DNA of 64,000 bases. Origin: Blastocladiella emersonii ATCC 22665 (Eukaryota > Fungi > Blastocladiomycota). Shown piece by piece: positions 1 to 64,000 of the stretch. The notes beneath the pieces are model-generated. The model was not told where the DNA came from. It ran no database searches and saw only the letters and a list, made by a program, of their open reading frames with translations. Numbering within the stretch: the stretch's first letter is position 1; each line of letters opens with the position of its first letter. The position numbers and the translations under genes were made by a program. Location of the stretch: assembly GCA_025594325.1 (NCBI GenBank), contig JANHCV010000015.1:310001-374000 (forward strand). The letters are read 5' to 3'.

Positions 1-966
1 CGTACCGGGGCTCCTTCTCGCCGATCATCTCGGTGAAGATGCGCGGGACGGCCTCGTCCCACTCGGCCTTCCACACGTTGATGCCGCGGGGCGTCAGGCC
101 GTGCGCCTGGATCAGCTCCCACACGGAGACGCCGCGGGGCAGGGTCGCGGGGAGCGCGTGCGGGACACCGGCGGCGGCATCGGCGTCGCCGGCCGCGGTC
201 TTGGCGGGCTGCTCGAACACGAACACGGCCATGCGGTGCGCACCCGTGCCCTTGGTCGGGTGTGGCGGGAGGTAGGGGAGGACGAGCGTGCCCTTGGTCC
301 CCTCGGCCTTACCATCCGCCGAGGTCGGGAGCGCGAGCGGGGCGGTGGCGGCGGCGGCGTTGAGCGGAATGTCCTTGACCATCCAGAGGATCTCCTCGGA
401 GCGGACCTCGTAGTCGGGGCGCGCCTTGTCGGCGTCGACGAGCACCAACGTGTACTTTTTCACGTCGGCGTGGTACGGCTGCAGGTAGACGTGGACGGGG
501 TCGACGGTGGCTGTTGGCGGGACGGCGGCGCCGAGCGCGATCAGGTCGCCGGCCGCGGTCGCGACGTGCACCTCGACGTCAATGTCGTCGGCGCGCTTCG
601 GGAAGAAGTCGGCGAAGATGCCGCGCTGCTCGGCGAACTGGATCTACACTCCCGAAAAAGCGTGAGCGGACACCCCGCCAGCACCGCAGCACGGAGGCGC
701 GAACGTACGACGCGGTCGCGGCGGTGGCGCACGAAATGGTCGCGGCCGAGCTTCTGGAACTCGGACAGCGCGTAGTTGGCGTCGCCGTTGCGGAACGCGC
801 GGATCGTCTCGGGCGCGTTGGCCGGCTTGAGCGCGCCCGTCGTCTCGAGCACCTTGCGCGCCTCGGCGAAGGCGGCGGCGCGCGCCTCGCCCGACAGGGC
901 ACGGCGCGGCGCGGCCGCCATCGTGGCGGACGTCGCCAGGCGGGCGAGCGAGCGGCGGGCCAGCAT
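1..966 (-). CDS. MRPL35: Mitochondrial ribosomal protein mL38 (PEBP domain); 3' end runs off the window
   Basis: ATG at 966 gives an Arg/Ala-rich presequence (MLARRSLARLATS). After an intron near 645-710 the frame reads KYTLVLVDADKARPDY...YLPPHPTKGTGAHRMAVFVFEQ, a PEBP-type motif. A targeting peptide plus PEBP domain matches mL38. Confidence 0.75.
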
Positions 967-1295
967 CGTGATCGTGATTTGCGCCGAGTTACGTGGCGCG
1001 TTCGCTACGTGGGTGCCCGCGGTGCAAGGCTTCGGCGGATCGGCGCCGTGGAGGCAGCGAGAGAAGGGAGATTTGATCTTCAATCCTGTTTAAGTCGGGC
1101 CGCGTGACATCAGGTGGCGGCGTATCCGGATACCCGCGATGGGGCCGCCGGATAGCGCACATTGCCCGAAACGGCGGAACGACGCGCCGGCCATGCGGGC
1201 CGCGGCCGACTTGCTTTCGCCGCGCCCATCATGCAGCCCTGACGAAAGCGCCCGCATCTGCTACGTGATCGACACTCTACGCAACGAAGCAAACC

Positions 1296-2024
1296 ATGTC
1301 GCTGCCATCCGCATCGCTGCTCCGCCCGGCCGGCGCCGTGCTGCGCCGCCGGTGTGCCGCAGCGTCGCCATCCATCATCGCCGCTATGCGCGTGGCGGCC
1401 GTCCCTGTCCTCCGCACCACCACTGCTGCTGCTTCGTTCACCTCGGCCCCCGCCCGGAGCTTCTCGTGGACGCGCGTGGCGCGGAGCGACGCCCATGGCC
1501 CGAGCGAAGCGGAACTCGACGCGGCGTTCATTGGCAACACGCCAATGGACGGCGCCGAGCTGCGCGCGCTGATCGAGGCCGGGCGCACGGGCGTCGGCAA
1601 GGAGGTGCTGATCGTCGACGTGCGCAACGCGAGCGAGACGGCCGAGGGCATGATTCCGACGGCTGTGCATCTGCCACGTACGTTTCTCACGGCGTGAGAG
1701 ATGGTGCCAGGTTGCTGACTTGGGCAGACAGTCCCGGAGCTCGCCAACGCGCTCAACCAGCCCAACATGCAGTTCCAGCTGCTCAACCAGTTCCCCAAGC
1801 CGTCGCGCGAGTCCGACAACCTCGTCGTCTACTGCAAGGCCGGCGTGCGCGCCGAGAACGCGCTCAAGATTGCCCGCGAGCTCGGGTTCAAGCGGTACGC
1901 TTTGAGGCTGGGATCGTGTCGCGATCATGCGCTCACTCTCATTGACTGTAGCGTGCGCAACTACAAGGGCTCGTGGAACGACTGGACCGCCAACTTTGCC
2001 GACACCAAGGCGCCATCGTCCTGA
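1296..2024 (+). CDS. Single-domain rhodanese/sulfurtransferase, probably mitochondrial (RDL-like), 3 exons
   Basis: LIVDVRNASE, GMIPTAVHLP, active-site loop VYCKAGVRA and NYKGSWNDW. Two GT-AG introns join the segments. Presequence-like N-terminus. Confidence 0.85.
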
Positions 2025-2148
2025 ACTCGCTCGGGACTGCCGTTTTGTTCGAGAGCCATCTGTCTCGGAGCCCTTCCTTCCTCATACACCCCACCCTCCT
2101 GTTTGTGAAACCCCTCGTGCGACCTCACGCGCACGCCAGCTGCATGTT

Positions 2149-4197
2149 TTACACCTGTACATCCTCCTCATCCGGATCCGCACCACCCGCCTCCGCCGCG
2201 GCAGCCACCACGAGATCCTCGCGCCGCACGCCGAGCGCCAGCACGCCCGCGACGGCCCAGCACACGGCGCCCGCCGCGTACACGGCGCCGTCCCACTGCC
2301 CGACCGTGGCGCTGTAGATGGCCGTGAAGGCAATCGGGCCCACGATGTTGGCCAGCGAGTTGGCGGCCGACAGGATCCCGAGCAGCAGGCCGACGTGTTG
2401 CCGCGGGACCGTCTGGGTGGCGAGCGAGCGTTGCATTGGCATGGCCAGGATGCCGGCGGCGTCGAGCGGGCTCGCTACAGGTTGGTGAGGTTAGGGAGGG
2501 ATGTGGGTGAGGGTGGGAAGGGGAGCGGGGCGTACCAGCGAGGAACATCCACCCCTGCGTCGCGACCGCGAACAGGACGAACGTGACGGCGTACGCGGCG
2601 AACCCGAACACCATGACGCGGCGCTCGAGCGTGCCGTCCGAGCTCGCTGTCGCCCCCGCCGTCGTTCCGCTCGGCTTCGGTGCCTCGAGGAGCGGCTGCG
2701 TCTCACCGTCCACCTCGCCCTCGTCCACCACCGTCTGCGGCTCCGCAGCAGCCGGCGCAGCAACGAGGTGCCGCTGGCGGTACGCGATGGGCAGGAGCAC
2801 GGCGATCGCGATCACCTTCCACAGGAAGCTGAGCGACTGGAACACGCCGTCCTGCTCGGCGGTCCACCCGTACCGGCGGTACGTGTAGGGGACAAAGGCG
2901 ACCATGTGCGCCATGATCCCGGCGTTCGACAGGAACGTCGTGGCCAGGACCACCATGCGGGTCCGGTTCCATGGCCGGTACAGGTCGTGGAACGAGCCCG
3001 TCGTGATGGCGCTCGGGTGGTGGTGATGGGTTGGTGCGGATTTGCCGCCGTCAACGAGGACCTGCGCGAGCACGAGCGTGACGCCGAACAGCGCGGCGGA
3101 CGCCAGGAACACGACGACGGGGTCGCCCGGGACCAGGCGCACGACGAGCGACATGAGCGCCGGGCCGACCGTCAGGCCCGACAGCATCGCGCCCTCGGTC
3201 AGCGTAAAGAAGTAGGTGCGTTTGCTCGCCGGGATCAGCTCGGACGTGAGCGCGAAGAAGGCTGGAACGTCGTGGACCAGTTAGCGCACAGACGCGGGGT
3301 GCAGATCATCGAGACCCACGCGTACCCATGAGGAAACTCGGGAACCCGCCAGACCAGCCGACGGCGAAATAGCCGATGACGAGGTAGGTGCTCGGCAGGT
3401 TGAATCGGGCGATCAGGACGAGGCACAGGATGCTGATGATCTCGCCGACGATGGGCAGCATGAGGAACGGTTTGCGGCCTTGAATTCGGGTGAGTCGCGG
3501 GGGCAACGCGGCGCGTAAGCAAGAAACGTACCGATGCGCGGGTTGTCGGACAGCCGGCCGTACAGCGACGTGACGAGGATGGTCGGGATCGTCGAGCACA
3601 GCGAGAGCGCGGTGCTGACCTGCGTGATCTGGCCCTGCACTACGGGGACTCACAAAGTCAGTCAACCGCGTTCAACCCTCGCACTTACTCCTTGAGCGTA
3701 CCGTCGGGCTGCTTGCAATACGCCATCGGCGGCTCCGCGCCATCGCCCGCGACCTTGCCCGCGGGCGTCGCGGCGTAGTGCTCGCGGCAGATGAGGCGGA
3801 GGACAAATTGCGACTGCGGGGCCATAAGCATCGCAAACGCCGCGGCAAGGAAGAAGGGGACGGCCAGGTTCCAGTACACGCGCGACAGCCGCGCGCGTTC
3901 GCCGTCGTTGGGTGCGGCGGCGGTGGGATCACGGTCCATCACAGCAGCGTCGCGGGAGGGGGAACGGGGTATCGCCGACGACGATGCGGGTGGGAGCGGT
4001 GGGATGGGGAGGGTATCGTCGCCCTCTTCATCGTCGTCGTGCAACAAGCCGTGGTGCGAGCCCGCGCCGAGCGAGGCGGCGAGGCTGTACGGCGATGGCG
4101 GCGTGCGTGTTGTTGTTGGGACGGCAGCGGCTGTTGCATCGCTCGCGGCGGGCAGCGACGGCGGTTGTAGGTCGGATGCATTCATTGTCGGTTCCAT
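2149..4197 (-). CDS. MFS transporter (SLC46/tetracycline-resistance-like), multi-exon
   Basis: Many hydrophobic helices across exons; motif YGRLSD..GRKPFLMLP; C-terminal SLATQTVPRQHVGLLLGILS. Confidence 0.85.
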
Positions 4198-5453
4198 AAT
4201 AATTTTCTCGCGGTGTGGTTAGTCATCAAGGGAGAGCGAGAGCGAGGCGATGTGGCGGAGCGCGGGGACGCGGAGCGACAGGCGGATCGGCCGCGGCGCG
4301 CATCCGGGATCAGGAGACACGAGGCACGGCGCACGTGACGTGATCGGGAGACGCGACGCGACCCGCCCGCCGCCCGCGAGACGCCGCCGCGTCGCGCGTC
4401 GCGACACGATCGCCGCGCGTCCCAGGGATGCGAGACGCGTCTATTGCCGCGGGACGCTCGCGGACATGCGTGGGCACGCGTGGGTCGGTGAATTGGTGGG
4501 GGCGGGGCGCGATATCAGCGTGGATCACGCCGCGCGCGGCGCGACGCGAGGGCGAGGGTGAGACAGTGTGGCGCAGCGCCGTGTTCGACGTGCTCGAGCG
4601 TGAAGGCCGTCGGCGAGGGGACGCGGACGGGCTGCGTAGCGGCGTCCATGACGTTGCTAGGACGCGACGAGCCCGTCCGCCTTCATTCGGCCCGCGTTGC
4701 GCGCGAGAAACAAGCTCGACCATCGCGTCGGCGACGAGGAAGGGTCCGAGAAGGTCACAGAGGCTCGGCGTCGCGTCGACAACGACCAAGGCGGGCGCGG
4801 ACGTTCGTCGCCGAACGCTCGTTTGGCGCGGGCTCGGGGCGTCACCGCGAAAGCTAGCGTGAGAAGCTCCAGACTATGCGAGACCGACGACTCCGACGGA
4901 GCGGGACGCCTAGACGCATCGGCGGGCCCGTCGGCGGCGAGCGGGTGCGATACAACGAGGGTGAAGCGGGACACGCGAAACATGAAAGCAAAATCTCCCA
5001 CTTTCGTCACGGCGCCGACGTGGCCGCAGACGTGGCGAAGCGAGCAGAGGGAGGAGGGCAGCAGCAGCAAGCAAGCGATGGCGAGGCGAGGCGCGCCGAG
5101 TGCGCTTGTCCGTCCGCGCCCCGCCCTCCTGCGCGTTGTGCATTCGCCGCGGACACCCCTCGCCGCCGCCTGCCACTCGTGGAAATACGCGGCATCGGGC
5201 GCGCATCACGGATTGGCCGCGGTACGATTTTTTCGTCGCGTAGTTGGTGGTCCGCGGGCGGCGAGCACGCAGTGCCATGGCGCCGGCGCCGCTCGCTCGC
5301 GCCCGCCGTGTGTGCTGCTCTCTCTCTCCCACGCTCGCTGCTCACCCGCCCCGCGCTCACCCCCTCCAGTCCACACCGGCATCACGCGAACCCGCATCAG
5401 ATCGCATCACGCGTCGTTCAACCTGCCCTGCTCCACCCGCGCCCGCCTCGAAA

Positions 5454-8400
5454 ATGGGCAAAGCACCGCTGAGCACCACCGCCCGCCGCCCGCGCGCGAC
5501 CCCGGCGCCTAACGCATCGGTCGCCGCGGCAAACTCGTCCACGTCATCTGCGCTGACGCACAAGCCGTCTGCCCGCGCGGCGGTCGTCGTCCCGCCGCCC
5601 TTCGGGACCATCGGCCAGCCGATGCCCGCGCACGCGATCCTCGTCGTCCCGCCGCCGTTCGGGTCGCCCTCGCCGACTAGTACGGCCAAGGGCTCCTCGG
5701 CTGCGCCATCGGCAAAGCAAGCGTCTGCTGCTGTTCCAGCACCTTCCGCTGCTGCTGCTGCAGCTGCCCCGGCTGCAGCAGTTCCTGTTCGACAACGACC
5801 TCCACCGCCAACTTTGGTCGCATCGGGTACGCTCGCTCTCTCTCTCCTCCCCACACACATACGCTGCACCCTCGCCAGCTCGCGCTCCCTGCATCGCGGC
5901 CGGTCCCGGTCACGCTCGCGGGTTTTCCTGATCGTGTGCGCTTCCGCCCCGCCCGCCTGCCTGCCGCGACTTTTGCGCCCGACTCGTGATACTGATCAAT
6001 CATCATCATCACGAACTCTGCCACTCCCCCTTCCCTTCCCTTCACCTCTACCTACCTCTAGGCCCCTTCCCCAGCTCGGTCGTCGACGCTACACCGGCTC
6101 CGCCAGCGCCGCCTCCGCCTCCGCCGCCGCCCGTCGACCGCAACTCGGCGTCCGAGGTCATCGCCCGGTTCATATCGGCGATGCGCCCGCCGCCGCCCGC
6201 ACCTTCGCCGCCGCCGCCGCCGGAACCCGCCGTCGTCCTGCCCGCCTTCCTCCGCACCAGCAGCGCCGATTCCGGCACACCCGCACCGCCGCCGCCGCCA
6301 CCGGCACCGCTCTTCACCCCCGTCATCCTCGCCGTCCCGCCGCCCGTCCGCCCCGCTGTCTCTCGCCGCAGCGCGCGCTCGACCACCTCGTCGTCGTCCA
6401 TGGCGGCGTTTGGCGGGAACAGCGACGCAGGTGCCGATCGTGCGAACGGGAGGAGTAACGGGCACGCGAAGCCGGCGCAGCCGCCCGCTCGCCGACCGTC
6501 GCTGCCACCGCCAGCTCGCGGGTCCAACTTCGCCGCGACGTCGTCGCTCGCCTCGCCCCCGCGGCCTGCACCGCCGCCGGTGTCGACGGCGCGCCGCGCA
6601 TCCTCGGCCGGGCTCCCGCCCACCAATTCGGCGTCCGCCGCGCTCAAGCTCATGGCGTCCTCTTCCTCATCTTCATCCTCCTCGTTAACGTCGGCGCGCA
6701 CCGCCACATCGTCGCTCTCCGCTGCACCGCGGCCGTCCTCCTCTTCGGCCTCGTCGCTCGCCGCTGCACCGCGGCCCTCGGCGTCGGCTACCGCAGCAGC
6801 GCCCGAACCGACCACCAAGTCAGCCCGCGCCCGCGCCGCGCCCGCCGTCCCCAAGGCCCGCCGCAAGCCGAAGCAGAACGCGGGCGCGCAGACGAACAAC
6901 TGGTCGCAGGAGCTGCTCGACGTGTTCGAGTCGTCGCCCATCCCGCCCGCCTCGACTGGCGCTCGTCGTGCGCAAGGCCCGCCGCCGCCGCGGCCGAGTG
7001 TTGCGCGGGCAAAGCCGATCGCGCCGCCGACGATGCCGAAGCCGAAACCCGCGCTGCAGCAGAACAAGGAGGAGGAGATCGCGGCACTGACGCCACCGCC
7101 ACAGCAGGAACCGCCCGCAGACGACGACGACGACGAGTTCATGCAGCTCTCGTCCGCGTCCGACGACGGCGACGGCGAGGCGGCTGTGGGCGTCGATGTG
7201 CCGGCGATCGGGTCATTGTCGCTCGCTGATCCGGAACCCGAGTCGGTCGCGCCCGCGATCGCCGACGGTGACGCACCACCTGCCGTCGACGTCGTGCCGC
7301 CAGCCGCCGCCGACACCGCGCAGCGCGCCGACGTGGGCGAGCGGCCGCCCGAGGCGCCGGCAGTGGTCGCTGCGATCCCTGGAACGGCGATGCCCATCCC
7401 TGCCGATGCAGTCAAGCCCGAACCGGCTCTCGTGCTCGAGTCGGCGCGCGAGCCGTCTCCGGAACCCGCTGTCGCCGCCGACAAGTCCCCGCGCGCGCCA
7501 TCTCCCGCTCCCTTGAGCGGCTGCGCGGTTCCGGAGCCCGTCGCTGAGGCCGAGGAGCCTGCCCACGCACCGTCCCCCGCTGCTGCTCCCGCCGCCGCCG
7601 ACCCGCCTCGACCCGCTTCGCCTGCGCCCGCCGACCCGCCTCGCGAGCCCGCTCCATCACCACCACCTGCACCCGCACCCGTGCACGCGAAACCGCCCGT
7701 CGAGCCCCGCCTCACGCGCCGGCGCTCGCGCCAGGCCGAGCTCGAGCAGCATCTCGCGCAGCTCGACCTGCAGCATCCGCCAAACCCGGCCGACGATGGG
7801 GATACGCCCGCCCGGACTTCGCGCAAGCGCAAGGCCCGCGCCGACTCAGTCCCGCCTGCGCCTTCTCCCGCGCTCGCACCCGAACCGGCATCCGCGCCAG
7901 AGCTCGGGCACGAGATCGAGCAGCCGCCCGCTAAGCGGAAGCGCGGGCGCCCGCGCAAGCACCCGCGTGTCGAGGACGGGGTGTCTGTGTCTTCGCCGGT
8001 GGCGGGGCAGGAACCGTCGTCCGAGCCCGCGCTGCCGAGCGAGGCCGACCCGGCGTCCGATCCCATGTCCGTCGACGCCGCGCCCGCGCCCGCCCTCAAC
8101 GTCGTGCGCCGATCGGGCCGCGTCACCCGGTGCCCGTCGCGCCTCGAGGACGCAGTCCTGCCCGCGCGCGGCAGGGAGGCCGCGTTCATCAAGCGCTCGC
8201 TGCGCGCCGGGTCGACGAGTCCCGCCGTCTCGGCGCCGGGGTCCCTCACCGTCGCTGCCGCGGTGGCGGCCGCTAATAGCAGCGGCAAGCGCGCGAGCAC
8301 GCGTTCCGCCACCGTGGCGGCCCGATCGGCGGCGCCTGCGCCACCCCCGCGCGCGTCCCCCGTCGTCGGCTTCGCCCCGCCCGCGGCGGCGAGCAGCAGC

Positions 8401-11400
8401 AGCGAGCTCACGTCCGTCGCCTCGTCGCCGCAGATCCCCGCGCCTATCGCATCCAGCGTGCTCACGTCCGCCGCACCGTCGCCCGTCATCGAGTCGCGCC
8501 CGACCGCGGATGTCGTGGACCCCGCGCACCCGCCCGTCGCGGGGTCGGTGATCCGCGCCGCGCAGTCGTCCCCGCTCGTCGCTCCGCCCTCTCCCGCGGC
8601 GGCGGTTGTTCACTCGCCGCAACGGCCGGCTGAGGATGTGATTGCGGTGCCCGTTTCGCCCGTCGTCGAGGTTCCGGCGGTAGCCCTCGCTCCCGTTCCT
8701 GCGCCCGTTCCCGAGGCCACGCTGGCGCCGGTGCGCGCCCCGCTGCCGCTCGCTGAGGTCCCGGTGCCCGCTACACCCGTCGCCGCCGCCGCACCCGAAC
8801 CCGAGGAGGTCGCACCCGCGCCTCAGCCAGCCCCCGAGACCGCGACCTCGACCTCGGCGACCGTGCCCATCTTCGTCCCGCTGCCCGAGATCCCGCCACC
8901 GCCACCCTTGGCTTCACACCCCGCGACGACGACGGCGCTCCCCTCCACCGCAGCCACCTCGTCGCCCGCTGTCCCGGGGGTCCGCAAGACGGGGCCGCGG
9001 ATCACGTTCCGCGGGCTCGACCTCGCGCCTCCGCCGAAACCCGCACCGGCGGCGGTTCAAGCGCCGGCCCTCCCGCCGCCGCCCGCTCTCCCCGCCGTCC
9101 GCGTCTCGCCCGAGCGCCCGCTCGATGCCCCGCAGCCTGCGCCCGTCGCCGACCGCTTCACCTTGCGCACGTCGTCGTCGCCGATTCCGTTCGAGCTCCT
9201 CGCGCGCCCCGCGGCCCCCGAGACCGCTGCACCGCCGCTTATCTCGCCGACGCGGCTTACGGTCGTCCTCGCTCCGCAGCCCGGCCCGCCGCCGCCGCCC
9301 ACGCACCAGCCGGCGCTCGCGGTGTCCGAGCCGGTCGCGTCCGCGCTCCCTGTCGCTGCGCCGCCATCGCGGCCGGTCCGTGCACAGCTGCCGCTCGGCT
9401 CGGCCCCGGTTCCTGCGCCCGCCGCCGCACCCGCCGCGCCCGCGCCTGCCGCCGAGCCAGAACCCGCGGCCGCGTCGTCGCGCGCCGCGCTCGTCGCTGC
9501 GGCCAAGTTCCGCAAACCGCCCGGCGCACGCGTCCGCGCGTTCCCTGGCGCCGCCGCCGCCGCGAAACCCATCCCTGCGGAACCGCGCCCGCTCGCAACG
9601 GCGCCGCTCGCCGCGATCTCGTCGCCTCCGCGCGCCCGCGCGCCCGGTCCCGGGCCGGCCGCGGACGACCCCGAGGCCGTCAAGACGGTGATTGTGGTGG
9701 CGTCCGCGACGCACGCCGACCAGCTGGCGGCGGTCGACGACCTGATCGCCGCGGCCACGCTGTTCAAGCTCGCTACCGCGCCGCCGCCGCCGTCCGCGTC
9801 TGCCGCGGCGCCAGTCGGGTTTTATACCGGGTGGGAGGTCCCGCTGCCGAACCGCGTGCTTGACGGGGCGCCGATTGTCGATTGGTTTGCGGGGGATGGT
9901 GAAGAGGAGGAGATGGATGAGGACGAGGATGGGGTCAAGAGTCCGCTGCTCCCGTCGCTCGCGGGCGAGGTGGAGGTCGGCGAGGAGGAAGAGGAGGACG
10001 AGGACGAGGGACCCATCGACGAGCCGACGCCGTCCCCGGTCCTCGCGCCCGCGCCCGCGTCGCGCCGCCGCCGCCGGCTCCCGCACAATGACTCGGCGCT
10101 CGAGCTCATGGACATCGACATGGACTTGGGCCGCGCCGCCTCGTCGCCCGAGCCCGAGATCGCTGCGCCGCCGCCGGCCCGCAAGCCCAAGGGCATCCGC
10201 CGCGCGACCCCGCGCGCACCCGCACCCGCCCCTCCCCCTCCTCCGCCTGCGCCGACCGCGACACGCACGAAATCCTCGCGCAAGCGCGCGCGCTCGCCGA
10301 CGCCGCCACCGAGCGACCCTGAGCCCGAGCCGACACCGGACCCCGAACCCGCGCGCCGCACGAAGAAGGCCCGCACCACGAAATCCGCCCCCGCACCGCC
10401 CTCTCCCCCGCCCCCGCCGCCCCCGGCCCCAGCCCCCGTCGTCCGCCGCACGCGCCGCTCCGTCGACGCCGCCGCGGTCCCGGCGGTCGCCGAGGCCGCC
10501 GCGAAAGCCACCGCGCGCGCGGCCGCGAAGCCGAAGTCGAAGGCGGCCAAGGCCGCTGCCCGTGCTGCTGCTAAGGCCGCTGCGGCGGAGGCGGCGGCTG
10601 CGGCGGCTGAAGCTGAGGCTGCGGAAGCGGCTGCGGAAGCGAAAGCTGCCACCAAGGCCGAGGCCCGCGCGCGTAAGGCGTCGTCGCGTAAGCGTCGCGC
10701 GGCGGTCGAGGAGGAGCAGGTGGTCGAGGAGGAGGAGGCGGTCGAGGAGCCCGCAGCGACCGGTAAGGCCGCGCGCAAGTCGGCGCGAAAGGCGAAACTC
10801 GCCGCGCCCGCGCCAAAGTCGGTCGCTGTTGCCCGCAAGTCGAAGAAGGCGGCGGCTGCGGCTGCTGCTGCTGCCGAGGCTGCGGCGAAGGCGGCTCCGC
10901 CGCCGCGTGCGCGAGGTGGGCGCAGCGGGCGGGTGGCTAAGCGCCGCGCGAGCCCGACGCCGGAGCCCGAGGAGGCCGACGAGGAGGAGGAAGCAGACGA
11001 GGCCGAAGAGGAGGCCGAGGAGGAAGCCGAGGAGGAGGTCGAGCAGGAGGAACAGACGCCGGTGCCCGAGGACCCCGAGGACGAGCAGGACGGCGAGCAG
11101 ACGCCCGTCCCCGCCACCGACGACGAAGCCGAGGCCGACGAGCGCACGCCGGTTCCCATGGACTTCGAGGACCAGTTCGAGGTCCCTGCCGTCGAGATGC
11201 CCGACGAGAACCTCATCAACGAGGATACGCGCAGCGCAACCCGCGAGCCGAGCTCGGCCCCGAGCGCGCCCGAGGACTCGGACGACGAGGACTTTGCGCC
11301 CGACGGCGTGTCGTCGTCCACCCGCACCAAGTCGTCGTCCCGCTCCGCGGCGCGCGCGCTGTCGACCGCCGACACGCCCAGTGCGGCGAAACCCGTAGCG

Positions 11401-13436
11401 CGGCGCCGCACGAGCAAGAAGGCGAAGGCCGCTGCCGCCGCTGCCGCTGCCGCTGCCGCGGCGACCGCGTCATCCTCGCTCGGGTCCGCGGCGTCGGCGC
11501 TCAAGATGGTCGCTGCCGCCGTCGAGGCCGAGCTGGCGCCCACGCCGTTCGACGCGTACAACGACATGCCGCTTGACGACGAGCCCGGGTCTGGGCTCAA
11601 CGGCGACGAGGAGCCGGGTACCGCGGCGGGCTCGTCGCGCCAGCGCGTGTCGTTCGACGACGAGACGCCGAGCGGTCGCAGCAGCCGACTCGCCGGGCTC
11701 GCCTCGCCCGAGGCAGGGTCCGCCGCGGCGCGGCTCGCGTCGTTCGTGTCGACGGCCGCGTCCAAGCCGGCGGCGCTGCCGCCCATCACGTACGCCGCCC
11801 GCCCGAGCTCCAGCGCAAGCTCCAGTGCGAGCGCGGCCCTGCTCGCGGCGCCCGCGCCCGCGGTCCGCTCGCTGACGCCGCCCACGCCGCAGCCCTCTCC
11901 GCCCCCATCGCCGCCTCAGCAGCAGCAGGACGAGGACCCGCAGCAGGAGCAGCCGCAGGACCAGGACCAGTCGCAGCAGGACCAGCCCAACTTCCCGCAG
12001 CCCGTGATCCCGCGCAAGGACCGCGCGTGCTTCAACTGCAACTCGAAGGAGTCAACGACGTGGCGGCGCAGCCAGCTGTTCCCGGGCCCGCACTTCCTGT
12101 GCAACCCGTGCGGGCTGTACGAGCGGATGCACGGGGCCAGCCGGTCCATCGACCCGGCGGGGCAGGCCGAGGTGCGCGTGACGCGGCGCGAGCGCAAGAC
12201 GCTCAAATACACGTGCGGCAACTGCGGGACCACCGACACGCCGGCGTGGCGACGCGGACCGTCGGGCGAGCCGCTGTGCAACGTACGTTTTCGGTCGATC
12301 GATGCTTGAGCCGCGAAGCGGGGATTGACCTTTGTCGGAATCGATTGTAGGCGTGTGGGCTGTTCCACCGGCACCACTCGGCGGCGCGGCCGCACGACAA
12401 GAAGACCGACAACGCGCTGCCGCTGTCGATGCTGCAGCGACTGCCGTCGGGCCAGGTGGTCAGCGTCCCGCTCCCCGCCGACCCGCAGGAGGCCAGAGAC
12501 TTTCTCGCGACGCAGCAGCAGCAGTTCCAGTCGACGCACCACCACCACCACCCGTTCCACTACCTGCCGCCGCACCTCGCGTACGCGCACGGCATGCACA
12601 CGCACGCGCACGCCCACGCCCACGCGAACGCCCACGCGAGCGCGTACGCGCAGGGGCACCGCCACCATCACCACCACTATCCGAACGTGTACCCGCTGCC
12701 GCCGCACGTGCACCCGCACCTGCCGTATTCGCACGCGCAGCGCGCGTACCCGCAGTCGTACCAGCAGCAGCAGCAGCAGCACGACATGGCGGCCGCGGCG
12801 GCGGCAGCAGCAGCGGCCGCGTCGGCCGCGTCGTATCCCGGCATCGCGCAGCAGCACCACCAGCAGCAGCAGCAGCATCCGTTCCTCCCGGCCCCGCCCG
12901 TCGCCGCGGCGGCGTACCACCCCCACCACCGGTACCCGCACCCGCAGCAGCAGCAGCCGGCGTACGCGCCGTACCCGCCGCCGGTCGTCGCGAGCCATCA
13001 CTCGGCCACGGACCTGCACGCGGGCCAGCACGCGCACCAGCACCAGCACCATCAGCAGCAGCCGAGTGCCGCGTCGCATCAGCGCCGTCGCCGTGGGAGC
13101 TCGGCCCGTCCGGCATCGGCCGCGCCAGCGCTCGGCGGCGGCGGCGGCGGCAGCGGAGCGACCTCGTCGTCTTCCGCGCTGCTCCCGCCGCTCTCGAGCC
13201 ACCCGCCACCGCTCCCGACGCTCGCGCAGTTCCAGCAGCAGCGCGACCAGTACCACCAGCAGCAGAACCAGCAGCAGCGGCAGGGCTCGCGCGAGGCGTC
13301 TGCGCCGCGGCCGCGGCGCGCGTCGGTCTCTGAGATCGCGGCGACGGCCGCGGCCGAGTCGATGCAACAGCAGCAGCCCAGCAACCAGTCGAACGGCGGC
13401 GATGGCGCAAACGATGAGATGGATTGGCTAGCGTGA
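5454..13436 (+). CDS. Very large (~2,500 aa) low-complexity transcription factor with an AT-hook and two GATA zinc fingers; 5' exon structure uncertain
   Basis: The 2107-aa frame has KRKRGRPRKHP, CFNC-x20-CNPC and CGNC-x17-CN|AC. Intron 12283-12350 restores the second finger and joins in frame to the Gln/His-rich exon ending at 13436. Likely start MGKAPLS at 5454, with introns near 5830-5880 and before 6061. Confidence 0.8.
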
Positions 13437-13721
13437 TTGTGATTGATTGATTTGAATGAATGAATGTGGGAGTGTGCCTATACATCTTCACCTGTGCGAG
13501 CTGCGACCAGGGCTGCGAGACAGAGCGGAGACGCGCCTCGAAATCATGTGAGTGTGGCACCCCCGCACTGCCTCCCGGGATCGCCCGATCAGGCCGGCAC
13601 CGGTCAGTCGCCATCTCCCTCCTCCCAGTCATCTCCCCTGCCGGCCGCCCGGCTGGCGTCTGCCCTCTCTCCCGCTCCCTCTCCCATACACGCCACGATC
13701 ACCACGGAGCTATACTCTGCC

Positions 13722-15803
13722 ATGTCACTCGGGAACATCCCGCCACGGACCATGCATCTGCACCACCATCCGGCCGTCCGCGCCTCGCTGGCCCGCGGCA
13801 CCGCCATGGCGCGCGCTGCGTCGGCCGCCCACGTCCACGCGCATGTGCACGCGGGTCTGCCGGCTGCGACGACGGCCACCCGCCTTCTCGCGGCACGCCG
13901 CGCAATGTCGTCGACGCACATCCCGCACCTCGCCGCCGCTGCTACCGCCTCGGGCTCTACGTCGGCAGCAACAGCCTCCCGTACCCGCTCCGCGACCCAC
14001 GGGAGCTTCCCGACCTTTGCCGCCGCCGCCGCCACCGTGCAGTCCCGCCGCGCGTACTCGGCGACGCCGATCCAGGACGCGCCCGAGGACCACCGGTACC
14101 TGTCGCCGGGCGGTCCGCTCGAGCAGTACCGCGGGCTAGTGCGTAGCGGCCGCGTGCGCATGGATGCGCACCAGCTCGAGATCGTGCGCCGGCTCCAGGT
14201 CCTGCACGACCGCGTCGTCGCGGCGAACCCGCCGCCGAGTGGAGGGCGCGCCGCGGATGAGGCGGTGGTGGATCTGGTCGAGGAGATGGAGGACGCCGAG
14301 CACGGGCGGTCACTGTGGAACCGGTTCAAGGTGCGCGCGGCTCTCGACGCGGAAGGTAGGGTTGTCGCTGATGGTGGTTGTGATGATGACCGTGTAGAGC
14401 ATCTTCGCCGACGAGTCCAAGGCCGACGACGCGGTCAAGAGCGATGCCGCAGATATGGCGCCGCCCGAGGTCCCGAGCCTATACATGGTACAGTCGCTCT
14501 GCCCTTCCCGCACGGCTCGCGACTCACCCTCACCTCGATCCGCCCGTACAGTTCGGCACGGTCGGCACGGGAAAGACGTTCACCATGGACCTCTTCTACC
14601 ACTCGCTCCCCAAGCACATCCGCGCGAAGCGCATGCACTTCAACCAGTTCATGATTAACGTCCACGCCCGTACGTCGTCCCGCCCTCCCCCTACTCGCGA
14701 CACCTCAACGCTCACGATCCGGCAACTGCAGGGAGCCACGAGCTCAAGTCGGCCAGCACCAAGCCGATTGACGCGACCCCGCTCGTGGCCGCCGAGCTCG
14801 CGCGCGACGCCCGCGTCCTGTGCTTTGACGAGTTCCAGGTCACCAACATTGCCGACGCCATGATCCTGCGCCGCCTGCTCAAGCTCATGTTCCAGCGCGG
14901 CATCGTCATGGTCGTCACGTCCAACCGCCACCCTGGTACGCTGTGTGTCGTTTCTCTCCACCTCATGCACCGGAGCTCACAGCCGCATGTGGGCCTGTAG
15001 ACGAGCTGTACCAGAACGGCCTCCAGCGCGAGTCGTTCTTGCCGTGCATCGACCTGATCAAGACCCAGTGCGACGTGGTCTCGCTCAACAGCGGCGTCGA
15101 CTACCGCAAGCGCGCCCAGGGCACCGCGCCCGTCTACTTCCAGTACGCTCTCCGCTTCCCTACTCCTCGCACCACCGCCGCCCACTCACTTCCGACCAAA
15201 CCCAGTCCGCTCTCGCCGCCCGCGACCACCTTCATCAACACGCTATGGCACACCTTGTGCGGTTCGCACGCGGACCCGCCGCGGGACCTTCCGCACACGG
15301 GCCGCGCCGTCCGCGTCCCGCGCCAAGTCGCGTCGCGTGGCGTCGCGCGCTTCACCTTCGACGACCTGTGCGCGCAGCCGCTGGCCGCCGCCGACTACCT
15401 GGCGATCGTTTCCCATTACCCGGTGATCCTGGTCGACCAGGTCCCGACCCTGTCGGTGACGGGCAACCGCGCCGAGCTGCGCCGCTGGATCACCTTCATT
15501 GACGCCGCCTACGACGCCAAGGCGTGCGTCCTGCTCCACACGGCGGCGCCCGTCCACCAGCTCGTGCCCGTCGCGCCCGACGAGCCGCCGGGTGACGAGG
15601 AGCGGTTCGCTACGGACCGCACGCTGTCCCGCCTCATGGAGATGCAGGGCGAGGAGTGGGTCGCCGACCCCGAGGTCCGCGCGCTCGTGTTTGATGCGGT
15701 CAGGGAGGCGAGGCGGTTGGTGCCGGACGCTGATGCGAATGTTGGCGTCGGGCTCGCGAGTCCCGCGTCGTCGAGTGCGGCGGCGGCGCAGGGACGAGCG
15801 TAG
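13722..15803 (+). CDS. AFG1: AFG1/LACE1-like mitochondrial ATPase, multi-exon
   Basis: Walker A GTVGTGKT, LCFDEFQVTNIADAMILRRL, VVTSNRHP, ELYQNGLQRESFLPCI, RRWITFIDAAYD. Confidence 0.92.
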
Positions 15804-15943
15804 GCGGGAATGAATGGGAATCACGGAGCGTGTGTACCAATACACAGAGTAGCCTTGCTCGAGTGGAAAGATCGTGTTATTGCGCGTGAAAAAGTATGTG
15901 ACAGATGAGTGATGCGTGCGTGGGATCAAAGACAAGGACGAGC

Positions 15944-17400
15944 TCAAAACTCGGCGCGGCGCGCGAGCGGCACCGCCGTCGTCGTCGCCACTGGGGCCGG
16001 CGGGGGCTGACACACGACCGCGTCGAGCACCGCGTTACACTGGCTGGGCGGGACCGTGATCGCGCCCTTGTTGAGCGCGTCGCCGACGGTCAGTGCGATA
16101 CACGACCCGACATACGTGTTCCCGTTGTACGACCGGATCCACGCCGACCCGCGCGCGCCGAGCGCCGTGTACATGAGGCCGAGCAGCTGGGTCCACGAGT
16201 TGCCCGACCGCAGGTCCGCGAGGGCGAGCCCGCGCTTAGCGCACACGGCGGCTGCGTCCGCGGCTTTCGTGCCGGCCTGCGTCTCGATCACGCGGTACGC
16301 CGTGTCGACGGTCGGCCCGTGCACGATCTCGCCCGTCTTGCGCAGCTTGCAGATGGGCGGGAGCGCGGTGGATGGGTTGGCGATGTTGTACATCGGGTTC
16401 TACGGCACGGGTGTGAGTGGGAGGTGTCCGGACCAGCGATGGCGACGAGCGGGAAGCGTACCCCGGTCGCGACCGACGGCAGCGTCAGCTGCAGGCCCGG
16501 CTGCCCGTACGTGTCGCCGTTCCAGCTCGCGATGAGCGCCTTCTTGCCGAGCCCGACGCAGTCGATGCCCACTACACCGCATCGCATCGGGTTAGCTCTG
16601 GCGCGCGCGTCGTACACTGATGCGATGAACCGTACGCTTCTTGACCTCGTCGGCGTTCTTGGCCGACACGGGTGCGAGATCCGCGTTGATCGCATCACAC
16701 GCGGCCTGCGCGTCAGCGACCTTGGCCGTCACCACCGCGGCCTCGTTGCGCGGGACCGCGTAGTCCTGCGACGATCCTGCGCAGTACGCCGCGGACCCGA
16801 CACGCATGCGGAACGCGCCAGACGCGCACCCGGAGCCCGTCTTGGGGACGATCCCCCACTCTTTAGTGCCCGGCGGCAGCACGACGGTCGCCTTGGGCAC
16901 CGCACTGCCCGCGGGGTCGGTCCAGCAGTCGCGCTCGATCACCGCGGTCCCCGCGAAATAGTCGGCGCATGCCGTGTTGGGCGTCGACGCCAGCGTCGCG
17001 GTTTCGCCCAGGAACTTGCCGTCGGCCCACACGTACGCGTTTGGCCCGTCGTGGATCTCCTGCGACCCGCGGAACGTCGTCACGAGGTCGATCTCGGTCG
17101 GGTGCGTGCCGGCATCGGGCAGGTCGAGAGTGGAGCGCCAGTTGAAGTCGGTCATGCACTGGTCGTACGGGATCCAGCCGTTCGTGCCCAGGTCCTGCGC
17201 CGAGATCGCGAACAGGCCCCACGACGAAGGCGCGGGCAGGCCGCCGGGCTGCACGGGGGCTGCGGGTACACGAAGGGTGAGTCGTGAGCATCGTTGGGTC
17301 CGAGGGACGCGCGGGGCGTACCACGGCGGAGCAGCGGCGACTCGGCGGCCGCGTGCGTCGCGAGCAGCGCGAGGAGGGCGCAGAGGGTGATGAGTTTCAT
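15944..17400 (-). CDS. Secreted Cys-containing protein with two C-type-lectin-like modules, about 4 exons
   Basis: Signal peptide MKLITLCALLALLATHAAA, then SPLLRR. Two related segments: AQAACDAINADLAPV...LIASWNGDTY and AAAVCAKRGLALADL...AWIRSYNGNTY..C...C...VVC. The lectin-fold call is pattern-based. Confidence 0.6.
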
Positions 17401-18333
17401 GGTAACGGGTGCTTGTGTTGAAAAGAGCGAGAGTGGGCCGCGGGGCTCGTCGAGTACTTGGAGCATCGGAACCATTTCGTCGCAGGGAGTGCAGCGAAAC
17501 GGCGGGTGCGAGACAGGCGAGCCGCGTCGCGCGCTTGTTCGCGTTCTCACACGTGGCGTGAGAAACGCGTCTCACGTGCGCTCGGCTCCGGCCGGATCAC
17601 GACTTTTCATCACACGCTCTCAAGTTCGCAAATCCAAGGGAGGGTGGTTGCTGAGCGTCGGGCTCACGCACGAGACAAATGCTTGGAGTGAACGAAGCAC
17701 GCACGAAGTCGTCACACGCAGACAACGTTCTCGCACAGCCTCTGGCGAGCGGACGTGCCAAGTTCTCCTCGCATCTCGTGTCGGACGTTCGTTTGACCCA
17801 TACATTGTATCTCTCGGCTGCCCATGTTATTTAGCCGGTCGTGAAGCGCGTGTCGAACAGCCTCACAGGCGGCGAGGAGAGCTGCTGCGCCACCCGACCG
17901 CGGAGACCTCCCTGATCCGGGTGCCGCTGCGCCCGGCCACCGGTTGCGCCGATATGCAACTCCAATGCACCTCCACCGGTCACAGGGTCGATTGACGCGG
18001 GCAAACCGTGCTGCTCCTTCGCCACACGCACGCGCTCGTCGGCCGTCTCTAAAAGTACGCGCGCGTCGTCACGACAGGTCGGATGGTCGCCGCCGCGAGC
18101 GCCTGACGAACCGCAACGTTGCGGTGGCGACTTCACGCGACGACAGAGCGGATCTGCCGCTGTTGTTCCGGAGTGACTGGGTCTGACGCGAGTCACGCAC
18201 CACGCGTCGCGTGGTCGGCGATGCAGGACTGAGGCGGAGCGCCGACGCCCATCGAGAGTTGCGTGGAAGCTGCTCGCCGCAGAGCTTGCCGCTACGCCGC
18301 CGTCGCTTGGCCGAGGGTGGGCGAGCTCCGACC

Positions 18334-18355
18334 GATAAATATCGGCCGTTCCCCC
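18334..18355 (+). promoter_or_regulatory. Conserved TATA-like core promoter of peptide gene 1
   Basis: GATAAATATCGGCCgttCCCCC begins 92 nt upstream of ATG 18426. The same motif occurs at the same spacing before all five paralogs. Confidence 0.75.
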
Positions 18356-18425
18356 GCCGTCCGAGCTGGGATCAGCACAGAGCAGAGCAAGTACCCCTCC
18401 GCCCGCTTCCATCCCCGCCATCATC

Positions 18426-18741
18426 ATGCAGTTCTCCAAGATCCTCTTCGCCGTCGCCGTCGTCCTCGGCTGCGCCGCCTCGGGCGTGACTGCCGCTCCT
18501 GCCGAGTCCAAGGCCGCTGCCGCTGCTCCCGCCTCCATCGGTGCGTGGCCATCAACTTGCTCTCGCTCGCGCCTTCGAGCTGAATACTTACTTACCCTAC
18601 CCTTTTCCCCATCCAACAGGCATCCAGGGCTGTGCCTACCAGTGCTACCGCGCCTGTTCGTACCGCTGCGGCGGTAACTCGTCGTGCCTCGACGACTGCG
18701 CCCGCGACTGCTCCGACTGCGACGACGGCCGCCGCCCGTAA
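18426..18741 (+). CDS. Secreted 8-Cys peptide, paralog 1 (exons 18426-18540, 18620-18741)
   Basis: Spliced product MQFSKILFAVAVVLGCAASGVTAAPAESKAAAAAPASIGIQGCAYQCYRACSYRCGGNSSCLDDCARDCSDCDDGRRP*. Phase-1 GT-AG intron. Confidence 0.9.
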
Positions 18742-21151
18742 GGTTTTGACGCTCGATCGCCGACTCGCGTGCGCGGGGCCGGTCGTGGCCCGTCGTGGCC
18801 CGTCGTGTCCACGCAACAGATTGATGTCAAGACGGTGGATTGCTGAGAAATAGAAATGTATCGAAAGCTTTTGTTCAATCTGGATGTGTTCCGTTCCTGA
18901 AGGTGAGCTTGACACGCGAAGTTCAAAACACGTGCCCGCCGTGGCAGTCGCTGATCCTTTATTTTGCAGCGAGTCTCCTTTCATATCACGCAATTTATTA
19001 GACTCAAGGCTTTGAGAGATAATCTTGAGCTTCATGGCGTGCAATAGACCTCTTGCACGGGTCCGGCCCAGCGAGTCACGACGACAACGGTGCACTGCAG
19101 ACCCTCGACCGTGGCTTCTAATCGCTCGTCGTCACGGTTTTAGTTGCGGCCCAAACAAAGCACTAGGTGTGTGTGCTGCGCACACACTTGGGTCTCAGCT
19201 GTAGCTTTAGTCTGCCGTGTCGATGATGAGAACAGCAGCGCAGGTACAACGCGCGCGGTAGGCACGCGTCCATGGCCAACTACCCCACGGCCATGAGCAT
19301 CGTGGCCGCGGAAAATCACGTTATTCGGTTGAGCAAGCACTCGAAGCCGTGGCTCATGGTCGGAACTGAGGCTGGACTCAAACATGTCGCGCTGGCTGCC
19401 CGAAAGTCCGTACCAGTTAAGTTAACTGAGTTAACAAAGTTGAGGAGCGGGAGAAGCCCTCGAGGCCAAGGTCGCGGCCGCCCACGCCGCCTTGTTCCTG
19501 AGCGCGGATCGTCCGCAGCCTTGCTGGAGAGAACGTTCGCCCGAGCACCTGCTCATGGTCCCGGTCCATGAGAAGCAGTCTAAGAGCCAGTCGACCTCAC
19601 GCACCTGTTCCCGCCGTGTGCTTTCTGTGTTGCGGTTCGTAAGCTTGCGATCCACCTCTCCGAACTGGTACGAGGCTGCATCGGCGGCACCCTTTGCAAA
19701 TGAAGAAGCCACTAACGAGAAGGCCAAGGCCAGGTCCGCGGCAGCGACGGTCGCTGGGTTGCTGGTCGGCGCGTGACGGATCAAGCGCGGTGTGTTGCAG
19801 TGGGCGGGAAGGTTAATAAAAACTTGGATAATTTGGACGACGTCGTGAAGCGCCGCAGTGTATGGGCGTCACCCTGACTCGCGTTCTGGGCGGTGGCTAT
19901 TGAGCGGAACGCAACGAGCGTCGCCGTGAGGATCTTTCGCACGCGGCCGACGTCTGACCAGCGATCAGGATCGAGCCCAAGGGGATCTTGACGCAGGGCC
20001 AGTCCTTGAAGTCGATCACGTCAACGATGCGCATGTGCGCCTCGCCCGTAACCTCGTCAACGACGCGTTGGAGCGAGAAAGAATTGTGTCGCGCAGGTCG
20101 ACCCGCACGACGCGGTACGCGGTGTCGAGCACGATTCGCGGCTGGCTACTTTCAGTATGATGCAGTGGGCGCGTACACGCCTGACGCTGCTGAGCCTTCT
20201 TCTTTATCGTCGGGCTAGGCTCGGTTAGCTGGCGTGATCCAGTCGTGGTCGTGGATCCTCGGAGTCGTTCTCGCCGCCTGAAACCTATGTTTCGGGCTCG
20301 CGTCGCACCGTTCTCGCCTTGCTGCGTGCATGTTGAGCTTTCTCCAGTCAATGTGTACGTCACGTCATCGCTACCCCTCAGTAATCGCTATGTAGACGCT
20401 ACCCATCGCCAACAATGAAATCATTTACTTGCGAACGATGACCCAAATCCATGACCTTGTACTATCTCGGTAACTAGGCGATTCACGAACTCTAGACTTT
20501 TTTGCGCCTAAAGAGAAAGACAAAGGCGGATCGAAGCGCGTAAGTTCGGGCGGCCGGATTGAAGACAGTTAAGGGAACCAGCGGAAATAGAGGACCTATA
20601 TTTTGCGCCGGGTGTTTCAAAATGATTTTTGCGCGACCTTGATGCTGCGCTGATTGTTGTTCGAAAGCGGTCGTAACGGTTGGCGACGGAGCTGCAGGCG
20701 GGGTCGGAGAGCGGTGGCTCAGCGGGTGGAGCAGCGGGTGGCGCAGCAGTGGGAGACAGCACCGACCGACCGCTCCACTGTCACTCCAGGTTGACGCACA
20801 TTTGAAGACTTTCAAGTAGGTCGCCTCGTCAAATAAGCAGTGTCAGAATTTTTATTACACAGAGCTGAGGCCAATGCGGGGAGTCGGGGACTTGGAATGA
20901 GAGCTAGACCAAGATAGTTGGGGTCGGGGGCCAGAACTGCAGACGAAGCTTGGTTCACGTGCAGGTAGATGTCTCTGATAGGTTCCAATTGCTCAAACAG
21001 AAACTCAGCTTCGCTAAGGGCCCGTTTGGTTCCGGGGTGAATCAGGTGGATCAATCGATTTTACACGGTCCGGTGTTCACCCAGCTGAAACGTGGCATTT
21101 TCACCCCGTCGCGTTCATCGCGGCGTTTGGGTCGACCCCCGGATGAGCTGA

Positions 21152-21616
21152 ATGGAACCCTCGTCGCTGAATTGCCCGTCTGCTCGCCCCCGAAACCTTC
21201 AGGCTGTGCTTCCCGGCCTATATAAACGCTGTTTTCCTTCGTGGGGCAGCTCGACCACCACCGGCGAGTACTCGCACCTCGAGCAGGACGGCAAGGAGTC
21301 TGGTGACGTGGAAGGTGTCGATGGTCAAGACGACGCGGCCCCCGCCAGCAAGCGCAGCCGCACTTCGGACAGCAGCTCGCGTCGCCTCTCGGACTCGGAA
21401 TTCCTCATGGGCATCAAGGAGGTGTTCCAGAGCGTCGCGACCGCCGACTCCAAGCCCGTCTTGACCGCCGCACTTGAATGGGTCCAGGACGCGTACAACG
21501 ACAATGAAGAGTACCAGATCGACGTCGCCACCCGCCTGACCGAGGATCAAGCGCTTCGCGTCATGGCCGTGTCCGAATCGAAGCGCAAGCGCATCCTCGA
21601 GATTTTCATTCAGTAG
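21152..21616 (+). CDS. Harbinger accessory ORF, apparently the C-terminal part of a Myb/SANT-like partner protein, copy 1
   Basis: Convergent with the transposase, as in PIF/Harbinger elements. SSTTTGEYS resembles the end of Myb/SANT-like domains; acidic linker and helical tail follow. No intact N-terminal domain is visible. Confidence 0.5.
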   Translation: MEPSSLNCPSARPRNLQAVLPGLYKRCFPSWGSSTTTGEYSHLEQDGKESGDVEGVDGQDDAAPASKRSRTSDSSSRRLSDSEFLMGIKEVFQSVATADSKPVLTAALEWVQDAYNDNEEYQIDVATRLTEDQALRVMAVSESKRKRILEIFIQ

Positions 21617-21929
21617 CTCACTCGCACATGTCCCCCTCCCCTCGCGTTGCTTCCTGGCCTTGTTCTCGCCCATTTGTGTCCAATACATCTGGCTTTGTGT
21701 CCATCGTATCTTCAATCGTTACCCTTCGCTCGAAAATGACGCGACTCGTTGAGAAACGCGTGGTTCTCAAAGTGTCTCGCACGTCACGTGATTGATCGAC
21801 GCGTCTCCACCGATGCGTTCTGACCTCAGCGACGCGTCAAATCATCTGGAATCGCTTATCTAACGTTATAGTACTTGACAAATCAGTATATTACAGCATG
21901 CATGCGGGTACAACAATTATTTCGCGCCT

Positions 21930-23247
21930 TCAAAGACGGGTCCCACGAGCGGCCATGACGCGCCTGTACTCGGTCCAAAGAACATTTGCGACGCGGTTCC
22001 GAAGCGAGATACCGCGCTGACGAGCTCCGTCCAGCGAGGCCTCGAGGACAGCGGCCTCGTCGTCCTCCTCGTTCTCGTCGTCCAGGGGCTCGCGCCCACG
22101 CACTGGCGCCTCACGCGCCGCGTCCCGCGCGCGCCGGAGCTCCGTCTCGGCGTCGCGAAAGAAGGCGTCGCCGCCTTGGTTCCACTTGTTGATCATGTTG
22201 TGCAGCGTGCAGAGCGCGTACACAAGCTTGACTTGAGTCTTGATTGGGTAGGCCGCGCCAATCGAGAGGACGCGGAAACGCTTCTTGAGCACGCCAAAGA
22301 TATGCTCAATGGAGTTGCGGAGCGACGCGTGACGCAGATTGAAAAGCTCTTCGCGGTTCTTAACTCTACGTACGTTGGTGAAGCAGATGAGATGGCGCCA
22401 ACGTGATGGTCATGGCAGTGAGAACGTACCCATCCTTGCCGCGGGCAAACTCGCGAAGATGATAGCGGGTACCGCTGAAGGGCACGATGATGGACGTGCG
22501 GTTTGCGTAGCCGCCGTCGGCGAGGTAGAAGCGGCCGGCGGGGATCTTGAACCCACGGGCGAAGGCGTCCGAGAGCACGCGCGAGTCATGCGCCTTGCCC
22601 TCCCACCCTGCGAGAACGTAGGTGAAGTTCAAGTCAAAGTCGCAGGCAGCGAGGACATTTGAGTATATGGTCCCCTTGCGGTTTCGGAACGAGTCGTGAA
22701 GCTTAGTGGGCACAACAAACGGGATGTGCGTTCCGTCAAGCGCGCCGACCGCGTTCTGGAACGGAGCGTATTTCGGGTCGTGGGCGATGCGCTCATGCAC
22801 GGGCGTAGAATCGGACGGCTGGACAATGAACTCGGGCATCAGGCGGTACAGAGCGTCGAGCACTTGCTTCAGAACCCTGGACGCGGTCTCGCCAGAGATT
22901 TGGAACCGCTCCCTGAGGTTGCGGTTGGTGCTGCCCTCGCCGGCCATGACAAGAAAAACCATGAAGCGCGCCTCGACGGACAGCTCGCGGCCGTCGGCGA
23001 GAAGGCCACGGTCGCGGAACAGGCGGCAGATGGCCTTGAAGGTCTCGCGGGGCATACGGGCGATTTCCGAAAAACGCGTTTCGCTGTTGCACGTCAGCAG
23101 CTCTTAAACCCACGACTCGCCGGAAAGCGTGGACGTGCGGATAGGCTCCCACGAGCGGCGCTCGTTGCGAGCAGCGAGACGTCGCAGGAGAGCGAGGGCG
23201 GCTGTGAGCATTAGGCCGCGCAGCTTGCGGTTGTATCCCTTGCCCAT
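21930..23247 (-). pseudogene. Harbinger transposase, copy 1, with an in-frame TAA at codon 48
   Basis: GALDGTHI, WEGKAHDSRVL, YLADGGY and, after one intron, LFNLRHASLRNSIEHIFGVLKKRF. TAA at 23104-23106 lies between ATG 23247 and in-frame ATG 23055. Confidence 0.88.
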
Positions 23248-23784
23248 GTTGTTTGAGGGCTCGAGAACACGATGCGTGAGGTTAGGTGTTGATTCGTTGC
23301 AATAAGTGCGGCTGCAAAGAGGTGGGAAAGATTTTATTGCGGGGGGGCGTTCATCCAGCGGGGCGTTTGGTTCGCACGGCCGCTGAGATGAACGGGGGTG
23401 AGGTGAAACGTGGCAACTGTTTCAGCTGATCCACCTGATCTGAACCAAACGGGCCCTAAAGCTACAGCTGAGAACTAAGGTCTCTGTACCGAACCTTGCA
23501 AGAAGACAATCCAATCTCTCAGCAACACGTAAGTCACTTGCAGAGTGGAACGGAAAGCCGACCTCGCTGTTCCGAGCCGCTGTGGCGCAACGCGTCCATG
23601 GCGACAAGGCTTGACGACGCGTTTCTCCTCGACCTCCCTCTAATCACACTCCGATCTCACCATCAACGAGAAATATCGGATCAACCAAAATTTGTCTTTG
23701 TATATCCTTCAAAAATCTCTTGGGGTGGGCAACACGACAGCAGCCGGGGTGCGCGGGCGAAGCCTGGTGGCACTTGGCGGGTGT

Positions 23785-24087
23785 TTACGGGCGGGTGGTC
23801 CCGTGGTCGCAGTCCGAGCAGTCGCGAGCGCAGTCGTCCTCGCACTGGGAGTCGCCATGGCAGCGGGAAATGCACGACATGTAGCAACGATAGCCACAGC
23901 CGCCCTGGATGGCTGTTTGATGGAGAGCGCGCTCGAAATGTCAGGGATTCGCTCATCAACAGTGTCGGAGCTCGAGACACGTACTGGCAGCGGGGACAGC
24001 CGACTTCTCAGCGGGAGCGGCCGACACGCCCGAGGCGGCGAAGCCGAGGACGACGGCGACGGCGAGGAGAACCTTGGAGACGCGCAT
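23785..24087 (-). CDS. Secreted 8-Cys peptide, paralog 2 (exons 24087-23985, 23912-23785)
   Basis: Spliced product MRVSKVLLAVAVVLGFAASGVSAAPAEKSAVPAATIQGGCGYRCYMSCISRCHGDSQCEDDCARDCSDCDHGTTRP*. Confidence 0.9.
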
Positions 24088-24150
24088 GTTGAAGATGTGG
24101 AAGGGTGGAGGGGCTCGAGGATGCTTGCTCTGCTGGTCCAGCTGATGAGG

Positions 24151-24174
24151 CGGGGGGACCGACCGCTATTTATC
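24151..24174 (-). promoter_or_regulatory. Conserved core promoter of peptide gene 2
   Basis: Reverse complement reads GATAAATAGCGGTCggtCCCCCCG, 87 nt upstream of the ATG. Confidence 0.75.
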
Positions 24175-25118
24175 GGCTTCGACTTAACAGCTGAGCGGGT
24201 CGGCTCGCGCGTGGTTACGCGTCAGAGGAGCGGGCAAGGCCTGAGCGGTCGCTCGCCTCGAAAGTCGGACCGGGATCTGCACACCAGCGGTCAACCCGCG
24301 CCTCGATCAAGGACGCGGCGGGGGCCCAAACCCTGCGGTAAGATTCCAGGTTCGGCGCTGAGCTCCTGAGCTGTACTCTGTTCACATGCGACCTTGCACG
24401 CGCGCACGTGCGAAAAAGCGGCCTTGTGCACGTCGGACGCGACGCACGTTGCAACGGTGGAGTCCTCGAGTCGGCGCCCAGCGAGGTCGAAATCCAAGTT
24501 GTGAGACAATTTCATCACGGTATCATTGCTCTGTCGCACCCAAGTTCGACGCGTTTGGTGACGGTCACCTGCTCGGCGGCGCCAAATGGAGGGCTGCGCC
24601 ACCGATGCGACGAACCTCCATCCGTGGTAGGGCGCTCCTGATCTGGGTGCCGCCCACCGGTCACCCGATGCACCGAAATGCACCCCAAATGCCCCCACCC
24701 CGGTCGCAGGACCGATGGACGCGCGTAGTTGTGCTCGCTCGCACGCGTTTTCGTGCGACCAACTTGAAATTGAGGTCGATGTTCGTCGCGTGCCCGCGGT
24801 CACAGGTTCACCCCTCGGTCGCCCGAATGGGCGCTTTGTGAACCACAACGCGTTTTTTGCTGGTTTAAGCGACACGGCGGCGGCTCAACCGTCGACTTTT
24901 CGAGGTCACACGGGCTGCTGGGCGTCACGCGCGCGCGTTCAACGCAGGAATGAGGCCCCAGCGGCTGTGAACCGCAGTTCACAAGCGCTCGATTCGGCTT
25001 CAGTTCTCGAGTCGGCGCTCCGCTGCGCGTGCACGCGCGCAAAGTGCGTGAAGCCGGTGGCAGAGTTTGGAGAGCAAAGTTCTTGGCGACCTTTCGCGCG
25101 AGGGCGTAGGTCCGAGGC

Positions 25119-25140
25119 GATAAATAGCGGCCAGCCCCCC
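25119..25140 (+). promoter_or_regulatory. Conserved core promoter of peptide gene 3
   Basis: GATAAATAGCGGCCagCCCCCC, 93 nt upstream of ATG 25212. Confidence 0.75.
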
Positions 25141-25211
25141 GCTCCTTCGACTGGACCAGCAGAGCAAGCTTTCTCGAGTCTTCCTCCCCACCCCCACAAC
25201 TCACCCTCACC

Positions 25212-25616
25212 ATGAAGTTCTCCAAGGTCCTCCTCGCTGTCGCCGTCGTCCTCGGCTTCGCCGCCTCCGGCGTGTCGGCCGCCCCCGCTGAGAAGTCGAT
25301 CCTTCCCTCGGCTAGCGGTGCGTGGTCATAAAGCTGACCTTTTCTATGCCCCGGCAGCTTACCTTGTTCCCCTTTCTACCTTCGTTCTAGCCGGCATCCA
25401 GGGCTGCTCCTACCAGTACGTAATCGCGCGTGAACGCGAGCTCGCCATGATGCCCTTGCGCATGGACGAGCCTGGACGACGATTCTGGGCGACGTCTAAC
25501 CGTAATTTCACACCAGGTGCTACATTCGTTGCATTCGAGGCTGCGGGAACGACTCGAGCTGCAAGGACGACTGCAACTACATGTGCATGGATTGCGACGA
25601 CGGCCACCGCCCTTGA
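25212..25616 (+). CDS. Secreted 8-Cys peptide, paralog 3 (exons 25212-25317, 25391-25415, 25517-25616)
   Basis: Spliced product MKFSKVLLAVAVVLGFAASGVSAAPAEKSILPSASAGIQGCSYQCYIRCIRGCGNDSSCKDDCNYMCMDCDDGHRP*. The second intron splits the Gln codon (CA|G). Confidence 0.9.
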
Positions 25617-26959
25617 ATTCGACCTGCCCGGCTCGCTCTGGTGTCGCTCGACAGCGTCGCCCACCGTGTCCACAACCCGCCAAGGTGTCGTGGTGACGAT
25701 TTTTTTTGAACGCATACATATACACGAATCTTTTGTAAATGGATTTCACTCGAGAGAGTAAAAACGACAGTTGGCGAGCGGCGATCGAAAGCGCGTTGGC
25801 CAAAACACGTGATCCTGATCGCGACGCATGGAGTGGTCGGTGAAGCGTTGTGACGATCACAGCTCGACGCTACAGTCTCAATGCTTGCTAGTTCGATGTG
25901 TGTGAGTTGCAGCAAATCAACTTACAGTGACTCTTTACTCCAACTTTCACAGCCAAAAAATATCGTTTGTGAGCGAGTTTCGGGGTCAAATTGCGGGTGA
26001 GTGGTAACCGCTTTTCTACCCGTGATCATGAAAAATTCCGATTTATGTGCTCGTCATTACAGATGCTTTAGCCGTCATCGTGGCTCTTTGCGGTTTGTCG
26101 CGGCGTTGCGCAGAAGAAGGGGAGCATCCTTGCGAGGACTGCTCGTTTGGTAGGCTGCAAGCGGAGGCCCCGCTTTGCTACAAACCGCCCAACTTTGATT
26201 ATGAGGGTGTGCCGCTGACGTCAAACAGGCAATGAAAGCCGCCATTTGGGTTTGTCAGCGTCAGGACTTTAATTGTGGCGTACCATCACCCTCGCCAACA
26301 CCTGCTTGTCGCAGTAGAGCTTGTTGGCCTCGACGTTCGTGGTTGTCGCAGCGATGATGGCAGTGCACCTTGCCGCTCTCCTTGATCACTTCCACCACAT
26401 GAGCGTGGATCGGTGGCAGGTGCTCGGCAGAATGATACACGCATTGCTGAGGCAAGCGTACACCTAGTCAAGGAGGTGTATTCCTGCCTTTGGCCCTGAA
26501 CCAGGGCTGGGTGAGGTGAGAGAGGTTGACAAAGCAGGGAGCGGCGCTGCGGGAGCGCGATGAGCCAGCGAGACGAATGCGGGCGTAAACAGGCAAGATC
26601 AGGTGGACGATCACCACGATCGCCACCACATGAACGACGCGTAACAGTTGGTCATAGCGCCTGATCTCAAGCCCGTATCACAACTACAATCAATCAGCTT
26701 GCCCTCCGCGGGCATTCATGAATTCCTTCAACGAATTCCATCAATGCGCTCCTTCAGCCTCAGATCTATCCATTTTTCTCTCTCTATTGCGACGCTCTCA
26801 AAAGGGTGCTCGTTCATCCAAGAGGAGGTTTTATGATCAAAAGTAAGCTCTCATCTCAAACTCGTGGCACTCAAAACAAAATCCGCTTGGAACGTGGGAG
26901 ATCTTGGCGACATCGACCGCGTCACGCGTCGCAGGTCGAGTTGGTGAAACGCTTCGCGC

Positions 26960-27253
26960 TTAGGGGAAGGGCGGGCGGTCGCAGTCTGAGCAGCCGCGGA
27001 TGCAGTCGTTCTCACACTGGCGGTCGCCGTGGCAGCTGTACTCGCACGCATGGTAGCAAGCGAAGCCGCAGCTCTGCACGCCTATGTGATCAGGAATGGG
27101 GATGGGTGAGATGTTGACTCAGAAGAAACCGGTGTGAACACGCTATCACGAACCAACGTTGGCAGCCTTGGACTCGGCGGGGGCAGCCGAGATGCCCGAG
27201 GCGGCAAAGCCAAGGACGACAGCGACGGCGAAGAGGGCCTTGATGAGCTTCAT
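26960..27253 (-). CDS. Secreted 8-Cys peptide, paralog 4 (exons 27253-27154, 27081-26960)
   Basis: Spliced product MKLIKALFAVAVVLGFAASGISAAPAESKAANVGVQSCGFACYHACEYSCHGDRQCENDCIRGCSDCDRPPFP*. Confidence 0.9.
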
Positions 27254-27321
27254 GTTGTTGGCGGTTTGAAGGTCGGGGAGGAGGCTGGGGTTGCTGGCTC
27301 TGCTGAATCGGCTTTGGACCG

Positions 27322-27344
27322 CGGGGGGCTGGCCGCTATCTATC
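27322..27344 (-). promoter_or_regulatory. Conserved core promoter of peptide gene 4
   Basis: Reverse complement reads GATAGATAGCGGCCagCCCCCCG, 91 nt upstream of the ATG. Confidence 0.72.
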
Positions 27345-28608
27345 GCCTCAAGCTCACTCGCCCTCTTCCTTCAGCGTGAAGCCCATGGTACGCTTCGCGT
27401 TGGAGAGCGAAACGGTCGGCAACTTGCACACGCGTGCGTGCGTCGCTGGCGGCGGCTACTTCCCTGGGAGCCGAGACCAGATCAGGAACTTGCAGACGCT
27501 CGGGCACACCGTCATCATATTCGTATGTATTGCGGATCCCAGTCGGGGGACGTGCGTGGGCGAGTGAATTGGTCGCATGATGCACGTACGCGAGTGCGCA
27601 CGCGAGCGGACGAGTTGAGCCGACGTCGAAGCGACACCTTGAATCCTGAACGAGGACCGCGTGCGGATGCGCGCGCGTTGGTCGGGATCGAATCAAGAAA
27701 GTGAGCCCAGATTCGCACACGGATGCCAGAACAGGTGGTGGTGCATGGTGGCCACGCAGGCCACCGCTCTGTTTACTGACATTGCGCACGCGACTCCCAG
27801 GGCCCGAGCTCGCGATTCTTGGGCGCGTGACCAGGCGACGCGCTTTCTTCTCTCGGCCAGGTTGTCAAGCGGGGCATCACTGGGAGCCAACTGCCAGGGA
27901 GTGTGTAAATGCGGGAGGCGACTGACGCCTACGACCTGGTCCGGTCAGCGACGCCTGGCTGCGCGATTCGAACGAATGGCGCGTTGGTGGCTTGAGCAAA
28001 CACTTTTATGGACGCGTTCTGTTATCACGTGTTTTATGTCACGCGCATGCTGCGGCTCGTCTTTGGTGCCTTGCCTTGCCTTGCCTTCACAACCACGCCG
28101 CTGTGTTCAATCAACAAAGGTTGCTTCTTGCGTCGCGCGGTATACAGACCCTGTTGCTCCAACGAATGAGCCCAGCTCGGGCCTGGCGATGCCGAGCATG
28201 GTAAAACCTGAGAGAGCGAGGTAACTAAAGCGGCCGTCTTGTTATTGGCATTAAACTACTCACACTGCTCGTTGCTCACGGCGGGAATCTCGTGAGGTTG
28301 GTGACTGAAGCGACCACCCACTGTTGCCAGCCAAGCACACACTTTCATTGACAAGGGAGATGCAAGCTTGTGCAAACGTTTTTCAAAGCTTTCTCCTTCA
28401 CGCGTTAATAGGTCGCCAAGTCATGAAGAAAGCTAGACCCTCTCTATTCGAAACACGGTTCCATTGTGGAGCTCAACCGACTAGAAACCAATGAATCTTT
28501 TAAGCAAAACTGTCTGTGTATCAATCAATCATCATCGATCTTCTTACTCTATCCCATCATCTCCTCCTTGTCAACAGTTCCGCTTGGCGCCGTCAGGTCC
28601 GAGGCCAT

Positions 28609-29547
28609 TCAGGGGCGGCGGATCGGGTCGTCGCAGCCCATGCAGTCGAGGTTGCACTGGTCCTTGCACTTGTTGTCGTTGCCGCAGCGCTTCGAGCAAG
28701 CGCGGTAGCACCTGGGAGCGAGAAGAAGTGGTTAGACGGTGATCGACGAGGAGCGGGGATCGCGCGGCGCGGCCGTCGCCAAAGAATCGAGTTTCCTCGA
28801 GACCTTCTTGGCGCGGTGCAACGCGACACGACGCGGCCACGGTAGATCGAACGTCGAGATAGAAACGTACTGGTACGAACAGCCCTTGATGGAGGCGGAC
28901 TCGGTGTTCAGGCTGGCGAACTCGCGGCGGATCGGGTCGTCGCAGCCCATGCAGTCCAGGTTGCACTGGTCCTTGCACTTGTTGTCGTTGCCGCAACGCT
29001 TGGAGCACGAGCGGTAGCACCTGGGTAGAAGAGAGGGAGGTTAGGGCGTGATTGATGAGGTGGAATCCGCGATCGCGCGCGGCTCCGCCGTGAAGGATCC
29101 CAGTTTCCTCGGTCCACCACCAGGGGCAAGGCCGGGTTCGCGCAGCGCGGCGACAGCGTAAAATTTTGAGCGAGAAAAAAAAAACGTACTGGTACGAGCA
29201 GCCCTGGATCGAGACGGCCTCGGCGTTGAGGGCGGCGAACTCGCGGCGGATCGGGTCGTCACAGCCCATGCAGTCCAGGTTGCACTGGTCCTTGCACTTG
29301 TTGTCGTTGCCGCAGCGCTTCGAGCAGCGGATGTAGCACTGGTACGAGCAGCCCTCGGTGCCTGGAGCGAGAAAAGGCGAAGAAAACCGTCAGGATCGCG
29401 ACCAGGAAGCCGTGGGAGGTCGTGGCGGGCAGACGACGCACCAGCGGCGATGGCGGCGGCCTTGTTCTCAGCGGGGCCAGCGTTGACGCCCGAGGCGGCG
29501 AAGCCGAGGACAACGGCGACGGCGAGGATGACGTTGGAGACGCGCAT
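28609..29547 (-). CDS. Three-core 8-Cys peptide precursor, paralog 5, 176 aa (exons 29547-29442, 29361-29190, 29020-28871, 28711-28609)
   Basis: Signal/pro region MRVSNVILAVAVVLGFAASGVNAGPAENKAAAIAAG, then three near-identical cores GCSYQCY(IR/RS/RA)CSKRCGNDNKCKDQCNLDCMGCDDPIRR separated by EFAALNAEAVSIQ and EFASLNTESASIK, ending RRP*. All three introns are GT-AG and keep the frame. Confidence 0.92.
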
Positions 29548-29618
29548 GTTGAGGAGGTGAGGGGACGGTGGGAGGAAGGGCTAGAAGATGTTTGCTCTGC
29601 TGGATCACCTCTGTACGG

Positions 29619-29641
29619 CGGGGGACCGGCCGCTATTTATC
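29619..29641 (-). promoter_or_regulatory. Conserved core promoter of peptide gene 5
   Basis: Reverse complement reads GATAAATAGCGGCCggtCCCCCG, 94 nt upstream of the ATG. Confidence 0.75.
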
Positions 29642-31617
29642 TGCTCCGGCGCTCCCCTCTCCTCCCCGCCGCTCGCTCTCACGCTGCTGCGAGGGGACGG
29701 GTTCACCGCCCTCGCCGAATAGCGCTGGGCGGATACTGACGCGCGGCCCCGGGACACGCGACCATCGACCCGCGCGCGTCGCTCCAGTAACCCTGACCGC
29801 GACGATGATCTACCGCCGCGAGACACGCCCGCGAGACACCCCGGTCCCTTCAGACCTTGCATTGCGGTCGGCGCGCGCTGCACGGGGCAGGTCGGCTGCG
29901 CGGTCCCATGACGGTGTCGGTCATCACGCTCGCCCGCATTGCATTTAGTCGGCGCCCCAACGGCGGCAGGTGAGATGCCCAATCGTCCGAGTGTGCGCGG
30001 AAAGCATGCGAGTTGGGTCGACTTTGCGCGTGCGCGTCGCGCCGCGGGGTCATGTGCGCGTGACCCGCGAGGCTTGTGACCCGGCCGCAGGAAATCGGCG
30101 CATCTGGTGTCGCGGCGATCAAGAGAGATCAGGCTTCGCGCCGTGTCGGGTCAGTGGCGGATGAACCCGCTGCGATCGAGTAGCTGATGACGCGGGAGGT
30201 GATTAGCGCAACCTGGGGACGCGCACGCGCCCGGATCTCGGAGCCATGGTTCGAGTGGCTGACACGCTCGCGTGCGTGCGGAAGGTCGACGCCGCACCGC
30301 AATGCACAGCTGGGCGTAAGTGGTTGGGTCTACACCAATGATTTTATCATGATCGAGTGGATTACGGCCGGGTCAGCAGATATCTGGCGGGCTATACCGA
30401 CGGGAACGCGTCCGTGGTGGAGGGTTACGCGCAAAGTTGCATGACGGCGCCAAGCCCAATATCCGCCGGATAAGTGAGCATGTCGGTTGAGCGAGGCCAG
30501 CATCCGCTTTTCGCTTAAGTCCACCACCGCGCTCTGCAGTGCGACCTCCGCCGCCGCTCTCACGCTTCAAGACGGCGCGAACGTTGCTGCTGCGCTCACA
30601 TTCCAGCACGAAGATGGACTGTACCGTTAGCCGTCAGCAAAACGTTCAGTGTCGCTGAAACGGTGGCAGATCGAGTTGCCACGACGATCATTTGGTGGCG
30701 GTTGAACTGAATTTCGCTGAGCTGTCGATGGAATTGCTACGAGCTGGGGACGTGTGAGCCGTGGGGACCCCTCGCTCCGCTTGCATAACACCGTCCCTGT
30801 GGCGAACTCACCGGATCCGCCAATTTAGAGGGTGATAAGGCGGCGACACGCGTCGAGTTCTTGGGGCGAGGGTTGTGTGAGGTCCGTCCTTGCCAGCGAC
30901 CGAGCGCGCCGACGCTGAGCCCGCTCGCACTGTTTCCCACCGTCCTCGTGGCGGGTCCACTGGACCCGCTAATGATGAGGCTGATGAGGCGTATATGAGT
31001 GTGGAGAAATCGAGGCGGGGAGTTGGGTGAGGTCCACCCGAGCCGTTAAGCGAGCTCATCCCCAGCGCGTTTGCCCGCCCTGACGCGCGACTCGTCCCGC
31101 CGAACAAGCGTCGCGAGCGTCGTTCAGGCCAAGCTTGCGAAGAAGCGCTTCGAGCGTCGATTTGCTTTCGGGTTGTGGGGGTGCGACCCGGTGGGGCCAG
31201 CCGCGCAAGACGCAGTGTGAGACGCGTTGCGATATCACGCCAGCTCACCTGATGCTCGCCGCGCCGCGATTTCGCCTCGCCTTGCCTGCTTCTTCGCCAG
31301 CCTTCGACCTCCCGTCATCCTCTACTCGACCAGTTCGCCACCCCGTCTTCGTCTTGCTACCTTCCACCCAACCAGCTGCACCCTGCTGCAGCCATCCCGG
31401 AGACGGAGGCGCGGCTCGCGGTTGCTTCGTGCCCGCGGTCGGGGTCCTCTGCCCCTCCAAGAGCGAACCGCGAGGTCTCTCTGACGTCCCGCCGCGCGGA
31501 CCGACAGCGGGGATTCGTTCGTTTCCAGCCTCGATATGTTGCTAGTGTTATGTTCAGAAACGGATAGTGATTTGGGGAAACAGAGGAGGATACTAGTGCG
31601 CGAGGCGGGCGGGGTGG

Positions 31618-33208
31618 TTACTCGAGCTTGGCCTTCTTCTTGGGGCTCGCGGAGCTCGCGCGGGCCGCGGCGGTGTCGGCCTGCTCCTTGCGCGGCGAGG
31701 CGGAGGCGGAGGCGGATGGGGACTTGCCCTCGACCTCGTCGTGCTTGCGCTTCTTAGTTGGTGACGCGGGCGCCGCGGGCGCGGCAGCAGCGGGGGCAGC
31801 GGGGGCAGCAGCGGCCGACGACGACGACTTCTTCTTGACGAGGTTGGAGATCTCCTGGACGGGCGCCTGCTCGATCCGCGCCTTGGACGACGACGACGAC
31901 GCGGCCTCCTCGGCGGCCGCGGCGTCGGGGTTATCGCGGAGGTGGATCGAGTGGTTGACGTCGTCGATCTTGAGCGCGAGTTCGGGTAGGAGCTCCGCGA
32001 TATCGGCGATCTCGGTGCGTGCGTTGGTATCGTCGGGGTTGGCGGCGAGCGTAGCGCGCAGGGCGTCGGTGCGGGCGACGAGGACGGCGCGGGCGGCGGC
32101 GAGGTGGTCGCGTGCGCGCTCGAGCTCGGCGCCCTCGGCGTACTCGAGGGCGAGGGCGAGCTTGTAGTGGGTCTCGGCGAGGCGGCGGTCCGACGCGTCG
32201 TACAGCTCCTTTTGCAGGACGAGCGCCGTCGTGTAGTCCTCGACGGCCTGGCCAAACGACTCGGACTCGAGCGACACGTCGGCGAGCGTCACGATCACCT
32301 CGGCGTACCGCTTGCGCACCGCGAGGCGGATCGCCTCGTCGTCGGCGGCGGTCGCGGAGGCGGCGGTGGCCTTGGCCTTGCCCTTACCCTCGACGGCGAC
32401 GGCGGTAGCGGGGAGCGCGACGGCGGCGAACGGCGACCCGTCGGCGGCGTCGGCGAGGGCGAGCTCGCCGGCGAGGATTTTCTCGTAGATGACGCGGGCG
32501 ACGTCGAGCACCTCGAAGGCGATCTCAAAGTCGTCCTCCTCGATATCCTCCTCGCCGTTGTCCTCGTCGTCGCTCTCCTCGTCCTCGTCAGCGACGCCCG
32601 CGACGGCCGCGGCGGCAATGGCGGCGTCGTCGGCCGCAGACGACGCAGCGGCAGACGAAGCGTCGCCCTCATCCCCAAAGTGGAAACGCGACGGGTCCTT
32701 GGTGGGGACGAGGCCGGCCTCGAACACGGACAGGAGGTCCTTTTCGCGCTTGCCCGTGGCGTTGCGAACCTGCTCGGCGTCGCCGAGGACGCCCGCGCGC
32801 TCGATGGCGTGGTTGAGCAGCGCGCGGCCGTACCGGAAGTGGATGTCGGCGCACTTGGGGTGCACGGTGCCGTACTCGGTCGCGCTACGGGAGGTCGGGT
32901 CGGGTCAGTCGCCGTGTGGATGGATGGAACCAGCCTGGTGCGACGTACAGGGCCTCGGCGACCTGCGAGAACATCTGCGCAGCCAGCTCGTACTGGCGCT
33001 GGGCAAAGTGCAGGTTGCCCTCGTCGAACAGCGCCGTCAGCGTGCTCATGTAGTCGGTCTGCGCGGCCACGGCCGACGCGGGCGGCGCGGCGGCGCTCGC
33101 GGTCGCGGGAGCCGACGACGACGACGACGACGACGACGCGGCAGCCGCGGGCGCGGGCGCGGGCTTGGCGGGCGACGGCGTCGCGCTCTTCTTGGGAGAC
33201 GGCGTCAT
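31618..33208 (-). CDS. NASP/Sim3/Hif1-family histone H3-H4 chaperone (SHNi-TPR), 2 exons
   Basis: FDEGNLHFAQRQYELAAQMFSQ, HPKCADIHFRYGRALL, an acidic insertion followed by DDFEIAFEVLDVARVIY, LADVSLESESFGQAVEDY, RRLAETHYKLALALEY, and a basic NLS tail (KKKAKLE). Confidence 0.9.
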
Positions 33209-33680
33209 GGCGGCGGGTCGGTAGTAGCTACGTTGCAGTGCGGGAGGGCAGTGCTTCTCGAGGCGAGCGAGAGGGAGAGGGAGAGGGAATGGGAGCAAGA
33301 GGGACTTCGTCCGGACTTCGTCACATAGACCGCTCACGACCGTTCCCGTCGCGTTTCAGGCCGCATGATGGGCGTGGCAGGTCGGCGTCAAGACCCGCGT
33401 TTTCAGCGGATTCTGGAACGCGCGATCGGCCGCCCTCTGAGCGACGACGCCCCCCGCTCCTGCTCGCCGACCGCCGCCAAAGTCTATCGCGACTGCCTGC
33501 ACTCTGCCGGCTCGCCGTGGATTCGGCGCGAATTCGGATTTATTTTAGAGTCCCGTTGGAGGGCTTGGGCACGCGCCGACCGACTGAGCGCCACCTCCAC
33601 CGCCGCCCACCGCCGCCGATTCCACTCGCTCGCTCTCCTCTCCCACATCGCAAACTCCACTCAATCCACCAGCGACTGCC

Positions 33681-36290
33681 ATGAAACTACCCGCAACGCC
33701 GCCGTCAAGCGGCCGTGGCCGCCGCGGCCGCGCCGCCGCAAGGCCACCGCTCCTCGCCACGGTCGCGCTGCTCCTCGTCCTCGCCCTCGCCTCGCTCTCC
33801 GCCGTGACCGCGCAGCAGCAGCCGCCGGCCGCCAAGTCGCTGGACCCGAGCTTCTCGGTTCCCGCGATGCAGTGGCAGCGGCTGAACCCGCCGGCCGGCA
33901 CGCCGATGCCGGGCGGGCGGCGCGACGCCGTCTTCGTGTACGACCACACGACCAAGAAGATTGTGCTGTTCGGCGGGCGCACGCGCGACAACGTGCCGCA
34001 GGACGACACGTGGCTGCTCGACATTGTGACGGGGACGTGGCAGCTCGTCGAGAACAACCCGAGCCGCCCGCTGCGCCCGCCGGCCCGGTACGCGGCCGTC
34101 GCGGGCACCGATATCCCGACCACGTCCGACCGCCAGGGCGTCGTCATTGCCACGGGCATGGGGCCGAACGGCCAGATGCTCAACGACGCGTGGGGGTTCC
34201 ACATGAACCTGCTGTCGTGGAACATCATCCCCGCCGCCGGGGACGTGCCGCCCGGCATGTACAACGCGGCCGGTGGGGTGTCGCCCGAGGAGCACACGAT
34301 CGCGCCGTTCCCGACCACCCTGTACGCGGCGCTCGGCACTACCAAGACCGGCGGCGTCACCGACACCTACGCCCTGACCATCACGGGCGGGACGACCGGG
34401 TTCAACTACTCGAACGTCAAGGCCGAGTGGAAGAAGGTCGACGGCGGCACCGCGCGCCCGCCCGCCCGCTCGGACCTCGGCGGGCTCGTCCTCAGCGGCG
34501 AGAAGCTGCTCGCCTTCGGCGGGTGTACGGCCTCGGCGTGCCCCGCCGCCGACGGCTGGGTCGGGACCCCCTCCAACGTCAAGTTCTCGTCGGGCGGCGT
34601 GTGGAAGCAGGTCGACAGCTGCCCGGCCCCGCGCCGCGGCGCCTCGCTCGCGATCCGCCCGGACCTCAACGCCAACAACTACCAGAAGCAGGCCGTCATG
34701 TTCGGCGGCGCCGGCGACCGCGACGCGCCCGGACTTGTCTCCTATTTCGACGGCGACTCCAACTCGTGGGTCAACGTGCTCCCCGACGCGGTCGGCGGCA
34801 GCTACCCGGCGCAGCGCGACGGCGCGTCCATGGCCGCGCACCACGAGAACGGCGCCGTCGTCATGTTCGGCGGCCAGCTCGCCGACGGGTCCGTGTCCAA
34901 CGAGGTGTGGCTGCTCCAGTTCAACGCCCGCGACAACAAGAACACATACGTCCCGTGCTTTGTCAGCCAGGACTCGACCCAGCGCACCGTCCACGGGATC
35001 CTCATGGCCGCGGCCACCGCGCTGCTCACCGCCGCGACGTTCGTCTCGCGCTACTGCAAGCCCGCGCCCGCACCTGGCGCCCGCCCTGCGGGAGCGCGGG
35101 GTGCCGCCAAAAAGCAGCCGCCCGGCGGCGCGCGCAACGCACCCCCTGTCGCCGGTGCCGCTCGCCCGCGCGGCGGCGCGCCCGGCAGCGGCGTGTCCAC
35201 GGCGGGCCCGCAGAACGTGGGCGCGCTCGAGACTCCCGGCCGGCAGGTGTGGCTGTGGGCGCACGGCCTGCTAGCCTTCTTCGGCGTCGCGTGCGCGGGC
35301 GCCGGGTTCTACTTCGCGTACTCTGCGCGCGGCGGGACCGCCGGCCACTTCACCTCGCCGCACGCGGTCGTCGGGATCGTCGTGCTCGGGCTGCTCGCGC
35401 TGCAGGCGCTCTCGGGGCTCGTCCAGCCCGCGAATTTCCCGTCGCTCATGGCCGCCGAGCGCGAGGCGGCCGCGCGGCGTGGGACCGGGGTTGCGGGTGG
35501 TGCAGGGCAGGGCGGGGCGGGCGCGCGGAATACCGCGCTTAATAACGCGCTGCGCCAGATGAACGTGAACCCGAACCAGTTCTCGGGCGGTGCGGGTGGT
35601 CCCGCGTCCGCAGCTGCCGCCGGCGGAGCCGGGAACGGCGCCAAGTCGGCGCGGCGCAGCGGCCCCGGGATCCGCGGGTTCAGCTACGTGCAGTTCTGGT
35701 CGCGCGTGCACCAGACGCTCGGGCTCGGCACGCTGTATCTCATGTACCTGAACGTGTTCCTCGGGCTCGACAAGCTGGGCGCGTCGTGGGTGTGGTTCGT
35801 GGTCGTGGCCGGCGTCCTCGGCCTGCTCGCGTGCGCCTTCATCGTGCTCACGCTCATGGGCAAACCGAACCGCCGCACCTGGTCCGTGCGCATGGCCCGC
35901 AAGCTGCTGCGCAAGAAAGACGGCGTCGCGACGGGCTCCGCGTTGCCCGGACCCGGTGGGGTGGGCGGCGGCGCGTCGTCGGTCGCCCTCCGTGGCCCGA
36001 TCGATGATGACGACGAGGACGACGAGGACGACGACGAGTACGACAACGAGTACCGCTCCGGCGGTGGCGGCGGCGGCGGGCCCGGCGGGATGCACCGCCA
36101 CCACCCCGGCGGCAACGCGAATAACCCGACGGGCACGTTCCAGCGGTCGAACCGCAACGGCGGCGCCCTGGGCCACCACGGCAGCGACGGGTCCCTCGGC
36201 CGCCACGACGACGAGGGCGGCGACATGTACGACCGCGAGGTCGTGATCATGACGATCCCGAAGCCCAAGCTGCGCATCGTCAACTCGTAG
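33681..36290 (+). CDS. Signal peptide + Kelch beta-propeller + cytochrome b561-like membrane domain (869 aa, intronless)
   Basis: Kelch-like repeats (IVLFGG..DTW, LLAFGG, VMFGG..NEVW). Membrane helices carry four His at b561-like positions (VHGILM, AHGLLA, SPHAVVG, RVHQTLG). Confidence 0.75.
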   Translation: MKLPATPPSSGRGRRGRAAARPPLLATVALLLVLALASLSAVTAQQQPPAAKSLDPSFSVPAMQWQRLNPPAGTPMPGGRRDAVFVYDHTTKKIVLFGGRTRDNVPQDDTWLLDIVTGTWQLVENNPSRPLRPPARYAAVAGTDIPTTSDRQGVVIATGMGPNGQMLNDAWGFHMNLLSWNIIPAAGDVPPGMYNAAGGVSPEEHTIAPFPTTLYAALGTTKTGGVTDTYALTITGGTTGFNYSNVKAEWKKVDGGTARPPARSDLGGLVLSGEKLLAFGGCTASACPAADGWVGTPSNVKFSSGGVWKQVDSCPAPRRGASLAIRPDLNANNYQKQAVMFGGAGDRDAPGLVSYFDGDSNSWVNVLPDAVGGSYPAQRDGASMAAHHENGAVVMFGGQLADGSVSNEVWLLQFNARDNKNTYVPCFVSQDSTQRTVHGILMAAATALLTAATFVSRYCKPAPAPGARPAGARGAAKKQPPGGARNAPPVAGAARPRGGAPGSGVSTAGPQNVGALETPGRQVWLWAHGLLAFFGVACAGAGFYFAYSARGGTAGHFTSPHAVVGIVVLGLLALQALSGLVQPANFPSLMAAEREAAARRGTGVAGGAGQGGAGARNTALNNALRQMNVNPNQFSGGAGGPASAAAAGGAGNGAKSARRSGPGIRGFSYVQFWSRVHQTLGLGTLYLMYLNVFLGLDKLGASWVWFVVVAGVLGLLACAFIVLTLMGKPNRRTWSVRMARKLLRKKDGVATGSALPGPGGVGGGASSVALRGPIDDDDEDDEDDDEYDNEYRSGGGGGGGPGGMHRHHPGGNANNPTGTFQRSNRNGGALGHHGSDGSLGRHDDEGGDMYDREVVIMTIPKPKLRIVNS

Positions 36291-36507
36291 CGTAGTTGAT
36301 GTGTCGACGACTCTTTTGTACTTTCAGTCATTCCACGTGTGCATAATATGCTAGATCACATTTCTCTCTTCATTCACTCCTAACCCGCGTGTCTCCCACC
36401 GCGACGGCGTTTGGCTCGAGCACTACGATCGCGCTCTTCTCGCTCTCCGATAATGTATCAGCGCGTCATCCGCGCTAGTCGAAGAACTGCAACTGAATGA
36501 ATCAACC

Positions 36508-38258
36508 ATGAGCGATCCGAACGAACCCACCGCCGTGGCCACGGCCACGGCCACCACCAACCCGCCGTCCTCGTCGCTCAACGACTCGGGCACCACCGGC
36601 ATCCCGCCTTCCTCCCCACCCAAGGACGGCGGCGGGGATCCCAACGGCGATCCCGCGCAGCTGCCCGAGCTCGCGCACGACGCGACGACGATGGGCAGCG
36701 GGAACGGCGTGACGTTCGGCGGCGCGGCGCCCGCCGCCATGGCCATGGACGCGCACGCGGCGCGCGTGCACCGGTCGTGCTGCAACTTGCGCAGTACGTT
36801 ACAAGCGGCGGCAAGAGCGAGGTACCGGAACTGACGCCGCGGCGCGCATCTGTGTAGAGGAGATCAACGAGGGCAACGCGGTGGTCGACGTGACGCCGTC
36901 GCCGCTGTCGTACCGCGTCGACTACGAGTCGCTCGAGTACCGCAGCCGGTTCGCGGGGCACTCGATCTCGGGGCGGCATAACCCGCACGGTACATTGTCG
37001 TTCACTCGGTACGAGGCCAGCAACTGACGCGCCGCGCCGCTCCGTAGACCCCGAAACCCCCGCGCCGAACGCGTACCAGTCGCCCGCTCAACTCGGCGAC
37101 GGCGTTCCGAAATGGTCGATCGCGAACAAGTTCATCGTCCTACACGACTCGCACCCTGGCCCGAGCGATTACAGCCCCGAGTCGCTGCGGGTGCGGAGCA
37201 AGGCGCCCGAGTACTCGATGCGGCGCAAGACGGGCCCGCCGCTCTTCTTCACCAAGGAAAACCCGCCCGGGTGCAACGAGTACCACCCGAAACTCGAGCC
37301 GAGCCAGGTCGCCGCTACCGTCAAGGGCCGGTACAAGGAGACCAAGATCATTAAGACCCCCGGCCCCGCTAACTACCTGATCCCGTCCGGCGTGCCGACC
37401 GGGCCGCAGTTCTCGATGGTCGGCCGTGGGGAGTTTTTGCCAGAAGACGACCCCGCGTACTGGACCGAGCCCGGGCCTGCGGTCCCGCCGGGGCCGTCGT
37501 CGTACTCGCCCAACGCCAAGGCCACGCTCACCCACGCCCCGACGTACTCGCTCGGAACACGCTACGCGATGCCCGCGCCCCACGACGTGTCGCCCGGACC
37601 CGCTTACCGCCCGACGATCGGCACGATCGCTAAGAACGACGGACCGCGCGTCGCGCTCAAGAGCCGCCATCCCGAGCGGCGGAGTCCGTCTTCTTGGGGT
37701 AGAGGGACGATGGCCACCGACCACTGACCGTCGCCGCGCCGTGTAGAGCACCTCCCCGGCCCCGCCGACTACGCTCCGTCGGCGCCCGTGACGGTGCGCG
37801 ACTTGGTCCACCAGCTGCAGCAGCGGAAGGCGGGTGCAGCCGCGATCCAGTCGCGGCGCAAGGCCGAGCTCGCTGCCGCGGCCGCTGCCATGGAAGCCGC
37901 CGCCGCTGCCGCTGCTGCCGCTGAACAACAACAGCAGCTCGCGCCGCCACCGCGCCGCCGCGTCTCGCACCCGACGCCCGGGCCCGCCGACTACGACACG
38001 CGGCCCGCGCACCGCATGCAGTACGCGAGCCCGCCCAAGTACTCGCTGTCGTCGCGGCCGGTCGGGCGCGACGGGGTGCCGGTCGGTGGCGTGGGGAGCG
38101 GGAACGGCGCAGGACCCGCGCCGAACGCGTACGTGCCGAGCTCCGACAGCTTCCGTAAGGTGCCGGGACCGAAGGCGGCGTCGATGAAGGGTCGCCTCGG
38201 GGATAACGTCATGGTGTTTCCGAGTCTCCGGCTCGACACGCTGCGGATCAATGTGTAA
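36508..38258 (+). CDS. SHIPPO-repeat (ODF3-like) protein, multi-exon; start codon uncertain
   Basis: Repeated PGPxxY units: PAPNAYQ, HPGPSDYSP, TPGPANY, PGPSSYSP, SPGPAY, PGPADYAP, TPGPADYD, PAPNAY, with P(K/Q)(F/Y)S linkers. Confidence 0.8.
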
Positions 38259-38442
38259 GTGGGGGATGGGTGGACGGGGTGCGAGTGTAATATAGCTGTA
38301 TTGTATGATGATATGAGGGGTCGGCGTAGTGGCGTCGCCGCCTGGCGTGACCCCGGCGACCGCCGACCACCGACCAAGTTGGTCGCCGGCTTCTCTCTTC
38401 AACGAGTTCTCCAACCCCCTGTTCCTGCAACGCATCGAAACC

Positions 38443-38922
38443 ATGTCAAACTCCATGAAACCTTCCGTCGAGACCCTGCTGCACGACCCGGTGGCGCCGG
38501 CCTCCGACGCGGCGGCAACGAAGCCGACCGAGGCGGCGGCCAAGCTCAACCGGTTCAACAACACCGAGTGGATCGACAAGGTGAACCCGCAGCCGCACCG
38601 GTGCAACGACCCGTACCTCGAGGACCTGATCGCCGCCGTGCAGACGTGGCCGCTCGAGGTGCGCGGGCCCTGGAAGGCCTTTTGGGCGTGCATGCGGACC
38701 AAGGAGGGGTACGACCACGGTTTAGCGAGTGGTTGAGAGTGCGGTACTAACGATTGTGCCATGAGTAGCGAGCCGATGCCGCCGCGGTACCAGCGCACGC
38801 AGCCCATCGAGTACCAGCCCAAGAAGCCCGAGCGCGGCACCGACCCGCTCGCGTTCCTCAAGGGCCTCGAGGATAAGGCCAAGGCCGAGATCGACGCGGC
38901 CACGGGGAAGAAACACGAGTAA
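38443..38922 (+). CDS. Small hypothetical protein, 2 exons
   Basis: Strong GC3 codon bias. An intron from 38709 (CTAAC branch point) joins ...CMRTKEG to EPMPPRYQRTQPIEY...; stop TAA. Confidence 0.6.
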
Positions 38923-39383
38923 GTAACCGTCCGAATATAGCACATCTGGTCGTATCGTGCCCGTTTCGCCCGTCGTCGTTCGGACCGGCGTGACGTCCGC
39001 TGCCTGCGGATCAGAGCTACATGAACGGGGTTTGGTGCGTCGTGCCGACGGGGGCGACGCTCATGGAGATCACACGGCGCTTATGGTTCTTCCGCGGGCA
39101 AGCTGCTCGCGCAGCAACTTGCTGAGCCACGACCATCGAGCCGTCAAACCGGCTTTCCTCGCTCCTCTGCCGCCCTACGCGTAGTCGGCGCTCGAGTAGG
39201 CGCTCACCGTGTGAGAACCCGCCCCTCTCGTTGCTGCTCGGTTGGACGGTCGCTCGTTGATCGTTGCCGTGATCCCTCCCTCAACGCGACAATTGCACGA
39301 CACGCCTACTCTCTCAGTAATGGCCCAACCGCGCGATGATGGGTAACACTATCGCTTCCATTCCACCCTCTCCTCCGCCCGCA

Positions 39384-40298
39384 CTACTGCTTCCCGTTAC
39401 TCGCACTACTCCCACTCTGCGTCCGCGCGCGCCCTGCCGCCCCCACCGCCCCCGCCGCCGCTGCCCCGCCCTCGCCCGCTCCCTGCGCCGCAGCCACGGC
39501 GTCGAGACGGCGCACCACCTCGCCCGCGGCCGCACGCACCCGGCCGTACTGCGCCTCGGCAGCGGTCCCGAGCGCGCCACCGACCTCGCCCGCGTACGCG
39601 TCGACGGCGGCCGTCAGCGCCGGGCCCGCGAGCCGCGCCTCGGCCGCCGCGATCACGCGCGCCACGGCGTCGTGCCGCGCCGTCGCGGACGCGGTGAGTT
39701 GCGCCAGGATCGTTGGCGCGAGGTCCTACACCGCGACAGCGGCGGGTCAGCGCGACGAGGGAGAACTGACGAGGTTAACGTGGCGTACCGTCGTGACCGC
39801 CGCGACGCGGTCCACGGCCTCCTTCGCACGCGCGACATCCGCCGCAACCGCGTCGAGCCGGGCAACTCGCGCCGCGTCTGTCTCACGGTGCGCGGCCACG
39901 GCCGCGACGACGACAGCGCGCGCGCGCTCGGTCGCGGCGCCCGTCGCCTTCTCGTGCCTCTTCTGCGCGCGGTCGAGCGCCACGGACCGCGCCTGCGCCG
40001 CGCGGCGTTCGAGGAGGCGGAGGAGTTCGGCGGTCGTGTCGTCGTCGTTGTCTGACGCGGCCTCTTCGTCGTCGTTGTCCGAGGCGGCGGCGGGCGGGGT
40101 CGAGGACGCGTCGTCGTCATCGCCGCCGTCGGATCCGTCGTCGTCCGAGGCCGGTGCAGCAGCCTTGCGCGCGGCCTTGGATGCCGCAGGCGCGCGCCGT
40201 CTCCGCGCGGCCGCTATCGCGGCGGCCGGCTTGCCCGCGGCCGACGGCGACGAGGACGATGTGTTGGTGCTGTTGCGTGTAGTGCGCGGCATTTTCAT
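39384..40298 (-). CDS. Hypothetical Ala-rich helical/coiled-coil protein with acidic N-terminal region, 2 exons
   Basis: Biased codons; an intron near 39730-39790 links the two helical segments. No recognisable domain. Confidence 0.5.
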
Positions 40299-40476
40299 TC
40301 GATGAGCTTCGCTGCGAGAGAGGGAGAGCGGAGGTCTCAGCACCCCTGGTCTCAGGCGCATCGCGTAGCTCCAAACGCGCGATCGGCGGGCATGATGGAC
40401 GTGTATGATGACTCTAATTTGCGTGCGTGCGATGATATCCAAAACTGAAAACGAAAACATGAATGGTGGCCGGCGG

Positions 40477-42558
40477 CTATCGCGCCCGTTCGTCCAGAAC
40501 GGGCCGCGTCGCCGCGCTGGCCGCCGTCGTGGCCATGGCCATGGCCATGGGCGGCGGTCCCGCGGCGTGCACGACGCCCGCTGGCGTGAACCGCGCGAGC
40601 GTCGACCCGGACCGCGGCGGGATCACGGGTTTCTTGCCGAGCGGCGGGAGCGCCGGCGTCTGCGTGCCGGGGACGAGCGGGCTGGCGCCGGGCGGCGGGG
40701 GGAACCGGGTCGCGGCCGTTGATGAGGAGGTGACGGACACGGCGTCGTGAGACGGAGTGTAGCTCGGGGATCGCGCATTGTTGTTGCCGTACAGCGCGAG
40801 CAGCTGTTGTTGCTGCTGCAGAAAGAAGGCGGGGCCGTCGTCGGCGGCCGAGCACGTCGAGTCGGACCGCGACAGCGCGACGGTCGGCGCGGTGCTGGCC
40901 GAGGACGAGGTGACCGAGGCGGCGGCGGCGTGTGCGGGGCGATGATGTGGCTTCTTGGCACCGACCCCAGGGGCGGGCGCGACGACGATCGGACCGGTGA
41001 TCGACGCCGGCGGGGGCTCGTACAGGAGCGTGACCGGCGCGGGCGCCGCGTGCACGTCCTGGCAGTGCGCGCACCGCTGCCCCGCGGCCTCGATATCGCG
41101 GAAGCACTCGGGCGACGCGACCGCCGCCTTCGTCCCGCCACCGCGTTTCCCGCGTCCCTCGCGGTCGCGCGCGGCGCGCCGGCGCACCTTGAGCCACCGC
41201 ACCGCCTTCTCGGTGCCGACCATGCTCGCGTACGTGAGCAGGCACGCGACGGGGAACATGAGGGCCATGGTGACGAGGGCGACGCGGAACTCGCGCGCCT
41301 CGGCCGCCTGCACCGCGGCCGCGTAGGTCTCGGGGGACACGGTGAGGGGCGATTTCGACAGCAGGTTGGTCGCGCACAGGCCCGCCGAGGAAGACGCGCA
41401 CGCGCTGAACGCGCAGTCGGCTGTCGACGTGCACTTGGAGTCGCCCGGCAGGAGCGCTGCGACGGTCCAATTCCCCAGTGCCGTCGAGTTGCCGGTGGTG
41501 CGGCGTGGACGGCACGACGTCAGCGAGTAGATGGACGCCGTGTCGGCCGCGGCCCGCGGCACGTTCTGCAGCAGCGGGCCCGACGCGCCCCACGTCGACA
41601 CGAATTGGATCCCGCCCGCCACGAACGCCGATACGGGCATGTCGTCGGGCAGCGCATCGTGCTTGGCGTCGCCGGGCGCGTACCCGAGCGCGGACGCCGC
41701 GAGGCCCGCGCGCACGTTGCCCGTGGCGGGGTCAACCACGCCCGCGTCGCACGGCGAACGCAGCGGGGCAGATAGCAGGCACACGCCGATGCCCTGCGGC
41801 AGGTTTGGGGGAGTTGGTGCGCCCGCAGTCCCGTTCCCGGCGACCGCGGCCGTCTCGAGCCCGGTGCGGTCCGCATTCAACAACGTCTCGAGCTGCGGGC
41901 GCGTTCCGGGGGGCGCGAACGGGAGCGACGCGCCGCGGCGGCGGAGCTCCGGGTGCGAGAGCGGCACACACGTTCCCGCGGTGAACGCGAGGTACGCCTG
42001 CGGGCACTTTCGCATGATGCACAGTTCGCGCGACGCGGCGATGGACGCCATGCGCGGGACCTGGTCGACGAGCGCCGGGTACCGCGCGAGCGTGCGGCTC
42101 GCGGCGCGCAGCGACCCGTCGAGCTCGCCGCACTGCGTCGTCGCGCACCGCTGCACCTCGAGGTGGTACTTGCCCGTCGTCACGAGGTCGCGGCTCGCGG
42201 CTTTCCCCGAGATGGCGGGAGGATACGCGTCGAGCGGGACCGGGTTCTGGTTGACGGTCCGCACGACGAGCGGGCATCGCGCGACGAGTGGCGGGGAGCC
42301 GGCGGAGGGCGAGCCCGTGCGGGAGCCGAGCTCGCCGTGGCCCTCGTCGGCGCGCAGCGAGACGTGGCACAGGCTGTACACGGGGATCGAGTCGAGGTTG
42401 GCCGCCGGGTACGGGAACACGCCGCGCAGCGTCGAGGCGTCGATCGCGCCGCCGTCGTCGCTGTCGGTTCCCGAAACCGGGGCCTGCGCGAGCCGCGCGT
42501 TGGCGACGAGCCGCGGGACTTCAGGTCCCGGCTCCCAGCTCTGCGCCTGGATGGACAT
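40477..42558 (-). CDS. Hypothetical single-pass membrane protein with Cys-containing N-terminal region and Pro-rich tail
   Basis: 693-aa open frame with one strong hydrophobic helix (VALVTMALMFPVACLLTYASMV) followed by basic RWLKVRRR. True start uncertain. Confidence 0.55.
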   Translation of the reverse strand: MSIQAQSWEPGPEVPRLVANARLAQAPVSGTDSDDGGAIDASTLRGVFPYPAANLDSIPVYSLCHVSLRADEGHGELGSRTGSPSAGSPPLVARCPLVVRTVNQNPVPLDAYPPAISGKAASRDLVTTGKYHLEVQRCATTQCGELDGSLRAASRTLARYPALVDQVPRMASIAASRELCIMRKCPQAYLAFTAGTCVPLSHPELRRRGASLPFAPPGTRPQLETLLNADRTGLETAAVAGNGTAGAPTPPNLPQGIGVCLLSAPLRSPCDAGVVDPATGNVRAGLAASALGYAPGDAKHDALPDDMPVSAFVAGGIQFVSTWGASGPLLQNVPRAAADTASIYSLTSCRPRRTTGNSTALGNWTVAALLPGDSKCTSTADCAFSACASSSAGLCATNLLSKSPLTVSPETYAAAVQAAEAREFRVALVTMALMFPVACLLTYASMVGTEKAVRWLKVRRRAARDREGRGKRGGGTKAAVASPECFRDIEAAGQRCAHCQDVHAAPAPVTLLYEPPPASITGPIVVAPAPGVGAKKPHHRPAHAAAASVTSSSASTAPTVALSRSDSTCSAADDGPAFFLQQQQQLLALYGNNNARSPSYTPSHDAVSVTSSSTAATRFPPPPGASPLVPGTQTPALPPLGKKPVIPPRSGSTLARFTPAGVVHAAGPPPMAMAMATTAASAATRPVLDERAR

Positions 42559-43610
42559 GAGGCGTTGGTGCAGGCGCGGCGAGGCGGTGATGCCGTCTAT
42601 GGGATCTGATCGTCTATCGAGTATAAGGTGTGGCGAAGGGCGTCAGGAACGCCGGGTCGCGGTTGCATGCAGTTTCATCCAGAGGGTTGTCGTATTGAGG
42701 TTCGTAGGGAGGAGAAGGTGAGGGCGGAGGAGGGAGGGTTGACCGAAGCGAGAGGCGGTGGCGGCGGCGGCGACCGTGGTCGGGCGGCTGAAACCCGGGG
42801 AGAAAGAAGGTCGCACCTCGTTGCCCTTTTTTCGTCGACCTGACAGCTTACGCCGCGTCAAGGGTGAGCCAGCGTCGAAGTCGTGGGTATCCGCGGTGGT
42901 CGCGGCGCGAGGATCGAGGCCGAGGACGGCACGAGCGCTGGTGGTCGGTGATCGCGAGGGAGGGCGCGCACTGCAGCGGGACCGTCAGCGCTCTTGTCGA
43001 CGCGGATCAGGGCCGGGAGGTCGACACAGCGCGAGAGGGAGAGCGAGGACCGCCGACGACGATGTCCCCATGTGCTGTGCTGAAGTCCCCTCGCGGCGAC
43101 GTGGTCCGTGCGTGCGTGCGTGGCCACCCGAGCGAGTGAAGGCAGGTTGTTGCCGGCCCACCATGGCGCCTTCACGCCTCCGCACAGCCGACCTGCCCCG
43201 TTGATGCGCTGATGCCGTGCTGGTGGCGGCTCAACTTGGTCTTGAGAGCAAAATCAGCCGAGATCAGCGCCGCGCTCACACGTTGAGTCGACCGGCCCCA
43301 CGTTGCCGGCCTCGCGCGCGCGGGCTCGTGTTCGTGTTCGTGTTCGTGATCCCCGACCTGATCTGCCCAACGCTTCCTCTCCAAGCGGTTCTCCTCTCAA
43401 GCAATAGTGCTCCGAAGACGAGGCCCGCCCGTCACGTCGGGCCATGCGGGTCGCGGCGGCGTGCTGCAGCGCGGGAGCCAGAAGCGGCAGCAACGTGTTC
43501 GTTTGCAGAGTGAGAGCGCCACATTCGTCACCAGAGCGTGTGTGCTCGCATGTCCACCTGGGTGATGTAGGCGCAGAACTAATACATATTCGGGTGGCTC
43601 CCTCGGCCCT

Positions 43611-44102
43611 CTAGCTGGACTCCTTATTCTCCACTGCCGCGGGTTGCGCCTGAGCGGGAGGCAGCACGATGCGGTCGACGCGCGACCGTGGCACGAGGAA
43701 CGCGGGCGCGACCCAGGTCCCGCAGCTGCACGTCGTCCCCTGCCAGTGGTACTCGCCGAACTTGGTCCCGCACGGCTTGCCCGTCTTGAGCGTCACGGGG
43801 CAGGTGATCTTGCCCTGCACGTTGCCCTCGTCGAGCTCGCCCGCCATCCACTTGGGCGGCGTGATGTTCAGCACCGTGCACACCTCCGAATCGGGCGTGT
43901 ACCCGACCAGCGTCGCGTCCTGCACCACCGACGACGACTTGCCGCGGAACCGCCACGACGCGTCGCCGCCGTCCGTCTCGACGCTGTGCGGCACCAGGTG
44001 GTCCGACGTGAACAGCACCGTGCGGCACTTGGGGCACCGATACCCGTGCCGCGTCGCGCTGGTTGGGGTTGCAGAGCTTGATGGATCCATGGTTGGTTGC
44101 AT
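43611..44102 (-). CDS. Stand-alone Yvh1/DUSP12-type C-terminal zinc-binding domain protein
   Basis: YRCPKCRTVLF..H...C...WM...GKITCP...C..KFGEYHWQGTTCSCGTWVAPAFLVPRSRVD matches the Yvh1 zinc-domain pattern. No phosphatase (HCxxGxSRS) motif upstream. Confidence 0.8.
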   Translation of the reverse strand: MQPTMDPSSSATPTSATRHGYRCPKCRTVLFTSDHLVPHSVETDGGDASWRFRGKSSSVVQDATLVGYTPDSEVCTVLNITPPKWMAGELDEGNVQGKITCPVTLKTGKPCGTKFGEYHWQGTTCSCGTWVAPAFLVPRSRVDRIVLPPAQAQPAAVENKESS

Positions 44103-44359
44103 AGAGTTGTGGGCCGTGAAATCAAGGATCGCTTCGTCGGTGGGTGATGGGAGCGCGATGGGGTGGCGAAGCTCGAGCGATCGGCGCGCCACTATTTTCC
44201 ACGGCCCCGTGAGGCCAGGTGGCCCGTGCGCAGGGGCTCGCGACGCGTCGCGCGACGCGTCTCCGCGTGGAGACATTTTCTGCCGGCACGCGTCCACGCT
44301 GCATCTCGTCCGTGTCCATCTCTTCCCTGCGGCGAATGCAACACACGTCACTTACTGCC

Positions 44360-47300
44360 ATGTTGAGCGCCGCCCCGTCCGCCACCACCTTCCCGAGCAC
44401 GACAAAGGGCAAGCGGGACTGCCCCATCACCGTCTCCGTCCGCGTACGGACCATCGCGTCACGCCCACACAGTCAAGTCACACCCGACCATCGGGTCTCA
44501 CACCGCGCTCGCGCGTCTCTAGCTGCGTCCGCCCGCCAACCCCGAGTCGCTGCAGCCGCAATGCGTGACGCAGGTCGAGGACCGCAGCCAGGTGCTCGTG
44601 CACCTCGACGCGAGTGCGTCCGAATCGCCGCTCAGCAGCACGCCGTCCCGCGCCTTCACCTTCGACCACGTCTTTGGCATCGCGGCGAGCCAGGACGAGG
44701 TGTACGAGTCGTGCGTCCAGCCGCTCCTCGAGCCGTTCGTCCAGGGGTATAATGCGACGATTCTCGCTTACGGTCAGACGGTGCGTCGCGTCGACTCTCG
44801 ACTGAGGAGAGACTAACGATGATCGCACGACAGGGAAGCGGCAAGACGTTCACCATGGGCACCTGCCCCAACCACGACGTCCCGAACGACCGGCGAGGGA
44901 TCGCGCCGCGGCTCGTCGAGGAGCTGCTGAGCATGTTGCCCGTACGTCCCTCACACCTCGACCCGCAAGCACAGCTGACCCACCACTGCTCCCGTAGGAC
45001 ATGAACCAGCGCCTGATCCGCGTCTCGTACATTGAGCTGTACCAGGAGGAGGTCCGCGACCTCATCGACCCCGAGCCGACGCAGGACGTGGTGATCCGCG
45101 AGGATCGACACGGCAACATTGTCATGCAGGGCGTCTCGCAGATCGCGTGTCAGTCCAAGGAGGATATCCTCGGGTACGCTAGCCCGTACCCCCGCCCGGA
45201 ACGCACGCCAACTCACCCCCTGTTTCGTATCTAGCCTCCTCGAGCGCGGCTCGCAGGTGCGCACCGTGGGCGAGACCAACATGAACAACGCGAGCTCGCG
45301 GTCGCACGCCATCTTCTCGATCATCCTCGAGCAGTACCTGATGAACAAGGACAAGGTGATCGAGTGCCGCGTGTCGAAGCTGCACCTCGTCGACCTCGCG
45401 GGCTCGGAGCGCCAGAAGCGCACGGGCGCCGACGGCGTCCGGTTCAAGGAGAGCATCAAGATCAACTCGGGTCTCCTCGCCCTCGGCAACGTCATCAACG
45501 CGCTGTCCGCGCCAAACCAGCGCGGCGAGCCGCCCGGTCACGTCCCCTACCGCGACAGCAAGCTTACGCGGCTGCTCCAGGACAGCCTCGGCGGGAACTC
45601 GAAGACGGTCCTCATCGCCTGCGTCAGCCCCAAGCTCGGGAACGCGCAGGAGTCGCTCAACACCCTCACGTACGCGACGCGGTGTAAGCATATCAAAAAC
45701 CGCCCTGTCATCAACCTGTTCGCCCAGCCGCCGCCGCCGTCGGCGCCCGCCGCGCCCATCGAGATCACGCCCGCGCAGATCCCGCTCCCGCCGTCGCCGT
45801 CGCGCGGACCGACCCCCGCGCGGTTGACGAGCTCGGCGTCGACCACCTCGTCGTCCCTCTCTGCGGCCGAGCTCATCGAGCTCGTCGACCAGCTCAAGGC
45901 CGGCCTGACCCAGGCCAACTCGCTCGTCGCCGACCTGACGCGGCACAGCAGCAGCACAGCGGCCGACGCGCCCACGCCTGCGTCGCTCGTGTCCATCATC
46001 GCCGACTACCTCGCCCACCGCGACGACCCGCACCACCTCGCGCGGCTCGCCGCAGCCGCCGGGCTCCCTCCCCCGCCGCTCCCTTCGCCGAGCTCGGACG
46101 CGCTCCCGCCCGTCCCGAACCTCCCCGCGCAGGCCCCGCCCGTTTTTGGCGACGCACTGCGCGACCGCCGCCGGTCCGCGACCGCGGCCTCGGACACACC
46201 CGTCCCGCCGCCGTCGCGGCTCGCCCCACCCTCCTCTGCCGCGCCCGGCGGCGGCGGCGGCAAAAGGTCCGGCGGCCGCGCGCGCACCGCGCCGCCCGTC
46301 CCCGCACCCACAACAGCCACCAGCGACGACGCATGGACCGTGCGGCGCCTCGAGAACCAGCTCGCCGACCAGGCCGCGACCATCGAGAAGCTGACGGTGC
46401 AGCTGCAGTCCGCGACGACGGCCGCCGAGACCAAGGCGCACACGGCGCAGACCGCATCCGCGCGCGCGAAGGAGGCCGAAGACGAGGCCGCGTACCTCCG
46501 CGCCAAGCTCGCCGAGGCCGAGGCCGACGCGCGGAAGCAGCAGGCGCTGCGGCGCGCGCAGAGCGCGCGGCGGAGGCGCACGAGTGGCGGGCTGGAGGGT
46601 GGTGTGGAGGAGAACGGCGGTGGCGGTGAGGATGGGGGCGACGAGATTCTGTCGCCCACCGTCACCAAGTGGCGCACCGCGGCCGAGCGCGCGATGGCCG
46701 AGGTCGAGTCGCTCCGCGCGCAGCTCGCCGTTGCGCGGCCCGCGACGTGTGAGATGGCGGTGCAGGCCGCCGAGTCGTCGCACGCCGCCGCGGAGCAGCC
46801 GGCGCGCGAGGTCGAGGAGGAAATGGTCCGGCTGACCAACGAGATGGAGGCCAAGCTCAACCTGATCCAGGAGCTCGACGCGAGCCGGCAGCGCACCGAC
46901 TCGCTGTCACAAAAGTTCCGCGACAAGATGGTCAAGCTCGAGCGCGAGCTGGCGGGTGCCGAGAAGCAGGTCGACCGGCTGCGCAGCGAGAAGATGGACC
47001 TCGACAGCGAGAAGAACCGGCTGCGCCACGAGTACGAGGGCAAGATCCAGGAGATCAGCGCGCAGCTCGCGGCGCTCCGCGGGCGGCAGAAGCAGCATGA
47101 CAAGTTGCTTCGCGGTACGGCCCATGGTTTATGGGGGTTCGGGCGGACGGTGAACTGACTGGCGACCGCGACTGTGTGTGTAGAAAAGGAGTCCAAGGAG
47201 CGGCAGATCCAGGACCTGCAGTCCGAGGTCGAGAAGCTGCGCGACCGGCACAGCCAGCTCAAGCTGCGCGTGCGCGCCGAGACGGACCGGCTCGCGTCCG

Positions 47301-47951
47301 CGGAGGCCGTGCACCAGGCGTCGCTGCGCCAGCTCCAGAAGCAGCACGATGACGACGTGCGCAAGATCCGCACCCTCGAGACCCAGCTCGCCTCGCTGCG
47401 CAAGCGGCTCGACGCGTCGGCCAATGGGCGCGTGGACAGCGCGGCGTCAGTTGGTGCTGCGGAAGTCCAGCAGCAGCAGCAGGCCAAAGCGATCGAGGAG
47501 GCCCAGCGTGCCATGGCGAGCGAGTGGGAGGAGATCCGGTCCGCGCTCGAAGAGCAGCTGTTTACCATGCAGCGGGTACGCTACTCCTCAGTCCTCTTAC
47601 GTGGCTCCTCGCTGACAGCTCGCGCGTGTGGAGGAACGCGACGCCTTCGCGGCCCAGGTCAAGGACCTCGACCACTACCGCGCGACGAACCGCGAGCTCA
47701 AGCACCGGCTGCGCGAGCTCATGGCCGCGTCGCACCAGCACTCGCCTCGCGCCGCTGCTGCCGAGCCCGCGCCCGCGCCCGTGGTCCGCGTCGTGCACGC
47801 GGCCCGCCACATGCTCCAGCCCGTCACGCCGAGCAAGCAGCAGGTCCTGCGGACGCGGTCCGGCGCGCCGAGCCGGGCCGACGGCGCGGGCGACGGGTTC
47901 GCGGTGGTGCCGCGCGACGAGATGGGCGATGCGCAAGCGGCTGTTGTGTGA
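44360..47951 (+). CDS. Kinesin-4-family (KIF4/KIF7/KIF27-like) motor protein, multi-exon
   Basis: [10 protein letters not shown]|[75 protein letters not shown]; long C-terminal coiled coil. Confidence 0.93.
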
Positions 47952-48031
47952 GCGCCCATCGCGGGGTTGACGAGCTAGACTAGACGGGACATTTCACCAC
48001 CAATAAAGATTCTATCGCATCACGACGACAC

Positions 48032-49016
48032 TCACGCCGCCGACTTCTTGGTCGCGGGCCCCGTGAGCAGCGCCATGGCGGCCTGGTACTTGCGCTGGGT
48101 CTCGGCGATCACGTCGTCGGGGAGCGCGACGCCCGTCTTCTTGTCGAAGCCGGGGAGCGCGAGCAGGTAGTTGCGCACGTACTGCTTGTCGAACGAGTTC
48201 TGGTCGCGGCCGGGCGCGTACTCGTCGGCGGGCCAGAACCGCGACGAGTCGGGCGTCAGCACCTCGTCGATCAGGTGCAGCGTGCCGTTCGCGTCGACGC
48301 CAAACTCGAACTTGGTGTCGGCAATGATGATGTTGCGCTCGCGCGCGTACGCGGCGGCACGCGAGTACAGCGCCAGCGCCGCACGCTCGACCTGCGCGGC
48401 GAGGTCGGCGCCAATGATCTCGGCGACCTTGGACGGGTGGATGTTCTCGTCGTGGTCGCCGATCTCGGCCTTGGTGCTCGGCGTGAACAGCGGCGTCGGC
48501 AGCTGCTGCGCCTCGACCAGCCCCGCGGGCAGCGGAATGTCGCACACGGTGCCCTTGGCCTGGTACTCCTTCCACCCGGACCCCGTGATGTACCCGCGCA
48601 CAATCGCCTCGATCGGGAGCACCGTCAGCTTCTTGACCAGCAGGCAGCGCCCGTCCAGCTGCGCGCGGTACTGCTGCACCTTGGCCGGCATCTCGTCCAT
48701 GTTGGCCGTGATCAGGTGGTTCGGCAGCACGTCGGCCAGGTGCCCGAACCAGAACACCGAGATGCCCGTCAGGATCTTGCCCTTGTCGGGGATGCCCTAC
48801 GTGCGGTGCGGTCGTCGCGGGTGAGCGCCCCGCGTGGTGGTTGAGGACGGGTGGACGCGCGGGCGGGCGTACGTTCTTCATGATCACGTCAAACGCCGAG
48901 AGCCGGTCGGTCGCGACAAACAGCAGCGAGTGCTCGTCCACGTCGTAGAGGTCGCGGACCTTGCCGCGCGCGAGCAGCTTGAGGTCGGGGCACTCGCTGT
49001 TGGTGAGGGCGTTCAT
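48032..49016 (-). CDS. ADE1: SAICAR synthetase (phosphoribosylaminoimidazole-succinocarboxamide synthase), 2 exons
   Basis: [19 protein letters not shown]|[60 protein letters not shown]. Confidence 0.97.
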
Positions 49017-49291
49017 GGTGATGATACGTTGCAATAGAGCGGGTTCGTTGGTGAGAGAGCGAGGGCGGAGGGCGCCGAGGTTCAAGAGGAGGACGCGAGT
49101 CGTATCGCGGTCGGGTCGGAGCGGCTCGCGTCGGCGTGGGCGCACGCACGCGTCCCGAGATTTTCCGACCGGCCGAGCCCGGAAAATCCCGAGGCGACAC
49201 GAGCACGTCGAGTGCTCCTCCGCGACCACAAATCTCGACCCATGAACGCGAATGAACCCGCCCAACTCCATGCAGCTGGATCCTGCCTTAT

Positions 49292-50826
49292 GTGACCCTT
49301 CCCTTTGACGTCCTCGAGCTGGTCGTCACGATCGCAACGCCGCGATCCGCGCTGGTGGCCTCTTCGCGCGTTGTCCAGAGCGTTTTCGCTTCTGGCGCGA
49401 TCCACTTTGCTTGGCTTCACTCCGTCGTTGTGCGTGAAAACCGCCACCTCTCGGTGACGCCCGGCTGGCCGACCCAGTTCGGACGCACTTGAGCGCATAC
49501 CTAGGTCGTCCCTTGGACGCTGCTCGCCGCGCGCGTGGGGACTATCGTCCCGGTGACACCTCCTCTCGGCCTACGCTCCCTTTCACCCGCAATCTCATTA
49601 CCCGGCTTGTGCTCGCCGTCCGCGTTGACTTGCTTCGAAACGTACCTGATCAGAGCGAGCAAGAGTGGACATGCCGCGTTGACAGCCTGACCGATGTCGT
49701 TCGGGCCAATCCCGCCGGCGCCGCTTCGTGGCACCCGCTCATCGTCATGCTGCAGCTCGCCATCTTTTTTACGCTTGTGGGCGACCTTGCGCTTCTCGAG
49801 CACCTCATCCGGTGCTTCCAAACCCATCTAGCTCACTTCCACCCTTGGTCTGCGCCGATGCTCGATTACTTCCACCTCGGCTGCGAGTGGAGCATTCAGC
49901 TGACCGATATCATGACCATCGACGCAAGCGCTAGTTACTCCTTCAAGCTCCACGAGCTGTCGAGCTCTGTTCCGGGCTTGGGCTTGCCGCTTCGCGGCCT
50001 CGTTCCGTACCTTGTCGCGCGCGCCGTATTCCAGCGAGGCTTTGACCTCAACTTGCGTTTTGACGAGTGTCACGAGCCGCTGTTTGCATTCAAGTCCAAG
50101 GCCGCTTCTGATACCGCTCCGGCCGACCCCAGCACTTGCACCGCTTGCAAACCGGCTCGCTTTGGGTCCGGAGAACCCTGCACCGACGCATGCTTACGCA
50201 AGCGGCACTGGTTTCGCAGGAACCAGTGGAAGCCAAGCCGCGCAAACTGCCATCTCCCATTGCATGCTGAATTTATTCGCGGCAAAAAGTATGTCGAGGT
50301 CTACGTCCCTGCTCCTAACGTACTGGACAGCGACGGAATCCCGCGGCCGGCCTCGATTCTCAATGCCCTCTTTGACAATTATGTGTGTGGTGACGAGGAA
50401 GAGCTCGAATTCGAGGGCACTCTCGCCGAGCTTTACCGCGGCGACTATCTTGGCGTTGACCGTATGCGCAAGCTTACCGACGTTGGGCTTGGACGAAGTA
50501 TCTTATTGACTGATCAAATGGAACGCGCGCTCCGTAAATGCGATCTTGCCATGTTTGAGCTTGCCGATGAGGTCCTTGGCCCTCACGAGTACAAGCTCCG
50601 TTTGGAATACGGCACGTTTGCTCACCTTTGCCTTCCAACACCAAAACTAACGCCAAAACCCGCAATCCTAGTGCTTTGCATGGTTGGAATGTATTCGGGG
50701 TACGCGACCGTCTGCCTTGGTCTCTTGTTGGCACTTGATCGCGGTATCCAGCTCAGCGATCTCTTCGATTTCTACATTGGCCGAGGGCTTCGCAACATCG
50801 TTCGCGAGCATCCAGACATTGCTTAG
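49292..50826 (+). pseudogene. Orphan family member A (F-box-like N-terminus), frameshifted near 49490
   Basis: The N-terminal frame [24 protein letters not shown] has no in-frame ATG and stops at 49492. Homology to paralogs B/D continues in a second 445-aa frame. Confidence 0.55.
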
Positions 50827-50873
50827 GCGCTCATTTGCCAGCCGTACTCGCACGAACCGGCCGCGGTCTTTGA

Positions 50874-51254
50874 TCAGCTATTGCACAACGCAGTGGTGGT
50901 GGTGATGGTGGTCCGGGTGCAGGAGGTGATGAGGGTGGCGACGACCATGGCCTCGTTGCGAAACGCGACCGCTGCGCTTGCGCACAGGGCGAGGGCATTT
51001 TGCCAAGGGGTGAAGCGCTGGTGAATAAAGCGCTCCCAGGGAGCAGCCGAAATGAGCACGTCCGCAAGATGCTTGCCAACGTCGTCAAACCAGTGAAGCA
51101 TGAGCATGCGAGCCTCGGCTGCAGCGTCCGCAAGCACGCGAGACACGCAGGCGGTTCGCGACGCGGGTCGGCTGAGCAAGAGAACGTGCTCGAGTAGCTC
51201 GGGAGGAATCGAGGCAAAGTTCAGCGGGGCAATCTTTTCATTCATTCGTTTCAT
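50874..51254 (-). CDS. Short F-box-like protein or fragment, divergent from family member B
   Basis: FASIPPELLEHVLLL resembles an F-box start; the rest is unrecognisable. Confidence 0.4.
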   Translation of the reverse strand: MKRMNEKIAPLNFASIPPELLEHVLLLSRPASRTACVSRVLADAAAEARMLMLHWFDDVGKHLADVLISAAPWERFIHQRFTPWQNALALCASAAVAFRNEAMVVATLITSCTRTTITTTTALCNS

Positions 51255-51329
51255 CAAGGGTCGTGCTGCGGGAGAGAGAACGCGCCACGACGCGTCGCGC
51301 CGATTTTCACCAAAAGCCGCGCTCCCGTC

Positions 51330-51540
51330 GCTCGCCCTCCGCACTCACGCACACACGCAGCTGATGGAATAAACTCACGCAACTTCATGCAATGGACTCC
51401 TTGCACCCTATGAATCTCCCGTTCGACGTGCTCGAACGCGTCGTTGCCATGACCACGCCGCGGTCGATGCCCGTGGCTTCCTCACGCGCGGTTCACGCCC
51501 TTGTCTCGTCGGGCGCCATGCACCTCATCTGGCTCCTACG
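51330..51540 (+). repeat. Duplicated upstream + N-terminal block shared with about 61750-61960
   Basis: Near-identical text in both places, e.g. cacgcagctgatg.aataa...acgcaacttcatgcaatggact..ttgcaccctatg and gcggttcacgcccttgtctcgtcgggcgccatgcacctca. Confidence 0.85.
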
Positions 51541-51997
51541 CGTAGCGGTCCGCAATACCGGTTATCTCGGCGACATGCCGCTTGGGTGGCAGGACCCGGA
51601 TTTGCCGATCCGCGTCAGCATGAGCGTGTACTTGGGCAGCCTGTTGCAAGCCGACCGTGCGGCGCGCTCCGCAATTGTGCAAGGCGAATCGGTTCACCGG
51701 CCTGCCTGTCCAATCACGTCGGAATTGCTCGAGCGCCTTGTGTTTGCCGTCCATGTTGATGCCCAGCGACACAAGCTCAAAGGCGGCAAGGAGGCGTGGA
51801 TTCAATACGTTGCGACATTGACGAAGGCCGCCGCTGACGACGACCTGGGTGCTGCCATCGTACATTTCTGGCTGACCCGAATGGGGTGGTTGAGGTGGCT
51901 GGACCACTGCCGCCCAATTGGGAACTTGATCCAAGTCGGGACGGGCAGGTTCAATCGGACCCCGGAGGCCCGATTGGACCTCGCCTGGTTCAATTGA
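51392..51997 (+). pseudogene. Orphan family member B, apparently C-terminally truncated
   Basis: MDSLHPMNLPFDVLERVVAMTTPRSMPVASSRAVHAL aligns with A and D; similarity is lost after about DLGAAIVHFW. Confidence 0.55.
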
Positions 51998-52139
51998 AAC
52001 TCGGCCTCACAACCAACCCAATCGGGTTTCCTGCACTAAGCGCGTTTTTCACGCTGCAAAAAATCAGCTCCTCGAAATACAGCTAGCAAATCGAAAAGAA
52101 AGAGAAATTGATCAGAGAAAGACACTCGAATTCAATGCA

Positions 52140-53000
52140 TCACCCAACAAACGCAGATCGCCTGCTCCGGCCATTCGCGTACTCCTCGCGCAGCTCGCGC
52201 GTGCGCTTGAGGCGCGCCCGCGACCACGACCGCGACCGCGACCTCCGACTTGGCGTCGCGCTGGGGCCCGCGACCTTGGCAACATGACGTCTCGCGTCGA
52301 ACACGACGACCTCGTGCGAGAGGAACTCGGCCTCGCGCAGCGTCTCGAACTCGATGTCGGGCGGGCAGTCGCAGGGCGGAACGGGGACGGTCTTGTTGAG
52401 CTTGGCCATGAACTCGGCGGCCGCAACCTTGTTCTTGCAGGTCGCCGTCTTCTCCACGACCGCGATCTCGGGGTTTCAGGTCCAGGACTAGATGACCCGT
52501 CGCCGGCGGCCTCGATCATAGTGGCGCGGCCACCGACGTGGTCCTCGTAGCACGGGTGCGGCCCGAGTATAACTCGGGCGTGGCGTGGTGGTAGCCCTTG
52601 GACGCGCATGCGCGTGCGAGTTGTGGGAGATGCGGTCGACCACGGCGCAGACCTCGTACAGGACGCGCACCACCAGCTTGACGTCAGTGGCGGCGGGCAC
52701 GAGCTCGCCGTCCGTGTCGAAGACGACGTGGTGCTAGAAGTGCTCGAACCACGGGAGCATGGTGCCTAGCAGTCGCGGGGATGAGAGATCAGTCGAGAAG
52801 TACGCGTTGCGACACCGCGGGCAAGCGTATCGCGTACGTCGACGACGTGTAAAGCCGGACGAGCGGGCGGCGATGCCGCGGGTCACGCTGGGGACGCCCC
52901 GAGAGCGTGGTCTTGTCGCACACGTTAGGGCAGAAGCCGCGTCGCGATCAAAGCCTAGACGGCGTCGGGACGATGCAGCGCTGTCAGCGCGGTGCTCACG
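52140..53000 (-). pseudogene. Degenerate gene relic, possibly MYND-finger related
   Basis: Coding-like segments YACPRCRNAYFSTD...LGTMLPWFEHF*HHVVFDTDGELVP...VRVLYEVC, broken by a TAG and frameshifts. Confidence 0.3.
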
Positions 53001-53769
53001 GAGCGCGAGGACGGCCAGGCTGACGCATACGCTTCCAGAACCGTGGGGGAGAGCGAGCGTATGGTTGCCGAGGGTCTTGAGGCGGTGGCCGAGCGTGGTG
53101 ATGCCGGCGAGGCCGGGCGGGAACTTGAGGACCGCGAGCGCGAGCGCGACGGGGAGGAGACGGAGCGTCACGGACGCGCGACACTGTCCGCCATGGTGAG
53201 GAAGATGGGCAGGGATCGGGTGGTGGTCGGGTGGTGGATCGCCAGGGCGTCGTGCTGCGTGAGGGGGGATGGAAGAGCGGGCTGCGCGGGGTGGCGGGCG
53301 GGCGCTCAAGTGAGGGCGAGCCGGTGGCGTCGATCGGCGCGAGCGAAACGCAGGTGCGCCGACGTCACCGGGGCCCATGTGACTGGTTGACAGGGCCTCT
53401 GCTGCTCAACCGCCGCTCGAAAAAACGCCAAGTCCCGAGAGTGGGCTGCTCTCGCTCTCTCCCCCACTCGCTGCTGCCGGCGCCCCATGAAGCTTTATCC
53501 ACTACCGCCGGCCGCCACCTCTTCGCTCGAGCTCGGCCTGCGTGCCCGCTTGCTCGCGACCGAGTAGGCGCGCCCGCTGCACCACGCTGCCGCCGTCACG
53601 GTTTCGTTCGGGTCCCGCGACGAGCTGCACCTGGACCCGCGGCTCGAGCACGACAACATCATACACCCCACCTCCCTCCCCGCCGACGGTTCGCCGCATC
53701 TGACCCGCGAAACAGCGTCGCCGCGGCGCGTGGAGCGCGACCCTGCAGACGCTGCGCGCCGAGCGCGAC

Positions 53770-54848
53770 ATGCGCAAGCGTGACCCGCCGTCGCGCAAGT
53801 CGGCCATAGAGCCGCTCACCTACTACGTGTCGCCGGCGCTGCCCTTCTCCTCGCCCTTTCGCCGCTCGCGGTCCGAGTCCATCACCGTCGAGGCCACGAT
53901 CTACCCGGTGTTTGTCAACGTGGTCGCCGTCGGCCTGTGCACCATGAAGACCATCGCCGTCGTCGAGTCGCTCCTCGCCATCATGCGCGCCTTCGCCGAC
54001 TTCGTGGCCCTCGTCCGCCTGCCCGTGTTCACGCGCGACTGGCTCGAGACTCCGCAGCTGTACTAGCATTTCGAGATCGTGCAGCCCGAGGCCGACGTGT
54101 ATTTCGGCAGGCCCGCCAGTGGCGGCGGCGGCCTGGCGAGTCGGGTTGCGCGACCAACCACGGCGGCGGCGACGAGGAGTGGGGCGACGGGCTTCGCTGC
54201 TCGCTGCCTACGCGCTCGCCGACCTGGCCGTGTTCCGCCCCGACCTGCTCACGTCCATCTTCCACGTGTACTCGCACGTGCTCACCTCGCGCGCGCCGCG
54301 TCGACCACCGCCTCGTCCCGATCTCGTCGCTGTCCGCTTCTCCTCGTGTGTGGCTCCGCGGCTACGGCGCGCGACGTCGACCGCGACCTTTTGCCCAACG
54401 TGACCATCGGCGTCTTCAAGCAGGCCAAGATCGCCATGACGTGGGCGGCGCTGCTTTGGCGCCCAATCGAGCAGGTCGCGCACGCGCGGCAGAAGTCGTA
54501 ACACGGTCGCGTGGCCCGCAATGGCGTGCTCTGCACGACCGTGACCGACGACGGCCGGAATCCCCACCGCATCGGCCACCTGGTGCAGTTCGTCAAGTGC
54601 CGGTACGACGGCGGTCGCGCGCGCGAGTTCGCCGTGATCCGACACGCTCGTGGTCGACTGCCGCTGGCTGCAGCGAGACGGGCGTCGTCGTGCGCACGCG
54701 GATGGGCGAGTCAACTCCAACCCCGCGCGCGGCCGCGCAATCATCAACATCAGCTCAATCGTCGCCGTCCTCAACCTGATACTCGGCCCGCACTACACGA
54801 AGCGGACTCGCACGCGTTCATTCTGTTCCGCGGCTGCAGTTCGCTAGG
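53770..54848 (+). pseudogene. Degenerate coding relic with in-frame stops and frameshifts
   Basis: Biased-codon segments read through stops (ETPQLY*HFEIVQPEADVYF; HARQKS*HGRVARNGVLC). Confidence 0.45.
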
Positions 54849-55280
54849 ATTTCAGATTCTTGCGCTGGCGTACCTGTATATATCTCGAGCTCGTTCGCTT
54901 CTCCTCATTATTACACCGTCTCTCCTCATAGCGCTCCCTTTCAGGGAGCACTTTCCTCCTTGATCGAACGTTTTGGGCCGCGAATCCATCATTTAATTCT
55001 TGAGGTGGAATTTGAGCTCATCGATTTACGTGTCTAAGTCTTCGAGTCCGTGGCTGACCCCATTTAATTTAGGGCCCGTTTGGTTCAGATCAGGTGGATC
55101 AGCTGAAACAGTTGCCACGTTTCACCTCACCCCCGTTCATCTCAGCGGCCGTGCGAACCAAACGCCCCGCTGGATGAACGCCCCCCCGCAATAAAATCTT
55201 TCCCACCTCTTTGCAGCCGCACTTATTGCAACGAATCAACACCTAACCTCACGCATCGTGTTCTCGAGCCCTCAAACAAC

Positions 55281-56598
55281 ATGGGCAAGGGATACAACCG
55301 CAAGCTGCGCGGCCTAATGCTCACAGCCGCCCTCGCTCTCCTGCGACGTCTCGCTGCTCGCAACGAGCGCCGCTCGTGGGAGCCTATCCGCACGTCCACG
55401 CTTTCCGGCGAGTCGTGGGTTTAAGAGCTGCTGACGTGCAACAGCGAAACGCGTTTTTCGGAAATCGCCCGTATGCCCCGCGAGACCTTCAAGGCCATCT
55501 GCCGCCTGTTCCGCGACCGTGGCCTTCTCGCCGACGGCCGCGAGCTGTCCGTCGAGGCGCGCTTCATGGTTTTTCTTGTCATGGCCGGCGAGGGCAGCAC
55601 CAACCGCAACCTCAGGGAGCGGTTCCAAATCTCTGGCGAGACCGCGTCCAGGGTTCTGAAGCAAGTGCTCGACGCTCTGTACCGCCTGATGCCCGAGTTC
55701 ATTGTCCAGCCGTCCGATTCTACGCCCGTGCATGAGCGCATCGCCCACGACCCGAAATACGCTCCGTTCCAGAACGCGGTCGGCGCGCTTGACGGAACGC
55801 ACATCCCGTTTGTTGTGCCCACTAAGCTTCACGACTCGTTCCGAAACCGCAAGGGGACCATATACTCAAATGTCCTCGCTGCCTGCGACTTTGACTTGAA
55901 CTTCACCTACGTTCTCGCAGGGTGGGAGGGCAAGGCGCATGACTCGCGCGTGCTCTCGGACGCCTTCGCCCGTGGGTTCAAGATCCCCGCCGGCCGCTTC
56001 TACCTCGCCGACGGCGGCTACGCAAACCGCACGTCCATCATCGTGCCCTTCAGCGGTACCCGCTATCATCTTCGCGAGTTTGCCCGCGGCAAGGATGGGT
56101 ACGTTCTCACTGCCATGACCATCACGTTGGCGCCATCTCATCTGCTTCACCAACGTACGTAGAGTTAAGAACCGCGAAGAGCTTTTCAATCTGCGTCACG
56201 CGTCGCTCCGCAACTCCATTGAGCATATCTTTGGCGTGCTCAAGAAGCGTTTCCGCGTCCTCTCGATTGGCGCGGCCTACCCAATCAAGACTCAAGTCAA
56301 GCTTGTGTACGCGCTCTGCACGCTGCACAACATGATCAACAAGTGGAACCAAGGCGGCGACGCCTTCTTTCGCGACGCCGAGACGGAGCTCCGGCGCGCG
56401 CGGGACGCGGCGCGTGAGGCGCCAGTGCGTGGGCGCGAGCCCCTGGACGACGAGAACGAGGAGGACGACGAGGCCGCTGTCCTCGAGGCCTCGCTGGACG
56501 GAGCTCGTCAGCGCGGTATCTCGCTTCGGAACCGCGTCGCAAATGTTCTTTGGACCGAGTACAGGCGCGTCATGGCCGCTCGTGGGACCCGTCTTTGA
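55281..56598 (+). pseudogene. Harbinger transposase, copy 2, with the same in-frame TAA (55422-55424); intron 56099-56162
   Basis: ATG 55281 ...LSGESWV*ELL... is in frame with MPRETF at 55473. Catalytic DDE motifs are intact. Confidence 0.88.
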
Positions 56599-56911
56599 AG
56601 GCGCGAAATAATTGTTGTACCCGCATGCATGCTGTAATATACTGATTTGTCAAGTACTATAACGTTAGATAAGCGATTCCAGATGATTTGACGCGTCGCT
56701 GAGGTCAGAACGCATCGGTGGAGACGCGTCGATCAATCACGTGACGTGCGAGACACTTTGAGAACCACGCGTTTCTCAACGAGTCGCGTCATTTTCGAGC
56801 GAAGGGTAACGATTGAAGATACGATGGACACAAAGCCAGATGTATTGGACACAAATGGGCGAGAACAAGGCCAGGAAGCAACGCGAGGGGAGGGGGACAT
56901 GTGCGAGTGAG

Positions 56912-57376
56912 CTACTGAATGAAAATCTCGAGGATGCGCTTGCGCTTCGATTCGGACACGGCCATGACGCGAAGCGCTTGATCCTCGGTCAGGCGGGTGG
57001 CGACGTCGATCTGGTACTCTTCATTGTCGTTGTACGCGTCCTGGACCCATTCAAGTGCGGCGGTCAAGACGGGCTTGGAGTCGGCGGTCGCGACGCTCTG
57101 GAACACCTCCTTGATGCCCATGAGGAATTCCGAGTCCGAGAGGCGACGCGAGCTGCTGTCCGAAGTGCGGCTGCGCTTGCTGGCGGGGGCCGCGTCGTCT
57201 TGACCATCGACACCTTCCACGTCACCAGACTCCTTGCCGTCCTGCTCGAGGTGCGAGTACTCGCCGGTGGTGGTCGAGCTGCCCCACGAAGGAAAACAGC
57301 GTTTATATAGGCCGGGAAGCACAGCCTGAAGGTTTCGGGGGCGAGCAGACGGGCAATTCAGCGACGAGGGTTCCAT
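56912..57376 (-). CDS. Harbinger accessory ORF, copy 2
   Basis: Translation identical to 21152-21616. Confidence 0.5.
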   Translation of the reverse strand: MEPSSLNCPSARPRNLQAVLPGLYKRCFPSWGSSTTTGEYSHLEQDGKESGDVEGVDGQDDAAPASKRSRTSDSSSRRLSDSEFLMGIKEVFQSVATADSKPVLTAALEWVQDAYNDNEEYQIDVATRLTEDQALRVMAVSESKRKRILEIFIQ

Positions 57377-57646
57377 TCAGCTCATCCGGGGGTCGACCCA
57401 AACGCCGCGATGAACGCGACGGGGTGAAAATGCCACGTTTCAGCTGGGTGAACACCGGACCGTGTAAAATCGATTGATCCACCTGATTCACCCCGGAACC
57501 AAACGGGCCCTTATTTCCATGAGGAATCGGGTCACCTCAGGCGCGGTCGGGTATAGCCAGGCCCAGTCGGGTCAGGTTGCAGGTCCAATCGGGTCTGCTG
57601 CAAGCTCCAATCGGCTAGCCTGGTTCCAGCGCCGAAATGGCGTTTC

Positions 57647-58501
57647 ATGATGGCTCCGCCGCACCCGTTTCTTCTACTTTTGCAAATCGTGACGTTTCTT
57701 GGGCTGATTGGCGAGCTCGACCTCCTCGAGCGGCTCAACTCGAGTCTCACGACCCACCTGTCCGCATATTTTCCGTGGGCCTGTCGAGCTGATGATATCT
57801 ACGAGCACTGCTGCGGCTTGGAGGGCTCTGGTCCGGGAAGCCTGGAATTGTGGATCGGCCCGGACGATTCAAACGAGTTCCTTGCAGTAGGTCTCTTTCA
57901 AAGTCTCGCCACGCGCGCTGTGGTCGAGTGGGACGTTGAGTCAACCACTCGATTCGAGCATGGGCCTTTCGATATCGACTTCAACATCATCATCAAGCAT
58001 GCGTCGAGCGACGCGGGCCAAAGGCTTCTGCACTTCAACCTCGACTTCGCTACGTACCTCTGCACCGATTCAATCCTTGCTCATCTCGACTGGCTTCACT
58101 CACATGGGTGGATGTTGGAGCGCCGCTTATACCCATCCTATGCCAAGTTTGTTCTCCGGGGCCACAACCCCAAACTCATTGCAGCGGTCTATCAAGCGTA
58201 CGATTGGGTCGATCAGGAGTCTGCTCTTGTCCCGACTCCCAACCGCTACATGCCCACCCGCATGTTTTACAAGCGTGGGTTCGAGGAGGCTTTGTTGTGG
58301 CATTTCAAGGATGCGTACCTGAGTGTGGATCAGCTACTCTTGTTTGCAGACGTTGACTTGGACATCAGCCTCCTGGTCGCACAGCAGCTGGCCAATGCCC
58401 TCAAAGACTGTGACAGCAGCATGCTTGACTACACACCCAAAATCGCACCGTGGGGCAGGATGTTGGGTAGACGTCGAGTGACGGGATTTTGTCAGAGGTG
58501 A
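57647..58501 (+). CDS. Orphan family member C, lacking the F-box-like N-terminus
   Basis: HPFLLLLQIVTFLGLIGELDLLERL...RAVVEWDVESTTRFEHGPFDIDFNIIIKH aligns with D (LLQIATFLGFIGDHDLLEQL...RAVFQWDLESVSRFEREPFGFDVRAIINH) and A (HPLIVMLQLAIFFTLVGDLALLEHL). Confidence 0.6.
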   Translation: MMAPPHPFLLLLQIVTFLGLIGELDLLERLNSSLTTHLSAYFPWACRADDIYEHCCGLEGSGPGSLELWIGPDDSNEFLAVGLFQSLATRAVVEWDVESTTRFEHGPFDIDFNIIIKHASSDAGQRLLHFNLDFATYLCTDSILAHLDWLHSHGWMLERRLYPSYAKFVLRGHNPKLIAAVYQAYDWVDQESALVPTPNRYMPTRMFYKRGFEEALLWHFKDAYLSVDQLLLFADVDLDISLLVAQQLANALKDCDSSMLDYTPKIAPWGRMLGRRRVTGFCQR

Positions 58502-60581
58502 TCTGGCGACGTCAGCGACAGACGTCAGAAAACAAGTTTTGACAAGTGGGCCGCCCACGTGAGGCTCGGTCACCGCGCCCATTGCGCTGCTCGCGCTCAG
58601 CGTGTGAGCCTGACAGTCTCCCAGATCAACGAGCGGGACAGCGTTGGCGAGACGGCGCGCAGCCAGGGCGCGGAGGTTCGCGGCCAACTCTCGCTTGCCC
58701 CGCCACGGCGATGATGAGCGGCTGGAAGGAGTGGCGGACGCGCAGCTCGCATGGGACTGCGCAAGCAGCGGACAGCACAGGGAGACCTCAGTTTGTGCGA
58801 AACGTTGAGGGGAGGAGCGACGAGCCTCGCAGCGAACAGGAGCGCGCTCGCGCCGGCGCTAAGTCCTGAAAAGCACAGGGAAGCGGGTATGCTCGAAGTG
58901 ACAGGCACGTCACGTTTCCTTACCTTCGCCGATCGCTGTGGCAGGCGAGCCGCCCGCCCAACGCACAAAAAGCGACCGCCGCCGCCTTCCTCGCTCCCGC
59001 TCCCCCAACCCGCTCGCAACGTTTGAACTCTACGCACCAACAACACACCATGCCCAGCGCAAGCGACATGGTCTCGCAGTCCACGCCGCGCGGACGCACG
59101 TCGTGAGCATCGCCGTGCCTCTGGTCCGCCACCACTTCGCTTACCCCTCGCTCGTTCCCCTCCGTCCTCGTGTTTGCCACCCTCCTCTCTGCGGCTGCTG
59201 CAGTGCACTCGCTCCTTGTGTCAAGCCCTCGCTCCCCTGCTTCCCTCGATCGCCGCTGTCGCGTGCATCGCCGCCCCGCCCTTGTCGCTGGTCGTCCAGG
59301 CCGCACCGCCCCGACGCCTGCATCTCGCGCGGCATGTCCCGCTCGTTCTCTCTTTCCGCATCGCCTGTACGCCCGCTGGGCCTTGCTGCAGTAGTAGTGC
59401 TCGCCAGCGGCCATCTCGCCCGCCGCCATCTCGCCCGCCGCCCCTGTCCCCACCTCAAGCGCTTGCGCCGATCCTGACGTTTCGTTGCTTCGCCTTGTAG
59501 CACCTTGACCGAGCTTCGCTCGCACAGCACGGCCACCGTTCCTGCGCTGGCTCGCCGACCCCGCCAGCTCGCCGACCCCCCTCTCGCCGACCCCGCCCAA
59601 GGTGACCAAGTCGCCGCGATGGCGCACCGCCGCCTCGACGCCCTCGCTCCTGCCCGCCGCGCGCGGACTCGTCTCAAACGCCGCACCCACTACTCGCGCC
59701 CGGTTCGCACACCTCGCTCAACATCTCTGCGCTGCTTGTCGCTGACTCGCTCCGGCCCGATCCCATGTAGACGGCTGCTCTTTGGTATCCGAAGCGCACG
59801 ATGACGACATGATGCTCGAGTCTACTGAATGGTGCCGCGGCCATGGTACGCGCTCCTCCGCTACCGCACGTGCGCGCCCAGTCACTCACACGTCGCACAC
59901 TTTTGCAGCATAGGATCTTCAACACGCAAGCAGGTACCTCGACATGCGTCTGCACCACCAAGTCTATCTTCAAGCCCATGCACAAGAACTCCAAGTCGCC
60001 TTCCAGCTCGACCGCCCGTGATCTCGCCGGCGAGGCTGCGCACGCCGTGTCCGACAAGATCACCACGCGTGTGTCTGTGGCGGCTGCCAACGGCCAGGAG
60101 CCCGCCGACGACGCCTCGGTCATCATCATCACCCCCGCCAAGGCCAGCACGATCGCGCGCGGCAAGTCGCCCCGCTCGCACCGCTGTGACGCTGACGCCA
60201 TGGCAAGTGATGATTGATTCAATATACGATCCTTGTATACAACCCCTCGTGATCACACATGCCCTGTTGCCCGCGAGAGGACCGCGATCGTGTGATTTCA
60301 GCTCAGGTGCGCTCACGTGGACCGTTGCCGCACGGATTCGAGCGCTCGGCTGCGCCACGCCCACGTGACGTCCGGCGGGACGTTCTCAGACGAACAGTTG
60401 TCAAAAAACGTCAGGGGGTTCGTTCTTTGACGTCGGCACCCAAAAACGTCAAAGGACGTCCAATCCTGACGTCTACAAACGTCCTGCGATCTTGGGTGTG
60501 TACGCTCATCAAGTTCTCACTCCCCGTCAACTCTTTTATAGGCTTATTCACGGTGCGTTTCCTATTCAATTGAACCATCTA

Positions 60582-61559
60582 ATGCCATGCTCACGAAACC
60601 GCTGCCTCGCTTTAACAGCACTTCAGGCCGTTCCGGATTTCAGACATTCTGAGCAGGTGTGCTTCAGCCTTACGCAAGCCTTCTCGCATAATATCCCGTT
60701 CCAGGAATTTCTTGGCGACGATCCGGCGGCTTTTGACCGGATCCTTGCGGCTTTCCCGAACCTCGCACATTCTCTGGTCAGCCCGCCTTACGGAAACGAC
60801 TCTTCTCGCATTTTCTTCGAACTCTTTGCCCACGCTCCCGCCTGCCCCAGCATCTTGTCATCTGATGCTGCGCTGCACGTAGCAGACCTTGCTGTCTACG
60901 TTCTCAACGACCCATACCATCGCGACCGCGCCCTGGACACAATTGGCCGCAAGGATTCCGCGCGCTTTTACCTGAAGCTCTTGCTCATCAAGCATGAGCG
61001 GAGCCCGCACGGCTACTCGCTCGATCACCTCACCATCACGCGTTCCGCAGACGCGCCCCCTTTGGCGTCGCCGTGGCAGTTTGCGTTCACCTCCATCCTC
61101 TCCGCATTCCCCGAGGCACTCAAAGAAGTATTCATGGACGTGGACCTTGACGGGAAGTTCACGTCGTACTTCTCGACGGATGACGCGCTGTCTGCGCGAC
61201 TCGCCGCGGAAGCCGTGTACCCGCGAAACTACACGTGGACGATGCGGACGCGTGCGCTGCTTGCCGAGGTCATGATCCCGTTCGATGCGAAGTGGGTGTA
61301 CCGCGACTTGCTCGAGCTCACGAGCGCGAGCCCGCTGTGGAAGAAGCAGCTCGTGCCTGACTGTCCTTGGCAACTCGATTGGAGCGACGACGAAAACGAG
61401 TCGAGCGACGTATTCAACGGCAACGAGTACGAATTCGACCCGCCCTCGGTCTCGATCGCGGTCGAAGGCGATCTCTCCTCGAGTGACATTGACGACGACG
61501 AGATTGGCCTGGACTCTTACGGGTCGTCAGTTGACGGCTCGTGGGGCTCGGACCTCTGA
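60582..61559 (+). CDS. Intronless hypothetical protein with acidic C-terminus
   Basis: Uninterrupted frame of over 320 codons with protein-like composition; no recognisable domain. Confidence 0.55.
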   Translation: MPCSRNRCLALTALQAVPDFRHSEQVCFSLTQAFSHNIPFQEFLGDDPAAFDRILAAFPNLAHSLVSPPYGNDSSRIFFELFAHAPACPSILSSDAALHVADLAVYVLNDPYHRDRALDTIGRKDSARFYLKLLLIKHERSPHGYSLDHLTITRSADAPPLASPWQFAFTSILSAFPEALKEVFMDVDLDGKFTSYFSTDDALSARLAAEAVYPRNYTWTMRTRALLAEVMIPFDAKWVYRDLLELTSASPLWKKQLVPDCPWQLDWSDDENESSDVFNGNEYEFDPPSVSIAVEGDLSSSDIDDDEIGLDSYGSSVDGSWGSDL

Positions 61560-61812
61560 AGCGCGGTGACTTGAACATGTTTGAAGATGACACAACTGAA
61601 CAATTGCATTTCCATAAGGTTGCACTCTTGTCCACCGGCGTTGAGCGATCGCGCAATGACATGGTCAAGAGAGCTCAATGAGCGGCGCGCTTGAAACGTT
61701 TTCAGCTGACCTCAGCCGCACCATATTTTCAGCGAGGACGCGTTCAGGCCGCGCTCCCGTTGCTCACTCGCACCCACGCAGCTGATGAAATAACCTTACG
61801 CAACTTCATGCA

Positions 61813-62639
61813 ATGGACTGCTTGCACCCTATGCATCTCTCGTTCGACGTGCTCGAGCGCGTCGTTGCCATGGCCGCGCCGCGGTCGATGCCCGTGGCTT
61901 CCTCGCGCGCGGTTCACGCCCTTGTCTCGTCGGGCGCCATGCACCTCACCTGGCTCCGCCTCTTAATCACCCGCAAACCTGGATTTCTCGACAGCCTGCC
62001 GCCCAAGTGGCAGACCCCGAATTTGCCGCTCCGCACCAATATGAGCGCATACTTGGGCGATTGCTCCGCGCCGAATGCGCGGCGCGCACTGCTAGTGTGC
62101 GAGGCGAATCACTCATTCGGCCGGGCCACCCAATCACGTCGGAGCTGCTCAATTACCTCGTGCTAGCCGCCCACGTCGATATCCAGCGACGCGGCCTGGA
62201 AACCAGCGGCGAGGCGTGGATCGAACACGTTGCAGGGTTGACAGCGGCCGCAAGCAAAGACCGCTGAGGTGCTGCGTCCTCGCATCCGTTAATCTTGCTT
62301 CTGCAAATTGCCACGTTCCTCGGGTTCATCGGCGATCACGACCTGCTCGAGCAGCTCGTCACGAGCCTTACAACTCGCTTGCAAAGATTTTACCCCTGGG
62401 CGTACCGAGGTCTCGATTTACTTCTCCTGAACTGCGAGTGGGAAACCGAAACCATGCACGCCCTGTTCGCGTGGGCTCGCCCACGCACCTCAGATAAGTG
62501 CCCCACGCCTGGTCTCGTTCCGTACCTTGCGATGCGCGCCGTGTTTCAATGGGACCTGGAGTCAGTGTCTCGATTCGAGCGGGAGCCCTTTGGTTTCGAC
62601 GTCCGCGCCATCATCAACCACGACGACGCCGACGAATGA
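61813..62639 (+). pseudogene. Orphan family member D, with a frameshift and an internal stop
   Basis: Homology to B switches from frame 61813-62166 to frame 62007-62267, passes through a TGA, and resumes in 62295-62639. Confidence 0.7.
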
Positions 62640-62867
62640 AAGTTGGAAGCCGCCGCAATGACGTCGCGTTTCCAATCCTCCACGCCTGTGAATCGTGTCC
62701 TCGCGCGCCTCCCCGCCTTGTCGACGTGCAAGCGCTTGTTGCGTATCTCAACCGAGCGGCTGATGTTTTGCACGCTCGATTGATTGAGCGCCTCTGCACA
62801 GTTTTGTTGTCCATTACATGCAAAGTCCGTTTACGTCCTAGTTTCACACCCACCTTTCAACCCACCT

Positions 62868-63977
62868 TCATTCTGAGACCAACGACGCGCGCCGCTGCGC
62901 CTGCTCCATCTCCCGATGCTGCGCAGCCCGCAACGTCGCCATCCACGCGTCGTTCTCGTACCCCGCCTCGCAAGCAGCCGCACACTTGCGCTCCATGACG
63001 CGCACCAGCTCACGCGTCCCCTCCTCCTCAATCGCCGCGTCGAGGAGCGCGACCAGCTCCGCGTCCGGCAACGTGTGGATCGCGAACGCGTCGCCAGCGT
63101 ACCCCGCGAGCCCCGCGGCCGCGACGGCCGGGTGATGCCGCGCGGCGGCGGCGGCGGCCGAGTTGAGGCGCGACGGGAGCGCGTGGTACGCGACGCCGGT
63201 CGTGCCGGAGGGCAGGAGGGCGATGCCCGCGCCGCCCGTCGCGGCGGCGGCGGCTGCGGGCGAGCGCAGCGGGTTTTCGGCGGCGGGGACGCCGAGGAGC
63301 TGGTCCCACGAGATGACGTCGAGGAGCGACGCCATGGACCGCTGCTGGTCGCGCAACCTGCCGGCGTTCTCGCGCTGGACGACCTCGACGTTGAGGGCGA
63401 CGAGCTGCGCGTCGAACTGCTCCGCGGGCATCGCGGTCAGGCGGAGCGCCGTGGGGGATGCGGACCCGGGGAACCGCTGTTTCGGTGCGCGCTGCCGCGC
63501 GTAGTGGAACAGCCACTGCGCGTCCTTGATGCGCGCGGCCAGCGCCGCGTGCTTGTTGGCCCACGCGTACCACAGCGGGGTGCGGCCGAGGGCGTCGGCG
63601 GCGCAGGGGGATGCGCCGGCGTGGAGCAGCGCCTCGACGATGGGCGCGTCGCCGTAGCTCGCGGCGAGGTGCAGCGCCGCGCGGCCCGTCTCGGGGTCGA
63701 CGACCGCGTCGACGTCCGCGCCCGCCTGGATCGCGGTCACGACGACGTGTAGGTCCGAGCCGTGCACCGCGTAGTACAGCTGGTGCGCGAGGTCCGCGGA
63801 GCCCGGGGAGAGGGAGCGGGTGGCGGCGGGCGCGTACGCGAGCTCGAGGTATTTCGCGGATATGTACTCGCGCTTCGAGGCGCGGTCGGACGTGGGGCCG
63901 GGCTTTTGACGCGCCGAGTTGCATAGGTCCGCCTCAAGGAATAGGTTCGCGGCCTTGTTGCCGCGGTCTTGGAGCAG
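62868..63977 (-). CDS. ArfGAP + ankyrin-repeat protein, last exon (5' part outside window)
   Basis: After a TAG acceptor: GNKAANLFLE...KPGPTSDRASKREYISAKY (ArfGAP C-terminal half), in frame with ankyrin repeats GRAALHLAASYGDAPIVEALLHAGA and GRTPLWYA. Confidence 0.85.
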   Translation of the reverse strand: MLQDRGNKAANLFLEADLCNSARQKPGPTSDRASKREYISAKYLELAYAPAATRSLSPGSADLAHQLYYAVHGSDLHVVVTAIQAGADVDAVVDPETGRAALHLAASYGDAPIVEALLHAGASPCAADALGRTPLWYAWANKHAALAARIKDAQWLFHYARQRAPKQRFPGSASPTALRLTAMPAEQFDAQLVALNVEVVQRENAGRLRDQQRSMASLLDVISWDQLLGVPAAENPLRSPAAAAAATGGAGIALLPSGTTGVAYHALPSRLNSAAAAAARHHPAVAAAGLAGYAGDAFAIHTLPDAELVALLDAAIEEEGTRELVRVMERKCAAACEAGYENDAWMATLRAAQHREMEQAQRRASLVSE

Positions 63978-64000
63978 CTACAGTTGGCGCGCGTGTCAGT

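Follow-up and report, generated by a model that had tools for sequence, protein, structure and literature searches.

Five short, intron-split genes between positions 18426 and 29547 of the window (the whole 64,000-nucleotide stretch of Blastocladiella emersonii ATCC 22665 DNA that we analyzed) are, on sequence grounds, real, unannotated members of a multigene family of cysteine-rich peptides, within which they make up subfamily A. We favor, with slightly better than even confidence, an account in which this Blastocladiomycota family encodes pre-pro-peptides whose cores would fold into hairpins held by four disulfides and act as fast-evolving, stable extracellular binders in defense or competition.

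As the initial annotation had proposed, the five genes lie on both strands, have open spliced frames with canonical GT..AG introns, and together encode seven eight-cysteine cores. The first gene, g1 (18426..18741, + strand, 78 aa), carries its signal peptide and pro-segment on exon 1 (18426-18540) and its core and stop codon on exon 2 (18620-18741), separated by a 79-nt phase 1 intron (18541-18619). Two-exon structures with 72-nt phase 1 introns are found on the minus strand in g2 (23785..24087, 76 aa; exon 1 24087-23985, intron 23984-23913, exon 2 23912-23785) and g4 (26960..27253, 73 aa; exon 1 27253-27154, intron 27153-27082, exon 2 27081-26960). On the plus strand, g3 (25212..25616, 76 aa; exons 25212-25317, 25391-25415, and 25517-25616) has a 73-nt phase 1 intron ahead of the core and a 101-nt intron after Cys1-SYQ. 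The remaining gene, g5 (28609..29547, - strand), encodes a three-core polyprotein of 176 aa from exons 29547-29442, 29361-29190, 29020-28871, and 28711-28609, with introns of 80, 169, and 159 nt, and its cores are joined by linkers of the form ...DDPIRR|EF(A/S)..SI(Q/K)G. The intron anticipated between the prepro region and the core is present in all five genes, in phase 1 and 2-5 codons before Cys1, and the additional intron after Cys1-SYQ recurs in g5 cores 2 and 3. Coding GC3 is 0.84-0.95 (g1 0.87, g2 0.84, g3 0.86, g4 0.85, g5 0.95) versus an intron GC of 0.49-0.61 across the five genes (0.54 in g1).

Alignment of the upstream regions identified a TATA-like core promoter element, ATARAKAKCGGYCR, which has five matches in the window against zero expected; such an element lies 86-97 nt upstream in six of six genes tested. 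Relative to the ATG, it is found 91 nt upstream of g1 (18335..18348, +), 86 nt upstream of g2 (24160..24173, -), 92 nt upstream of g3 (25120..25133, +), 90 nt upstream of g4 (27330..27343, -), and 93 nt upstream of g5 (29627..29640, -). We rejected the motif as a family-specific mark, since it also precedes protease, argininosuccinate synthase-like, and ferritin-like genes in the genome.

The cores in the cluster share the framework C-x3-C-x3-C-x3-C-x5-C-x3-C-x3-C-x2-C, whose C2-to-C8 portion has seven matches in a six-frame translation of the window and none in 100 block shuffles. The other sequence features attributed to the family are also present: a shared AVAVVLG(F/C)AASG signal peptide, an invariant Tyr following Cys2, and a C-terminal Pro on the cores. 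Core length is 36-42 residues, and net charge in the window ranges from -3 to +2; the cores are mainly acidic or neutral, unlike classical antimicrobial peptides, which are cationic. The framework had been described as invariant, which holds inside this cluster but not genome-wide, where the framework of relatives shows a C-x3-C ending, x4 loops, or six cysteines. Every module places the same number of cysteines on both helices (4+4, 3+3, or 2+2), and in module 2 of the relatives in Catenaria, aligned to subfamily A, C1 and C8 are absent together.

Although the cluster does contain five genes, the family in the B. emersonii genome is larger, with at least 16 genes and 18 cores; this census was made from protein queries, and its counts are a lower bound. 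Eleven genes form a second subfamily, the one ending in C-x3-C. To it belongs KAI9179183.1, a GenBank hypothetical protein from the same strain, which is encoded exactly at C18 with a 62-nt phase 1 intron in the family position. The public annotation containing this protein was ab initio, and the five window genes are missing from the protein libraries that we searched, as the initial annotation had foreseen. In a set of 5.8 billion proteins, none has three 5-residue words in common with the g1 core, and the family profile had two matches among 1.84 billion representative proteins, none from the window. In metagenomes, the g5 exon pattern gave 396 matches, of which none was confirmed. Within the window, a tblastn search turned up no relic copies. 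Multi-module relatives with KR between modules occur in Catenaria anguillulae. A candidate relative at C5:403040 was discarded as a spurious weak match to Catenaria module 1, a module absent there. Among the searches run, the family appears only in Blastocladiomycota. We found no published description of this peptide family, and the EST paper is silent on such peptides.

At non-cysteine sites of the cores, pooled pN/pS is 1.0, with each pairwise estimate resting on about 17-20 synonymous sites, and the cysteines are invariant. The signal region is conserved even synonymously (pS 0.25 versus 0.45). The cysteine scaffold and signal are thus fixed while the residues between cysteines are free to change. 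Cores with a pN/pS of about 1 beneath a conserved signal suggest extracellular binding peptides that evolve fast; relaxed constraint is compatible with such a value too.

The helical hairpin proposed in the initial annotation agrees with AlphaFold2 models, which predict a helix-loop-helix for both the g1 core (helices 4-16 and 20-34, pLDDT 79) and a sister-subfamily core (helices 3-17 and 21-34, pLDDT 84). Structure and profile comparisons placed alpha-hairpinins, Ole e 6, and kappa-KTx toxins closest, with every match weak (Foldseek E 2-9, VIA Z <5), which is unsurprising for a hairpin of 40 residues. In the ESM Atlas, searches by feature and by shape yielded nothing beyond nematode C_tripleX and Cys-rich clusters that were generic or bacterial. 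A ladder of four disulfides fits the always-symmetric cysteine counts.

The secretion, disulfide ladder, and processing that we infer would proceed as follows. An N-terminal signal peptide would send the pre-pro-peptide to the ER and probably be cut after ...ASG(V/I)xA, leaving a short Ala/Pro-rich segment followed by the core. The core would fold oxidatively into two antiparallel helices with a G-N/D-D turn between them, pinned by disulfides C1-C8, C2-C7, C3-C6, and C4-C5. The three-copy g5 product would probably be cut after RR by a kexin-type convertase; the genome has four kexin-type P-domain genes. The RR site is no proof of cleavage, because dibasic pairs also occur inside cores (e.g. 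S-K-R-C in g5). With its signal peptide and its three cores set apart by RR, g5 falls within the definition of a Kex2-processed repeat protein, or KEP (PMC6339444), whereas the four single-core genes, which have no dibasic site ahead of the core, do not; no other gene among the 16 encodes a repeat protein. Like KEPs, g5 combines a signal peptide with repeats, three near-identical ones split by RR, and the Catenaria precursors have modules split by KR; the peptides of KEPs, however, are mostly short and linear.

The likeliest role for these products would be that of very stable, fast-evolving extracellular peptides that bind outside targets, which a water- and soil-dwelling saprotroph could use in defense or competition as a toxin, inhibitor, or non-classical antimicrobial. 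Because the organism very probably lives free as a saprotroph, an effector role is a poor fit. It is unlikely, though worth serious consideration, that the peptides are instead self-directed signals, similar to pheromones or autoinducers, acting via receptors on the organism's own zoospores or sporangia; most cores are not cationic, and the water-borne pheromones of ciliates are small, disulfide-rich helical proteins. Formally, g5 also belongs to the KEPs, a class that includes fungal alpha-pheromones (PMC6339444). However, at least 16 divergent paralogs with a non-cysteine pN/pS of about 1 make a large set for a conserved ligand-receptor signal, the window contains no linked gene for a receptor or for processing, and Blastocladiomycota use sesquiterpene pheromones (PMC6339444). 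We give little credence to the cores being protease inhibitors or other enzyme or ion-channel blockers on a hairpin scaffold, comparable to some plant alpha-hairpinins and to kappa-KTx toxins. The structural and profile matches do include the trypsin inhibitor BWI-2c and kappa-hefutoxin/kappa-KTx 1.2, trypsin inhibition is a known hairpinin activity (PMC10136942), and a local pattern C-Y-R-x-C ... G-N-D ... C-K-x-x-C is shared with the scorpion kappa toxins, but the G-N/D-D-x-x loop has no conserved Lys/Arg to serve as P1, and the kappa-KTx profile matches (E 0.1-0.2) align cysteines one rung off the proposed ladder register, which points to convergence.

We consider it very unlikely that the cysteines are metal-binding or redox-active thiolates, in the manner of metallothioneins or vanabins, rather than structural disulfides. 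Cysteine does account for 8 of about 38 residues, Vanabin2 (vanadium-binding, disulfide-rich, and helical) is among the weak fold matches, and there is a weak NCBIfam likeness to bacterial Cys-Xaa-Xaa-Xaa repeat peptides (21.5 bits versus 50); yet an ER signal peptide implies an oxidizing folding route, symmetric i,i+4 cysteines on two predicted helices fit pairing rather than clusters, CxC and CC motifs are absent, and His residues are few. Strong TATA promoters, of a type that abundant secreted proteins share, and confinement to a lineage with special wall structures would suit structural or adhesive parts of the cell wall, cyst coat, or sporangial discharge plug, as opposed to diffusible bioactives. 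This seems highly improbable for very small peptides that have no repeats, Ser/Thr-rich regions, GPI signal, or cross-linking motifs and whose inter-cysteine residues change fast. The absence of the genes from public annotation could mean that they are duplicates, silent or in decay, or open frames that arose by chance, a reading to which we attach scarcely any weight: the five genes and seven cores contain no frame breaks, 56/56 Cys codons are retained despite a synonymous difference of about 45%, the splice sites and promoters are undamaged, GC3 is strongly biased, and relatives exist in another genus. Exons are also far more conserved than introns (g5 repeat exons are 89-92% identical and their introns 58%).

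Very little is known of the secreted bioactive peptides of zoosporic fungi, and here a clustered, fast-evolving, almost wholly unannotated family occurs in a laboratory model, with relatives in the nematode-associated Catenaria. Ab initio gene finding overlooks peptide genes that are short and split by introns, even where it did call a sister gene, KAI9179183.1. If the preferred reading as extracellular binders on a four-disulfide helical hairpin of 36-42 residues is true, the scaffold would be unusually rigid, stable, and easily synthesised, and natural 2-, 3-, and 4-rung variants are on hand for comparison.

The framework had been reported as unlike any named fungal family, and Pfam, NCBIfam, PDB sequences, and the literature indeed gave no match over threshold. 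DUF7772 (PF24977) was considered and rejected: it matched Catenaria proteins only, at 13-19 bits versus a threshold of 25, and none in the B. emersonii genome. Against TIGR04117 and TIGR04118, families of Cys-Xaa-Xaa-Xaa repeat rSAM target peptides that are bacterial and lack signal-peptide logic, P0002 scored 21.5 and 16.7 bits versus cut-offs of 50 and 35. The CX3C periodicity is shared with nematode C_tripleX (PF02363) and the small TIM twin-CX3C proteins, both among the structural matches. C_tripleX proteins are long repeat proteins, unlike these short peptides, and a single family member matched PF02363 at 8.3 bits (E 4, gathering threshold 22.9); small TIMs are mitochondrial, with two disulfides and no signal peptide.

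The top Foldseek matches of both models are alpha-hairpinins (7uv1, 7uv3, 9q1l, 2nb2, 6o3q, 2lqx), plant-restricted peptides of fewer than 50 residues with the four-cysteine motif C1X3C2-Xn-C3X3C4 (PMC10136942). Representatives such as EcAMP1, Tk-AMP-X2, BWI-2c, Luffin P1, and the vicilin-buried/leader peptides are secreted helix-loop-helix peptides of this size with facing CX3C motifs paired outer-to-outer and inner-to-inner, as proposed for the cores, and, as in this family, come from multi-module precursors. The core contains the hairpinin motif as C3X3C4-x5-C5X3C6 but has eight cysteines, twice the defining number, and its helix-loop-helix is known only as an AlphaFold2 prediction. Hairpinins have two nested disulfides (C1-C4, C2-C3), whereas four rungs are proposed here, in a fungus; for homology between the two, there was no sequence match, and structural E values were 2-9.

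Ole e 6, an olive pollen allergen (1ss3, PF09253), has the spacing CX3CX3C-x9-CX3CX3C, identical to that of the six-cysteine member at C7:441303. Among PDB entries it is the top match of the family profile (E 0.0094), Foldseek gives 36% identity over 28 columns, and the best family member scored 10 bits against PF09253 (E 0.92, gathering threshold 27.7). As a plant pollen protein with three rungs and a long disordered tail it differs from the cores, and the likeness may be convergent. The scorpion CS-alpha/alpha toxins (kappa-hefutoxin 1, kappa-KTx 1.2, OmTx1/2) are, like the cores, helical hairpins with facing CX3C motifs, but they are venom potassium-channel blockers of 22-27 residues with two disulfides. 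A precedent for a four-disulfide hairpin toxin is neurotoxin B-IV of Cerebratulus lacteus (1vib), a helical hairpin with four disulfide cross-links; it is 55 residues long with irregular cysteine spacing, and its match is very weak (E 9.5, TM 0.28). Set against these systems, we tentatively raise the possibility, which we hold with less than even confidence, that the family represents a new structural class of peptides serving in host defense or as toxins, in the form of a regular four-rung cystine-ladder alpha-hairpin. On that reading, zoosporic (early-diverging) fungi would have their first described example of a secreted, defensin-like peptide arsenal that diversifies rapidly; its origin would be independent of plant alpha-hairpinins, Ole e 6, and kappa-KTx toxins, and its rung number would vary among 2, 3, and 4 within one family.

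Five small genes (g1-g5) lie on both strands at window positions 18426-29547; joined across canonical GT..AG introns, their exons form open frames of 78, 76, 76, 73 and 176 codons. Their N-termini start with M-(K/R/Q)-x-S/I-K/N, run on into a hydrophobic (L/F)AVAVVLG(F/C)AASG stretch and end in small residues, (V/I)-x-A, which, judged by eye, makes a textbook putative signal peptide. A short Ala/Pro-rich segment follows, and a phase-1 intron of 72-80 nt is placed 2-5 codons 5' of the first cysteine of the cysteine-rich part, or core. The cores share the spacing C-x3-C-x3-C-x3-C-x5-C-x3-C-x3-C-x2-C with a Pro at the end, and an additional intron lies 3' of Cys1-S-Y-Q in g3 and in cores 2 and 3 of g5. 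The three cores of g5 are near-identical, with linkers of the form ...DDPIRR followed by EF(A/S)..SI(Q/K)G. The initial annotation had described five such genes with seven cores, and this description was right in all details checked (alignment A1).

The window, eukaryotic DNA, is rich in GC (56-77%), and the spliced coding sequences have a GC3 of 0.84-0.95, compared with a GC content of 0.49-0.61 in their introns. A six-frame translation of the window matches the framework at the seven cores only, and 100 block shuffles gave no match. None of the 56 cysteine codons has been lost, and every splice site and frame is intact, although the paralogues differ by about 45% at synonymous core sites; among the g5 repeats, exons are 89-92% identical, whereas introns are 58% identical. 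An annotated GenBank sister gene of like architecture counts as further evidence, and we regard g1-g5 as genes confirmed at the level of sequence. The five are absent from the protein libraries searched, including a set of 1.84 billion representative proteins searched with a core profile; the public annotation of Blastocladiella emersonii was made ab initio.

The sequence ATARAKAKCGGYCR, followed by a C-rich run, occurs 86-93 nt upstream of the ATG in all five genes (pattern matches at window 18335, 24160, 25120, 27330 and 29627; five matches in the window versus none expected). Of the 16 copies in the genome, most lie some 90-125 nt 5' of a start codon, and those outside the family precede ordinary genes (secreted subtilisin-type, ferritin-like and argininosuccinate synthase-like), which rules the element out as a family-specific signal and marks it as a core promoter of TATA type in general use in B. 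emersonii. It would nonetheless mark g1-g5 as transcription units.

Between g1 and g2, the cluster contains a Harbinger/PIF-type transposon (window 20812-23643), with a transposase ORF at 22366-23055 on the minus strand (Pfam matches to DDE_Tnp_4 and HTH_Tnp_4) and a partner ORF at 21152-21616 that has no Pfam match. Elsewhere in the window, Pfam identifies Kelch beta-propeller repeats and a cytochrome b561 domain in a plus-strand ORF at 33681-36290, and, in a 2107-codon open frame at 5986-12309 (plus strand), GATA zinc fingers near the C-terminus only.

The profile search returned two matches only, one from B. emersonii, an aquatic saprotroph of the Blastocladiomycota, and one from Catenaria. 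KAI9179183.1, a 77-aa hypothetical protein of B. emersonii ATCC 22665, is encoded exactly at 1583399-1583694 of contig C18 of the window's genome, with a 62-nt phase-1 intron positioned as in the window genes; ORZ37469.1 is a protein of Catenaria anguillulae PL171, whose annotated start seems 19 codons too far upstream. Searching the B. emersonii genome with several members and inspecting the loci brought the family to a minimum of 16 genes and 18 cores. Subfamily A, with a last spacing of x2, comprises the five window genes and was found only in the window. Subfamily B, with a last spacing of x3, usually has Trp after Cys1 and includes variants with x4 loops; its genes lie on contig C7 at 441303-448390 (five, all on one strand) and near 490 kb (one), on contig C2 (three) and on contig C18 (two). 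One member, at contig C7:441303-441590 (locus L042:1501-1788), has six cysteines, CX3CX3C-x9-CX3CX3C. A family-type signal-peptide exon at contig C7:487353-487460 (locus L037:1501-1610) has no recognisable Cys core downstream; it may be a copy in decay, or the gene may code for some other mature part.

In Catenaria, at least three genes encode precursors built from two or three modules that differ from one another (2+2, 3+3 and 3+3-like cysteines), with KR in between. Precursors with hairpin modules of differing rung number, a rung being one disulfide across two helices, lie at 3510-3934 and 6001-6485 of locus L025 (MCFL01000012.1:111210-123694); two Catenaria precursor genes are divergent and about 2 kb apart. 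Since a tree of the cores splits subfamily A plus the Catenaria modules from subfamily B (100/97 support, 42 alignment columns), and Catenaria queries match only the window genes in the B. emersonii genome, subfamily A tentatively seems older than the split between the genera.

The initial annotation had also proposed a helical hairpin, and AlphaFold2, run with the family as alignment, supports this by prediction: a window core is modelled as a helix-turn-helix (helices 4-16 and 20-34, pLDDT 79), as is a subfamily B core (helices 3-17 and 21-34, pLDDT 84; five models all alike). In the predicted hairpin, the four cysteines of each half lie on one helix face and the conserved G-N/D-D forms the turn. 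We infer a disulfide ladder of Cys1-Cys8, Cys2-Cys7, Cys3-Cys6 and Cys4-Cys5. As this ladder predicts, cysteine numbers are equal on both helices in every module of both genera (4+4, 3+3, 2+2), and Catenaria module 2, aligned to subfamily A (alignment A4), has both Cys1 and Cys8 replaced; it retains the inner C-HGDxK-C rung.

By its architecture, g5 falls within the formal definition of a fungal Kex2-processed repeat protein (KEP). Four genes of kexin type lie in the genome, but since the cores contain dibasic pairs too, dibasic cleavage of g5 is not assured.

Conservation of the signal region extends to synonymous sites (pS 0.25). At non-Cys core sites the pooled pN/pS is 1.0, with some pairs above 1, a ratio from few sites that fits positive selection and relaxed constraint alike. 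The combination of a conserved signal, a variable core and tandem clusters is a familiar one among interaction peptides, defensins and conotoxins included. Within the overall model, a use as stable, secreted binding peptides directed at other organisms is a tentative reading, to which we give somewhat less than an even chance; its rivals are roles in self-signalling, inhibition, metal binding or structure. Net charges in the family span -5 to +5; most window cores are acidic overall, the first helix being basic and the second acidic, which makes simple membrane attack as a cationic peptide unlikely. Among the neighbouring window genes covered by a Pfam scan, there was no receptor, transporter or modifying enzyme look-alike.

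No Pfam or NCBIfam family matched over cut-off. For both models, the top Foldseek matches were plant alpha-hairpinins (vicilin leader and buried peptides, nigellin, luffin P1 and BWI-2c), followed by a small TIM, Ole e 6, vanabin2 and neurotoxin B-IV (all E 2-9), and VIA-align gave Z < 5. Against PDB sequences, the best match to the family profile was Ole e 6 (E 0.0094), followed by kappa-KTx 1.2 and kappa-hefutoxin (E 0.1-0.2); a smaller profile matched OmTx1/2 and a 13-residue C-G-N-N-N-x-C-K-N-Q-C stretch of radish defensins. In these alignments the cysteines are shifted by one rung relative to the ladder, so we read the likenesses as probably convergent, a shared design without common descent. 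The loop and start of the second helix in window cores (for example 29300-29330, minus strand) read C-G-N-D-N-K-C-K-D-Q-C, close to C-G-N-N-N-A-C-K-N-Q-C of the radish defensins Rs-AFP1/2 (E 0.0065-0.016, PDB sequences), although the folds differ.

The literature searched describes no such peptides in this lineage, for which the family would be a peptide scaffold of known kind in a new form. On the predicted fold, it belongs among the cystine-stabilised alpha-helical hairpins. Ole e 6 has three rungs, and its exact framework recurs in the 6-Cys B. emersonii member; neurotoxin B-IV has four, irregularly spaced. Whereas hairpinins and kappa-KTx have two rungs, the family described here would add a fungal version with four rungs at regular spacing.

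Follow-up and report, generated by a model that had tools for sequence, protein, structure and literature searches.

The locus considered here raises the question of whether three near-identical, cysteine-rich modules encoded by a single gene are secreted as a polyprotein that is cut into separate peptides, or whether they remain together as one protein. The host, Blastocladiella emersonii, is an early-diverging zoosporic fungus (a blastoclad) and not a dikaryon. The window denotes the whole 64-kb stretch of DNA that was analyzed, and all positions are counted from its first letter.

On the minus strand, between positions 29547 and 28609, a predicted spliced coding sequence is composed of four exons and three GT..AG introns; translation of the exons remains in frame over 531 nt and gives a protein of 176 amino acids (Table 1). 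The donor sites are of the fungal type, and branch sites resembling CTAAC are present in the introns. Both intron 2 and intron 3 split the Gln codon of GCSYQ/C in phase 2, and exon 3 is therefore a symmetric repeat unit of 150 nt. Within intron 2, at window position 29175, the contig from one low-depth run is 2 bases short in a T10 homopolymer; the difference reflects either length variation or an error of sequencing, and the frame is unaffected, the position being intronic.

The 176-residue protein comprises a 23-residue signal peptide, an Ala-rich stretch of 15 residues, three cores of 37 residues each, two spacers of 13 residues each (EFAALNAEAVSIQ and EFASLNTESASIK) that join the three cores, and a final Pro. 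The signal peptide displays n-, h-, and c-regions ending in VNA/G, and inspection revealed no other hydrophobic stretch in the protein. The cores share the sequence GCSYQCYxxCSKRCGNDNKCKDQCNLDCMGCDDPIRR and vary only at the two x positions (IR, RS, and RA), while their Cys framework, C-x3-C-x3-C-x3-C-x5-C-x3-C-x3-C-x2-C, is invariant in all seven cores of the window. At the DNA level, the repeat is a tandem unit with a period of 309/319 bp. A preliminary description of this DNA had proposed the four-exon, three-core layout, and the minus-strand reading with exon translation bore it out in every sequence detail: a single signal peptide precedes three near-identical cores ending in DDPIRR, the spacers follow the internal RR pairs in the translation, exon 4 ends in RRP and a stop codon, and the internal KR (CSKRC), to which attention had been drawn, is found in every core.

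Table 1. Features of the three-core gene and of its single-core paralogs, with positions in the window
Feature	Position	Strand	Content	Remark
Exon 1	29547-29442	-	ATG, 23-aa signal peptide, and short Ala-rich N-terminal stretch	translation
Signal peptide	29479-29547	-	23 aa, predicted cut VNA/GP	site judged by inspection
Intron 1	29441-29362	-	80 nt, GTGCGT..CAG, phase 1	position common to 5/5 family genes
Exon 2	29361-29190	-	core 1, RR site 1, spacer 1, first five residues of core 2	
Core 1	29243-29353	-	in exon 2	
RR site 1	29243-29248	-	in exon 2	
Spacer 1	29204-29242	-	in exon 2	
Intron 2	29189-29021	-	169 nt, GTACGT..CAG, phase 2, within Gln codon of GCSYQ/C, CTAAC branch-like site	
Exon 3	29020-28871	-	symmetric 150-nt repeat exon: remainder of core 2, RR site 2, spacer 2, start of core 3	
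RR site 2	28924-28929	-	in exon 3	
Spacer 2	28885-28923	-	in exon 3	
Intron 3	28870-28712	-	159 nt, GTACGT..CAG, phase 2	paralog of intron 2
Exon 4	28711-28609	-	remainder of core 3, terminal RR (28615-28620), Pro, TGA (28611-28609)	
TATA-like promoter motif GATAAATAGCGG	29630..29641	-	94 nt upstream of ATG of three-core gene	
CAGCAGAGCAA block	~29592-29602	-	after TATA-like motif of three-core gene	
Paralog P1	18426..18741	+	single-core, 78 aa, ends GRRP-stop	
Paralog P2	23785..24087	-	single-core, 76 aa, ends TTRP-stop	
Paralog P3	25212..25616	+	single-core, 76 aa, ends GHRP-stop	phase-1 intron and intra-core phase-2 intron
Paralog P4	26960..27253	-	single-core, 73 aa, ends PPFP-stop	

The base composition of the predicted coding sequence can be compared with that of its surroundings. 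GC at the three codon positions amounts to 0.51/0.50/0.95, against 0.68/0.54/0.91 and 0.69/0.62/0.91 in known genes of the window, the GC content of which is 66% overall; the periodicity is lost in introns 2 and 3, where only 0.57 of third triplet positions are GC. Between repeat units, 8-11 of 114 nt differ in the cores (7-10%) and 8 of 36 nt in the spacers (22%), and introns 2 and 3 match in 114 of 180 aligned columns (63% identity, 37% divergence). Since divergence is lowest in the cores, higher in the spacers, and highest in the introns, constraint or homogenization of the sequence tracks the predicted exon and core boundaries. In addition, contigs from three public DNA runs (one sample) span each unique repeat junction with no differences and at a single-copy, flank-like depth, which argues against an assembly artefact, although the assembly may have been built from these very runs, which thus do not count as independent support for the junctions. 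Judged from the sequence, the predicted gene with its three-core architecture is very probably real.

The gene belongs to a small family. A six-frame scan of the window recovered the Cys framework seven times, three times in the three-core gene and four times in single-core genes, and these four paralogs are all found within a distance of 11 kb. All five family genes encode nearly the same signal peptide, and the motif GATA(A/G)ATA(G/T)CGG is located 87-94 nt upstream of the ATG in each of the five, with no further copy in the 64-kb window. Five family signal peptides and five promoter motifs are thus set against seven cores; cores 2 and 3 have neither a signal peptide nor a promoter motif of their own and therefore belong to the three-core gene rather than to separate genes. 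The motif opens a promoter-like block common to the five genes (window 18334-29641), in which it is followed by a C-rich stretch and then, ~39 nt downstream, by CAGCAGAGC(A/C)A. This shared block suggests co-regulation and a core promoter of the TATA-plus-initiator type.

The distribution of introns bears on the origin of the gene. Both introns of the family are present in P3; in the three-core gene, core 1 has only the phase-1 intron, and cores 2 and 3 have only the intra-core intron. The safest statement is that a single-core ancestor would have gained its three cores by tandem duplication of a ~310-bp unit consisting of a 150-nt exon and an intron, and either unequal crossing-over within introns or tandem gene fusion could have brought about the duplication. 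By eye, the end of each spacer together with GCSYQ closely matches the tiny exon 2 of P3. The best local alignment of the spacer with exon 1 of its own gene (FAA..NA) has a score that was equalled by 16-45 of 500 shuffles and is not significant. The comparison is no more than suggestive of descent of the spacer from the signal-peptide and pro-region part of a downstream gene copy that had become fused. Skipping of exon 3 (28871-29020) would yield an in-frame two-core isoform, and the number of cores may be set by alternative splicing.

To model the fold, AlphaFold2 was run with the seven window cores as the alignment. In the exon-2 piece of the three-core gene, helices were placed at residues 4-16 and 20-34, with a pLDDT of 75-86 over the core block, followed by coil at residues 35-38 (DPIR) and a low-confidence helix in the spacer; in the P1 core, helices were placed at residues 4-16 and 20-35, with a mean pLDDT of 82.7. 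Each core is thus predicted to form a helix-loop-helix hairpin. Because Cys residues recur along each helix at i, i+4, i+8, and i+12, the arrangement is most naturally read as a disulfide ladder with four rungs, for which we infer the pairing C1-C8, C2-C7, C3-C6, and C4-C5.

A Foldseek search of the PDB returned nothing significant for either model. For the P1 core there were three matches, headed by two plant alpha-hairpinins, nigellin-1.1 and the Jug r 2 leader (TM 0.55, rmsd 2.0-2.6 Å, E 6.8-9.0, probability at most 0.15), and for the exon-2 piece the non-significant matches included a small Tim protein and, again, the Jug r 2 leader. In a wide PDB search with VIA-align, all matches were of a generic helical kind and Z did not exceed 4.5, and Foldseek against the AlphaFold DB clusters yielded only weak or generic helical ones. 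Among the latter is A0A1Y2HMJ3, a 169-residue 'WAP domain-containing protein' that aligns over 35 residues of the core with 40% identity (probability 0.44, rmsd 2.9 Å). Its accession range is presumably that of Catenaria anguillulae, another blastoclad, and the protein may be a remote relative, perhaps one with several cores. Other assignments were considered and rejected: a hydrophobin is ruled out by the Cys pattern, which lacks adjacent Cys pairs and is not C-CC-C-C-CC-C, and has no Pfam match at E up to 10; a metallothionein-like reading is ruled out by the Cys pattern together with the signal peptide; and a hairpinin of the trypsin-inhibitor type is ruled out by a loop that lacks a conserved basic residue.

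With regard to processing, Le Marquer et al. (2019) define fungal Kex2-processed repeat proteins (KEPs) in silico by a signal peptide, a total of four or more KR/RR fragments of which three or more are repeated, and repeats making up at least 15% of the length. The three-core protein formally falls within this definition, the signal peptide and the lack of a transmembrane segment being judged by inspection. In silico cutting at KR and RR generates seven fragments, among them three identical 24-mers and three similar 26-28-mers, which make up most of the protein. When the cuts are placed at RR only, the products have 50-52 residues and 5.58-5.61 kDa, or, with the RR removed, 48-50 residues, 5.26-5.30 kDa, and a pI of 4.6-5.0. 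After removal of the signal peptide, the single-core paralogs have 50-55 residues, 5.36-5.70 kDa, and a pI of 4.9-5.0. Given this match in size and pI, cleavage would regenerate units equivalent to the products of the single-core genes. The preliminary description had anticipated products of ~4.5-5 kDa, which has to be revised to 5.3-5.6 kDa (48-52 residues), the spacer remaining attached.

The position and descent of the RR sites are also informative about processing. The sites fall in the non-helical, low-confidence, and least ordered part of the AlphaFold model, and the spacers beyond them diverge about three times faster than the cores. The C-terminal tail xRP-stop is present in three of the four paralogs, and the RRP of the three-core protein represents the ancestral C-terminus of the family (GRRP, TTRP, GHRP, and PPFP at the paralog ends); the earlier suggestion that the terminal RRP serves to protect the last copy is therefore unnecessary. 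Because the RR at the junctions and the terminal RRP both correspond to this ancestral tail, the internal RR pairs are inherited and not evidently selected. Moreover, their conservation is uninformative, since recent origin or homogenization has left the three repeats so alike.

The dipeptides canonically cut by Kex2 are KR and RR, and the yeast enzyme prefers an aliphatic or basic residue at P4 and cuts RR less well than KR. In the three-core protein, P4 of the RR sites is Pro. Glu follows the dibasic cut in the yeast alpha-factor precursor, as it does in RR/EF here. The internal KR occupies residues 14-15 of the modeled piece, which places it inside the predicted helix 1, flanked by two half-cystines and within the best-predicted region; it is absent from all four paralogs and is thus not a feature of the family. 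It is plausible that the predicted fold shields this pair from cutting.

We propose that the precursor is processed by a kexin-type protease at RR into three peptides, a reading to which we assign a probability of roughly 0.5. According to this proposal, the precursor would enter the ER, where each core would fold and oxidize. Late in the secretory pathway, the exposed RR in RR/EF would be cut on its C-terminal side by a convertase of the kexin type, freeing three peptides of ~50 residues that match the single-core gene products, and the C-terminal RR would probably be trimmed after cleavage. The internal KR would be spared, as it would sit in a disulfide-locked first helix. The net effect would be three peptide doses per transcript. 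A role of the peptides in defense or signaling is a guess; with an acidic pI, they are unlikely to act as classical cationic antimicrobials.

The same features can be read differently. The protein could be secreted without being cut, as three bead-like hairpin modules on flexible linkers, so that the gain would lie in valency or avidity and not in peptide release, in the manner of Cin1 or of the multi-unit hydrophobins of Claviceps. The RR pairs would then be accounted for by descent from the xRP-stop tail, the residue at P4 is a poor one, and a fungal precedent exists in Cin1, with eight tandem repeats that are disulfide-bonded and helix-loop-helix and are not reported to be cleaved. However, this leaves aside that cleavage would yield exact mimics of what the paralogs produce and that the spacers evolve faster than the cores; in addition, when Glu follows a dibasic pair in a linker predicted to be flexible, a Golgi that contains kexin usually cuts it at least in part. 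Persistence of the intact protein is regarded as somewhat unlikely. Cleavage could, on the other hand, extend to the internal KR, giving nicked two-chain peptides held by disulfides or inactivated peptides. KR is the preferred Kex2 dipeptide, and the two sets of three repeated fragments obtained in silico are what combined cutting would produce, but proteases require an extended substrate, whereas this KR is located between half-cystines of the predicted helix 1 in the best-predicted part of the model, and no paralog contains it. We consider this outcome improbable to a high degree.

Finally, the locus might be non-functional, as a silent or decaying duplicate, or its exon model might be wrong, for instance with exon 3 as a skipped cassette that leaves one- or two-core isoforms. 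Neither the published annotation nor any of the protein collections searched contains the gene, and skipping of exon 3 would stay in frame, introns 2 and 3 having the same phase and splice sites. Against a non-functional locus stand the intact frame with a GC3 of 0.95, the intact promoter motif and signal peptide, and cores that are conserved far better than the introns, which together make such an explanation highly improbable.

Like the fungal KEPs, which include the yeast alpha-factor precursor, Ustilago maydis Rep1, and Candida Ece1, the three-core protein carries, behind a signal peptide, three or more nearly identical units bounded by dibasic sites, and the Rep1 peptides, of 35-53 residues, are close in size to its predicted products. 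However, the units of KEPs are mostly short and linear, or amphipathic and able to form amyloid-like fibrils, whereas those of the three-core gene are folded modules with eight Cys. The KEP sites are usually L-x-K-R, in contrast to RR with Pro at P4. The three-core gene further differs in having three units only, a blastoclad host, and a cleavage that is predicted.

The plant alpha-hairpinin precursors (MiAMP2, Tk-AMP-X, Sm-AMP-X, the vicilin-buried Jug r 2 leader, and nigellin) contain a signal peptide and 2-12 tandem modules that are cut apart. Their helix-loop-helix with disulfides of the CX3C type resembles the fold predicted for the B. emersonii cores, and the alpha-hairpinin motif CX3C-Xn-CX3C is contained in the longer Cys ladder of these cores; yet alpha-hairpinins have two nested disulfides, i.e., two rungs compared with the predicted four. 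They also belong to another kingdom, depend on other proteases, and show no sequence homology, the fold match being non-significant (E 6.8-9). The resemblance is one of convergence and not of membership. In the way it is predicted to work, the three-core gene is like the KEPs and the alpha-hairpinin precursors; by descent, it is a member of neither.

Two further kinds of secreted fungal protein are built of tandem disulfide-bonded modules and were compared by description only. Cin1 of Venturia inaequalis consists of eight repeats of 52-64 residues with a helix-loop-helix core, for which cleavage is not reported, and its modules carry four Cys versus eight in the B. emersonii cores. The multi-unit hydrophobins of Claviceps are likewise secreted fungal proteins of tandem disulfide-bonded modules, and the hydrophobin pattern C-CC-C-C-CC-C is absent from the B. 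emersonii cores.

Taken in this light, the cores could tentatively be placed in a new class of four-disulfide helical hairpins made as a kexin-cut polyprotein, which would be an independent fungal counterpart of the plant multimodular alpha-hairpinin precursors and the first fungal repeat precursor with disulfide-folded units; we hold this to be possible, with the odds slightly against it. If the protein is expressed and cut, the Kex2-repeat-precursor strategy would reach beyond short linear peptides to folded, disulfide-stapled modules, would extend to an early-diverging zoosporic fungus, and would parallel the alpha-hairpinin cassettes of plants. With single-core paralogs beside the three-core gene, the locus offers a simple test bed for what tandem modules add.

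Searches beyond the window brought up no homolog. Among 1.84 billion representative proteins, a phmmer search with the exon-2 piece matched three, all of them bacterial repeat proteins without the Cys framework and hence spurious. The profile built from the seven cores had no match at E up to 10 among 5.8 billion proteins of 31-98 residues. The stop-free reading from exon 2 into intron 2 served as a query that admitted proteins of 150-476 residues, none of which had words in common with core plus spacer; the product of the three-core gene is therefore absent from the protein collection. No homolog was found in JGI metagenome contigs, no Pfam model matched at E up to 10, hydrophobin models included, and the best score in the ESM Atlas was an uninformative 0.78.

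The protein collection includes the NCBI proteins of B. emersonii ATCC 22665, as illustrated by a neighboring kinesin ORF that is identical to H9P43_009630 (100% identity), and the five family genes, being absent from it, are therefore missing from the published annotation. The assembly, GCA_025594325.1, in which the window corresponds to JANHCV010000015.1:310001-374000, comprises 21 contigs and 34.27 Mb, with 10,031 genes annotated ab initio with funannotate and no mention of RNA-seq. One published locus near the gene starts at window 34360 and does not reach the three-core gene. The predicted peptide family is lineage-restricted, secreted, and unannotated in B. emersonii. The published ab initio annotation of a model fungus thus appears to lack a whole family of small, intron-split genes for secreted peptides, which matters for surveys of secretomes and effectors in early fungi. 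Elsewhere in the window, the public annotation places a Kelch-repeat protein of 1388 residues at 33681-38258 on the plus strand, overlapping a 601-residue ORF at 37140-38945 on the minus strand. Because of this overlap with the annotated plus-strand protein, the 601-residue ORF is probably not a gene; long antisense ORFs are frequent in the GC-rich genome of B. emersonii.
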